A DNA stretch of 63,314 nt, filler included, from Octopus bimaculoides (GCF_001194135.2; 6 parts of 6 records of this genome joined end to end with filler, not necessarily neighbours in it); one strand, 5' to 3'. Positions 1-63,314 are shown, counted from the first letter of the whole stretch. Numbers and translations: made by a program. The notes: generated from the sequence alone by a model not told the origin.

Positions 1-77
1 ACACACACACACACACACACACACACACAACACACACACACACACACATATATATATATGAAATTTTGAATTTAGTT

Positions 78-152
78 CACGGACCCCGCAGTACTACCAT
101 TGCGGACCACCAGGGGTCCGCTGACCCCAGGCTGGGAATCACTGATCTAGAT
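78..152 (-). mobile_element. hAT/Charlie-like DNA transposon terminus (fragment)
   Basis: Minus strand starts CAGTGATTCCCAGCCTGGGG, resembling Charlie-type TIRs (CAGTGGTTCCCAAC). It is flanked by ATCTAGAT, matching the NTCTAGAN target preference. The other end is not visible. Confidence 0.5.
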
Positions 153-512
153 CATCTTGAATAGTCATTCAGTTGTTTTTGGCTATGGCTTCTTAAGAAC
201 TCCTTTCAGGTTATCAGGACCCTCTATGAGATAGCTATAAATTACTTCCATTAATCATCCCAGCACAACACAAAGAAACAGTTTTCATGCCCTTCAAATG
301 TGTTAAGGTACTCCATTAGTGCCATAGGGTTTTCTTTAAAAAAAAGACTGATCTAGATGACTTCGGCACTACGTAAGCGCCCTTTGTCATCCATTATTAT
401 TTTATTATCCTGCAAAGCATGTCATCCTGTATTCATTTCTCTAAAAATTCTTTCAAACTATTTCTAACCCGTTGTCTTATTTGTTTCAGTCATTGGGTTG
501 CGGCTATGCTGG

Positions 513-547
513 ACACACACACACACACACACACAGACACAGACACA

Positions 548-615
<68 letters not shown>
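513..615. repeat. (CA)n microsatellite running into an N gap
   Basis: Direct reading. Confidence 0.95.
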
Positions 616-959
616 NNNNNNNNNNNNNNNNNNNNNNNNNNNNNNNNNNNNNNNNNNNNNNNNNNNNNNNNNNNNNNNNNNNNNNNNNNNNNNNNNNNNN
701 NNNNNNNNNNNNNNNNNNNNNNNNNNNNNNNNNNNNNNNNNNNNNNNNNNNNNNNNNNNNNNNNNNNNNNNNNNNNNNNNNNNNNNNNNNNNNNNNNNNN
801 NNNNNNNNNNNNNNNNNNNNNNNNNNNNNNNNNNNNNNNNNNNNNNNNNNNNNNNNNNNNNNNNNNNNNNNNNNNNNNNNNNNNNNNNNNNNNNNNNNNN
901 NNNNNNNNNNAAAAAAAAAAAAAAAAAAAAAAAAAAAACTTAAAAAGTTGATATTAAAG

Positions 960-1190
960 CAGTGGTACCTATGAAATTCACCACCTACCTTCTAATAGTG
1001 GTACCTATCGAATGTATCATCTGCCTCTTTCAGTACTACCTACTAAATCTACCACATTCCTTCTCATAGTGGTACCCATCAAATCTACCATTCCCCTCTT
1101 GTAGTGGTACCAATCAAATTCACTACCTCTTCTTGCAGGGGCACTTGCTAAATCCTCCATCTCCCTTCTTTACGGTGGTGTCTAGAAAAT
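960..1190. repeat. Degenerate ~35-36 bp minisatellite (about 6-7 units, core AGTGGTACC..AAAT)
   Basis: Recurrent agtggtacc-type core at ~35 bp spacing. Confidence 0.7.
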
Positions 1191-3064
1191 CCTCCAGATT
1201 GACACTGTTCGTTTGAACAGCCGAAAGTCGATGTCTGCGTTTCAATACATGGATACAAAGTGAATTTCAGAGACCTGGCGTTCTGAATGAAGAATTGGAG
1301 ACACAAACTCTTCAGTCTTGCCAAAAGATAAAATGCAATATAAGGACACTTAAACCTGAAAAAAAAAAAGGAATGGTCACGGTTGGAATGATTTACTTGC
1401 AACTAACCACCACCACCACCACCACAACCACCACCGACAACAACAACAACAACAACAACAAAAACAGTAAAAGCAGAAGCAATAACAACAACAAAGGCAG
1501 ACATGGTTTTATGGTTAAAAGGTTAGTTTCGCAATTTACGTGCTTGAGTTCGAACCCACTGTGCATTGGGTTTGAATACTCGTTCGTATTCTATCATAGC
1601 CCTGAGCCAACCAAAGTCTTGTGAGTGAAAACCCATGGAAGCCTGTGCGGAGTTTGGCGGTGGAAACATAGAATGGGCGACAAGAGGAAGAGAGGTGTGA
1701 TGGAAAGTGAGTATGCAACAAGCTAGCTTTTGAGGACCATAGGCAGTTGTAGTAGCGGTAGAAGACTGGAGCTACAGCATTTCTGTAGGATATAACATGC
1801 TGGTAAGTGACTTTTGCCAAATCAGCTGGATGGTAGGTCAATAGCCAGCCTAGCCAACTTGAATTACATTGCGGGCCACTTTAATCACAGAAAGTTTTTT
1901 GAGGGCCGCTTGTATACTGACAGAATTGAAAGCATTTTACTTTCTCATACTATTATTACAATAATGAATGAATGATTGTTGATTTAACATGAAATATTAT
2001 CGGTGCAAGAACAGTAGTATCTTTCTTTTTTAATTTTCATTACAATCTTTAATTTTTGATGAAATTAAAAACAAAAAATGTTTGTGTAAATAAACTCATT
2101 TCAAGNNNNNNNNNNCAGTGAAATCGGACAATTTTTTTGAAAACTCACTTTTATTTATGTTTATCATGTTTAATAAGTGTTAAAAGTGAATAAATTTTTA
2201 ATTTTGTTGATAATTTTGTAATTTTTATGAATTTTTTATAATTTTATTTTCATTCTCGTTCAATCCGGCTGATGTCTTGCAAACAACTCGCACATGCAAG
2301 TGTTACCAGTCGAGAACTTCGCATACCGGAAGCCAGCAAGTGTATAGGGTCATAAGGAGAGAATGCGCGCCGTTTCGGGGCCTACCTCTCGACGGCATCA
2401 ATGCGCATCGGTCTCCCTCACTGATATGAGGCCCCGCTTACTAGATCAACTGGTTATTAAAAAACAAAGCTCAATATTCTTCTAGCCATCGCTCATCGTC
2501 TCTTTTTAACCAAATCCAGTGGCTAGCCTTCTCCACTGTATTTTGGATATCACTCATGGCGGTATTTACCTTACGATGAGTTAGGCCTAACGATAACAGC
2601 AGTCGTCTCGCTTATCTGTCTAGATATCTTTCTTTCAATTTGGCTGCAATAATTTTCTCTACCTCCACCCCCAAGATGGACCAATAGTTTTAGCTGAACT
2701 TAAAGAACGCATTCAATTAGTAGTGTAGGAGATAACACCTGAAATGCTTCAAAATGTGTTTTGCAACGCTAAGGATAAATTTGAAATTTGCAGGGATACA
2801 GACAAAGCACGTATTGAAGATTTTCTGTAAAATTTTGACGTAAGATTTATAAATCTATTTGTTTTGGTATCATAATTAAGTTATAAACGTAAATTTCTGT
2901 CAGTTGTTTTAAAATCTGCCCGATTTCATTGAAATAAATCGATAATTCTTGTACACCCTATATATCAGACACGATAGAATCAATTATTTTTTCCCCCAAT
3001 CTCTATGAATTTCTGTCTTTCTGGTAATTTGTGAAACTATCAATTATCATTTTGACAGAATTGT

Positions 3065-3328
3065 TGAAGCGCCAGATAAAAATCCTTGAAGTAGTTGTTC
3101 CGGCTTTTTACGAGCTGAGTTCAAATCCCGCCAGGGTCCACTTTGCCTTCCACTATTTCGGGCTCAATAAAATAAAGAGCTAATCAACTACTGTGATTAT
3201 GTAAATCGACTACACACACTCCTCTCAAAATTGCTGGCCTTGTGCCTAAACTTGAAACAATTCTTCTTCTTCTTCTTCTTCTTCTTCTTCTTCTTCTTCT
3301 TCTTCTTCTTCTTCTTCTTCTTCTTCTT

Positions 3329-3358
<30 letters not shown>
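3065..3358 (+). mobile_element. SINE family B copy with (TTC)n tail
   Basis: Diverged match to the family-B body (gagttcaaat.ccgcc.aggtc.actttgcctt) seen many times in this window, followed by (TTC)n at 3261-3358. Confidence 0.75.
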
Positions 3359-3361
<3 letters not shown>

Positions 3362-4664
3362 ATATCGCAAACAGTCGATTTAAAGAATGGTTTCCTTAAC
3401 TGGTGGGAGGAATGGAAGACGTTGACCTGGGACTGGAGATTTGTCCCAAATATTTGCAACAGGATGGTCTCCGTTAAAGGAACAAGAGGAGGTGTGAACC
3501 TGACGTTGGATCAAGATGATGGATTTCCTACATCACTCATCGACTGTTACTGATCCATCAAATGTGCTCTATTGTTTTCGTCAACCAGATTTCATTCACG
3601 AAGCCTTGGTTGGTCCGTACAAGCAATGGAATAGAACCACATTATTGCCTGGCAATTTTTTTAAAAGTCCCACAGCTATGTCTGCGTTATTTTAAAGTGG
3701 GACTTGTCAACTTGATCGCAAAATGGCTCTACCAAGATTAGAAATCAATAAAACACAATAAAGCACAAGTTTTTTCGTTACTGCCTCATCAAAAAGAATC
3801 AACATCTTATCAACCCCAAAGGCGAGTGTCGAAGAATAAGAGGCGATTTTCTGGCTAGTCGAAGCCGCAATACCGTTTCAAGTTCTTAGATGTTGTTTGG
3901 CCTAGTTAAGCATTGACTACGCTTAGATTTGTTGAAATGCCCTCCAACCGCGACAATCATATCTTTTCTTCTCAGGAATAGTATATCCAGGATCATGACA
4001 GCCAATATGCCCTTCCTTTCAAGAGGATGTAATTTAAGGGAAATTTGGTTGCATTTTCTGGCAAATCGACTGACCACATTGAAGGTTTCTTATTGTTTGT
4101 TGAAGACGTTAGAGTGTTGAACACTGCCATGTTTAGTTACAACGCTTTACATTCTAACTTCAAATCTCATTGAAGTAATCTTTGCCTTTCATCTTTCCGA
4201 GATCAATAAAATAAAGAACCAGTCAAATACAGGATCGATTTCATATTCCTATAATCATCTTAGATCTGAATGAAATTATAACAACAAACGAAGAAGCCTC
4301 TCTTTCCCATTGAGAAAATAATGACAGTCTAAATGTTTCAGTTTTTCTTTTGTAAGGGAAACCAAAACTAATATTTTAATAGCTCTGTCTTGTAAAACTT
4401 TGTACGACAACAATGGTGGGTTTTCCGTCGGATTCGTCAAGTTTTTCGACCAAAGGATTTCCCAACTCGTGAAATTATCATCTAACGGGGCTGAGCATTT
4501 CACAGACACCTATTCCTTTAACACAATTCTCAGGCAGAACCAGTGTAACATGATGTGACAAAGCTAGACCTTCGAATTATAGAAACAATATTCACACACA
4601 CAAGCACTTACACCACAAGCCCNNNNNNNNNNNNNAGACACACATACACACACACACGAGCGCG

Positions 4665-4935
4665 CGCAGAGAGAGGGAGAGAGAGAGAGAGAAAGAGAAA
4701 GAAAGGGAGAGAGAGAAAGAGAGAGAGAGAAAGAGAGAGAGAGAAAGAGAAAGAAAGGGAGAGAGAAAGAGAGAGAAAGAGAGAGAAAGATAGAGAAAGA
4801 GAAAGAGAATGAAAGTGTTGAACTGGTACTTTATTTATCGACCCAAGAATGATGAAAAGCAAAGTCGATTGAAATTAGTGCGCAGAGAGCCAGAACAAAT
4901 ACCGCAAGAGGATCTATCCGACGCTCTAACGATTC
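4665..4935 (-). mobile_element. SINE family B fragment with adjacent GA-rich repeat
   Basis: aactggtactttatttatcgacccaagaatgatgaaaagcaaagtcga is the reverse complement of the family-B core; (GA)n-rich tract at 4665-4808. Confidence 0.65.
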
Positions 4936-5552
4936 TACCAATTCGCCACCTTTCAAAAATAACAAGAACAACAATTTCAATAACAAAAACAAAAAGAAAA
5001 AGAACGAAAAAAAAAATGAAGGAAGACTTCATTTTATCAGCTTAATTATCTTGATACGATGACGTTTTAACGTGGGAGTATCACAGCCTCTCTCACTTTT
5101 TCATATCCACTCCTGTTACTTATCCTTCTAAACCATCCCCTTACGTTCCATCATCTCTCTTCCGTAATCATCGAAGTCTTTCCATTCCTACGACTTTCTT
5201 TCCAATCAAATCTTAACATCCTTGATTCTTTCTAACAATTTCTTCCACTATCTCCTTTAACCACTCCATGTCTTATATACATTCTTCACTTCTCTTCCAT
5301 CGTATGTTCTTTTTCTGTTTTTTTCTTGTTTTTGTTTTTTACGTCAAGCTCTCATCTGTTTTCTCCTTTTTTTTTTCTCTCTCTCTCAATCTATCAATAT
5401 TACCTCAATTTTTACTTTTCCATTCCACATCATTATATATTTTTGTCGCTATCTTCTTTCGTGACATCACCGCCATTATTAAGCACCATCCCCAACCAAC
5501 AGACACCTACACAACTTATAGCTCCTCCTGCGATCATCACTATCATTAATTT

Positions 5553-5553
5553 G

Positions 5554-5614
<61 letters not shown>

Positions 5615-5630
5615 CACTACTACTACTACA
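5553..5630. repeat. (CTA)n microsatellite
   Basis: Direct reading. Confidence 0.95.
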
Positions 5631-6022
5631 CAATTATCACTAACATCCATCGTCACCACTGTTGCTGCTAATTATCAGCATTACCAACACGAACTCGACG
5701 ACGACGACGACGACGACGATGACCAGACCGCGACCAGGAGCAAGACCACGATCACGACTACCATCGTACTACAAAATGTCTGTACGTTACATTTCCATAA
5801 CAACTCACGAGTTGTAACTTCTCATCTTTAATACATATTCGATTTGTTTCGCTTTCGTTATTTTACCAATTTTCTTTGAAATGTCTTTCCTTTGAAATTT
5901 CTCTTTCATTGTTTTTTTATTATATAGTCTGCTCTATTTTATAAACAACTCCCAGTTATATATATGCATATATATATANNNNNNNNNNNNNNNNNNNNNN
6001 NNNNNNNNNNNNNNNNNNNNNN

Positions 6023-6034
6023 TTAATTAATTAA
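6023..6034. other. Assembly linker TTAATTAATTAA inside N runs (also 16428-16439, 41852-41863, 55593-55604, 58585-58596)
   Basis: Identical palindromic 12-mer giving stops in all six frames, always embedded in N padding; scaffolding artefact. Confidence 0.9.
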
Positions 6035-6078
6035 NNNNNNNNNNNNNNNNNNNNNNNNNNNNNNNNNNNNNNNNNNNN

Positions 6079-6121
<43 letters not shown>

Positions 6122-7968
6122 ATGTATGTATGTATGTATATATGCATGTATGTATAGAGAGATTAATAGAGAAAGAGAGAGAGTGATGGGATGAGAAAGA
6201 AAAGAGAAAAAAGGGAAAAGTAAACAGCCAAAATGGCAATGTTAGTAAAAACAACATTGGTTTGAGACAGTAAACATTAAAACTACGCATATCTACACGT
6301 GAGACTGTGTTGTTAATAATCGTTCTTAACTACGCACAATCTCTGTTGCTCCCATTCCTCACTCATACATATGTTCTCATACACATATTCAAATACAATG
6401 ACACGCGAACATATTCACATGTGTAGTCATAAAACACATTCTTAGATAAACAATACATATATACATAATGCACATGCATACATACATGCATGCATGCATG
6501 CATACATACATACATACATACAAACATACATACATACATACATTCTATATATTATTGTAGTAATGTAATCGTCTAAAAGTTAACGTTATTATTCAGTCTA
6601 AAGCAATGTTGTAATCATTTCTGGCATTATCACTGGTCTCCGAACGAATGTCACGCTCCATTTCGTAGCTCTTGCTAGATAGCGTAGATATCAGTGTTTT
6701 TATAGAACTAACCAAATATTTAGATTGACCAAGAGTTATCGGCCTCACTACACATGACCGTTTTTTTCTTCTCATTTGAAAACTTGTAAAAAGTAAGTCT
6801 GAGAAGGAGATTCTTCGCAACCGTCAGACTGTTCGAAACAGCCAACCATTTGTTTTTAAAAAATGAAGAGGTGGCTCATTGGATATTTTAGACCTAGATA
6901 CACCGTGTTTGGTAAAAGGTGAGATGTCAGGGTCAGAAGTCCTCGATCATAAATTTGCTCTATCAGAGTTAATCTTCAACTACACAAAAGCTATTTGAAG
7001 GAGCTTATGATCTGTTAGAACTAGTAGCCAAATGTCTCTCAAGTTACACCCTTCCATCTTCAGATATATATTCGATGCTATAATGCCAGGTACATGATGA
7101 CTGCATAGGAATGCAGTAGTCATTACTGAAAAACTGTTGATCATAGTTCAACTTATTCAAATGATGAGAAATTTGTTGTAAAACTGTTGACCATTTATGT
7201 CATCTCGATACTGAGATGCCGCCCTTGTGTATTTCCCTTGTATGTATTACATCCTTCTCACGGCAGGCATTCATAAATGTTATCATTTGAACAGTCCTGT
7301 ATACCATACAAGACTTTATCTGACATTAGTTCTGTGCACGCTTGACTCACAGTATTCTTATCTAGCTCGGAATTTGGTATATTCACTTGAGTTGTACGAA
7401 TATACTAGTAGAAATTTCACCCTTTCGAACAGAAGATATCCGATTTGAGCAAAGATGATGTTGATTTTACAGTTCGGCTTAGTCTTTCTTACTCACTCAG
7501 TAATCTTTTTTGTCACTAAGTTTTAACAATCAAATATAAGATATAGGAATGTGTTTAGATAACAAATTTGAATTGTCCGGCAAGAATACTTTCATTAACA
7601 ATACAATAAAGTCGCTTTCACGATGATCTGCTGTATCTTAACAAACTATATTACTTAAGTTACCGCTTTTTATCATCATTACCATCCCTTTGTGTAATCT
7701 GCAATGTACCAGTCAACTGCCAAATCTCTAAATCATGCAAACTTGCAATTTTCCATCCTCTCATTGAAAACGTCAAGAAAAGCTGAAAAATGCATCAATT
7801 AAATTATCTATGTATTTATCGCTACGTTCTGAGAGGCCGTTACTCGAAAATATGCAGACGTCTACGATTATTAATCGAAGAATATAGATAATCGTTACCT
7901 ATCTGTACGAGAACAAGAACAGATACAATAACAACAAGCAACGTCAACACACACATACTCTCTCTCTT

Positions 7969-8004
<36 letters not shown>

Positions 8005-8294
8005 CCTCTCTCTCTCTCTCTGATAGATAGATAGATATTACCGTCTTGGTTGATAAGTTCCTTTCTCTTAATTGTCAAAACATACACACTAATACAATCC
8101 GATAATTCTGAGAGCAGTGAAATTGCAGAAAGTTAGAATTGGTTCTTGTATTTACAGTACTGCAGTTAAGTTCGTACAAAGAAAATGATACATCACTATA
8201 GATATTTTAGGTTCAATAAGAAGACTTCTTGTGACGAAACTTTTTTGAAATTGCTCCATAAGTGTTATTTATTCTTTTATTCTTTTATATAAAA

Positions 8295-8917
8295 GGATGT
8301 TTTGGAAAGAGGTACGGAGGATAAGAGAGGTGGTCGGAGGAAAGGAAGAAAGGGTGAAGGACATAAGTGGAAATTTGTCGAAAGGAAGTGACGATGTACG
8401 AAGGAGATGAGCAGAGTATTTTAGTGAGCTGTTAAATGTGGAAGATGTTAGGTAGGCAAATGGGAGGAGAATGCCTGTTGTTGGGGAATGGAACTACGAT
8501 ACAATTGGAAGAGAGGAGGTGAGGGAATCCTTGCGGAAGATGGCAAACCAGAAGGCGCCAGGTATAGATGGGTGCACCGTGGAATACCTAAATAAAGGAG
8601 GAGTGAGAGTGGTTAAATGGTTAATGAGGCTTATGAATGTTTGTTATATGGACTGCTGCAGTGCCTTTATAGTGCCACTGTACAAAGGGAAATGGGATAA
8701 ATGTGAGTGTTGAAAGTCTGCTGTGTGGTTGTTAAACTGTGTGGGAGAATGCTGATTGTTAGGGTGAGGAACCAGACAGAGAGTGTACTAGGGGAGGAGC
8801 AGTACAGTTTTAGGAGTGGAAAGGGGTGTACAGTTCAAATATTTATAGTAAGACATGTGTGATAGGTTTTTTACAAAAGGCAGGGAAGTGTATGGACCTA
8901 GAGAAGGCATATGACCG
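8295..8917 (+). mobile_element. RTE-type non-LTR retrotransposon, decayed reverse transcriptase fragment
   Basis: Across frameshifts it reads KAPGIDG, IVPLYKGK, EEQYSFRSGRG and DLEKAYDR, which are canonical APE-LINE RT motifs. Confidence 0.9.
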
Positions 8918-10199
8918 ACTGCTTACATTTCTAAATGATGACATAATTTACACACTCAAGAATAGCACAAGTTTCACGTTCGGCCGCAGTCTTTTCTGTT
9001 GTATTCAGGACTTATGAAAAGAACGATGTAGATATCCCTCTTTGGCTTATCTCACTTCCTAAAGCATTTTTGTGCATCTGCTTCTTTCATGAGTGGAATA
9101 AATGTCACCAGTGCCACATGAAGATATTTCCGTTTTCATTCGGCCATTCCTTTCGGAAGCAAACATTTATTTTTATGAACATATGATTTGCTTTTACAAA
9201 CTGAAGTTTTCATATTAGTATTTCATGAGTATTTTTTGTCCTTGTTTTTTTCTATGCACAATATTTGAAAAGTCTCCTGTGGTGGCTTTGACTTGTATAT
9301 GTTTCTAAACATGTGTTCTTAATTTTAAATTCAAGAGTAAATAATTTTTCTGCCAAACATACATTTCGTCTGTTTAGTATTTGTTTTTAATTCCTCTTCG
9401 TTGTTATTGTGTTCGCCATGCATGTTACAAGGATCAGATGTTGTCGAAATACGAATATGTCTATTATACGTTTTATTCTTGAGAAAATTTGTTCACAAAA
9501 TATTCGGTTATGGTATTATAACATATAAAATTGAGCTCTTTGAACTAGTAGATTCTCCCACAAAGACTCAAGTGTAATTAAATAATAGCTGTCTTGGATT
9601 AAGTAGATTTTAATGATATTCTTTTTACATGACTCCTACAGATAAAAAGGAACGCGATTGTAAAGAAATATGTATTTAACTTTAATATTACTAAAAGAGA
9701 TTTATTTTCGACACTTATGACAATATATTATGCCTGGCACTTGCACTCGTTTGAGAACAAGTTTCAATATTTGGCAGAAGGAACTATTTATTACATTACA
9801 TTGAAGTTGAAATTAAAATGGGTGGCATTCTCCCACGTAAATTGTTGATGTGAAGCCAGTGAAATGATACTGTCTTCTAAAGAGATATATCTGGAAACCA
9901 GTATCAAATATTTGAAGTCCGAATCGATTAGAGATTTTGTTAAAATAGAGTTGATTTCGTATTTCATGATTGTATGACACTTCTAGGGAAAGATTGATGT
10001 AAGGATATTTTATATTGTTAATGGCCATTTAATTCTTAACTTCTTTCATCTTATCTTCTCTCTGTGGGCGATTGTGGAAATTGTATTTGGCTATGATATA
10101 CAAAGGAATAACTTAACCTAGTGAATCTGTTTATGCTGTTTATGACAGAATGAGCACACATACATATTTATATACGTAAATATGTGTGCATATGTATAG

Positions 10200-10312
10200 A
10201 CAGACAGACAGACAAATAAACAGACAAACAGACAGACATACATACATACATACAGATAGACAGACAGACAGACAGTCAGACAGACAAATAGCTAGCTAGC
10301 TAGCTAGCTAGC

Positions 10313-10372
<60 letters not shown>
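10200..10372. repeat. Compound (GACA)n/(TAGC)n/(GATA)n microsatellite
   Basis: Direct reading. Confidence 0.95.
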
Positions 10373-10769
10373 AGTTTGATTTCACGTTCTAAAATATAAG
10401 GTCAGGGGAAATTAATTAAGAATCAAATACCATAGTGTTTCCACGATACTATCTTAAAATGAAATAGCTGTTACGTCGCTATTTCATCTAGAGATAGCGT
10501 CGGCAATCTTAAGATTTTAAATTAATTATGAACACACAAATTTTTGTTTAGAAAGATCTTAAAAATGAAATTTAAAAAATGATTGAAAGTATTCTATCCT
10601 CATAGATATTTAATATTAAATACCTGAAAGAAAAATTGTTGACCTATGTGCAGAGAGCCTTTATCTCAGTATGTAGATATCACTGCTGATATTAAAACTA
10701 TTATATCTTTATGCATGTATTACTTCTAATGTTTTACCTTTTTTTAATATATAACAATTTTCTTTACAG

Positions 10770-11308
10770 GTGCTGTTTGTTTTGGTTACGATTTGCTTTC
10801 GATAGGAGCTCTCCGAGGTAACATGATCAATCAGTTCATAAGGATTCTTCTCCCGTATACTGGATATGGAGCTTTCGAAATCGTAGCACTTCCATATTGC
10901 CCACAGACGTTCAGCATTCCACTCACCCCAATACACTCAGAAACTAAACTGAATATAACTAACACTGCTAAAAACGTTTCTAATCTTGAAGCTGTTATCT
11001 CCAAAATATCTCAGACGATACAATCAAAGCTAGATTTAAATAATAGGAGTACTGATCATTTCAACGTTATTATATATTTCGATTCATCTGTAAATATTAT
11101 TACGCCTAATATCATTGAGGAAATCGGTAAATTGAGAAAACTTAATTGTAAAATATTTTTAGTCAATATTGGATATAATCTGATGCCACAACATCTCATA
11201 TTAAAATCTTTAAATTGTCATATACTTCAAGTCCCAACATACGAAGACATGTTAAACAAGGCCAGAAATACACCATTTTATTTTAGACCATTACTAAATC
11301 TATCTTAA
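10770..11308 (+). CDS. Terminal coding exon encoding a degenerate von Willebrand factor A-like domain (upstream exons not identified)
   Basis: Acceptor tttctttacAG at 10768-10769, phase-1 entry, open for ~178 codons to TAA. The protein follows the vWA fold pattern: AVCFGYDLLSIG (beta1), QFIRILL, NVIIYFDSS, KLRKLNCKIFLVNIG, HILQVPTYEDML. AATAAA overlaps the stop (11307-11312). Confidence 0.6.
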
Positions 11309-11356
11309 TAAATATTCATAATTGATAATAATGCTGTTAATATTTCATTGCTCATT

Positions 11357-11575
11357 AAGGCAGCGAACTGGCAGAATCGTTTGTATGCCGGGCAAAATGC
11401 TTAACGGTATTTCGTCCGTCTTACGTTCTGACTTCAAATTGCATCAAGGTCGACTTTACCTTTCATCCCTTCGAGGTCGATAAAATAAGTACCAATTGAG
11501 CACTTGGGTCGATATAATCGATTTACCCCCTCCACCAAAACTTGATGGCCTTGTGTCCCAATTTGAAATTAATAT
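11357..11575 (+). mobile_element. SINE family B (tRNA-like head, Meta-domain-like core)
   Basis: aaggcagcgaactggcagaatcgt...ggtcgactttacctttcatcccttcgaggtcgataaaataagtacc; the Meta-domain resemblance is from memory. Confidence 0.85.
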
Positions 11576-12433
11576 TTCATTTTTCACATACATACACCAC
11601 AAGTATACACGCACGCATATATTGTAATTAGACGTAACATAAACACTTAAGCTTTTAAGTACACATTATATTGTTACATAATTTGAAACAGAAGTAACTA
11701 ATGCTATGTTGACAAACGAATTACATGTACGTAGCTTGCATGACGACTTCGCTACTCATTACATCAAATAGGTTCTGCAAAATTTATGTCGAAATAATAC
11801 ATATAAATGTTTTCTTTATTAAATTATAATTATCACTTCCCTCTTAAATCATATGAAAGCCACAAATAACTTCAATTCAACTACCACCTCACTATTGTGC
11901 GATCTAAGGCAGTATTTCACTGAAATTTGTTGTTAATACCTTGAGACAATTCCGTGAATAGGAAAACTAAGTACTTATAACATAAATGGTTATTGCATGT
12001 GTGTGTGTGGGNNNNNNNNNNNNNNNNNNNNNNNNNNNNNNNNNNNNNNNNNNNNNNNNNNNNNNNNNNNNNNNNNNNNNNNNNNNNNNNNNNNNNNNNN
12101 NNNNNNNNNNNNNNNNNNNNNNNNNNNNNNNNNNNNNNNNNNNNNNNNNNNNNNNNNNNNNNNNNNNNNNNNNNNNNNNNNNNNNNNNNNNNNNNNNNNN
12201 NNNNNNNNNNNNNNNNNNNNNNNNNNNNNNNNNNNNNNNNNNNNNNNNNNNNNNNNNNNNNNNNNNNNNNNNNNNNNNNNNNNNNNNNNNNNNNNNNNNN
12301 NNNNNNNNNNNNNNNNNNNNNNNNNNNNNNNNNNNNNNNNNNNNNNNNNNNNNNNNNNNNNNNNNNNNNNNNNNNNNNNNNNNNNNNNNNNNNNNNNNNN
12401 NNNNNNNNNNNNNNNNNNNNNNNNNNNNNNNNN

Positions 12434-12465
<32 letters not shown>

Positions 12466-12883
12466 TACACAAACACACACACAGCATTAAACTGACTGTT
12501 TTAATATCATATACTGTTGACAGACACGATGCTCTAGTTTTTGTCAGAGGAAAATATTTTTCATCGACATGCTATATTAAAAACACAAATTTACATACGT
12601 ACCTGTGTGTGAGTGTGTGCGTGCGTGCGTATGTGGGTATGCTTGTGTGTATAATCATTATACGTTAAAGTAACTATTTATCATATTCTAGAGTTCAAAT
12701 AAGCAGTGTGTTTTATTCATCTAGTAAAACTTTATAGATTCCAATTTTGATGACAGAATTAGCAGAAAACATTTGCTATTAACTGCAAGCTACATGGTCG
12801 CGCGGCAAGTGGTAAACATGTGGTTCGGCTAACTTAGTGTTATTTTTTCTCTTATTTCCCGTCTAATGCTGTTCTAGAAAATG

Positions 12884-12934
<51 letters not shown>

Positions 12935-15900
12935 NNNNNNNNNNCACACACACACAAACACGCACGCACGCACACACCCACCCCCACACACACACACAGA
13001 GATATATATGCAAATGTCAGTATTTTATATAAAAGTCTATTTCAACAATAAAATATATTATTTTCATTGCTTGAATTGATTTTTGTCATTTATTAGAAGT
13101 TTATTTTTTTATGTATTATTCTTTATTCATATGGATGCCAAAAAATACATACGTTCGAAACATTAATAAAACAATGGAATGTATTCTTTCATCCAGTTTT
13201 TAATATATACTCTTTTATAAATCGTGTTTACAAATGAAATAAAAGTACTCACTACAGAGAGTTTTTGCATCTTATTAAAGGTTGACGATTTCGTGAATCA
13301 TAACTCTGAGTTTCACATTGCCGATTACTAAAACGCTTGAAAATGAGACAACTGGACAGTATCTAAGTAAATATATTTGTATGCAATCAAATTACATTCT
13401 GTCATTGAGATTTGTTTGGCTATAAGAAGAAAAGTCAAATAATGTGTAAGACATTCAGCTATATAATTGTTCTACGCAGTATACATGATGTACTAAATAA
13501 TTCCTATACAAAAAAATGGAATGATTTATTTCCTTTTTTTCCGGTAATAAATTCGTGAATCACAAAACAATGAATGTGGCTATGAGATAATTTTTTTTTT
13601 TTTTTGAATAAATATAATTACTTTAAGACCAAAATCAATCTTTACGAACGCAGATGAGAAACAGAAAACTCATAGATACTAAATTTGAAAGTAACGAGGC
13701 TATGAGAGAAACTAAAGCAGACACTGCTACTAATAGAACATTCAACAAATACACTCAACTTAAAAACCTGTTTTTTCAATTATCTATTTAGTTAAGCACC
13801 AAACACAGTTTACGTTTGAATAATATGAAGACCAACTAAGGGTAGTAAGCTACGAAATTCTTACATTCTCTCGATACAATTTCAGCGTTGATGAAAGTTG
13901 ATTTTGTTTTTTTGTTTTTAATATGTAATCATTTTTCAGAGTATTGCAAAGCCATAATATAGGAAATATACTATTAATCAACTAGAATTCGGAAACTCAT
14001 GTTGGAAACTCTTCATATATACTTAACAACAAACATAAAGAATTGCCTGAATTCTTCATTAATCTCAGAAAAAAATCACAGTTTCAGTTACAGACTTTTA
14101 CAATTACCTGTTTTCTTTGTGTTATAGTTTTAGATACAATTATTATATTCAATTTCATGTTAATATACCAGTATATTTTGCACGTTACACTTTTAATATC
14201 CGTTCTTACTTTTTTATTTTACAGTTTAATATTCCTTTTTTCTTAATTCGAATTTCTTATTATTTAAAATTTATTTTTTTCTTTCCGTTCTTTTATGCAA
14301 TAATACATTTTTAATGTTGTTTCTTTCCTTTTTTTCATTTGGAAATGTATTTTGCAAATTTTTCTTTCCTTTGGTTTTCCATATTTTCTGTGTAAGGATC
14401 TTAATTTGTTTTACATTGGTTAACTTCATAATGTTTTTATTTTCATTTCTTTCCCTTTTCTATTGGATGCCAAAGTCATAATTATTTCCACTGTGAGTTC
14501 TCACGCGGACAATGCAAGAGACTCGGCATCAAACAGAATATATTGTCGGACGCCACACAGATTTATAATGACAGTTATATTTTGAAATGAAAGAAAAATT
14601 TCAAACTAATTATCATCCAACAGTTACATTTGCTTCTTTACATTCTGAGTTCAAATTCTGGTGGGATGGGTTTTACATTTCATCTCAATATAAAATACCA
14701 GAAATTGATTTGATTGACCATATTCCTTTAATATGAAATATTAATAGTATTCAAGTTTGGTTATTTTTTTATTCAAAGTTCTATTTGAAATAATTCGATA
14801 AATGAAAAATGTCGATCTCGAAAACACAACATACACTATACATCTAGGAAACCTATTTGCAGTCACTCGACTTGCTAGAAATCTCAACTGAATATTCTTC
14901 AGAATCACATCCTACATTTCTTACAAATGAAAAGATATATTTGGTAATGTAGTTCTTCATATATTGTGCTTGCAGACAATAAGTCATAGGTTTGGCCAAT
15001 AAGGAACTAAAGAAGAACAATGTCCACGATTCATAAGATTTACATACCTCCATGATTTAGATTCTAGCCATTATACTGAATTTTGATGATTCCGACAAAG
15101 CATCTGTTCCATTTGCTTTCATTTATCACTATTTTATTGATATTTATTTTTGTATTTTTGGACTAAGAAGTTAATATAATGTTTCAGGTATGGGCATGTA
15201 GAACTGAAAATCATTTCACAACAATGTCACCCTAGTAACTATACAGCAAGTATCTTGTGCCATAGTCTAGAGTCAACCAAAGATTTGTGACAGAAATTTG
15301 GTTGACGGAAGCCGTACGGACACCGTTGGATGTATGTGCACGCGTGCGTACGAGTCAAACGAAAAAATGTGGTATTTCGGTTCGTTTTGGTTGCCTCTCT
15401 TTTCGTCCATCACACTTTAACGTTTGGCCCTTTCGTCGGTCCACAAAATATGCACCAGAAAAATTACTGGGACAACTAAAGTCGGTTAAAATCTTTTAAG
15501 CGGTATCCCACCCGGGTTACATTCAAATGGCTCGATATTTCTCCATTTCCATCTACTCTTGGTTATAGGTAGGCATGCATCTAAGTGTGGATTAAGAAAT
15601 ACGGTTTTAACAATGGACAATATGAAAAGTGTGTTATTGCATCAGATTCTGTTATTTAGTATTATAGCTATTATGGTCCATAAAACTGATGTCACAAGTG
15701 CTGTTAAGTGCAAGTGTCCTTGAAGCTCATATATGTTGTATCCGAAATTATCTGTCATCGTTTGATACATGTATCTGGTGTCTTAGCAGACACCTTCTGT
15801 CGATTATCAATAATCTTATATACTACTGATCGTTAGGTTAGGCTTTCTTCTAAGATTGTATATTATAAAAAAGTACAAAAGACATCTATCTAAGTGTAAT

Positions 15901-16652
15901 ACGAGTTCTCCTTTATTTAAGGTATCATGATTCTATTTAAGGTAATACAATTTCTGTACGTTACATAATATGCATACAAACCACACATCATCCCACACGC
16001 ACACCATCCCCCACACATACACAAAACGCAGACATACACGCACACAAAACGCATGGACATGACAATTGGTGTCTTTCGACTAAGGACGAATTAAATTAAG
16101 CTGGCGTGTGTGGAAATAAAGCCTTACGGCAGGGATACACGATTTCACAGGCAAAGGGAGGAATATAAATGTTGCACGGACGACAGCCGAACCGAGAAAG
16201 AAAGATCAGGCTTGGCCAAACACCGGTCACGTGAGGAGAGAAGAGAGAGAGAGAGAGAGGTAGAGGCAGAGGGACGGAAGAATTAAGGACGAGCGAAAAA
16301 AATTGACATATATATAATGGAATAAGTAATATGAAGCGTTGTGTAGAATATAGTGTATAAAGGATCGTGGGTAAGGCCAGAACNNNNNNNNNNNNNNNNN
16401 NNNNNNNNNNNNNNNNNNNNNNNNNNNTTAATTAATTAANNNNNNNNNNNNNNNNNNNNNNNNNNNNNNNNNNNNNNNNNNNNTATATATATATATATTA
16501 TATATATATATATATAAATGACTATATAAATTCAGATAAACAGAAGTGGGAGGAGTGAATGTATTCACATAGAAAATTGTGTATGTAAATAAGTGTATTT
16601 GTCAACTTATGTAAACAAACATAGAGAAGCATAAATATTTATATATATTTAC

Positions 16653-16870
16653 CTGGTATCGAAATGAGCCCATTTGTCTCTCAAAAGACCAGAATCCAAT
16701 GTTACTGACAGGAATCGGTCATTAAGTGTATGAAGGGCATAATCGAGGTCCAATTTAAGGGTAAACGTGTGATAGGGTTTGTAAGACACATGTTGCTCCT
16801 GGGAGTGGATCGCAGACGTGAAAAATGCTAAAACAACACCAAAACGAAGGATGTCCGGCATAAAAGACAT
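16653..16870 (-). CDS. HPSE: First coding exon of a heparanase-like (GH79) gene
   Basis: Signal-peptide-like N-terminus, then LHTLNDRFLSVTLDSGLLRDKWAHFDT, matching heparanase LHLVSPSFLSVTIDANL. Phase-2 donor AG|GTAAAT at 16652; upstream acceptor tacAG at 16916-16917. No downstream exons found in the window. Confidence 0.8.
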
Positions 16871-17059
16871 CTCATTCCAAGACCAGTTCTATCCAAGATA
16901 GAACTGTGTTGTGACCTGTAGTATATTATTCTACGTAGTGTGAATAATAAAAGACACCAGCCGTGTCTTGTCGTCCAGTGTCAACTTGGATCTATCTTTA
17001 GATGTTTGTTTCTTTTGGAAAACGTCCCAAAACAATCTGAAATAAGAACGGAAGTAGTC

Positions 17060-18340
17060 ACATTTCTCTCTCTCACTCATCTCACATTCGCTGACACAGT
17101 TCACTCCCACTCTCACTCTATCTGTTATCCTGTCTAGCCTCTCTCCTACTCTCACTCTTTCTATTGTCTCCCCATCTAACCACCCTCTCCCATTCTCTCT
17201 GCCTGCCAGTCGAATCTCCCTCTCCTACTCTCACTCTATCTGTTTTCCTGTCTAGTCTTTCTCCTACTCTCACTCTTTCTATTGTCTCCCCATCTAACCT
17301 CCCTCTCCCATTCTCTCTGCCTGCCTGTCAAATCTTCCTCTCCCACTCTCACTCAGTCTCTTTGGTCTGCCTATCTAACCCCTCTCTTTCTACCTGTCTG
17401 CCTATCTAATCTCTCTTACGCTCTGTTTAATCTTTCTCTCACTCTCTCTTTCTACCTGTCTGCCTATCTAATCTCTCTTACGCTCTGTTTAATCTTTCTC
17501 TCTCTTGCTACCTGTCTGCCTATCTAATCTCTCTCCTCTGTGTATCAGTCCTATAACTCTCTTTCCCTGTTAACTCTTTCTCTCTCGCTAGCCCTCTATC
17601 TCTTTCTTTTTATCTGTCTGCCTGTCTAATTTTTCTCCACCTCTTTCTCATTCTCATCTTCGCTCTTTCTATCTCTCCTTTTTCTCTGCTGCAACCCTTC
17701 TTTTCTCTTTCAATCTAATCAGCTCTGTTGCTGTCTGTCTCTCTCTTTATCCGTTTGCCTGTCTAATTTTCTCTCTTTCCATTCCTCTGACGCTCTCCCT
17801 ACTTCTCTCACCCTTTCTTTGTAAATATCTCTATCTGTCTAATCTCTCTCCCCACTCTCTGTGTAATTCTCCCTTTTTCTATCTCTTTTTTATTCCGTTG
17901 CTATCCTGACTTACTTCTTTCTTTCCATCTCTCTTTCTTTCTAACCACCTTCATTTGCTTGTGGAATCTCTCCCTCTCTTTATCCTTTTGTTTTCTTTCC
18001 CTGTCTATATCTTCTACTTCATTGTCTTTGTCTATTTAATAAAATCCGTCATTTCTATTAATCTCTTGTCCGTTGATCTAACCAGAGTTCAGTATCTGCT
18101 TATCCAATCTCCCTCTCCATTGATCTAACCAATCCTCTATGTCCTGTCCCACTTATGGTTTCTCTCTGCCTTCTCTTTCTAGCTCTGTTTATTCATGTGT
18201 CCTTTATTCTCTTTTGTTCTTTTTCTATCTCTCAATTAATCTTTCATCACTCCCGTTCACTGTCTTCATTTTATCTCTGTCAACTCCCTCACTCTGGGAA
18301 TCTCTATCCCTTCCAAGCCTTTCTCTTTAGTTCCCAGTTT
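17060..18340. repeat. CT-rich low-complexity tract with an internal ~118-bp tandem duplication
   Basis: tctagc/tctagt...actctcactctttctattgtctccccatctaacc repeated at ~17132 and ~17250. Confidence 0.8.
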
Positions 18341-18526
18341 ATCATATATACTGCCTCAGTTACATATTTTATGATGACTGTCCACTCGTGACCGAGAAAA
18401 AAACATCATTAACCACTAAGAACACTGTGTAAACGGAGACAAAATTAGATTTCACACATGTGGCTCCGCTGTTGACTAATTGTCCCAGTTCTTGATAAAC
18501 AACATACATTCGCAGATGAAACTCAC

Positions 18527-18700
18527 CCCATTCTCTACACTGGCGGTGCGTTTCTGAGGAACTCTTAAGTTCAGCAAGCAAAATGCATGTTTCTTCAAAA
18601 ATACTAACTTCACTTTACTCTCTTCCACGGTTGGGGGCGATGACAAGCATTGCTTTCCAAATTAACTCTTTTTCTAGCCTTAGCTGTCATCTCACGTTAA
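18527..18700 (-). other. Candidate non-coding 5' exon of the heparanase-like gene
   Basis: Good donor GG|GTGAGT at 18521-18526 upstream of the 16917 acceptor; the 5' boundary is a guess. Confidence 0.3.
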
Positions 18701-18770
18701 AACAAAATAAGTTAAAGGTGGGAAAACATCGTTCACAATTTTTATTAGACCGTCCAGATTTGGAAAGATT

Positions 18771-18855
18771 GGCGAAAGTAAAGAATTCGTAAACCCCGTG
18801 TTTAGGGTTTTCGTTACGCCGAAAACGGGTGGTGTACGTATTCTTTACCTTCGCC
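18771..18855. mobile_element. 85-bp mini-MITE with 21-bp TIRs (related partial copy near 22910-22960)
   Basis: ggcgaaagtaaagaattcgta ... tacgtattctttaccttcgcc, 19/21 complementary. Confidence 0.65.
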
Positions 18856-19794
18856 GAAAGATTGATACTGTTAATATTAAGTTTGAACAGAACACCTATA
18901 TATCGACGACAGCAAGAAAAATATGACTGGAGAAGGAATTCCTGAGGGTTGGTAACAAAAAATTAGGTGGTAAACATTAACAAAACACAGTACTCCAGGA
19001 ACCTTTAAAAAAAAACCCCAAAATGGCCAAAATGAATGTGAAGACATACTTGGTCTCCATACTAAACAAAATCTTCTCTGAGGAGTGATCAACAAACTGT
19101 GAAATGGTGCATCAGGAAACTCATATCTCTTCTTTTTTTATACATACCAAAGACATAGAAAGAATTTGCTTACATTCTTCATACTTAAAGCACAGCTGAA
19201 CTTTGTAATATTTAAATGTATTTCAATTCTTCTGATTCAACATTTAATATACTTTGTAGTATATTATGGTTGCATGACAAAGAATATTAATACAAAACAA
19301 TAAAACTTTCAAACAATATAAAATTTGTGTTTGATCATATATTTGAGTATATATATTCTTTCTCACACAAACACACACACATGTATATGGTTCAAAATGA
19401 TGCCAAACACGAGAGAGAAAGGTGAAGGAACAAACACGGTGTAATTGTTTGATACTCAGGAAAATAGGTGACTTGTGTGTCAAGATCAATAATAAACACA
19501 ATGATCAAAGTTGCAATATATATTGATAACAGAGGGTAAAGGTAAAAGAAAGAAAATAAAATAAAATAACTTGGAAAAAAAGATCTACAGTTTAATATAT
19601 ATTTATTTGTGTTGTATGTGTGAATAAATATACATTTATATATGTACACATACACACTCGTATATATATGTATATATATATGTTTGTGTGTATCAAACAC
19701 GTGTATATATATAGAGAGAGATAGATAGATACATCGATACATAGACAGATAGATACATAGATAATATATTAAGTATCCATCATTTTCTCAAATA

Positions 19795-20307
19795 TTAATA
19801 ATAATCCTGTCCCCACTGGGTACTGGATTCCGGGATTTTCAATCCTAGTTTCTTGTGTATATTTAGTGCAAGGAAGTGGGAACGAGAGTTCAAATTTTTG
19901 GTTTTCTCGATTACTTGCTGGTAAGGAGAAACAGCTTTTGTTCCCATGACAACGTGACCTAGTTTAGAGTCTATTTTAGCATCGAGTCGGGCGTGTCGGA
20001 TCAAATTGACAATCCACTGCTCTGCGGCATCGGGTGTCATGTTCAGCTTCTGCGACAGCATGTTGATGCTGATGCACTCGTGGATTCGACAGAAAATCTC
20101 AAAGATGAGGAGACGCGCGTTCTCGATGAACTCGTTGACGAGGTTGCTCAAGAAGAAGTCGTAGCAAAGAACAGATTCACATTCAAGAAGTTTATGCTGG
20201 GCTCCATCGAAATCAAAATTGACATAGAGGCATTCAATAAATTCAGTGATGGGGTCTCTGTAGGAGTAACTCTCTTGTTGGATCACTTTGACCAAATCCT
20301 TGAGAAC
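19795..20307 (-). CDS. EIF3E: eIF3 subunit E (INT6) paralogue A, exon 2 of 2 (170 aa, PCI domain C-terminal half)
   Basis: Acceptor tttatttacAG at 20308-20309; [23 protein letters not shown]...[15 protein letters not shown] matches eIF3e; TAA at 19795-19797. Confidence 0.95.
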
Positions 20308-20906
20308 CTGTAAATAAAAAATAGAGNNNNNNNNNNNNNNNNNNNNNNNNNNNNNNNNNNNNNNNNNNNNNNNNNNNNNNNNNNNNNNNNNNNNNNNNNN
20401 NNNNNNNNNNNNNNNNNNNNNNNNNNNNNNNNNNNNNNNNNNNNNNNNNNNNNNNNNNNNNNNNNNNNNNNNNNNNNNNNNNNNNNNNNNNNNNNNNNNN
20501 NNNNNNNNNNNNNNNNNNNNNNNNNNNNNNNNNNNNNNNNNNNNNNNNNNNNNNNNNNNNNNNNNNNNNNNNNNNNNNNNNNNNNNNNNNNNNNNNNNNN
20601 NNNNNNNNNNNNNNNNNNNNNNNNNNNNNNNNNNNNNNNNNNNNNNNNNNNNNNNNNNNNNNNNNNNNNNNNNNNNNNNNNNNNNNNNNNNNNNNNNNNN
20701 NNNNNNNNNNNNNNNNNNNNNNNNNNNNNNNNNNNNNNNNNNNNNNNNNNNNNNNNNNNNNNNNNNNNNNNNNNNNNNNNNNNNNNNNNNNNNNNNNNNN
20801 NNNNNNNNNNNNNNNNNNNNNNNNNNNNNNNNNNNNNNNNNNNNNNNNNNNNNNNNNNNNNNNNNNNNNNNNNNNNNNNNNNNNNNNNNNNNNNNNNNNN
20901 NNNNNN

Positions 20907-21062
20907 TGCTGGTGTGTTTACGTCCCCGTAACTTAGCGGTTCGGCAAAAGAGACCGATAGAATAAGTACTAGGCTTCCAAAGAATAAGTCCTGGGGTCGA
21001 GTTGCTCGACTAAAGGCGGTGCTCCAGCATGGCCACAGTCAGACTGAAACAAGTAAAAGAGT
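20907..21062 (+). mobile_element. SINE family A, 3' half (5' lost in gap)
   Basis: tgctggtgtgtttacgtccccgtaacttagcggttcggcaaaagagaccgatagaataag...actgaaacaagtaaaaga. Confidence 0.9.
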
Positions 21063-21779
21063 AATAAAGGTGTCTGTGGAGTGCTCAGCCACTTGTACGT
21101 TAATTTCACGAGCAGGCTGTTCCGTTGATCGGATCAACTGGAACCCTCGACGTCCGTAAGCGACGGAGTACCAACAACAACAACAACAACAACATTTGTA
21201 TCTGCAGTCACAAATATCTTAAACTAGATATCCACACTTCTCCTTTAAAACAAAATCTCAATTTTTTCAGAAAGTAATGAGGAAACAAAGTCAAGGAACG
21301 GGGGCGGGGCGACACACGCATCTGTCATTATATCGAATCAGTTTCACTTTCAGCAGAAAGAAGAAAAAAGTGTTAGAAGGGACATAACTCGTGTAGTTAC
21401 TGCTTTCCAAACCTTGTCAGGAGGCGGTGATCCATCAAGCGGAGCACTTGCTTTCTGCCTCTGTTGGTGATATTGATCGGAGCTGCTACAGTTGCAGTGA
21501 CAGATTTACTGCCATGTGCACCTGACAGTGCGGAGATAGCTAAAAGTCAGGTCAGTCACAATCTGTAGTGCACGACAGACAAATTGACTACACAAGCTGC
21601 TCCACATCCGCCCCTCCCGCAAACTACATCACAACCAGAACGAATCGAAACATATGCTGTTTAAACCCAGGTCGATCCCCGTGGAAGAGGCTTTCCTCAA
21701 CTTTATACATCGTGTAATTATTGTTGGGTTGTCAGATAAATTCGTTCGTTTTTCTTCTAAATCCTTTCCAATGTTATAC

Positions 21780-22140
21780 TCTTTTTTACTTGTTTCAGTC
21801 ATTTGACTGCGACCACGCTGGAGCACCACCTTTAGTCGAGCAAATCGACCCCAGGACTTATTCTTTGGATGCCTAGTACTTATTCTATCGGTCTCTTTTT
21901 TGCCGAACCGCTAAGTTACGGGGACGTAAATACGCCAGCATCGGTTGTCAAGCGATGTTGGGGGAACAAACACAGACATACATATATATATACATATATA
22001 CGACAGGCTTCTTTTAGTTTCCGTCTACCAAATCCACTCACAAGGCTTTGGTCGGCCCAAGGCTATAGTAGAAGACACTTGCCCAAGGTGCCACGCAGTG
22101 GGACTGAACCCAGAACCATGTGGTTGGCAAGCAAGCTACT
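21780..22140 (-). mobile_element. SINE family A, near full length
   Basis: Reverse complement of the family-A consensus seen at 57396-57812. Confidence 0.9.
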
Positions 22141-23244
22141 NNNNNNNNNNNNNNNNNNNNNNNNNNNNNNNNNNNNNNNNNNNNNNNNNNNNNNNNNNNN
22201 NNNNNNNNNNNNNNNNNNNNNNNNNNNNNNNNNNNNNNNNNNNNNNNNNNNNNNNNNNNNNNNNNNNNNNNNNNNNNNNNNNNNNNNNNNNNNNNNNNNN
22301 NNNNNNNNNNNTAACACGAAAAATATTTTCATATTAGTATTTTTTTTGTTTTGTTGTATGCTTCCTCTACAACATTTTTTATAGTTTTTTTTTTCAAAAT
22401 ATAATAAATTTTAAACATCTTATGACGATAAAGAGCCAATCTTTTACTTGTTTCAAGGGTTTGGTCGAACAAAGCGACCTTAGTACTTATTTTAAAGCCT
22501 GATACGTATTCTATCGGCCCCTTTTTGTTGAAACGCTATGTTACTGGGACGCAACCAAACCCACATTGGTTATCGAGCGGTTAACGGGACAAAGAAAGAT
22601 ACACACACACACGACGGGCTTCTTTCAGTTTCCGTCTACCAAATTCACGCACAAGGCTTTGGTCATCTCGGGGTTATAGTGTACGACACATGCCCAAGGT
22701 GCAACACAGCGGGACTGAACCCAAATAGACAAACAATGCAGACTTAAATATCAAAAGGATTTAACTGCAGGGTAAATTTGGCTGCTCTTTTTAGCATGTC
22801 AAATGACCATATAGAAGAGGTTCCTTCGTAGAATCTCAGTTGGAATTGGAAAAATGGCCGTAAAGAATCGAAATCAGCTGATTTTTGCTATGAGCTATCT
22901 GAGTGCGGCGGAGGTAAAGAATACGCACACAACAGTTTTCGGCGTAACAAAAACCCGAACCCTTCTTTGAAGTACTCCCAGAGTATTTCAAATTTGTTTC
23001 TCTCAGTAAAGTAGCAGTTTAGACCCAGGTCAGCCCTGATTGAGGGGTGGAGGGAGTGTGTGTGTGTGTGTGTGTGAGCTATAATCAGAGGCATTCCAGC
23101 CGTGGCTATCCCATCTTTTAATTTTTAAAAAATGTCAATGTTTTCTTTCCTTAGTTTAGGGAATTTGTTTGCTATTTCTAGCAGCTCCAGCGATCTCGTG
23201 ATGACTCTCTAAGTCTAAGTAACATCGTCGACTTTATCTTGTAT

Positions 23245-23668
23245 CCGAGAATTTAGTTTCTTTGCTGAACGCTTCCTTTAGGAAGAGTCGATGGCATTGA
23301 GTGCACGGTAATATTGGAGAACGAGGTTGATTTTATCGAGCTTTTCTTTCCTGTCGTCTGCTACTTCCTTTTCTCTTCTGGTAGCTTCGAAAATGGTTTC
23401 GATGGTGACGGAACGTCACTTGGTACGGTCTCGGGCATATGTTTCAAACGATTCAGGTTAAAGTTCAGTAACTTTGAGTGTTGTTTTGAGTTGATACTTG
23501 TATCTTCGAAAAGGGCAAACCCATGGTCTTTCTCTTGAAGTGAGCCCGCTGACGTAGGAACCTCGACTCTTCTATTCTTGCTACATGTCTTAATCATCGA
23601 AGACGATGTTTCATGATCAGCGATTCGATGCTTTGACTGTTGGCGCTTTCCAGGACTTTTTTGGCAAG
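23245..23668 (-). mobile_element. RTE-type LINE 3' coding fragment in the eIF3e-A intron
   Basis: KVLESANSQSIESLIMKHRLR*LRHVARIEESR..., ARDRTK*R and a terminal CTQCHRLF knuckle, typical of the RTE C-terminus. Confidence 0.75.
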
Positions 23669-24685
23669 TCGATTACATCGATCCCACTAGTTAACTGGTA
23701 TCTTTATTTTATCGACTCCGAGAAGATGAAAAGTTGACCTCCGTGGGATTTGAGCTCAGAACGTAAAGACCTAGAAGAAATGCCTCTACGCATTTTGTCC
23801 GACGCGCTAATGGTTTCCCTGGCTTACTACCTTTATTAACGAGAAAATAAAATCAAGTCTGCTTCCAAAAGGTAATATTCTTTGCCAGTGTGTCGAACAA
23901 CTTTAATAAGGGAACTTATCTGGTCCCTTTTCTTAATTTTTCATCAACCTATAAAAAAAAACTATTGGTTAAGATCCGTACTAGTCCTGACCAAAGAAAT
24001 CTACGATTGAAGACTTTCCAGCACTGGTGATCCGATTTTTTCTCTAGACATTGTATCTTAACACATGAACCAAAATGTCCTTCCTTTATTTTTTATTTCT
24101 GAGTTCAGTGGTTTGACTTTCTAGATTATAAAACGAAAGACTTTCAAGTTACGGCCATCACATCTTTTCTCCAAACATTGTATCTTAAAACATTAACCAA
24201 ATATGTCTTTCTATCATTTCAGTTCCGAGTTCAGAGGTTTCACTTTCTGGATCATAAAACGAAAGATCGATTTTTTTTTTTTTTTTTTGCTTAAAAAATA
24301 ATACCGTGTAACTTGAGGTAGATCTTTAACTATTATTTCCAACAGGTGAAAATGACTAAATAAATAAAGACTCCATCGTTTGCAAGGTTATATGGTAACG
24401 AGCATATTTCTTGACTTCACAACTTGACTGTGTACAATAAAATATAGATCACAAGTCACCACATGTATGAGAAAATCTCTCAACAAAGGCAGCAAAATTT
24501 ATCCCCAATTTTCCCCTACCGTCTTAAAAATTATTGGATATATATACTGATAACTCGATCCAGAATATATTTATCAGGTAAAAAAAATAATTGGATTTAT
24601 ATGAAAGGTGGAAATATCCAGAGACAGCACAAATCCGTCAAAGAAAGATGTGCATTGAAGAATAGGGAATACCTACACACAGAAC

Positions 24686-25007
24686 ACCCCCTCCCCCACA
24701 CACATCGACTTTGTTTCCTCATAATTTTCAGAAAAATAGATATTTTTGAATGAAATTTTTACCAAATACGTTTCAAATGGTGTAAATTACGATTATATCG
24801 GAATTTAATGGTAAAAAGAAAATAGTTGATGGTCGCACACGTATACATACTGACAAACACATTTTTATTTTCTAAATTTCACAAGTATTTTGTGTGTGTA
24901 TGATCTCGAAAGGTAAAAGACTTTCTCACCTTCCCGAGCGTCAAACTAATACACCTGCTTGTTGTTTATACACCTGTCTTCGGGTTTTGTTTTCTGTAAA
25001 TTTCAAC

Positions 25008-25047
<40 letters not shown>

Positions 25048-25220
25048 TTTTCAGTATGTATGTGTGTTCGTCCACTAATTAAAAATATATATATATGAAT
25101 TAATTTCCGATATAATGCTAATCTACACCTTCTGAGAGGTATTTCTAGAAAATTTCATTAAAAAGTATCCCAATTTTTCTAAAAGTTATGAGGAAACAAA
25201 GTCAAGTGGGAGGGGCACAC
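24686..25220. mobile_element. MITE-like element with ~80-bp imperfect inverted arms and internal (TA)n; single arms also at ~21215-21320 and ~39845-40050
   Basis: gactttgtttcctcataa.tttt.agaaaaat at ~24704 versus its reverse complement at ~25185. Confidence 0.65.
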
Positions 25221-26239
25221 TTTTGTAGCTATGTCACAGTGGGAACATCCAGAGACAGTAGGAATCTGTGGAGAGATAGCTCTGCAAAGAAGAATGATGC
25301 CTTAAATATCGCAAAATCATAAGTGTCATAGACATCATAGGAAAAAGTTACCTCACCAAGGTATGATATCTAATTAATAAGCTGAAACTGTTATTACTCA
25401 TTAGTGTATATGTAAATGTGTGTTTAGATGTAGACTTATTTAGTTACCGCGATTTCTTTTGGTCAGATACACAAGAGATCCATTTGGGTGCCTGAAGACG
25501 AGGGGGAAAAATCGAATGGAATCTGGTATTGTGCGGCTAATATATTTTAACGATCGTGCACTTAACGACACCAATTTAAACATCACAAGACATTGAAAAA
25601 CCATCTCACCATTCCCAGTCGTTGCATAATCAATCAGTTCAACCCCTTTAATTGATAATTAAGCAAATTTACGATCAGACAATTCAACTACGTCCATGCC
25701 ATTTAATTTTTCACTCGTAGTGTCTCTAGAACTACGTTATCCATTGTATCCATCATTATTTGATATGATAGGAGGCAATTTGAACGAGATTTGGCTGCTA
25801 TTTCTAGAAAATTTCTAACGACTACAGAGGCGCCTTAAATTGCTCGTAGCATCACTTACCGTATTTTTAGTGAGATGAATACATTTCCTAGAATGTAGCA
25901 TATTCAATCTATTTCTAATGTAATTAGAATGTTTCCCCCTTCTAAGCTGTTATCCAATGTATCCCCTCTCATTTAAGATCGCAGCAGGGAGTTGAGGAAG
26001 ATGTGACTGTTATTTCTAGCAAGTCTACCGACTGCAGATGTGCTTTGAATGGCTCGTGTCACTTCCCGTATTTTTAGTGAGATGAACACATTTCCTAGAA
26101 TGTAACATATTCAATCTACTTCTACTTCAACTAAAACGTCTTTTCATGAGTAAGTCATATATAATATGATATAAATTAATTAGAGCGACCATAGCTTCGT
26201 TAAAATGAAATAAAAAAAGAATTAAGCGTGACAACTCAC

Positions 26240-27055
26240 CGATCTTCGGCGACTCTTGTTGATAATAACAGCTGTGGTTAGGTATCGAAGAATGTGAGGA
26301 CATACAGTTTGTACCGTATTGAGATAAGGTGGTTGATAAAGAAGTAGATCTATGACGAGGTCCAGACCATCTCGATGCTTGAAGAAGACAAACAAGGACC
26401 AGTGAACGAACCAGGTTCTCTGCTGTAAGGTCTGCAAGGCTGGCCAGAAAGAGGCGTTGTTGTCGATATATTCTCTCAACCTGTTTAATTCTTCGAGAGC
26501 CGTGTCGAAGTTTTCGAGAAGAATTTCAGAAGCCAGGATACCCCACAGTGAATTGAGGTAGAGCTTGTCATTAGTTGGCAGTAGGGTACTGACAAAGTAG
26601 AGATATTGGCTAGTGAATTCATAGTTGCCACATTCGAACTGGTATTTGGCATAATTGTACATGTCTTCTGTAATATTTTCGCTGATGCCGTGACGAGTGA
26701 CAAGGTACTCATATAAATGACTACCATCTCGCACAGTTTCAATTTGGTTTATAACCTCAGGGAGATTCATCAATTTTGAAATGTTCTCAACACGAGATTC
26801 CAATATTTCAAGATGTTCCAATACGTTTTCTCTTTCTTCTTGAAAACTTTTGGTTAGATCTTGCGAAGGATACATCTTGTCATGTAGATTTTTGGCGTAA
26901 TCTACCATCTTAGTCTTCTTAATTAGCTCCAGTTTCCCACGCAGTATTTGTTTTTCATCGAATATCTTCTGGGAATGTACAAATTCCAAGAGTTTCAGCA
27001 TTAAATGCGGATCTAAATACTGTGAAAACCGGCTGAGCAGATCGAAGTTCGACAT
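26240..27055 (-). CDS. EIF3E: eIF3 subunit E (INT6) paralogue A, exon 1 of 2 (272 aa)
   Basis: ATG at 27055; YAKYQFECGNY, LWGILASEILL, LQQRTWFVHWSLFVFF and CPHILRYLTTAVI are eIF3e motifs; phase-0 donor TCG|GTGAGT at 26239. The spliced product is 442 aa. Confidence 0.95.
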
Positions 27056-27983
27056 GTTTGCTCTACCTCGCTAATGGAAAGGAATTATAGCCGGGGTAGT
27101 TTACAAAACCCGGAATCACGCACAGACTCCGGTGAAGCAACAGACCACTAACAATTATATATGTATTTCCTTTCCTGAACGAGAAAAAAATTTTTAAAGC
27201 TTTATCAAAACCTCATAGATATAAAATAAATCACAAATATAACAAGGAATATATATAAAAATATTTTTTCATACATAGGGATAGATTTTAGCTCGATACA
27301 AATGAAAACAATTAAAACGGAAAACGAAACAACTAGTAGGTTCTCCTTAATTACATGGCTAATGTCATATGGGGGATGATAGTCACGTGTCTCTACCACC
27401 GGTAAGCATGGTCTTTCGACTCAATCTTCGTATTAAATAAATATTCCTTTAATAAACCCGACTGTTAATTAACGTAATTTTAACGATGTCAAGAATCATT
27501 AAATGAGTCGTTGCTTAGCTCCAAGTCAACTCAGAATAAGCACATCTGTGATCGAAGACACTCCAGTCGTGCCCATCCCATCTTATTTTTTTACTTCGGC
27601 ATAATACATTACGAATTACATACATACATATAAATTGTGTCCCTTTTTTTAATGCGAATTTACAAATTTAGGTTATCTACCGCGGTGCTATCCTAGTTCG
27701 CGACTGCTTTTATAAGCAGCTGATGTACTGATTTCCCCATTCAGTGGAGAAGGAAGCCGGGTATGTTTTCTCTGGTGTCAACGAACTGTGAAACGGTCCG
27801 CCAAGAGCCCCCTCCCTCATTTTACTGTATCATAGTAATATAGAAAAAACGTGTACCGAAAGATGACCAAAACGTGTTTGTATTTCTATTTAATCAACAG
27901 CGAAGCTTTTTATAATAGTTTCATTTATTTTGTTTCTTCTGATTTACGCTGTTGTACATAATTCGTATGTTCTTTCTTTTTAA

Positions 27984-28220
27984 GACGCGAGAATGTGGAG
28001 TAATGGATTGGCAACGCGAGAATGTAAGTAGAGGGTAATTTGGCTGCTATTTCTAGCACATCAAGCGACCATGTAGGTTTCGCCTACGCCATAGTGGAGT
28101 AATCGATTGGCGACGCGAGAATGTAAGTAGCGGGTAATTTGGCTGCTATTTCTAGCACACCAAGCGACCATGTAGGTTTCACCTACGCCGTAGTGGAAGT
28201 GGAGAGTAATCGATTGGCGG
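27984..28220. repeat. 99-bp tandem duplication (~2.2 copies), CpG-rich
   Basis: ggctgctatttctagcaca recurs at 28042 and 28141, with flanks matching. Confidence 0.9.
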
Positions 28221-28515
28221 ATCATCTGTGCTGCAACTCTGCTTCGATTTTCAGAAAAAAAGAAAAAAAAAACACATACCCTCTCTCTCTCTCTCCCACA
28301 CAAACTTGTACTTCTGACCCCCTCTCTTTATATTGCTCTCTCATACAGGAAGAATTTCCAATATTTTAAGGGAAAATCGAAACAAGAGTTTTAGATATTT
28401 ATGAACGAGATTTCAAATGTGCATATGTTCTTATATATTCATTCCTTGTCATGAACCAAAAAAAAAAAAAAAAATACAACCTTTTGCCACCATTTTTTAA
28501 GATAAAACTGGCTGT

Positions 28516-28915
28516 GTGGTTAAGAAACTTGCTGCCTAACTATGTGGCCTTGTATTCAGTCCCACGGCATGGCACCTTGAGCAAGTGGCTTCTGCTATAA
28601 GCACAGGGCTGACCAAAGCATTGTGAGTAGATTTGGTAGACAGAGATGCAAAAATGCCCATCTGATATATGTATGCGTGTGTGATTATGTTTGCATATTT
28701 GTGTATGCTCTTGTTTTGACACCATGTGATGGTTATAAAAGTCTTTCATGAAAACGTTTTTGGTCACGAGAAAAAAAATTACCTTGCTTGGGAACAGATG
28801 AGGGTAGGCAACAGGAAAGGTATCCAACTGTAGAAAATACATCTCAGCAAATTCTAACCCATACAAGGAAAAATGGATGTTAAATGATGAAGTTGATAAT
28901 GATGGAATCAGAATT
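28516..28915 (+). mobile_element. SINE family-A head with RTE-like 3' tail (diverged)
   Basis: ctggctgtgtggtt...ggcaccttgagcaagtg head; tail ends ggatgttaaatgatga. Confidence 0.6.
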
Positions 28916-28970
28916 GATAAAAAATGTATCAACCCTCACTTGAATTAAATCTAAAATGTAATATAATATA

Positions 28971-29350
28971 GGCGCAGGAGTGGCTGTGTGGTAAGTAGCT
29001 TGCTTACCAACCACATGGTTCCAGGTTCATTCCCACTGCGTGGCATCTTGGGCAAGTGTATTCTACTATAGCCTCGGGCCGACCAAAGCCTTGTGAGTGG
29101 ATTTGGTAGACGGAAACTGAAAGAAGCCTGTCTTATATATATATATGTATGTGTGTGTATCTGTGGTGCTGGTGCCATGGAAACAAGCACCCGGTACACT
29201 CTGTAAAATGGTTGGCATTAAGAAGGGCATCCAGCTGTTGAAACCATGCTAAAACATACAATAGAATTTGATACAGCTCACCAGATCTTGTCAAACTATA
29301 GAACCTATGTCAGTATGGTAAATGGGCATTAAATGATGGTGACGATGATG
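28971..29350 (+). mobile_element. SINE family-A head plus microsatellite plus RTE-like 3' tail
   Basis: ggcgcaggagtggctgtgtggtaagtagcttgc head; tail gaagggcatccagctg...gcattaaatgatggtgacgatgatg matches the 3' end of the RTE at 30870-31295. Confidence 0.7.
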
Positions 29351-29489
29351 GTTGTGGTAGCAAAGATGATTGTGTAAGCATAAACTTTCCTTTCATATAT
29401 TTCATATTACACTCACTCGATTTGTGCTCCGACGCTGCTGTAAACTCACAGGAAAAAGGGGGTTTTGCATCTGATTGTATATATTTTAT

Positions 29490-29850
29490 TTAATGCTTAA
29501 CATCCAGATTATTCTTCCAAATATAATATTTTTTTTATTCATGTTGTTTTGAATGAATCAAGCATTACTTTGTAGCTCTGAAATTTTTGACGATATGATC
29601 GTATATTTTTAGAATGCCATTCAAGGGTAGATATGACAGTCTGGATCTGGCTGGTTTCAACATAAAGCAGGTAGAATATCTGGACCAGATAGGGTCAGCT
29701 TAACCCCTTAGCATTCAGACTATTTTGAATTAATCACGCATTATCTCACAGCTTTGAGATTTTAATGAAGTGATTGCAGGGTTGGTGTGTGAGGCTGGAT
29801 CTGGCCAGTTTAAATGCTGGATATGGCCGGTCTAAATGCTAAAGGAGTAA
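29490..29850 (+). mobile_element. Two tandem copies of a TTAA-type (piggyBac-like) MITE
   Basis: ttaacccctta...aaatgctaaaggagtaa ends; an internal block is repeated at 29490-29699. Confidence 0.55.
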
Positions 29851-30145
29851 AAAGATTATTAAGCCGCTTTAGCTCAGGGTTCCCCAACCAGGGGTACTCA
29901 CACCCCTTGACTGTGCAAGATAGTATTCCAGGGGGTGTGAGAACACATAAAAAGTTTTTAGGGATGCAAGGCATTACAAAGGTTGCTTTCGGTATTCAGT
30001 CTTTTAGTTTTAATTTTGATGTTCTTTAGATTTTCGAAAAGGTAAACAAAATGTGTTCCATGTTCCTGATTTTCTTTTATAAGAGATTTATATTATTTAC
30101 ATTATTTACATTTGACGGATATTCGTCCTCATCTTGTTTGTTGTT

Positions 30146-30191
30146 AACACAACGTTTCAGCTGATATACCCTCCAGCCTTCGTCAGGTGTC
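30146..30191 (-). ncRNA. Minimal type I hammerhead ribozyme motif (Penelope/retrozyme type)
   Basis: 5'-GACAC CUGACGA AG GCUG GAGGGUAUAU CAGC U GAAAC GUU GUGUU-3': stem I GACAC/GUGUU, CUGANGA core, stem II, GAAAC, palindromic AACGUU stem III, GUU cleavage triplet. Activity not demonstrated. Confidence 0.7.
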
Positions 30192-30400
30192 TTGGGGAAG
30201 GATAGAAAAATAATAGATTTATAAGCCTTAAAATTCACCCCATAATTTCCCACGAGCATATGGCGTAGTGGTTAAGAGCACGGGCTACTAATCCCAAGGT
30301 TCCGAGTTCGATTCACGGCAGCGACCTGATTAATAATAGTAATAATAATAATAATAGTAACATCGATAGGAATGAGAACCCAGGTTCGAAATTTCCCCAA

Positions 30401-30443
30401 GACTCCTGATGAAGGCTGGAGGGTATATCAGCCGAAACGTGTT
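30401..30443 (+). ncRNA. Hammerhead ribozyme motif, sense copy, with a 3-nt deletion next to the cleavage site
   Basis: CTGATGA (30406-30412) A GGCTG...CAGCC GAAAC (30434-30438); GAAACGTGTTAAC versus GAAACGTTGTGTTAAC in the other arm. Confidence 0.6.
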
Positions 30444-30869
30444 AACAACAAACAAGATGAGGACGAATATCCGTCAAATGTAAATAATGTAAATAATTCC
30501 TCATCTCTTAAATATAGAACTGAAGAGATTTATAGTTTATTATTTTTTATACCATTTTACTTGAGAGCCTCTTCATAAAAACAGCTTTATATATATAATT
30601 TTCAAATATGAAATAGAAAGCAGTGCTAGTGTAATAACCATTATAAACCACATGTACTTAATACAAATGCTTTGTGTTTGCTGGTAGGCCCTGAAATGGG
30701 CGTAGTTACAAAGCGAGCTTCTTAATCAAACAGCCATGCTAGCACCTAAGTCCCCTTTTATAAATTTCTGTTGGCATAGTTGCATCATTAAGAAGCTGGC
30801 TTTGGAATTACATGATTTGGGGTTCAATTTCACTGCATGGAATCTTGAGTGAAAACTGAGGACAGTTGC

Positions 30870-31295
30870 TTCAAGAACTGCCAATCTCTAATTGTAATGG
30901 GAACATGTGGAAGGGGTAAACCTAGGAAAATGTGGGATGAAGTGGTAGGAAAGGATCTACAAATGTTAGGACACACAGAAGGGATAAACAGGGAACTGTG
31001 ACTCCTGGAGGTTTGCCGTGCTTGAAAAGACACATCAAAAGCCTATTAAAATCATGGTTGCCCTTGCATACAGGCTTGTTCTTTGCAACCCTCTCCAGCT
31101 GAGCATCCCTAATCTTGCAGGCTCGTTGGTGCTGGTGCCATGTAAAAAGCACCCATGCTGGTCACCCAGTACACTCTGCAAAGCGGTTAGCGTTAGGAAG
31201 GGCATAGAAACCATGCCAAAACACACATGGGGCCTGAACAGCCCTTCAGCTCCTGTCGAACCATGCCAGCCTAGGGACGTTAAATGATGATGATT
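30870..31295 (+). mobile_element. RTE-type LINE 3' end with 3' UTR and (TGA)n tail
   Basis: GTCGRGKPRKMWDEVVGKDLQMLG is like RTE GRPRKTW..V..DL; ends ggacgttaaatgatgatgat. Confidence 0.75.
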
Positions 31296-31695
31296 AATGA
31301 GTCTGAGTTTGCAGTTGTCTGAAGGCGTATCGGTGAAATTTGATATATGGTAACTATCGAAAACCCCTCAAAGGGACCAGTCCTGTTTTTGAGAGGTGGA
31401 ATTTGTTGTGATGCCCTGTTTAAACCACCACCTGGTTCTTGGATGCCATTAGCAGGGTCCACTTTATTGTGAGTATAGGTCTCTAGTTTGAGAATAAGTC
31501 TCAGACAGTCTGAAAAGGGGTTATACTTACCTGAGCCCTTTTCTCCCTATGGACCATAAGCCAATAACAACTTTTCTAATTTTGTCCTTTTGGATCCCCT
31601 CTGTTCAGCTCTACTTCAGTATCCCTCCTCTAGCTGTTTTTAGGGTGTCCTCTCCTCTGCCTCCCTTGTTAGTTCCGGGTAATGTTTTCATGAAG

Positions 31696-32215
31696 GAAAG
31701 CACATGGCTCAGTAGTTACAGTATCAGGCTCACAATCATGAGGTTGTGAGTTCAATTCCCGGATCAGACTGTGCAAGATGCTTTATTTCACATTGCTTAT
31801 GGTGGTGGTGGTGGTGGGTTGTCTGACTCTTATATTGTTGGATTCTTGTAAGAATTAATTTTGTTGCTTACTTTTCATTTTTTTCTTGATATGTATTTTA
31901 ATTATTTTTTTTATTTTGTATAGATAAGAGGTAGTAGTTCAATTCTTAGACTGGGCTGAGTGTTGTGTTCTTGAGCAAGACACTTTATTTCACGTTGCTC
32001 CAGTTCACTCAGCTGTAGAAATGAGTTGTGACTTCACTGGTGCCAAGCTGTATCGGCCCCTTTGCCTTTCCCTTGGATAACATCGGTCGCGTGGAGAGGG
32101 GAGGCAAGTGTATACATGGGCGACTGCTGATCTTCCATAAACAACCTTGCCCAGACTTTCTAGGTGCAATCTCATGGTCATTCAGGACAAAAGGCGGCCT
32201 TTACCCTTTCCTAGG
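31696..32215 (+). mobile_element. SINE family C (tRNA-like head; ttgagcaagacact core), interrupted
   Basis: catggctcagtagtta...gagttcaattccc head; tgttcttgagcaagacactttatttcac.ttgctcc core shared with 59925-60180. Confidence 0.65.
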
Positions 32216-33444
32216 TCTTGTTGGTTTTTGAATTGTAACTGATGCCTCTGTATGCATTTTTTTCTAGGTAGGCATGTTGGCCCCATGTAAACCTATTTTT
32301 ACTTTTGAGAACAAGTGATCCATATTAGTCTGACCCCTACCTCTTTGATCTATCAAACATGGGACAGACAAAATTCTGCTAAGCAATTCACCTAACATGC
32401 TAATGACTCTGTCATCTCTCCATCTTGGGGAATATTAACTTAGTTGCAGACAAGTGAGGGTTTGTGACAGGAAGGGCATCTAACAATTGAAAATCTGCCT
32501 CAACAAATCTTGTCTGGCCCAAGCTGGCATGGAAAAGTGGACATTAAAAATGATGATTGTTGTATTGGTGCTGTTGACATTACTGCTTTGAAGGATGTAT
32601 TTGCTCATGGTAATTGTTTATTAAGTGAAAGTGACATCCAGTGTGTCTAGATTCCATGGAAAGGACCAAGGTGGATGACCAGATGACAGGTGTTAACACT
32701 GCTGAGTAAGGGTAGCTTTAATTCAAGGGCAGACAGAAGAGAAACAATGATGGGGTGGTTATGTTCATGCCTATAGAACTCCTGTCCATCACTCACTCAC
32801 ATTTCACCTCCAACCATCAGGTACTCTCCCCTCACATTCTTATAACTGACCCCTGCCTCATCTCCTGATCTCCTGCCTGCATCATCTCTTGCTTCCTGAA
32901 GGTTTTGCTTTGGTACTACATCACCACTAGCTTATCTTTTTCCCCTTATACTCTCACAAACCCAGGGTAGCCATGTATCTTCAGCTTGTCCTTGATATAA
33001 AATTCACCTTTCAACCCCCTCAAATACACCACCACAATTTAGTTTCCTTTTCCCTTTCTTGTCTTCCATGTTACTTAGCAAATCCCACCAGTGTTGGTGC
33101 CACACACACAACAAAAAAAAGCATGCAGTATACACAGCAAAAATGGTTGGTGTGAGGAAGAGCATCCAGCTGTAGAAAAGTAACCATGCTGAAGCGGACT
33201 TGGGGCAAGCATGATGCAGCCCTGTAGCTCACCAGACCCTATCGTATTGCCCCTACCAACCCATGCCAGCATGGAAAACAGGCACAAAATGACGATGAAC
33301 CTTAGCATTAACATTATAAGAATAAACTAGCTACTGTTAAAAATCAAAATGTGATTGTATACTCAATTTCCTTTGTTTGAAATTGAAGTAAAAACACTGA
33401 AATTAAAAATAAATTCAAAAGCCCAATGTATTTATTTATTTATT

Positions 33445-33479
<35 letters not shown>

Positions 33480-33512
33480 CATAAATTTACTGTACATTTG
33501 TAAATTTTTATA

Positions 33513-33799
33513 TTAATCCTGTCCCCACTGAGTGCCAGATTCAGGGAATTTCAATCCTAGTTTCTTATGGATATTTAGTGCAAGGAAGTGGGAACGAGAG
33601 TGCAAGTCTTTGGTTTTCTGGATTACTTGCTGGTAAGGGGAAATGGCTTTTGTTCCCATGACAACGTGACCTAGTTTAGAGTCTATTTTAGCATCGAGTC
33701 GGGCGTGTCGGATCAAATTGACAATCCACTGCTCTGCGGCATCGGGTGTCATGTTCAGCTTCTGCGACAGCATGTTGATGCTGATGCACTCGTGGATTC
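33513..33799 (-). CDS. EIF3E: eIF3 subunit E (INT6) paralogue B, exon 2 (5' ~220 bp predicted to lie in the N gap 33800-34347)
   Basis: [48 protein letters not shown]...QWGQD*; AATAAA motifs ~70 bp downstream. Confidence 0.9.
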
Positions 33800-34509
33800 N
33801 NNNNNNNNNNNNNNNNNNNNNNNNNNNNNNNNNNNNNNNNNNNNNNNNNNNNNNNNNNNNNNNNNNNNNNNNNNNNNNNNNNNNNNNNNNNNNNNNNNNN
33901 NNNNNNNNNNNNNNNNNNNNNNNNNNNNNNNNNNNNNNNNNNNNNNNNNNNNNNNNNNNNNNNNNNNNNNNNNNNNNNNNNNNNNNNNNNNNNNNNNNNN
34001 NNNNNNNNNNNNNNNNNNNNNNNNNNNNNNNNNNNNNNNNNNNNNNNNNNNNNNNNNNNNNNNNNNNNNNNNNNNNNNNNNNNNNNNNNNNNNNNNNNNN
34101 NNNNNNNNNNNNNNNNNNNNNNNNNNNNNNNNNNNNNNNNNNNNNNNNNNNNNNNNNNNNNNNNNNNNNNNNNNNNNNNNNNNNNNNNNNNNNNNNNNNN
34201 NNNNNNNNNNNNNNNNNNNNNNNNNNNNNNNNNNNNNNNNNNNNNNNNNNNNNNNNNNNNNNNNNNNNNNNNNNNNNNNNNNNNNNNNNNNNNNNNNNNN
34301 NNNNNNNNNNNNNNNNNNNNNNNNNNNNNNNNNNNNNNNNNNNNNNNGCTTGCAAGTTACTTGGGGAGCCTCACTAGTGCTAGTGTCACAAAAATGCACC
34401 CAGTACACTTTGTAAAGTGCTTAGCATCAGGAAGGACTTCCAGCCATTGGAATTATGCCAAAGCGAAAATTGGAGCTCAATACAGTCCTTTGACTTGTCA
34501 GATCTGTCA

Positions 34510-35556
34510 AACTGTCCAAATAATCCTTTCTATTATAGGCACAAAGCCTGAAATTTGAGGGAGGGGGATAAGCGATCACATAAACCCCAGTATTTTACTG
34601 GTATTTAATTTATCAACCCCGAAAGGATGAAAGGCAGAGTCGACCTTGGCGGAATTTGAACTCATAATGTTGCGACAGGCGAAATACCGCTAAGCATTTC
34701 GTCCAGTGTGTTAGCAATTCTGCCAGCTCACTGCCTTAATAATAATAATAATAATAATAATAATATACTACTATAGGCACAAGGCATGGAATTTCAGGGG
34801 AGGGTGTGAGTCATTTATATTGACCCAATGTTCAACTGGTACTGATTTTATCAACCCCGAAGGGATGGAAGGTAGAGTGGACCTCAGCAGAATTTGAACT
34901 CAGAGTGCCAAGACGGACGAAATACTGCTAAGTATTTTGCCCAGCGTGCTAACGATTCTGCCAGCTCACTGCCCTAATAATAATCCTTTCGACAACAGGC
35001 ATAAGTCCTGAAATTTAGGTGGGGGGGGGGAGGTAATCGATAACATCGACCCACGAAAGGATGAAAAGCTATGTCGACCTTGGCGGAATTTGAACTCACA
35101 GCGATGCGACAGGCGAAATACCGCTAAGCATTTTGCTCGGGGCGCTTACGGTTCTGCCAGCTCACCGCTTTAATAAATAATAATAATAATAATCCTTTCT
35201 ACTTAAAGCCTGAAATTTGGTGGGAGGGGACTAGTCGGTTATATCGACCCCCAATATTTCACTGGTACTTAATTTATCGACCCCGAAAGGATGAAAGGCA
35301 AAGTCGACCTCGGCGGAATTTGAACTCAGAACGTAGATAGAGACGAAATGCCGCTAAGCATTTTGCTCGCCATGCTAATAATTCCACCAGTTCGCCGCCT
35401 TAAATAATAACAAGGATTTTAAAGTTTGATACAAGGACAGCAACTTTAGGGAAATGGCGAAGTCGATTACGTCAACCCCAATGCACAACTGGTACTTATT
35501 TCATCGACCCCCAAGAGGATAAAAAAAAAAGCAAAGTCGACCCTGGTGGCATTTGA
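34510..35556 (-). mobile_element. Array of about five head-to-tail SINE family-B copies separated by (TAA)n, in the eIF3e-B intron
   Basis: gaaaggatgaaaggcaaagtcgacct.ggcggaatttgaactca recurs at ~34621, 34858, 35055, 35285 and 35515. Confidence 0.9.
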
Positions 35557-36287
35557 ATAAGATCCAATTTTAAAAAAAAGGGGGTGGGGTGTCAAAATCC
35601 CCCTCATAGAATCCAGGTGAGAACAACCAAGGGCAACAGGAGCCACTGACAGATTCCTTTAGTGAATTTATTTTGTTGCGTTTCCTTCAATGCAAACCCA
35701 GTTGAAATAGAAGAACGGTCTGAAATAGACATGAGCAACCCCTTTTTCAAGAAGCGGGCCGCATGAGACAGGGATCATCATTAGGTGAGCCACACTATAA
35801 AAAAAAAAAAGAGAAATTTTAAAGTAATTTTTTTTGTTTGGTATGCCATATTGAGAGAATCCCAGGGTCTAAACTAGAATTGACGAGATTTGAAACTTAT
35901 GGGAAGGGTGAAAGAAAAAACATGGCAACGAGGACGAATTTGTGCTTCAGGCAGGCCTAACAGAGCACTTCGTATTCTTATACCGAATATGGTTCGTCGA
36001 TTCATTTATAGTATTCTCTGAACCATTTACAGTGTTTCGTAATTGTTTGTAAACAAAATAAATGCCTATACAATAAATATCGGCAATCCTAGCTTTTAGC
36101 GTACCATTTTAATTCTTAGCATAAGGTAAAATAGGTCGAAATATTGACACACGTGCATAGGTGAGATAGTTAAGAGAGAGACAGATTGTGTATTGATGGA
36201 GTATACGTACTTTAGTTAATTAATAGGAGTTAGTATCAGACACATGTTAGTTTATAATAGTATATATAAATAATATAATCAACTCAC

Positions 36288-37103
36288 CGATCTCCGGCGA
36301 CTCTTGTTGATAATAACAGCTGTGGTCAGGTATCGAAGGATGTGAGGACAAACAGTTTGGATTGTATTCAGGTATGGAGGTTGATAAAGAAATAAATCTA
36401 CGAGTAGATCAAGGCCATCCAAATTGTTAAAAAACACAAACAAGGACCAGTGAACGAACCAGGTTCTTTGCTGTAAGGTCTGCAAGGCGGGCCAAAAAGC
36501 TGCATTGGTGTCGATATATTCCCTCAGCCTGTTTAGTTCCTCCAGAGCGGCATCGAAGTTTTGCAGAAGTATTTCTGATGCCAGGATACCCCATAATGTG
36601 TTGAGGTAGAATTTGTCGTTGGTTGGTAGAAGAATACGAACGAAATAGAGATATTGGCTGGTGAATTCGTAGTTGCCACATTCGAACTGGAACTTGGCGT
36701 AGTTGTACATATCTTCTGTAATATTCTTACTGATATCATGACGAGTGGTGAGATATTCATACAACTGGCTTCCATCTCTGAAGTTACTGATGGTTTTCAT
36801 TACTTCAGGATCATTCATGACTTCGGCGATTTTCTCAACCCGTTCCTTGAGTTTTTTGTCTTCGGCCAAGACACGGTTTAAGTTCTCGTGGTAACTTTTG
36901 GGGATGTCTTGCAACGGATACAGATCGTGATGAAGGGTTATGGCATAACGGGCCATTTTAGTTTTGCTGATAATCTCTAGTTTCCCTCGAATTAATTCTT
37001 TATTATCGTACACGTTGTTGTCGGACAGGAATTCCATGAATGGTAAAATGAGATGCCGGTCGAAATACTGTGACAAACGGTTAGTTAAATCAAATACTGC
37101 CAT
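36288..37103 (-). CDS. EIF3E: eIF3 subunit E (INT6) paralogue B, exon 1 of 2 (272 aa)
   Basis: Kozak-like gcaccATGG; DRHL motif and eIF3e core motifs; phase-0 donor TCG|GTGAGT at 36287, the same position as in copy A. Confidence 0.95.
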
Positions 37104-38254
37104 GGTGCTGTTGTTGTTGTTGTTGTTATGATTATTATTGTTATTATTAAGTGCTTTGTTTGTTTGATCAAATAAGGATGAAGAAAACTACAATCACATT
37201 GGAGAGGAAGAACAAAAGATTTCAAACTACTAGTCTCACAGAATCCTCAAGCTTTTTAAATATTCCGTCTTTTTTTTCTTTAAAAATATTCGTCTTTAAC
37301 AAAATAACTTCCGAGCCAAATGGTTTCCTGGCTAAATAAGTAAATCCTGGAGATATTTCAAGATGAAACTCGTTAAACTTTTCCAAGACGTGACACGATG
37401 ACATGAGAAGTCAAGCGCTTGTTGTAAGCTTATACAAAAACCGAAACGGTTACCAACACCGCTTAGTCATGTCTCACGAAGATATAAAAACAATTACAAT
37501 ATAATATTTATTGACGACATTTATTCTAAATAAACATAACTATTTAAATTTCGAATAAAGAAAATAAAATCTATTATACAGTTTTAAATTATATATATTA
37601 GACGTTATATTGATTTCGTTTCGTTTTTGCAAACACTGAATAAAGTTTATACTTTATACGTGCTGGGTTACATGTAAAACGCAAACATGCGCTTCCTGAA
37701 ACTTACATATAATAGTACATTTTTTTTCCGTATCCTTAATTTTTATTTATTCTAATTGCAGTGGAATCAAGTATATTAAATAAAAACATTTAAAGATTAA
37801 ATAAAAATAGATTCTTATTTTCTATTTATTGAAGTTTATATTGCATTATATCCGTTCCTTCTCTTCCTTCATGGTATATACGAAATTTCTTCGTGAACCG
37901 TGAATAAGACGGACAAATTATGGTTGTTTATCGAAATAAACACATAAATATAAAGACTTCCAGGAAAAATACAGTAAATTTAATAATAACGTATTTCATT
38001 TGGAAACAATTTAATAAAAAAACTATCAAACAATTTCGATGTTGTCTATTTTAATATCTGCACTTACGACATACAGCGAAGTTGATTAGTCGATGTTAAA
38101 CTATTTTTATCGGTTTTTTTTTTTTTTGTTTAACTCTATTTTGGAAATAAAAAATAACTAATATTTTATTCATAATAATATAGTAAATAAATATTTTGTT
38201 TAATCAATTGCTAATGTATTTTTGAAATATTGAAGCATTATATTATTATTTTTA

Positions 38255-38395
38255 ACTGTGCATTCTAATGCCGCTTATGGCGGGAGAAGCAACAGAAAAG
38301 TTGCCAGTCCTTGTTGCTTTCGTCTCGGTTACTTCCGGTCGCATTTCCCTTTAAAGAAGTTAACACTTTTGGCGCCATTTTTTAAAAAATATGCA
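38255..38395. promoter_or_regulatory. Candidate housekeeping-type, possibly bidirectional promoter
   Basis: CpG-containing patch in AT-rich DNA with ETS-like ACTTCCGGT (38331-38339) and YY1-like CGCCATTTT (38373-38381), between divergently oriented ATGs at 37103 and 39451. Confidence 0.45.
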
Positions 38396-38462
38396 TATAT
38401 ATTTATATGTATATCTATAAATATCTATCTATCTATATAATACATACATACACACATATTCG

Positions 38463-38830
38463 TTTACCTGTTTCAGTCATTTGACTGCGGCCATGCTGAA
38501 GCACCGCCTTTAGTCGAACAAATCGACCCAAGGACTTATTATTTGTAAGCCTAGTACTTATTCTATTGGTTTCTTTTTGCCGAACCGCTAGTTCACAGGG
38601 ACGTAAATACACCAACATCGGTTGTCAAGCGATGGTGGGAGGACAAATAGACACTAATGCATACATACATCTCTCTCTCTCTCTCTTTATATATATATAT
38701 ATTTCAGTTTCCATATACCAAATCCACTCACAAGGCTTTGATAGGTCTAAGGCTATGATAAATGACACTTGCCCAAGGTCTCACGTGGTGAGACTGAACC
38801 CAGAACCATGTGGTTGGGAAGCAAGCTTCT
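38463..38830 (-). mobile_element. SINE family A
   Basis: Reverse complement of the family-A consensus. Confidence 0.9.
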
Positions 38831-38957
38831 TTATTTCATCAGATTAGCCATAAAGGGTTTACATTGATAGAAGCATTTGCGGGCTGGACAAAACAGAAAT
38901 GAGATGAATGATAAATAAAATATATGATATTGATGAGCGAAGGCAAACGACACCTGC

Positions 38958-39083
38958 CGATCACATGGTTCCGGGTTCAGTCCCACTGCGTGGCACATTG
39001 GGCAAGTGTCTTCTACTATAGCCTCGGGCCGACCAAAGCCTTGTGAGTGGATTTGGTAGACGGAAACTGAAAGAAGCCGGTCG

Positions 39084-39136
<53 letters not shown>

Positions 39137-39335
39137 GTTTGTGTGTCTGAGTTTGTCCCCACCAACATCGCTTGACAACCGATGCTGGTGTGTTTAGGTC
39201 CCCGTAACTTAGCGGTTCGGCAAAAAGAGACCGATAGAATAAGTACTAGGCTTACAAAAGAATAAGTCCTGGGGTCGATTTGATTCGACTAAAGGCGGTG
39301 CTCCAGCATGGCCACAGTCAAATGACTGAAATAAA
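38958..39335 (+). mobile_element. SINE family A (5' truncated)
   Basis: cacatggttccgggttcagtcccactgcgtggc...ggtgctccagcatggccacagtcaaatgactgaaa. Confidence 0.9.
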
Positions 39336-39450
39336 TTTAAAAAAAAACATTTTTCATCAGTTTCAATAGCGCCAAAATCACATTTCCAATCATAGCTAGA
39401 GTTGCCTCCCTTGGAGGCTTGCGGTAAATTTGAAAAAGATTTTTCAAAAA

Positions 39451-39672
39451 ATGGCTAACGTTGAATGTTATTTTGATACAATGACAGCAGACCCAGCATC
39501 AGCGAAACAACCTGATTCTGTAAAGGACTCTGATGACCCTACGAAGACCCTTAAAGATTGTCGCAATCAAATGAATACATGTAAAAGCGACGATTATCCT
39601 CCTAAGGTTGCGTATATCTTCAATGATTCTCTGCTACAATGGTCAAACTTCGGTTTAAAAGTTCGACAAAGA
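39451..39672 (+). CDS. Candidate first coding exon, possibly HDAC8-like class I deacetylase
   Basis: aaaaATGG start, 74 open codons, strong phase-0 donor AGA|GTAAGT at 39673. The end AYIFNDSLLQWSNFGLKVRQR aligns without gaps to human HDAC8 [21 protein letters not shown], where I recall the first intron also lies. Low identity; no later exon found. Confidence 0.4.
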
Positions 39673-40833
39673 GTAAGTTGCTCAAGGATTTATTTCACTT
39701 CCTTTTTTTTTCCTGTTATTTAATATTGAATGGAGACAGGATTGTTTTGAAAAGTGAAGAAAAAAAGATATACAGTTCCATTTCATGTAGATCTTTACCC
39801 TATCAAGCTACATTCGCAACTTATTTACAAAATACAAGGCGTACCTACACAATTGTGCCCCTCTCGACTTTGTTTCCTCATAACACTCAGAATGGATATT
39901 TTTAAATGGAATTTTCTATAAATATTTTTTCAGATGTTGTAGATTACGATTATATCGGAATTTAATGTAGAAAACAAATAACTTGTGGGTACGCACACAT
40001 ACATACTGACACACCTCACAACATTGGTCGATATAATTTTCAAAATTTCAAGAATTATTTCTTATATTTAATTGTTTATGTGGTGGAGATGGAGTATATG
40101 TAATCTGGGTATACCCCCACTTTTAAATTTTGTTTTTTTTACGGAATCATATGTTTCAGACCATGGAGAATCCGATTCTGGAAAANNNNNNNNNNNNNNN
40201 NNNNNNNNNNNNNNNNNNNNNNNNNNNNNNNNNNNNNNNNNNNNNNNNNNNNNNNNNNNNNNNNNNNNNNNNNNNNNNNNNNNNNNNNNNNNNNNNNNNN
40301 NNNNNNNNNNNNNNNNNNNNNNNNNNNNNNNNNNNNNNNNNNNNNNNNNNNNNNNNNNNNNNNNNNNNNNNNNNNNNNNNNNNNNNNNNNNNNNNNNNNN
40401 NNNNNNNNNNNNNNNNNNNNNNNNNNNNNNNNNNNNNNNNNNNNNNNNNNNNNNNNNNNNNNNNNNNNNNNNNNNNNNNNNNNNNNNNNNNNNNNNNNNN
40501 NNNNNNNNNNNNNNNNNNNNNNNNNNNNNNNNNNNNNNNNNNNNNNNNNNNNNNNNNNNNNNNNNNNNNNNNNNNNNNNNNNNNNNNNNNNNNNNNNNNN
40601 NNNNNNNNNNNNNNNNNNNNNNNNNNNNNNNNNNNNNNNNNNNNNNNNNNNNNNNNNNNNNNNNNNNNNNNNNNNNNNNNNNNNNNNNNNNNNNNNNNNN
40701 NNNNNNNNNNNNNNNNNNNNNNNNNNNNNNNNNNNNNNNNNNNNNNNNNNNNNNNNNNNNNNNNNNNNNNNNNNNNNNNNNNNNNNNNNNNNNNNNNNNN
40801 NNNNNNNNNNNNNNNNNNNNNNNNNNNNNNNNN

Positions 40834-41050
40834 TCTTATATTTTATTGTTTATGTTATGATTTTATTTACTCCATGTCTCCACATGGGGATTAACACATA
40901 CTTTAAGAAATTATTATTTCTTATATTTAATTGTTTATGTTATGATTTTATTTACTCCATGTACCCACATGGGGATTAACACATACTTTAAGAAATTATT
41001 ATTTCTTATATTTAATTGTTTATGTTATGATTTTATTTACTCCATGTACC
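40834..41050. repeat. 85-bp tandem repeat (~2.5 copies, probably continuing into the gap)
   Basis: tcttatattt.attgtttatg at 40834, 40919 and 41004; the same start is also at ~40059, before the gap. Confidence 0.9.
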
Positions 41051-41652
41051 CAGACCTTGTGGACACTGTAGATGTGTCGGGACCTTTATATTTAAGTAGT
41101 ACTCAAAATAACAGCTAAATCGCCCTTAAATCACACACACACAATTTCTTTTTTCTGCATAATTATATGAATTCCCATGTGTAGAACACAAATTCACAAA
41201 TAGTTTCTGGAAATTCCAAAAACTAGAAAAGTTACAAGGGGTTTTATGGGGTACTAAAAGCAGAATTCCTCCTTATTGTGAAAGATCGTCCTGTCATCAT
41301 CCTTAGGCCAGGCAGGACAGGCAGGCAGTTGTTAACTTGTTTGGTGGCCTTGCTAAAAGAGGATGGATGTGACTGAGAAGGCTGAAGACAGGCACCTTTC
41401 TCTTTGGTCAAGTCTTCATAAACTTTTGAAAAGGAAAAATGTGAGTGGAGAAAGTGATACTGCCCCTCCTGGTCAGTTTATTGATAAGTGGATGAGAGTG
41501 GCGAGAATGGCCCAAGTGAGTGAGCATACTCCGGATATGCACCATGTGCTGCCATCTGTTGGCACGCTACAGAACTAGTCCGAGAAATTTTTGATACCAC
41601 CTTGTGTATCGTCTTTATAAGGTGGCTAGCTGGCAAAATTGTTAATTTGTCA

Positions 41653-41807
41653 GATAAAAATGCTTATGGACATTTCTTCTGGCTTATTGATAAAATGCTT
41701 ATGGACATTTCTTCTGGCTTATTGATAAAATGCTTATGGACATTTCTTCTGGCTTATTGATAAAATGCTTATGGACATTTCTTCTGGCTTATTGATAAAA
41801 TGCTTAT
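41653..41807. repeat. 35-bp perfect tandem repeat (>=4 copies, runs into gap)
   Basis: Unit tgcttatggacatttcttctggcttattgataaaa, no spacers. Confidence 0.95.
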
Positions 41808-42164
41808 NNNNNNNNNNNNNNNNNNNNNNNNNNNNNNNNNNNNNNNNNNNNTTAATTAATTAANNNNNNNNNNNNNNNNNNNNNNNNNNNNNNNNNNNNN
41901 NNNNNNNTATATATATATATATATATAATTATATACAAGTATATATATATATATATAAAAATATACAAGTATATATATATATATATAAAAATATACAAGT
42001 ATATATATATATATATTTATAATTATATACAAGTATATATATAATTATATACAGTTATATATATATATATATATATATATGTGTGGGAAAATTTCGGATA
42101 TATGTATATACATTTATATATATTTAACATTTTGCATTTCCTTGTAATTAGCATGTGCATATTA

Positions 42165-42380
42165 AGGCGGAAAGCTGACAGAATCGTTAGTATGCCGTGT
42201 AAAATGTTCAACGGTTTCGTCAGTCTTTATGTTCTGAGTTCAAATTCTGCCGAGGTCGACGTTGCCTTTCATCCTTCTGGGATCGATAAAATATGCACTA
42301 GTTGTTTACTGGGGTTGATATAGTCGACTTACCTTGCTGTTCCGAAAATGCTGGCCTTGTACCAAAATATGAAATTAATT
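42165..42380 (+). mobile_element. SINE family B
   Basis: aaggcggaaagctgacagaatcgttag...gttctgagttcaaattctgccgaggtcgac. Confidence 0.85.
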
Positions 42381-43266
42381 TATAAGTGCATATTTACACA
42401 ATCAAGGCGGATAAAAGTGGAGTTTAGCCAGTACGTCTATATGAAATCCAGGGCGGGAGCTAATATGTGGTTTCTAATTATACAGAACACATTTCTAAAC
42501 AAAATACTCTGTAACTTTGAATTTTGAGAGTAGCCCCACCTCACCCAGGAACCGAAAGTAGTTTTGTTCGGCTTTAACAAATTTCTCTCAGCGGCCTTTG
42601 TGTGTACTTATAAATATATCACATCGTTTGTATCCAAGCATCTATTTAGTTGTGTGGAGATGTGTGCTGTGTATGAATGAATTACAAAGATTCTTGTATG
42701 TTTTATTCCATTGATAATGATCTCATAAACAAAATATAGACATCGTCGAAATAGAGTCATGTGTTAGTGTCATAAATACAAGCATCCATTCAACAAAAGC
42801 CACAGTTTACATATCCAAAATGTCAGATGCTGCATTTAATCTGTTATTTGATCAGCATGTTACTATAAAATAACTTAATGAGATATACACGCCATAGAAT
42901 CCCATCCATTAACAACTTGACATTTGGGGGCAGAGGGGGGAATTATTTAGGTCAATTTCTTTTAATCACGTTATTTCAACACGGGCCTTAATATATTTAG
43001 ATATTTAATTTACCCTAATCATGTGATTGATTAAGATCATTAGTGGAGTGTGTTTTATTTTGTATTTCTTTTTCATTTGAGTTGCTTTTTTTTCTTTCTA
43101 ATAATTGATCAAAATGAAATTACTGCTTTAATGAAATTGTCTACACACATATATATATATATAGATATAGATATAAGTATGTATATGTATGTATGTATGT
43201 CAGTCTGTCTCTGTATGTGTACACGTATGTATATCAACAAGCATATATACAAGATATACTTATGCG

Positions 43267-43317
<51 letters not shown>

Positions 43318-44074
43318 GTGTATACACATATATAAGTACATATATATACATATATATGTGTGTGTGTGTGGTCGATAATGTTTACAACACTAGCACTGCT
43401 TCTAATTCATATTTGAAAATATGTGTGTGTCTGCGTGCGTGTGTCTGCGTGTGTGTGTGTCTGCGTGTGTGTGTAATAGCTTAACTATTATAGAAAATTT
43501 GTGAAATATATTCTCACATGCGAACCTAGGTGAAGGTTTTGTGGTGAGGGGTAATTATAACGCATTAAGGAGAACCGTTAATTTTTAATTCATTGATTTT
43601 AGTTTACGTTTAGTTTACTTTTACCGTATTTTCTATATTATTCATCCATGAAGATCACTGAATTGGTAGAAACTGTAGAGTCATGCATAAAATGTTTCGA
43701 GATGTTCCATACATACTTCTTGCGCATTCCACATTTTGAATACCGCTGAAGTCGATTTTGTCTTTTTATTTTTCTCTAGGCTCGATAATATTTGGGTACC
43801 AGTCAGATGTTTGGTCCATAACATTGACTGTCCTCGTAATATCTGCGTGTCACGATGTAGCGTGGAGACCTCATGGAACTTCATTCAGTCATCATTTTCC
43901 CAGGCGGTGCTTATGTCAACTAAGAACGTACATTAGCAAAAGGCACACGTACACGCACATACACACGCCCCTCCGATGTGTGTGCGTGTGTTTATCTCTT
44001 TGTGTGTGTGTGTGTGTGTGTGTGTCCGTCCATATAGAAATATGTATCACAATGGATATCCGACATTTCACAAC

Positions 44075-44936
44075 TATCAAGTTGTCAAGAAAGTTCTTGC
44101 GGTTTTTAGCCTTTAAATTCAGATGCACATATCTCGGCTCAAACAAACTTTATCAATCGAAATAAACACCATTAGAATTAACGCACTTTTGCCAACGCGA
44201 AACAAGTTTATTTATGCCAGTAGCGGAAAAACTCTGCGTTCTGGTGGCGATGAAGTCGTTGAAGGCTTGTTTGGCATTGTCTTGGTTTTTGAAGCATTTC
44301 TCGCGCAGGAAGTTGTCGAGATGCTTGAAAAAGTGGTATTTAGTAGGTGAGAGGTCTAGTGAGCATGGCGGATGATGCAGAATTGCGTAAAAGAATGGAA
44401 GACGACACTTCAAAACGGCGTTTCTTTTTCTTTTTTCTTTTTTTTTTGCGTGGGGGTGGTCGTTCAGTTCGTTGAACTTTTGTTTTTCCAATCTCTTTCA
44501 AGTGGTTGAAAATTGTTGTATACGTTTCGTCTAATTCAGAAGCAAGCTCTCGAACAGTTATGCGTAGATTGGCTTCCACTAAGGCTCTCAGTTGATCGTT
44601 GTCAACATCCGATGGCCGACCACTACGCTTATCTTCTTCAAGACTCTCGTCACCGCTACGAAATTTCTTGAACTATCATTGTGCTGTACGTTCATTAGTG
44701 TTTCCTGGGCCAAATGAAATTGTGTGGATTTACTTTTTTTTCCATATTGTATTCAACGTTCCGGAAAAAATGGCCTAACTATACAAAAAGAAAAAGAGTA
44801 ACACGATTAGATAGGGCGAAAAATGGGATTTAAAATGATATGTAATGTGGAAGTAATTTAACGAAAATTAATTTGAAAATACATCATTTATAACCAAAAT
44901 TTAAAATTCCTCAAGAACTTTCTTGGCAACCTAACA
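44075..44936 (-). mobile_element. Internally deleted mariner (Mos1/Hsmar-type) transposon with both TIRs
   Basis: N-terminal HTH KKFRSGDESLEEDKRSGRPS and C-terminal HPPCSLDLSPTKYHFF...RWQKCVNSNGVYFD; most of the catalytic core is missing. TIRs tatcaagttgtcaagaaagttcttgcgg (44075) and cctcaagaactttcttggcaacctaaca (~44909-44936). Confidence 0.9.
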
Positions 44937-45135
44937 AATCACTTGTTCCAGAATTAGCTTGTATGTATGTGGGAATTTTATAGATATGCAAGTCAGAGTG
45001 ACCGCGTGACAAGTGCCTCTTTTGGAATACATTTACAATCCACTTAACCGGCTTCTGTACAGATTTAACTATTTCTAAACTCATATTTCTAAACTCGTGT
45101 ATATTTCTAAACTATTTCTAAATTCATATATATTA

Positions 45136-45660
45136 CGGCGGCGTGCTGGCAGAATCGTTACCCCAGCTGGCAAAAGGCTAAGCAGCATTTCATCCAACTT
45201 TAGGTGCTGAGTTCGAATTCCGCCAAGGTCGACTTTACCTTGAATCCTTTCGGGGTTATATATATATATATATATAGTCCCAGCCGTGTCCTTGAGCTTA
45301 GATATTTTCCTTACAAATACATGAATCCGATTGCCTGGCACATTCGGCAAGTGTCTGGCACCTTCTACTATAACCTCTTGCTAACCAAAGTCTTTGGAGT
45401 GGATTAGGTAGGTGGAAGCTGAAAGAAGGCTGTGATATATATATATATATATAACTGTTTATCTATGTCTTTGTGTATGTGTTCGTCCCTCACCACTGCT
45501 TGACAACCATTGTTGATGTGTCTCGGCAAAACAGACCGATAGAATAAGTATCGGTCATTACAAAACGCTTGTAATTCCTGGACTGGATAAGTTCGACAAA
45601 AAATCTTCAAGGCAGTGCCCCAACATAGCTGTAGCTTAATAACTGAAACAAGTAAAAGAT
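45136..45660 (+). mobile_element. Diverged SINE family-B 5' half followed by a diverged family-A copy
   Basis: ggcggcgtgctggcagaatcgtt (45136) and acagaccgatagaataagta...actgaaacaagtaaaaga (to 45660). Confidence 0.7.
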
Positions 45661-46333
45661 ATATACGTCTCTGATGAGCAGCTTTTGAATATTTACTTAT
45701 AGGTGGACGAGTTCTGAGTTTTGACGAGTTTCGGAGTTTCGGTAAATTTGACGAGTTTGGGTAAATAAAAGCATTTCTTGTAGGAACCGTAATATTTCCT
45801 ACATACTTTTACTAATGATACAAATTTTACACTTTCTTAAAGATTATATTTATTGCTTGTCTCTAAAACCTATCTTGATATAAAACCTAGTTAAAGGGTG
45901 TTAGCTTCGAAAATTCATTCACCAGTTTCGACATCTTATACGTTACAAAGATCATTAGTTTTTAATCGCACAAATCCTTGTTTCCTTCATCTCTCTATTT
46001 AAGCAATATTATTCAATTATATCTATTAATATGGTTATTAAATTTATATTCACTTTTTAAAATTTATTTACTAATGATTTCAGAAATCTGTTGAAATCAA
46101 ATTCCATCACTTGCTTATATTGTGATGCTTCAGAGTAAGCTTAACCTACATAGATTCTTATCACTAAAGAACAACTTGAAAAAATATGTGCAGGTGAATT
46201 GTATGGTATCTGCGAAATATCAGAAAATGTCAAAAGGTCGTTCTATAAGCAATTTTAATCTGCACAGCTTACACGCATAAATATATGTATGACATGGATA
46301 CATCAACTTAACCACATATATATATATAAACAT

Positions 46334-46390
<57 letters not shown>

Positions 46391-46627
46391 TGCATGTATG
46401 TATGTATGTAAACACGCATTCAAAATCATTTCGGACACCCAAGGGACCTGATATTTATGCATAAACCCAGTAAGCAGGTTGTTATGGTTACAGAACATAG
46501 ACAAACGCAAAAAGGATCATTAAAGAAAGAAAGAAAGAAAGAAAGAAAGAAATAGAAGCATTGGAGAATTTCAACAATAACTACAATATCAACAAGCGGT
46601 TGCTACAATGAATATTATTAATAAATA

Positions 46628-46860
46628 ACTAGCGAGACCCGTGAATATTTCATGGAATTAATGATAAAATTATTGGGTTATTTATGAAAACTTTATTCAA
46701 AAAAACCTGAAAACGTAGCCTGTGGTGTGTCTATATCAATATATATTCGCTCATCTGCAAATCATTGCAAAGTGAAAGAAACTGGAATACGATGATTACT
46801 TAATGCACTTTATATATGCCTTTTATATACTTTATGCATAATTTTATAGACTTAATATAC
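46628..46860 (+). mobile_element. Possible non-autonomous Helitron/Helentron-like element
   Basis: Starts actagcgagacccg and contains aaaacgtagcct, reminiscent of HINE-type elements; from memory only. Confidence 0.3.
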
Positions 46861-47174
46861 CGCACTCTCCCTCTTTCTCTCTGACTCTTCGACTTACCCT
46901 CTTTTTTCTCATTCATTTTTCTTTCGCTCTTCGCCTTTCCTTTCAACTAATCACGTGAAAACGTTACAGACGGGTTAAGTAACGAAGAACAAAAACTTTG
47001 TTACACATTTCACACACCACAACCTCCCTCTCTCCTTCCCTGTCCCTTCCCTATCTCCCCCAACCCCTCCCCAAATTCCACCCACCTCACATCCCTCCTC
47101 TCACCCTTCAACTAATCTTTTGGAAGCGTTACGAACGGGCTAAGTAACAGAGTACCAAGCAGAATTATAAGATT

Positions 47175-47390
47175 CTTTCTTCCTCAGGCACAAAGCCAGT
47201 TATTTTTCTAGCGGGGGTAGAATAGTCGATTACAACGACCCCCAATGCTCAACTGGTACTTACATATCAACTGGTACTTACATTATGAAACGTAAAGTCG
47301 ACCTCAGCGATGTAAAACCGGAAGAAATGGCGCTTAGCATTTGTCGGACATGTTAAATAAACAATTCTGGCAGTTCGCCGGCCTAACATT
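47175..47390 (-). mobile_element. SINE family B, diverged
   Basis: aactggtactta...aaagtcgacctcagcg...aattctggcagttcgccggcct. Confidence 0.7.
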
Positions 47391-48342
47391 GTCAATGAAT
47401 AACAAATGCAATACATCAAATGAATTGAAACAATGAGAATTGACGTCTCTTCAATTGAAAAGTAAGAATAAAATATCAACTATGATTCATGTATAATTAA
47501 TATTACACGTTGACCGCTTTTTCTGTGCCTTTGTTTTAGTTCAAAGTTATTTATTTAAAATGATGATTGGTTACTGCACTTTTGTTGTGTACATTCACTC
47601 GTTTAAACCCTTTTCTTCTTGTTCTTTTCTCTTCTGAAGTGCAATAGTATAGGTTCCTTCCCCTTACAGGAGAAAATCAGACTTAGGTTGCTTCCTTATT
47701 TTACCTGAATGAAACTGCCCACAGTATTTATATATATATAATTTCAAGGATATAAATATCTCTTAAGAGGATGTCAGCATCCAAGTTCCCCAGTTTTATT
47801 CAGTGTATCAGTGAAATACTAAAAGATGTTAGCTTCACATTCGTGTATATGGGTATGTTATCATTTGCATATAAGAAAAAGAAGAAAATGGAGAAATTGA
47901 CATATAGACATCAATCTATTGAAACAAATCTGACTTCGAACAATATCAAACTCGTAGAACCTACAATTGTTTCCATATCGAATCAATTCATTCAAATTAG
48001 AAAAATTAAATAAAAGATTTATATTGGATTATAGTTAATTGAACAGTTTGTCAGGTGAATTTAATGCTGTATGTATCAATGATATATCAACACATTAGAG
48101 TGCAGTTCATTTTCCTGTCAAGTTCTGACCCTGACGAAATGTTCAATTAGCTATGATTCAATATTAGTCTTTAATTTAATTTTTCTAATTTGAATTAATT
48201 GATTCGACATGGAAACAATGTAAGGTCCTATGAGTTTGATATTGTTCGAATTGGGATTTATTTCAATATATTGCTGTCTATATGCCAATCTCTCTATTTT
48301 TCTTCTTATTATATATAGGTATGCGTGTGTATNNNNNNNNNN

Positions 48343-48386
<44 letters not shown>

Positions 48387-49392
48387 GGGAACAGTTCTTG
48401 GCTTTAAGGTGTCACGAAAGTCCTGCTTGAAGGCCCAAACTTCCGAGCTCTTTTAAGGAGCTTAAAAAAGCTGACAGACTGCTTCAATAGGTGCATGAAT
48501 CTGATAGGGGAATATGTTGAATAAAATTATAGTTTAGTGATCCTCCTGTATATTCTTTGACCCAAAGCCAGAAACAAAATTAGATAGATAGATAGGTAGG
48601 TAGGTAGGTGTGTGGGTTTGTGGATGGATGGATAGATCATATATAAATCGTAATTAGACTGTTGCAGTGAAAATGGTACACCCCATCCCACGTAACAAAG
48701 TGGTGTAACTCAAATATAATAAAACGCGGAATACCGCCACGACATCTTAGTGGCGACAAGAATATTACAGTGCCGACAACAACATACAAATGGACGGAGA
48801 TCCACTCTATAACATATACTTTATTCTTTTTCTGTTGGATGTAGTTTAAATGAAAATCTTAAATTCGATCGCATGAAGAATTTGCATAGTTTCTCCAGAA
48901 ATATTCATGTTTCTCTTCAAGGTAGTTGGAAATGATTGAAACAAACGTCCATAACCTTTTGAGTTTTATTGGGCATTCATAGACATTCTCTAGTCTACTG
49001 GCCTTTTAACTTAGTTCAAAGAATCTATTTCCACAAATTTGATATTTTGAATAATATATTCCGATAAAAGTATTTGTACGACATTCAATATCCTCCACTG
49101 AAAAAGTTTAACAATAAATACTTCCTTTCTAAAATGCTATAGTGACATTTCTTAACTTATCATCGAAACAAGGATTAATTCACTTCCTGTATTTAGCAGA
49201 CAATGTTTTCCATGATACTTACAACTCCATGGGAAATATATTGAAATATTTCAAACATAATACACTACAAAACGTGCTCAGGAACAGAAATACGTGTATG
49301 TGCGTTTCGTTATATAATCTTGTAGGAACATTTATATATTTTTAGCATATGAAACTTTTTCTAAAGTTCCTACATATATGTGTGTGTATTAC

Positions 49393-49431
<39 letters not shown>

Positions 49432-49839
49432 AAGTGATAATGCTTTAAGTGTTGTACTGGATAAATTGCGAAAATAACTCAAATAGTTTAAATAGTAAGA
49501 AATAAGCATACTCAATTTGATTTATACGAAATAATTTACGAATATGAATGGGTGATTTCCCTTGCTTATATATAGGGATCACTTTCAGGAGCGAATGGGT
49601 TACTTCCCTTGCATGTTTAAAAATAATATATTAGTTATATGTAGTAAATATAAGAATTCCTTCCATGGGCCCTATTATCGATTTTTCAACAATATAAGTA
49701 TGTCATTCGTTTTCTAGACATGAGTTCTACTCACGTGTCAAGTTTCATCAAACTCAATAAAACGATGTAGGAGGATTTAGATAAAAACGCCACAAGCACA
49801 CTTACAGATTTCACACATACAGTTGATATGTTTGTATAA

Positions 49840-49923
<84 letters not shown>

Positions 49924-49944
49924 ACATGTGTGTGTGTGTGTGCC

Positions 49945-50720
49945 CGTTTCTGTTTTCTTTTAAATTCTTCTGAGTAAGGGGCATGTTTCAAACATACAAA
50001 ACTCCAGCGTTGGAATGCAGATAACATAACCATTGTCACATTTTAAACTTGAGAAATGTCTTATACATTTTTACTGTTCCACTTGCAGATTGTATTTGTA
50101 ATATGCGTGTCAGTTGGATGATTTCTATTTCAGAAGACCCTACTTTATTGTCACCCTACCTTATTCAAATTGGCATTTACACATAAAACCAAGTGTATTA
50201 ATTATTATCGGTATAAATCTGAATTTATAATCTGTATATAGAAGTTGGAGGTTTTGAGACAGTCGTCCACAGTTATCCTCTTTCTCTTTGATTTTCAAAA
50301 AGATATTCACACCAGCACGACAGCTGACCTCTATGGCGGCACATACTTTTTCTGGTCTGTCCCAAACAATATCCGGCTTGTTTTGTTTGCACTTGACAAA
50401 TGTTTTGATGGGAATGTTCCACTAGTATTCCTTATGTCGATATTTGTGTACGTATTCAATATTAGAGGTATTCACCATATTTATTCCAGAACAGTTGTTT
50501 TTTTTTTCCACTTGCATTGAATATGGCAAGTATATTGTATATGCTATGATTATAATGCTCGTATTTTGATTGTCTCACAGATATGTTGAAGAGTTGAAAA
50601 CTCACCCGGAAAATCCCAAAAGGGTCGAAGTGTACATTAAAGATTGTCATAAAGGGTAAATTTCTGCACCGGCACATTTTAGAACAACCCTTATTGAGTA
50701 ACACAAGGGTCATTATTGAC
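49945..50720 (-). mobile_element. 3' fragment of an RLE-type (R4/Dong-like) non-LTR retrotransposon
   Basis: GCSKM (CCHC remnant), then WNIPIKTFVKCKQNKPDIVWDRPEKVCAAIEVSCRAGVNIFLKIKEKEDN...FRFIPIII: PD...E..K restriction-like endonuclease signature, with stops. Confidence 0.8.
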
Positions 50721-50807
50721 AACCCATATATGTATAGTTTATCTAGTCTACACCTTCACAAATATGGATATGTGTGGATAGATATATGTATGTGTGTGAG
50801 TGTGTGC

Positions 50808-50847
<40 letters not shown>

Positions 50848-50849
<2 letters not shown>

Positions 50850-51003
50850 GCGTGGCTATGGGGTAAAAGTTTGCTTCTCAATCACATGGGTTCCGTTTCA
50901 GTCCCACTGCGTAGTACCTTGGGCAAGTGTCTACTACTATAGCCTCGGGCTGACCAAAGCCTTGTAAGTGGATTTGGGAGGCGGAAACTGAAAGAAGCCC
51001 GTC

Positions 51004-51047
<44 letters not shown>

Positions 51048-51275
51048 ATGTGTGTCTCTTTGTGTCTGTGTTTGTCCCCCCACCATTGCATGACAATCGA
51101 TGTTGGCGTGTTTACATCCGCGTAATATAGCGGTTCGACAAAAGAGACCGATAGAATAAGTACTAGGCTTACAAAAATTAAGTCTTGTGGTCGATTTCTT
51201 AGACTAAAACCTTTTAAGGCAGTGCTCCAGCATGGCCGCAGTCAAATGACTGAAGCATGTAAAAGAATAAAAGAC
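50848..51275 (+). mobile_element. SINE family A, full length
   Basis: Head, internal (TA)n(TG)n and 3' end ggcagtgctccagcatggccgcagtcaaatgactga. Confidence 0.9.
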
Positions 51276-51326
<51 letters not shown>

Positions 51327-51704
51327 AGTTACAGTATAATATGTATCTGATTCTTTGAAAGAAGAGTAAATCTCTCCAAAGCCACACATCTTTCACTATA
51401 TGTAAACACGCACGAAGAATGTAGCAAATATATTTAGAAAAACGGTTCTTGTAATTCGTAAAACTACAAATAGGAGGGTAGATATCGCAGTATCAATTAA
51501 TTTTGCTTTCTGTGTTGAATTGTCACTTAAAGCTCGTCAGCTCGGCTTCCTATGTAAACTATTTTTAAAAATATATTTACCTTTCCGTGTGCGTTTTTCT
51601 AAATGTATTTTCTACATTCTCCGTCCGTGTTTACATATAGTGAGAGATACGTGGTTTTGCAGAGTTATATATCCTTCTTTCAAGCAAACAGATACGTAAT
51701 GTAT

Positions 51705-51925
51705 CTGTTTGCTTGGCAGAAACGTTAGCACGCCGGGCAAAATGCATAGCGGTATTTCGTCTGCCGTTACGTTCTGAGTTCAAATTCCGCCGGGGTAGAT
51801 TTTGCCTTTCATCCTTTCGGAGTCGATAAATTAAGTACCAGTTAAGTACTGGGGTCGATGTAATCGACTTAATCGCTTTGTTTGTCCCCTCTGTGTTTAG
51901 CCCCTTGTGGGAAATAAAGAAATAA
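51705..51925 (+). mobile_element. SINE family B, young-looking copy
   Basis: ggcagaaacgttagcacgccgggcaaaatgcatagcggtatttcgtctgccgttacgttctgagttcaaattccgcc. Confidence 0.9.
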
Positions 51926-52043
51926 GATGCATATTGTACCCAGCCTTTTAATATATGTTTGAATACTTGGATCATGCTTGCTGGCCACTGTATCATTACT
52001 TTTTAAAGATAATGCTAACTTATTTTAATGTTGAATATATATG

Positions 52044-52084
<41 letters not shown>

Positions 52085-52729
52085 GCACAGGAATGTTGTC
52101 AACTGTCGGTCCTGCGCACTTACCTTCACGTCAGTTCGTGGCTGTCAAAACGAAGAATAGGTTCAGGACAATAAAATGATAACGGACTTATAGAAGTCAA
52201 ATTGGCATCATTTCAAATGCCATGGCATTGTCCGATAAATATTCAAAATATTCGGCCACACACTCATCTATTATTAGTCATTCATCTATATATATATATA
52301 TGTTTACGTATTTACTGGCTTATTTTATTCGTTTACTTGTACCACTTAAACACGTGTTTGTTACCATTTAATAAATAGATAAAATGGAATGTTTCCTGGC
52401 TGTTGTTTGTCGATTTCATATCTTCTCCATTTTCTTACTTGCCTTATAAATCCCAATTTATCCTAACCCATATTTAGCATTCAATTGCAATATTGCCATG
52501 CAATAGTAAGCACTTGGTTAAAAATACGTTAGTACACATCCAATAGTATCTTGGCTATTTAATATCCCTTAGATGGTTTCTTAACTTATAACTCATACAG
52601 ATATATATATACACATATATATATACACACACACATACTACTTCCCCTGTATGTACAGTCAGTAATGTGTATCAACAAAAAGCTCCTCTAATAAATTGGA
52701 GTGGGTCAAACACGTACATAAATACATCA

Positions 52730-52777
<48 letters not shown>

Positions 52778-55649
52778 CATTTATATTATAGTCGTCAACT
52801 AAACTTGACTCAGGGTGTGAATAACACGTACATTGCTAGAAGTAGGAGCTAAAATTCTCCAATGCTGTTACAAAGCACATAATAATACTTATAGAAGCTG
52901 CAATCACCCCGAACACCGAATCGAGAATTCCTCGCACTGACCGGCCAGTTTCAGTAAATTCCCTTGCCAACTTCTGTAAGGCCAGCTCATTGGGTTGATT
53001 CCGGGCTAGCTCACCTATCAGAGTATATATATTCACCATAAAAATCTATGGATGATTTAGCAACGGAAATTGCCAAGGATGGCCGGTCAGTCTAAGGAAT
53101 TCTCGTTTTGATGTTCAATGTTTTTCATTCACTATTATCCCACTTTAATATCTAGTGATGTTTGTATCGCTGTATCTTTTACAAGACTAATTAAACGTTT
53201 ATAAATGATTTCAAAGAAACGCAGTTGCTAAAAGTTCGCAAGGTTAAATGTTCTCATCAATCTGAATGTGAAAGGTGAGAAAGTAACTTGCCTTTAATGA
53301 TTCATAACTATTTCATTACAGTGATTTAAGGAAGCAGACGTTGATATGTTTGACAAATAATAGTAATATAGTTATCAATATTACAGGTCATGTCAACGCT
53401 TTTTGCCTCTCAAAAATACTGAATAACTGAATAACATCATTTGGTATCGTTTCTCAGGGTATAATATTTACATTTGTTTGAATGGAGATGTAATCACTGG
53501 TGGCTATTTTCTGGGCAATATGTCTCTATTCTGATGGAAAAGCGAGCAATTTCTTATGAAATTTATTTTGGTGCCAGTACAGAGAAAGGCATCAACATCA
53601 GATAAGAAAAATTTGCTGACGTTATTCTTTCCACGCACGCTTCTATCTGCTTCTTTGACTAAACAAAGAAAACATTCACTAAAAGTCGAAGAAAAGTATT
53701 ACAGAATGGCGATCAAACTCGAATGCGGTTGTGTAGAGAAAAATGTCGAAAGCAAGATTGGAAGTGTGCCGACTACTGCTATAAGTGTTATAAAAAAGGA
53801 GAGAAATTCAATAAAGACTGTCCATCAAGTACAGTTAAAAAAAAAAAAGCTCGTATATCAACTGAAAATGTTGCATAAAGCTCATATTCTGATCTGCCTT
53901 AGGCTATTACTAAAGTTCTTCATCTGTAGCCACAGACAATATCATTATTACTAATAAGTTCTAATAGATTATTTTAACAATATACTACATCAATGAAAAA
54001 TTGCCCATAGCAGTACCTCTTACAATCAATGACTATATCGAAAGACTAACATTAATGATCAATAAATATATATATATAAGAGCCATTAAATTTATGAATT
54101 AATGTCACTTAGTCTTCACATTCACTCTTAGTGATAGATTAACTAGTCAGCAGCAATATTTGAATTGGTTAGAAATACTATTCGGTATAATTAATGTTAC
54201 TGACGATGTACAAACACATGGTAATTAGACAGCTGTGTGAGCGTTTCATTAACCCATATATATATATATATATTACTGTCTAATTTATCGTGGTTGCGAC
54301 AAAGACAAAAGTTAACCTGTCAGTTTTCTCTCATATCACACTAACAAATATGTGATTTAGTATACTTCTCAATTAGTTCTTTCATACTTCAGAAAGATCT
54401 TAACGGGTACCACGTCTCTGTGAAGTCACCGAAGGATATACAAACTGAGTAATGAGGCTCTTTCTAACAGATGAAAAACTAATATTCTTGATCAAGTAAT
54501 ATAGCATATGCAAATATATTTTGGCTGTTTCATATTCCTATTAAATAGGTTTTCATACACATGATTACTGGTTATATTCTGCTAATTAACTGTTGTTTAT
54601 TATTTCTTAATTCTAACACATGTTATTGCAATCTCTATAAGCTTATATTAAATAACCATATAGCTAATAGTTAATATATTTCAAAAATATAAGTTGCTGT
54701 TGCTCGCTTTGATGTTACTTTTGTTAACTAGTCCGAGATAGGAATGAATGCCTATGACGAAAATCACTTCGGTTGTAGCCATGCGGTCTTTTATTCAGGC
54801 TAAATATGTGTCTCTATATATCCTAATTGGGGTTGTATAAAATTATCAGCTTATAGTATGATTCAAGGGAGTTGACTGTTATTTCTTGCAACTCAAGTGA
54901 CCACGTAAAAGTAAATCGCTTGGATCCTATAACATTAGTTTTAAGGGTTTGTGACTTGAAATGTCGCAGTTCCGTAGATGAGAAGATCATGACTAATACA
55001 TCGAACTTCCAATAAACTGCTGATCATTGAATCATGTCAACTAATTTCTATTTTAGTACAAAGTAGATAAAAATTAACGTTTCATGTCTTGACATTTCTT
55101 TAGAATTTAAGTCACTTCACTAACACAGCGCAATTAGATCGCTTGTTTTATAATAGTAAACCTTCTTATACACCAATATCTTTATGAATACGCATATGAG
55201 CATGCATGCAGGTGGACGGACACGCAGACATACATATATATGTGTGGGTTGTACATATATATGTCTGGTAATTGTCATAGACTAATTTACAAGCAGGTTC
55301 ATCAATATGTTCATTTGAAATTTATCTCAACGTACCATAATGACAAATAACATATCGCATTAAACTCGTTTAGGGTTCAAAACAACAATATATTCCAGCA
55401 GATGTCTTACACGTATTAGGTTAACTATAACTGCACAATATTTCTTAAACATTTGTACTTTTACTGACGGAATAATCTAATCTATCTGTTTGTCTCTTTG
55501 TTTGCCTCTGTTTCTCTCTTTCTCACACACACACCACTGTATATATATNNNNNNNNNNNNNNNNNNNNNNNNNNNNNNNNNNNNNNNNNNNNTTAATTAA
55601 TTAANNNNNNNNNNNNNNNNNNNNNNNNNNNNNNNNNNNNNNNNNNNNA

Positions 55650-55822
55650 GAACCCGTGTCAATTACATCGATCCCAGTCATCAATGGATACTTATTCCAT
55701 CGACCTTGAAAGGATGGATGGCAAAGTTGACCCCGGCGGAATTTCAACTCAAAACATAAGGCCGGAAGAAATGTTACTAAACATTTTGTCCGGCGTGCTA
55801 ACGATTCTGCGAAGCTACCGTC
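55650..55822 (-). mobile_element. SINE family B, diverged
   Basis: gaaaggatggatggcaaagttgaccccggcggaatttcaactc...cggcgtgctaacgattctgc. Confidence 0.7.
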
Positions 55823-55939
55823 TTCGACCTTTCCTAAACGTTATTGCGGTAGAGATAACAGAATGAGTTTAATATGGTTCCTGTTAAGTTTAAACTATTG
55901 TAATGCTATTATAAGAATGCATCTCGAAAACAAAAGTGG

Positions 55940-56320
55940 GTGTGTGGTAAGTAGCTTGCTTACCAACTCATAATTCCGGGTTCAGTCCCACTGCGTGGCA
56001 CCTTGGGCAAGTGTCTTCTACTATAGCCTCGGGCCGACCAAAGCCTTGTGAGTGGATTTGGTAACTGAAAGTAGCCCGTCGTATATATATATATATATGT
56101 GCGTGTATGTATGTATGTTTGTGTGTCTGTGTTTGTCCCCCCAATATCGCTTGTCAACCGATGCTGGTGTGTTTACGTCCCCGTAACTTAGCGGTTCGGC
56201 AAAACAGACCGATAGAATAAGTACTAGGCTTACAAAGAATAACTCCTAGGGTCGATTTGCTCGACTAAAGGCGGTTCTCCAGCATGGCCGCAGTGAAATG
56301 ACTGAAACAAGTAAAAGAGT
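55940..56320 (+). mobile_element. SINE family A, full length
   Basis: Matches the 57396-57812 copy end to end. Confidence 0.9.
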
Positions 56321-57395
56321 GAAGAAGTTTCATATGATTGCAAACATTCCTGAAGAAGATGGCAAAGAAATGGTTTGTGACTCTCGCCGTCCAATCTCGT
56401 TTTGATTAAAGTGTGCGATACCTTGTTTTGCCCAAGTAAAGAAAATACAAACTTCAGGGGAAAATCTGCTAAACCCTACGAGCAGTTTCTCACCATTACC
56501 TTTCTATTCCGGCTTTTGAAATACGGCCTTTGATATTTTTTGTGAAGCAGTTAAATTTAGAACATCGAGACGCCCCCAATTACTATCTACATCTCAGTTC
56601 GAAACCACTCCTCTAGAAGTAGAGAAGTAAGGGCAGTAAATGATGAGTTTTGGTGGCGGTGGTATCTAGTTACACTACAGTCCACCAAAATTAAACCATA
56701 GTTTATCTTGTCTGTTTATCTAAGATATAATGAATGTTCTCTTATATTTTACTACAGACAGATCTGCTTTGGTAAATGATATTTTTAACTGAACACATTG
56801 TGGGAATATGGGCGTGAGTTATGACTTCACATTATTGAAGAACAACTAAAAGCAAGTTATTTGATATATTTATTGACAAACTCTGGGAATGCATTAATTG
56901 ATTGCTTGAGTTGATTGATTCGGCGGTTGATCAGTGAATCGCATGTTTTCGTTGTTTCAGTAATTCCATCGAATTCAATGGAATATCATCCATTTCACAT
57001 CCTCATTAAACAACATTAAACTGTATCATCCTTCCTTCTCTAATTCCGTTATTACCTCAGGTTCCATGCTGATCTAATTGATCATCAACCCCAATAGATT
57101 CTGATACTTGATTCCGTCTCTATTCCACTCATGTTATTAGAAAAATATTTTGCCTTCCTCACCACTACAGTATGTATTTACTTCAGAACTTTATATTCTG
57201 AAAATCCTACTGATTTTGTTCATCTCACCAGCCTTCATCAATTTACACTTGCCGTCTCGCAAAAGTTAGCCTCATTCGAGGAACAATGGAGGCCTACAAA
57301 TGGATATAAACAGCACAGTTGTGTACATCATGCTTTCTTTCCCGAAAAAAAAAAAACATAAAATTAATTTATGGCTAGGTTCAATAATTCAATAT

Positions 57396-57812
57396 AGGTG
57401 TAGGAGTGGCTGTCTGGTAAGTAGCTTGCTTACAAACCACATGGTTCCGGGTTCAGACCCTCTGCGTGGCACCTTGGGCAAGTGTCTTCTACTATAGCCT
57501 CGGTCCGACCAAAGCCTTGTGAGTGGATTTGGTAGACGGAAACTGAAAGAAGCCCGTCGTATATATGTATATATATATGTATATGTGTGTATATGTTTGT
57601 GTGTCTGTGTCTGTCTCCCCCAACATCGCTTGACAACCGATGCTGGTGTGTTTACGTCCCCGTAACTTAGCGGTTCGGCAAAAGAGACCGAGAGAATAAG
57701 TACTAGGTTTACAAAGAATAAGTCCTGGGGTCGATTTGCTCGACTAAGGGCGGTGCTCCAGTATGGCCACAGTCAAATGACTGAAACAAGTAAAAGAGTA
57801 AAGAGTAAAGAG
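57396..57812 (+). mobile_element. SINE family A, full length, tail (GAGTAAA)n
   Basis: ggtgtaggagtggctgtctggtaagtagcttgc...ctgaaacaagtaaaagagtaaagagtaaag. Confidence 0.9.
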
Positions 57813-58660
57813 AGAGAATTCTTTTTTAAAACGAACACACAATGGGTAGCAAACGTTTCTTATATCTAAGAAATCACTCGATTTCTTTGGAATAGCAGTC
57901 AAATCTCCCTCAAACTACATTCTCCCGTATTAAAAGAAAGGGCTCGTAGAATAATGTAGAAGTAAGGTTATTCAACTGATAGTCCTTGATACGAAGTCGT
58001 TCACCAACGCATTCCAATCTGCAACCAACCGTTGTGTTATCACATCTCACTGTCTTTTATTCTTCTGCTACAATGGCCTCTGCACCATGTGGCTTGCTGG
58101 TATCGTGCCACATCCACTCCTCAGGCACTCCCGATTCACGTGCCTCGTCTTTTTCGTCAGCTATACCTCTGTGTCCATTCTTTCCTGCGCACTAGCCTCT
58201 GTGTCCATTCTTTCCTCCACAGAATGTCGCTTTCCTGGCATTTCCTTTCTGCCCATGAGTCTTCTGAAGCTGTCCATTTGAAACCGCTTCAGTCACACTG
58301 TTATCGAAAGTGGGTTTATGAAGGTTACGGCAACAGTCCATGTCTTTCAAAGCAAAGAAGAAATCGTCTTGGTAAAATGTCTCAAAAACATAAATGAAAT
58401 AACATTCATCATAGATAGGGCAGTAAGATCAAGACAGGCCTAGGGCTAAACAATGATGACAGTGACGAGGATGACGACGACGACAACCGACAACATAAGT
58501 GAGGTGAGTTTTCCAGTCAAATGACTGAAGCAATGAAAAGNNNNNNNNNNNNNNNNNNNNNNNNNNNNNNNNNNNNNNNNNNNNTTAATTAATTAANNNN
58601 NNNNNNNNNNNNNNNNNNNNNNNNNNNNNNNNNNNNNNNNTAGTAATATTAGTAACTGAG

Positions 58661-59400
58661 TTAGTAGTTTAGTAATGTTAGTAACCGAGTTAGTAGTTTA
58701 GTAATGTTAGTGTTAGTAGTTTAGTAATGTTAGTATTAGAGTTAGTAGTTTAGTAATGTTGGTGTTAGTAGTTTAGTAATTTTAGTATTAGAGTTAGTAA
58801 TTTAGTAATGTTAATAATAGAGTTAGTTTAGTAATATTAGTGTTAGTAGTTTAGCAATGTTAGTAACTGAGTTAGTAGTTTAGTAATTTTAGTATTGGTG
58901 TTAGTAGTTTAGTAATGTTGGTGTTAGTGTTAGTAGTTAAGTAATGTTAGTAACTGAGTTAGTAGTTTAATAATGTTGGTGTTAGTAGTTTAGTAATTTT
59001 AGTATTAGAGTTAGTATAAGTGTTAGTATTTTAGTAATAGTATTGGTATTAGTAGTTTAGTACTGATGTTAGCTGTTCAAGTATTTGTAAGTTATGTTAG
59101 TATTTTCATTAGTAGTTTAGTAACATTGGTATTGGTATTGGTAGTTTAGTGGTGTTAATAGTTTTGTAGTCTAGTAATATCGGAAATTCAGTAATATTAA
59201 TATCTGTCTAAACGATTTAGTCCTTCTCAATTGATGTTAGTAACTTAGTAATGTTGTTATTGGTATTAGTAGATTAGTGTTGACATTTGTACATTAGTAA
59301 TCTTAGTATCAGTGGTTCATATTGGTGTTTGTAATTTAGTAATGTAATTATTGATGTTGGTAGTTATGTTATTATTAGTAGAAGTATTTACATAGACCAC
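58661..59400. repeat. TTAGTA-based degenerate satellite
   Basis: ttagtagtttagtaatg-type units, most regular next to the gap and decaying rightwards. Confidence 0.85.
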
Positions 59401-59924
59401 CTGTCATTAGTTAAATGCCAATGTGTTTAGTAGTTTGAGAACACCATGTTCATACTTCACCAATGGTTATTTCAATAATTAGTTTGTTTGCTTCATTCGT
59501 TAGTCAATATAGTTTTATTAGAGTTCATTAAAACTCATCTCATGTGAGTCATTAACAATTAATTTAATAATATTAGTAATTAGTTAAAATGATTATGCGG
59601 TTTTTCAAAATGTTTTAGTGTCATCTTTATGTATTAATTTATGTTAATATGTTAATAATTACATAGCTTTAATTAATATTTCAATGATTTAACTAAAATT
59701 TTTAATACAGGTGTAAGTAATTAATAAAATGTTGGTATTAATGTTTGTGTATCTTTATTATTATTATTAGTATACAGTAATTAATATTAGTAATTTAACA
59801 ATGGTTTAGTATGTTTAATAATTTATTGATGATACCAGTTTTAGTGTTCAGGTAATTTTCGACTGTATTAATTCATTCCTAATTGTCGTTTGTTAATTAA
59901 GACCTTGTAAAGCAAGTGGAATGT

Positions 59925-60180
59925 AAAGGTGCATGGCTTAGTGGTTAGGGTGTTGGATTTATGATCGTGAGATTGTAGGTTTCGATTCCTGGACTGGGCG
60001 ATGCACTGTGTTCTTGAGCAAGACACTTCATTTCACTTTGCTCCTGTCGACTCAGCTGACAAAAATGATTTATCCTGCAACAGACCAGCATGCCACCCAG
60101 GGAGGAATATATATATGCCAGAGAAACTGAGAAAAAAGCCCTATGCTCCTTATGAAGAAATGTGGATTAACCGAAGTAGG
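59925..60180 (+). mobile_element. SINE family C
   Basis: tRNA-like head catggcttagtggttaggg...gtttcgattcc and tgttcttgagcaagacactt core. Confidence 0.75.
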
Positions 60181-60239
60181 AGGAATTTAAAACAAAGGTA
60201 CAAACAAGCAGGAAATCTGTCCAAGGTATCTAGACTGTG

Positions 60240-60615
60240 ATTCATTATTTTGAAAATGAATTGAAACAACTGCAGTGTATTTCAACAGAAATATGGTAAC
60301 AAAAGGGTCAAAGTGATCTAAAACAGTCTTCCATCAAAGTCTCATATTAATTTATGTTCCAAATACCAGATTAATAAGTACAACATTGTTTTACTAAATT
60401 CATTATTCTCAAAATTAATTGAAACAATGGCAATGTTTTTCATAAGCAATATGGTAACAAAAGGGTTAAAGTGATCAAAATTAAAACCTTCCACTAAAAT
60501 ATGTTAATTTATGCTCCAAATACCAGATTAATAAAGACAAAGTTCTTTTACTAAATTCATTATTCTCAAAATTAACTGAAGACATAAAAGTCTGGTAATT
60601 AAAAAGGTTAAATTG
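60240..60615 (-). mobile_element. Three tandem partial copies of a TTAA-type MITE
   Basis: atatggtaacaaaagggt(c/t)aa and aaataccagattaata recur. Confidence 0.55.
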
Positions 60616-61939
60616 ATGACACAAATAATGTTGACGACGGAGTTAGTATTTCGGTAGAGTTAGTATCAACATAAGTACTTCAGTTGTGTTAGTATCAACG
60701 TTGGTAGTAAAAACATTGCAACAGAGTTAGAATTAGTGTTAGCAGTTCAATAAAATATCAATTCAATTGCGTTAGTAACGTGGATGACCATTTAAAGAAT
60801 TGGTGAGGTTAGATTTGAGGATGTTAGTTCTTGCAGACAAGATTCGTTTTTTTTACGCAGTTATGAAGAACATACTATATACTGATGACAGGGCCAACCT
60901 ATGCTGCTCATGCAGCAACATACAACTTGGATTGATGATGATGTTGGTAATGTTGGTGATGATGATGATGATGAATCACCTATACTTTGCATAAATATAC
61001 TAATGTATTGAACCTGGTATGTAATTGTTTTTTATTAATTGCGTTTCTCATTTGCATATTATTTTCCAAGTGAAGACACACAGCTTTGTGGTTAAAGTAA
61101 CCGGCTCTTGATTATAAAGACATGAGTTCAATTCATGTGGTGCCAAAAAGGTTGGAGATGATTATATCTGAAGACAGAGGTACTAGTGATGGCAGAAATA
61201 TATGACAGAGTGGAGTAGGGATCGCAGAGGGAGTTTAGGGGACACAACATACAACAACAAGGAAAAAGCACAGGAAAAAGCACAACAATAAATAAATAAA
61301 CACCAAAATTTTATATATATTATATATAAGATAAGAAGCCCTTTGTGAGAATTTTTTTTACAGAAAAGAAAAGATAAAACAAAAACTTTGGAACTCATAA
61401 AAACAAGCTTTCAATCACTCATAGCTTTGTTGCTGGCCAAAATCTGAGAGTGAGTCCAGTTATTTCAGACCATTGCACAGGTGAGAGAATACATGCACAA
61501 AATACTGCACAGATCCATCATGACTCATCATTCCTGGAAGATAGCTTGGCTTTATTCTGAGCAAGAAATAAGGAAACAAAAAAAAAAAAAAATGAATATA
61601 GTTGTTACTAGTCTTGACCCAAGCTAAACAACAGTGGTTTTTTTACTTGTAAAGAAAACGGGGAGGGGGAGGGGGGAGAATTTCGGGTTTTATTTTTATG
61701 TAAGGGGTGTTTTGATGATTAATTTTTTTTACTTGAAACATAAAAATATTTGTGTCAAACACAGAGTCTCCAGGTTTACCCATTTGACTACGTTGCATCA
61801 TTGTTAATTTTAGTATAGTTTTTATTATCTTTGTGGTAAATAAAGCACATGGCTTTGTTGTTGTTGTTGTTACAGTGAGAGTGTGTCGAAAGTGTTTTGT
61901 TTTCGTTTTGTTGGTATCTTACATCTATGACTAACACAA

Positions 61940-61971
<32 letters not shown>

Positions 61972-62089
61972 GCGCTTACACAAACACACACACATACATA
62001 ATGACTATAACTTCTTTCTTTCATTGCAACAAAGAAAATATTAAAATACACAACGATCTGACAGCTGAAACGCACAAGTGAACGTCTGC

Positions 62090-62125
<36 letters not shown>

Positions 62126-62185
62126 CATGAATGGACATGTCAACAGGTATATGAAAGCATTAAACTGACAAAAGGTAAATAAGCT

Positions 62186-62186
62186 G

Positions 62187-62228
<42 letters not shown>

Positions 62229-62656
62229 GTTTCAAATATTGCCACAAGGGCAGCTTGGCGGAGGTGGGGATGAGCCAACCTTAACCCTAACCCTGAAAGG
62301 ATGAAAGGTAAAGTCGCCCTCAGTGGAATTTGAACTCGGGACATAGCGACGGGTGAACTACTGCTAAGCATTTCGTCCGGTGAGCTAACGATTCTGCCAG
62401 CTCGCTGCCTTAATAATAATAATAATAATGATAATAATAATAATAATGATAATTTTTTCCACAAAGGCAGCAATTTTAGGGAGGAGATGAGTCGGTTAGA
62501 TCGACCCCAGTATGCAACTGGTACTTATTTTAACGACCCCGAAAAGTTGAAAGGCAAAGTTGACCTCGGCAGAATTTGAACTCAGAATGCAGTGACGGAT
62601 GAAATACCACTAAGCATTTCATCCGGCGCACTCAACGATTCTACCAGCTCACCACC

Positions 62657-62689
<33 letters not shown>

Positions 62690-62690
62690 G
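62186..62690 (-). mobile_element. Two head-to-tail SINE family-B copies embedded in (TAA)n
   Basis: (TAA)n - copy - (TAA)n - copy - (TAA)n. Confidence 0.9.
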
Positions 62691-62827
62691 TTTCTTAATA
62701 AAGCAATAAAAAAAAATGAGAATAAATAAAACAAAACAAAACGAAAGTGTGTTAGTAAGCATGTTTATGTCCAGTGGTGATGTGTTTATTAGTAGTAGTA
62801 CAAGTCTCAAAAAATATACAAACTCAC

Positions 62828-62955
62828 TTTAAGTTCACGCTGGAGCAATTAAGGAGATGATGTAAGTCTGTTGTCGAATCGAGGACTGGATTAAATAGGG
62901 TTGCGATGTTATGCCGGTAGGCAACGGGGAGCGACTGGATGGATACGGGGTCCAT
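62828..62955 (-). CDS. Candidate first coding exon of an unidentified gene
   Basis: acgATGG start, MDPVSIQSLPVAYRHNIATLFNPVLDSTTDLHHLLNCSSVNL, strong phase-2 donor AA|GTGAGT at 62827, GC-richer CpG-containing patch; no recognised homology. Confidence 0.4.
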
Positions 62956-63314
62956 CGTTTGAGATGGGGCTTTTAGGGAGAGAGAGAGAGAGAGAGTCTG
63001 TTGGTAGGTCGCTTGCGGTGAGGTTTGTTGTTGGTTTGTTAGACACACACGATGGAAGAGTGACGAAGGAACGAAACATGAGGAAATAAATAAGACAAGT
63101 GGGTGGTGGGGAGAGGGAGAAGAGAGGGAGAGGGTGAAAAGGACGAAAGAGGAGAAGGGAGAGGATAAAGAGGAGGAGGGAGAGGAAGAAGAGTTGGGAG
63201 AAAAAGAAACTAACGCTGGTTTTTTTTTTCTATAAATAATTAGAAATTAGAAAGCAGAAAGAAATGAAAAAGTTCTTTTCAGAATAATGGTAGACAAATG
63301 GTTGAGGATGATTG

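Follow-up and report, generated by a model that had tools for sequence, protein, structure and literature searches.

Octopus bimaculoides has two real, diverged paralogues of eIF3e, here termed copy A and copy B, each consisting of two coding exons separated by one intron. eIF3e is a core subunit of a translation factor and a near-universal single-copy marker. Taken as a whole, the history that we consider probable comprises a retro- or cDNA-derived gene, the gain of an intron, a duplication in octopods and divergence of the N-termini together with gene conversion of the 3' part.

Two eIF3e genes in octopods

The window (i.e., the whole stretch of DNA analyzed, 63,314 nucleotides with filler) is from O. 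bimaculoides chromosome CM046622.1 and identical in sequence to CM046622.1 of GCA_001194135.2. Both genes are on the minus strand, with copy A (37103-33513) upstream of copy B (27055-19795), which confirms the two same-strand paralogues with an 816-nt exon 1 described in the earlier note. The features are as follows:

37104..37300, minus strand: copy A 5' UTR; the 1600-nt X1 RNA contig, from contig position 112 on, maps to 37300..36286
36288..37103, minus strand: copy A coding exon 1; 816 nt, 272 codons, ATG at 37103-37101, ending ...SRRRS
33800..36287, minus strand: copy A intron; donor GTGAGTTG at 36287-36280, 3' end and acceptor inside the N gap 33800-34347
33513..33799, minus strand: visible 3' part of copy A exon 2; 287 nt, 94 codons and TAA at 33515-33513
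27056..27100, minus strand: copy B short 5' UTR and start region; TATAA-like box and pyrimidine tract
26240..27055, minus strand: copy B coding exon 1; 816 nt, ATG at 27055-27053, ending ...SRRRS
20308..26239, minus strand: copy B intron; donor GTGAGTTG, acceptor ...tttacag, interspersed repeats inside
19795..20307, minus strand: copy B exon 2; 513 nt, VLKD...GQDYY and TAA at 19797-19795, PCI and EIF3E_C
19790..20087, minus strand: part visible in copy B of the A/B gene-conversion tract; partner 33502-33799 in copy A, 94% identical

The 442-aa product of copy B is identical to XP_014777262.1, and its residues 1-438 are colinear with residues 1-438 of human eIF3e in a full-length match (E=3.3e-173). 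It contains the Pfam domains eIF3_N (PF09440; 120.6 bits), PCI (PF01399; 57.9 bits, E=1.2e-15) and EIF3E_C (PF21357; 42.2 bits, E=5.4e-11), all above the cut-offs. Exon 1 of copy A, which is 99.6% identical to O. sinensis XP_029649713.1, contains eIF3_N (122.8 bits, E=1.6e-35), and the visible part of its exon 2 encodes exactly residues 347-440 of O. sinensis A (100% identity), a protein that carries all three domains. In these domains and in length (440-442 vs. 445 aa) the octopod proteins are like eIF3e/INT6, the PCI-domain subunit of eukaryotic translation initiation factor 3 (PDB 6ZMW, 5A5T and others); they differ in that there are two genes, not a single one, each with 2 exons in place of 13 and with an intron at a non-ancestral site. 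They are also unusually diverged from eIF3e of other molluscs (60-64% identity, compared to 79-80% for another cephalopod sequence, described below). The residues W170, G171, L208, Q283 and Y286, which are core contacts with eIF3c/eIF3d, are kept in both copies. R16 and Y32, which in human eIF3 dock the N-terminus of eIF3d (PMC7780240), are retained in A and changed in B of all three octopods (R16P and Y32F).

Each gene has one phase-0 intron, and both exon 1 ends read ...SRRRS followed by the donor CG|GTGAGTTG; the acceptor of copy B, tttacag|GTTCTCAAGG, gives the reading VLKD. Two N gaps (20327-20906 and 22141-22311) lie within the copy B intron, and the gap at 33800-34347 conceals the start of copy A exon 2 (220 nt) together with its acceptor. 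The X1 contig links 37300..36286 to 33799..33544 with 218 letters between; given that the first two letters of exon 2, GT, are ambiguous, exon 2 comprises 220 + 287 = 507 nt, in frame. Contigs of four runs extend past 33799 with in-frame coding sequence (reverse complement), and the gap-free O. sinensis A ortholog has exons of 816 and 507 nt joined at RRRS|VLKD. The claim of an identical phase-0 site at RRRS|VLKD therefore holds directly for B and, by way of the RNA contigs and O. sinensis, for A, whose own acceptor is hidden by the gap and whose junction the earlier note thus cannot have read from the sequence itself.

The X1 contig contains at least 111 nt more upstream of 37300, and the 600 nt upstream of copy A are 90.6% conserved with O. 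sinensis A. The RNA contigs of copy B end at 27067-27100, and many X46 molecules start or stop at 27060/27061; upstream of copy B, BLAST shows conservation only between Octopus and Argonauta B. By eye, a weak resemblance to the upstream sequence of the single-copy cephalopod gene was noted for the start-region motif TTCCGG..GTTTTGTA..GCTA(T/C)A..TTTCC. The introns of the loci compared have only interspersed repeats in common, and no non-coding homology between units A and B, sought for the duplication borders, was found beyond the coding parts. The genes neighboring octopod eIF3e encode histone deacetylase and heparanase. Rfam searches of the window and four octopod loci at the gathering threshold found no functional RNA (e.g., snoRNA) in the genes that could account for the conservation of the intron; two tRNA-like matches are both outside the eIF3e genes.

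Both copies are also found in O. sinensis, O. vulgaris and Argonauta hians, which gives orthologous pairs in four species. The same-strand tandem arrangement holds for O. bimaculoides and is not universal, as A and B have opposite orientations in Argonauta, where the two genes are convergent. B transcripts were found in 11 of 11 RNA samples from several studies, and copy B exon 1 is covered by RNA contigs in 8 runs and by raw reads in 3 runs. RNA depth over copy A exon 1 is about 90-110 in three raw-read runs and approximately 0 just below 36288. By RNA depths in contigs, a crude measure, and in raw reads, from samples that carried coded tissue labels, A exceeded B in all six samples in which both were measured, with A:B from approximately 1:1 to 15:1 (about 1:1 in X26, 3:1 in X1, 4:1 in X46, 10:1 in X24 and 15:1 in X45). 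The junction contigs are A1-A2 (X1, depth 709) and B1-B2 (826 nt in X25 and 217 nt in X10/X26) only.

These observations bear on two readings in which the pair would not be two genes. That it is an assembly or haplotype duplication artefact, as the earlier note had allowed, is barely conceivable. Each copy has an assembly gap at its exon 2 or close by, and a 1.2-kb tandem repeat of B exon 2 in O. sinensis (99.3% identical) may itself be an artefact; the exon 1 proteins are, however, only 71% identical and their 5' nucleotide sequences 46-67% identical, the A and B pairs are conserved in four species, and both copies are transcribed with copy-specific sequence. Very improbable, too, is a single gene with alternative first exons that share B exon 2, as represented by RefSeq isoforms X1 and X2. 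This model would account for XP_014777263.1 (isoform X2), which is exactly A exon 1 plus B exon 2, and the two units do lie on the same strand with A upstream. Yet an exon 2 that belongs to A, with a stop codon and 3' end, lies at 33799-33513, and an RNA contig links A exon 1 to it. Moreover, all 37 raw reads over the 5' edge of B exon 2 carry B exon 1 and none A exon 1 (agreement 1.0), despite a 4-15-fold excess of A exon 1 in the RNA. Two genes are annotated in O. sinensis and Argonauta, and the convergent genes of the latter make a shared exon impossible there. The gap in A exon 2 is the best explanation for the isoform X2 model.

Replacement of the ancestral introns

Exact spliced mapping revealed 13 exons and 12 introns, at the same positions and in the same phases, in eIF3e of Gigantopelta, Haliotis and Lingula. 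The 13 exons that the earlier note gave for mammals are also those of gastropods and a brachiopod and represent the normal structure in molluscs and lophotrochozoans, and the note's reservation that mollusc eIF3e might generally be two-exon does not apply to the outgroup genes mapped. All six octopod eIF3e genes have 2 exons with the same junction, and none of the 12 ancestral intron positions is occupied in them. The octopod intron has no counterpart among the 12 of the outgroups, from which it follows that the ancestral set was lost entirely and a single new intron gained. The closest ancestral intron, KVIQQ|ESYTY, is 33 nt (11 codons) downstream of RRRS|VLKD. Intron sliding was rejected for this offset, as moving the splice sites is unable to place 11 conserved codons, which are upstream of the outgroup intron and downstream of the cephalopod one, on the other side. 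The octopod intron is at a new position and is not a retained ancestral intron.

A second, more conservative cephalopod eIF3e was found in genomic-type contigs with 272 uninterrupted codons followed by RRRQ|GTAAGT; its mRNA is colinear with these contigs up to RRRQ (100% over 1139 nt), the genomic evidence covering the exon 1 side only. The shared derived motifs and shared intron suggest that this lineage, in which the gene is apparently single-copy, is probably decapodiform. Given that it has the same architecture, the architecture is older than the A/B duplication, and the order proposed in the earlier note, an intron-stripped gene with a single intron that was then duplicated, is right. We infer that the stripped architecture dates to the coleoid ancestor. 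Neighbor-joining (NJ) of aa 1-240 places the single-copy cephalopod sequence as sister to the A and B clades with 100% bootstrap, a grouping that long-branch attraction could have inflated as A and B are both long branches.

No multi-exon eIF3e parent was found among the best matches of two protein searches of annotated octopod proteomes, which contained only A/B-type eIF3e from Octopus and Argonauta and no third copy from O. bimaculoides, O. sinensis, O. vulgaris or Argonauta. The pair therefore appears to represent the only eIF3e genes of O. bimaculoides and not extras beside a canonical one. Orphan retrogenes, which are retrocopies that replaced the parental gene, are under strong purifying selection and have broad, not testis-specific, expression (Ciomborowska et al., 2013; PMC3548309). 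The octopod genes are like them in the absence of parental introns, very strong purifying selection and broad expression, and no parent was seen among the proteome matches; they are unlike them in that a new intron was gained within the coding sequence and the gene was later duplicated, and in-situ cDNA-mediated intron loss is equally possible. Retroposition and in-situ recombination with a cDNA are indistinguishable here, and poly(A) or target-site traces are not expected to last.

Divergent N-termini and a shared 3' part

In the gene tree, for which the earlier note had called, A and B form clades with 100% bootstrap, and dN/dS between orthologs is 0.005-0.031 (O. bimaculoides vs. O. sinensis, 0.005 for A and 0.031 for B; Octopus vs. 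Argonauta, 0.010 for A and 0.023 for B). These ratios indicate that both copies are under strong purifying selection. The similarity between A and B changes sharply along the gene. The N-termini are about 52% identical in protein sequence, and in sliding windows the 5' 400 nt are 46-67% identical between A and B within species and 81-92% between orthologs. In the 3' third, the corresponding values are 88-100% and 77-90%. The pattern is the same at synonymous sites: for aa 1-130, pS is 0.73-0.80 between A and B and 0.51-0.68 between orthologs, while for exon 2 it is 0.15-0.31 between A and B within species and 0.75-0.80 between Octopus and Argonauta orthologs. Within the conversion tract, at least 154 consecutive nt are identical. 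From these comparisons we conclude that the 3' third is kept alike by gene conversion and not by selection alone. Mosaic tandem paralogues in partial gene conversion show the same sharp switch along the gene, also at synonymous sites; in octopods, conversion in addition persists in Argonauta despite the inverted copies and ends short of the domain that distinguishes A from B.

The earlier note had suggested germline- or tissue-restricted complexes. That B is such a specialized paralogue and A the housekeeping gene is unlikely. It would be in keeping with the excess of A over B wherever both were measured, at a variable ratio, and with the loss from B of the two conserved eIF3d-contact residues. 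The presence of B transcripts in every sample examined, however, argues against restriction, although there may be enrichment in some tissue. So does the symmetry of divergence from the ancestral state: of the invariant N-terminal positions, 10 are changed in A alone and 10 in B alone, and A is therefore not simply the canonical copy. Somewhat less doubtful, though still improbable, is that A and B are functionally equivalent, kept for dosage or robustness, with N-termini that drifted neutrally. A and B are co-expressed, and the N-terminal third is the least conserved in other animals as well (single-copy cephalopod vs. Gigantopelta, 69%, compared to 89% for exon 2). Against equivalence, the N-terminal 130 codons have been tightly conserved within each paralogue since the Octopus-Argonauta split (dN/dS of 0.022 and 0.046), and exon 2 still has residues specific to A or B in spite of gene conversion, both of which argue for selection on the A/B differences.

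In the history that we favor, the 13-exon eIF3e would have been replaced in the coleoid ancestor by a version derived from a processed cDNA, without the 12 ancestral introns, either as a retrocopy that outlived its parent or by in-situ recombination with a cDNA. The stripped gene would then have gained one phase-0 intron between codons 272 and 273 (RRR[S/Q]|VLKD). Duplication into A and B is placed on the octopod stem, after the split from the single-copy lineage and before the divergence of Octopus and Argonauta. Subsequently, the first ~130 codons, encoding the eIF3_N helical arm, would have diverged about equally in A and B to about 52% identity, and the region from ~CDS nt 780 to the stop codon (the last part of exon 1 plus exon 2, which encodes the PCI and C-terminal parts) would have undergone repeated gene conversion in each lineage. 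Today, neither copy shares its promoter, exon 2, stop codon or 3' UTR with the other, each is spliced only within itself, and the two are co-expressed, with A as the major copy. Both proteins would join the eIF3 PCI/MPN core by the shared PCI module, and their different N-terminal arms, that of B without R16/Y32, may result in two forms of eIF3 that differ in part in the partners or mRNAs they prefer. A more speculative and rather improbable reading of the sequences is that octopods possess two alternative eIF3 holo-complexes with a common PCI module, which gene conversion keeps identical, and arms that differ in docking of eIF3d and perhaps eIF4G or other partners.

Paralogues of eIF3 subunits are known elsewhere, such as teleost eif3ea/eif3eb, the Xenopus laevis eif3e homeologues and Drosophila eIF3d1/d2, eIF3f1/f2 and eIF3g1/g2. 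The octopod pair resembles these lineage-specific paralogues in that a subunit usually encoded by a single gene has more than one, so that alternative complexes are possible. It differs in being a local DNA duplication, not a whole-genome one, that predates the Octopus-Argonauta split, in the confinement of divergence to the N-terminal arm while the rest evolves in concert, and in showing no obvious tissue restriction of either copy. No relevant publication on octopus eIF3e came up in a literature search.

Implications for cephalopod eIF3

The RefSeq model of O. bimaculoides fuses two genes and includes a chimeric isoform, and this annotation lacks the actual 440-aa protein of copy A; orthology-based phylogenomic studies and expression studies that assume single-copy eIF3e will be affected in octopods. 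The rebuilding of cephalopod eIF3e from a processed copy with a new intron would be a clean, datable case of complete intron turnover in an essential gene. The octopod pair would provide a natural experiment, in which the PCI module is kept identical by conversion and the predicted eIF3d-docking arm is held apart by selection, and the A/B contrast points to the part of eIF3e whose variation matters. If two eIF3 variants exist, the A:B ratio, with its roughly 15-fold variation among samples, would tune mRNA-selective translation, and this would represent lineage-specific translational control in animals known for unusual post-transcriptional regulation.

Two separately transcribed and spliced eIF3e genes

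The two intron-poor eIF3e (INT6) genes described in the earlier note were borne out by this analysis, each having an 816-nt exon 1 and one phase-0 intron. The piece of DNA that carries them matches chromosome CM046622.1 of the O. bimaculoides assembly GCA_001194135.2 with 0 mismatches over 20,572 nt. The exons of the two genes in the window are:

37103-36288, minus strand, copy A exon 1, exactly 816 nt
33799-33513, minus strand, copy A exon 2, visible last 287 nt, stop TAA
27055-26240, minus strand, copy B exon 1, exactly 816 nt
20307-19795, minus strand, copy B exon 2, complete

Exon 1 of both copies ends in ...AAG AGT CGC CG(G/A) AGA TCG|GTGAGTTG (phase 0), and the B intron acceptor is tttacag|GTTCTCAAGG. 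The 442-aa product of B contains the Pfam domains eIF3_N, PCI and EIF3E_C and can be aligned end to end with human eIF3e (E=3e-173). A and B proteins are clear eIF3e/INT6 members.

Exon 2 of A is interrupted by an assembly gap (33800-34347), which was bridged by a 1600-nt contig (depth 709) from X1, one of the coded RNA sequencing runs. In this contig, 37300..36286 is linked to 33799..33544 with 218 letters between. Because the first two exon-2 letters (i.e., GT) were absorbed by the aligner into the intron GT, the missing A piece is 220 nt; exon 2 of A so bridged is 507 nt, the CDS 1323 nt and the product 440 aa. Contigs from four runs extend beyond 33799 with the reading frame kept, and the gap-free A ortholog of O. 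sinensis has exons of exactly 816 and 507 nt with the same RRRS|VLKD junction. For B, the exon 1-exon 2 junction was found in an 826-nt contig (X25), 217-nt contigs (X10 and X26) and 37 raw reads. The gaps at 20327-20906 and 22141-22311 are inside the B intron, the first starting 19 nt upstream of the acceptor.

In the RefSeq annotation of O. bimaculoides (window 19795-37103), both genes are merged into a single gene with two isoforms. Isoform X1 (XP_014777262.1) is copy B, while isoform X2 (XP_014777263.1) joins A exon 1 to B exon 2. This chimera was supported by no RNA read and was rejected, as the 8, 18 and 11 reads over the 5' edge of B exon 2 all enter B exon 1, with the diagnostic B exon-1 letters (...GATCTTCGG..., agreement 1.0), in runs where A exon 1 was 4-15 times more abundant. 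A second junction contig in X10 and X26 joins the A exon-1 end to an exon-2 part that was not located on B. The true 440-aa A product is missing from RefSeq because of the gap at 33800-34347. Two separate genes (440 and 442 aa) are annotated in O. sinensis and likewise two in Argonauta hians, while the O. vulgaris model fuses A, B and heparanase.

B-specific contigs or reads were found in 11 of 11 RNA samples (X1, X3, X7-X10, X24-X26, X45 and X46), and A exceeded B in every sample where both were measured. The A/B contig depths were 709/228 (X1), 16/7.7 (X10) and 95/92 (X26); in raw reads, A was covered at ~90-110 and B at ~6-12 (X24), 5 (X45) and 20-28 (X46). Intron removal was efficient, with depth of ~0 past the donors. 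With coded tissue labels, these results show no more than that strict restriction of B does not hold and that the A:B ratio differs roughly 15-fold between samples; the earlier suggestion of a germline- or tissue-restricted paralogue found no support in them.

Several repeats were also noticed in the window. An interspersed repeat of ~150-370 nt (20907-22140, 28993-29158 and 38457-39331), present in several copies on both strands with 80-94% identity, borders assembly gaps and has very high RNA/DNA contig depth. Spurious ORFs (e.g., ...IYQIHSQGFGRPKAIVEDTCPRCHAVGLNPEPCGWQAS) arise from this repeat, which is probably an abundant SINE-type element of octopus. Part of the A intron (34448-35400) contains internal repeats (34530-34746, 34768-34984 and 35045-35410) where depth is extreme in every RNA run (up to ~79,000) and back-joints are numerous. 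Intron retention was rejected as the source of this signal, which is repeat-derived. Tandem repeats at 17104-17535, 27995-28197, 40834-41052 and 41657-41807 have periods of 118/62, 99, 85 and 35 nt, respectively (92-100% identity), and the CT-rich array at 17104-17535 gives rise to two overlapping 81-aa "ORFs."

Intron turnover and age of the pair

Exon structures were obtained by exact mapping of annotated proteins onto their own genomic loci. The eIF3e genes of the gastropods Gigantopelta aegis and Haliotis rubra and the brachiopod Lingula anatina have 13 exons each, and their 12 introns are identical in position and phase. The octopod junction, which is common to all six octopod genes examined (i.e., A and B of O. 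bimaculoides, O. sinensis and A. hians), matches none of the 12. The nearest outgroup intron, KVIQQ|ESYTY (phase 0), is 11 codons downstream. Intron sliding was ruled out as the cause of this offset, as 11 conserved codons precede the intron in the outgroups and follow it in cephalopods. As no position coincides, all 12 ancestral introns are gone from the octopod genes, whose only intron is at a new site. Thus, the loss of ancestral introns proposed in the earlier note stands, but the single intron is at a non-ancestral site.

The closest non-octopod protein to A and B is a 440-aa eIF3e encoded by a Logan transcript (protein P0143, transcript L001) of a single-copy cephalopod lineage that we infer to be decapodiform. 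Its identity to A/B is 67-69% and to other molluscs 79-80%, and it has the cephalopod-type motifs WFVHWSLF, SRSH and ...TQWGQD in common with A and B. Its cluster mates P0140, P0142 and P0145 have 272 eIF3e codons followed by read-through (RRRQ-VSKKK... or RRRQ-VKKKL...). Their genomic-type contigs (L010-L014, from five runs, of two sequence types 97.7% alike) cover exon 1 and the donor of this lineage: ~870-1370 nt of upstream DNA, an unbroken 816-nt exon 1, CAG|GTAAGT or GTAAAA, and AT-rich sequence. The L001 mRNA is colinear with L010 as far as the donor (100% identity over 1139 nt), which shows that exon 1 is likewise intronless in the single-copy lineage and is followed by the same new intron. 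Judged from these sequences, the two-exon architecture predates the A/B duplication, in agreement with the proposal that an intron-stripped copy was later duplicated.

A neighbor-joining tree (residues 1-240, 300 bootstraps) had the topology (single-copy cephalopod, (A of three species, B of three species)), with 100% support for the octopod clade and each paralogue clade and with long branches for the octopod stem, A and B. The duplication is thus placed after the split from the single-copy lineage and before the Octopus-Argonauta split. Database searches of annotated proteins found no third eIF3e from any octopod among their best hits, so these octopod genomes appear to have no eIF3e other than the pair, and the idea of a tissue- or germline-restricted copy beside a canonical parent gained no support.

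In Octopus, the genes are arranged as HDAC(-), A(+), B(+), heparanase(+). In Argonauta (BAAFZT010000065.1, 27076733-27094912), B is inverted and A and B are convergent, with their 3' ends 6.4 kb apart. The histone deacetylase gene is conserved upstream on the opposite strand in Octopus and Argonauta, and the heparanase gene (Glyco_hydro_79n) downstream on the same strand in Octopus. The conserved neighbour genes of the pair are at:

L002, 1-1948
L004 (A. hians locus), 1-7374
L005 (O. sinensis locus), 28026-31148
L006 (O. bimaculoides RefSeq locus), 20186-27261

It should be noted that O. sinensis CM016880.1 contains a head-to-tail 1.2-kb repeat (20027-21240 and 21212-22425 of L005, 99.3% identical) that includes B exon 2 and its acceptor, with identical exon copies. 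This repeat stems either from an artefact of long-read assembly or from a duplication of very recent date. In O. bimaculoides, the gap at 20327-20906 is at the equivalent place.

The proximal upstream region of B (27056-27100; TTCCGGGTTTTGTAAA...GGCTATAATTCCTTTCC) weakly resembles, by eye, that of the single-copy cephalopod gene (L010 ~1290-1372; GTTCCGGCTCCGTTTTGTATTT...GCTACATTCTCTTCCCTTCC, with a TOP-like pyrimidine tract), and the A upstream region shows no such resemblance to that gene. B may occupy the ancestral promoter, though the A transcript is more abundant.

Mosaic divergence and gene conversion

The identity between A and B is 51-53% in residues 1-130, 88-89% in residues 131-272 and 89-94% in exon 2. 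In the window, A/B homology is confined to coding sequence (26232-26730 vs 36280-36778, 83%; 19790-20087 vs 33502-33799, 94%). At the nucleotide level, A and B are 46-67% identical over the first 400 nt, compared to 81-92% for Octopus and Argonauta orthologs; from ~nt 780 to the stop this is reversed (88-100% for A/B within species, 77-90% for orthologs). Similarly, in exon 2 the within-species pS (A vs B) is 0.15-0.31, and that between orthologs is 0.75-0.80. The longest identical A/B runs measure at least 154 nt (O. bimaculoides), 137 nt (O. sinensis) and 101 nt (Argonauta). Such a pattern is the signature of gene conversion that has recurred in each lineage over the 3' third, and this conversion is probably also why the assembler broke at A exon 2. 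In Argonauta, conversion of the 3' third continued despite the inverted B, and the first ~30 nt of the A and B introns are also nearly identical. Exon 2 residues specific to A (QKLRECEAVFC, VIQKTK and KFP) and to B ((H/Q) plus 10 protein letters not shown, VIEKTK and KIP) are kept.

Both genes are constrained. Between O. bimaculoides and O. sinensis, the orthologs have a dN/dS of 0.005 (A) and 0.031 (B); between Octopus and Argonauta, the values are 0.010 (A) and 0.023 (B) overall, with 0.022 (A) and 0.046 (B) for the N-terminal 130 codons. Among positions invariant in 12 non-octopod animals, 26 in residues 1-130 are kept in A and B, 10 have changed in A alone, 10 in B alone, nine have the same replacement in both copies and seven have a different replacement in each; over residues 131-442, 23 changes are shared and 11 private. 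With equal A-only and B-only counts and later changes mostly shared, divergence is symmetric and concentrated in the eIF3_N arm.

Evolutionary pattern and proposed function

The eIF3e genes themselves are already publicly annotated; what is new is their history (i.e., intron turnover, octopod duplication and mosaic conversion), together with a corrected RefSeq model. Our literature search turned up nothing on eIF3e of octopuses or of cephalopods in general. Additional eIF3 subunit genes are present elsewhere, such as teleost eif3ea/eb and the Drosophila eIF3d/f/g pairs, which are whole-genome or tissue-biased duplicates. Relocation aside, the evolutionary pattern of octopod eIF3e matches that of orphan retrogenes, in which parental introns are gone, no parent is detected, purifying selection is strong and expression is broad (PMC3548309). 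Unlike orphan retrogenes, octopod eIF3e gained an internal intron.

The core-contact residues Y286, Q283, L208, W170 and G171 are kept in A and B, and the near-identical PCI/C-terminal module would be expected to let both proteins enter the eIF3 PCI/MPN core. In the human 43S complex, the extreme N-terminus of eIF3d docks on helices 1-3 of eIF3e, with contacts that include H12, R16 and Y32 (PMC7780240). R16P and Y32F are found in B of all three octopods, while A keeps R16 and Y32, as do all the outgroups other than Gigantopelta, where position 32 is H. A has private arm changes of its own, e.g., NMVDFAMDV to KMARYAITL. The simplest functional model, to which dosage redundancy is a real alternative, would be that octopods have two variants of eIF3 with different arms for docking eIF3d.
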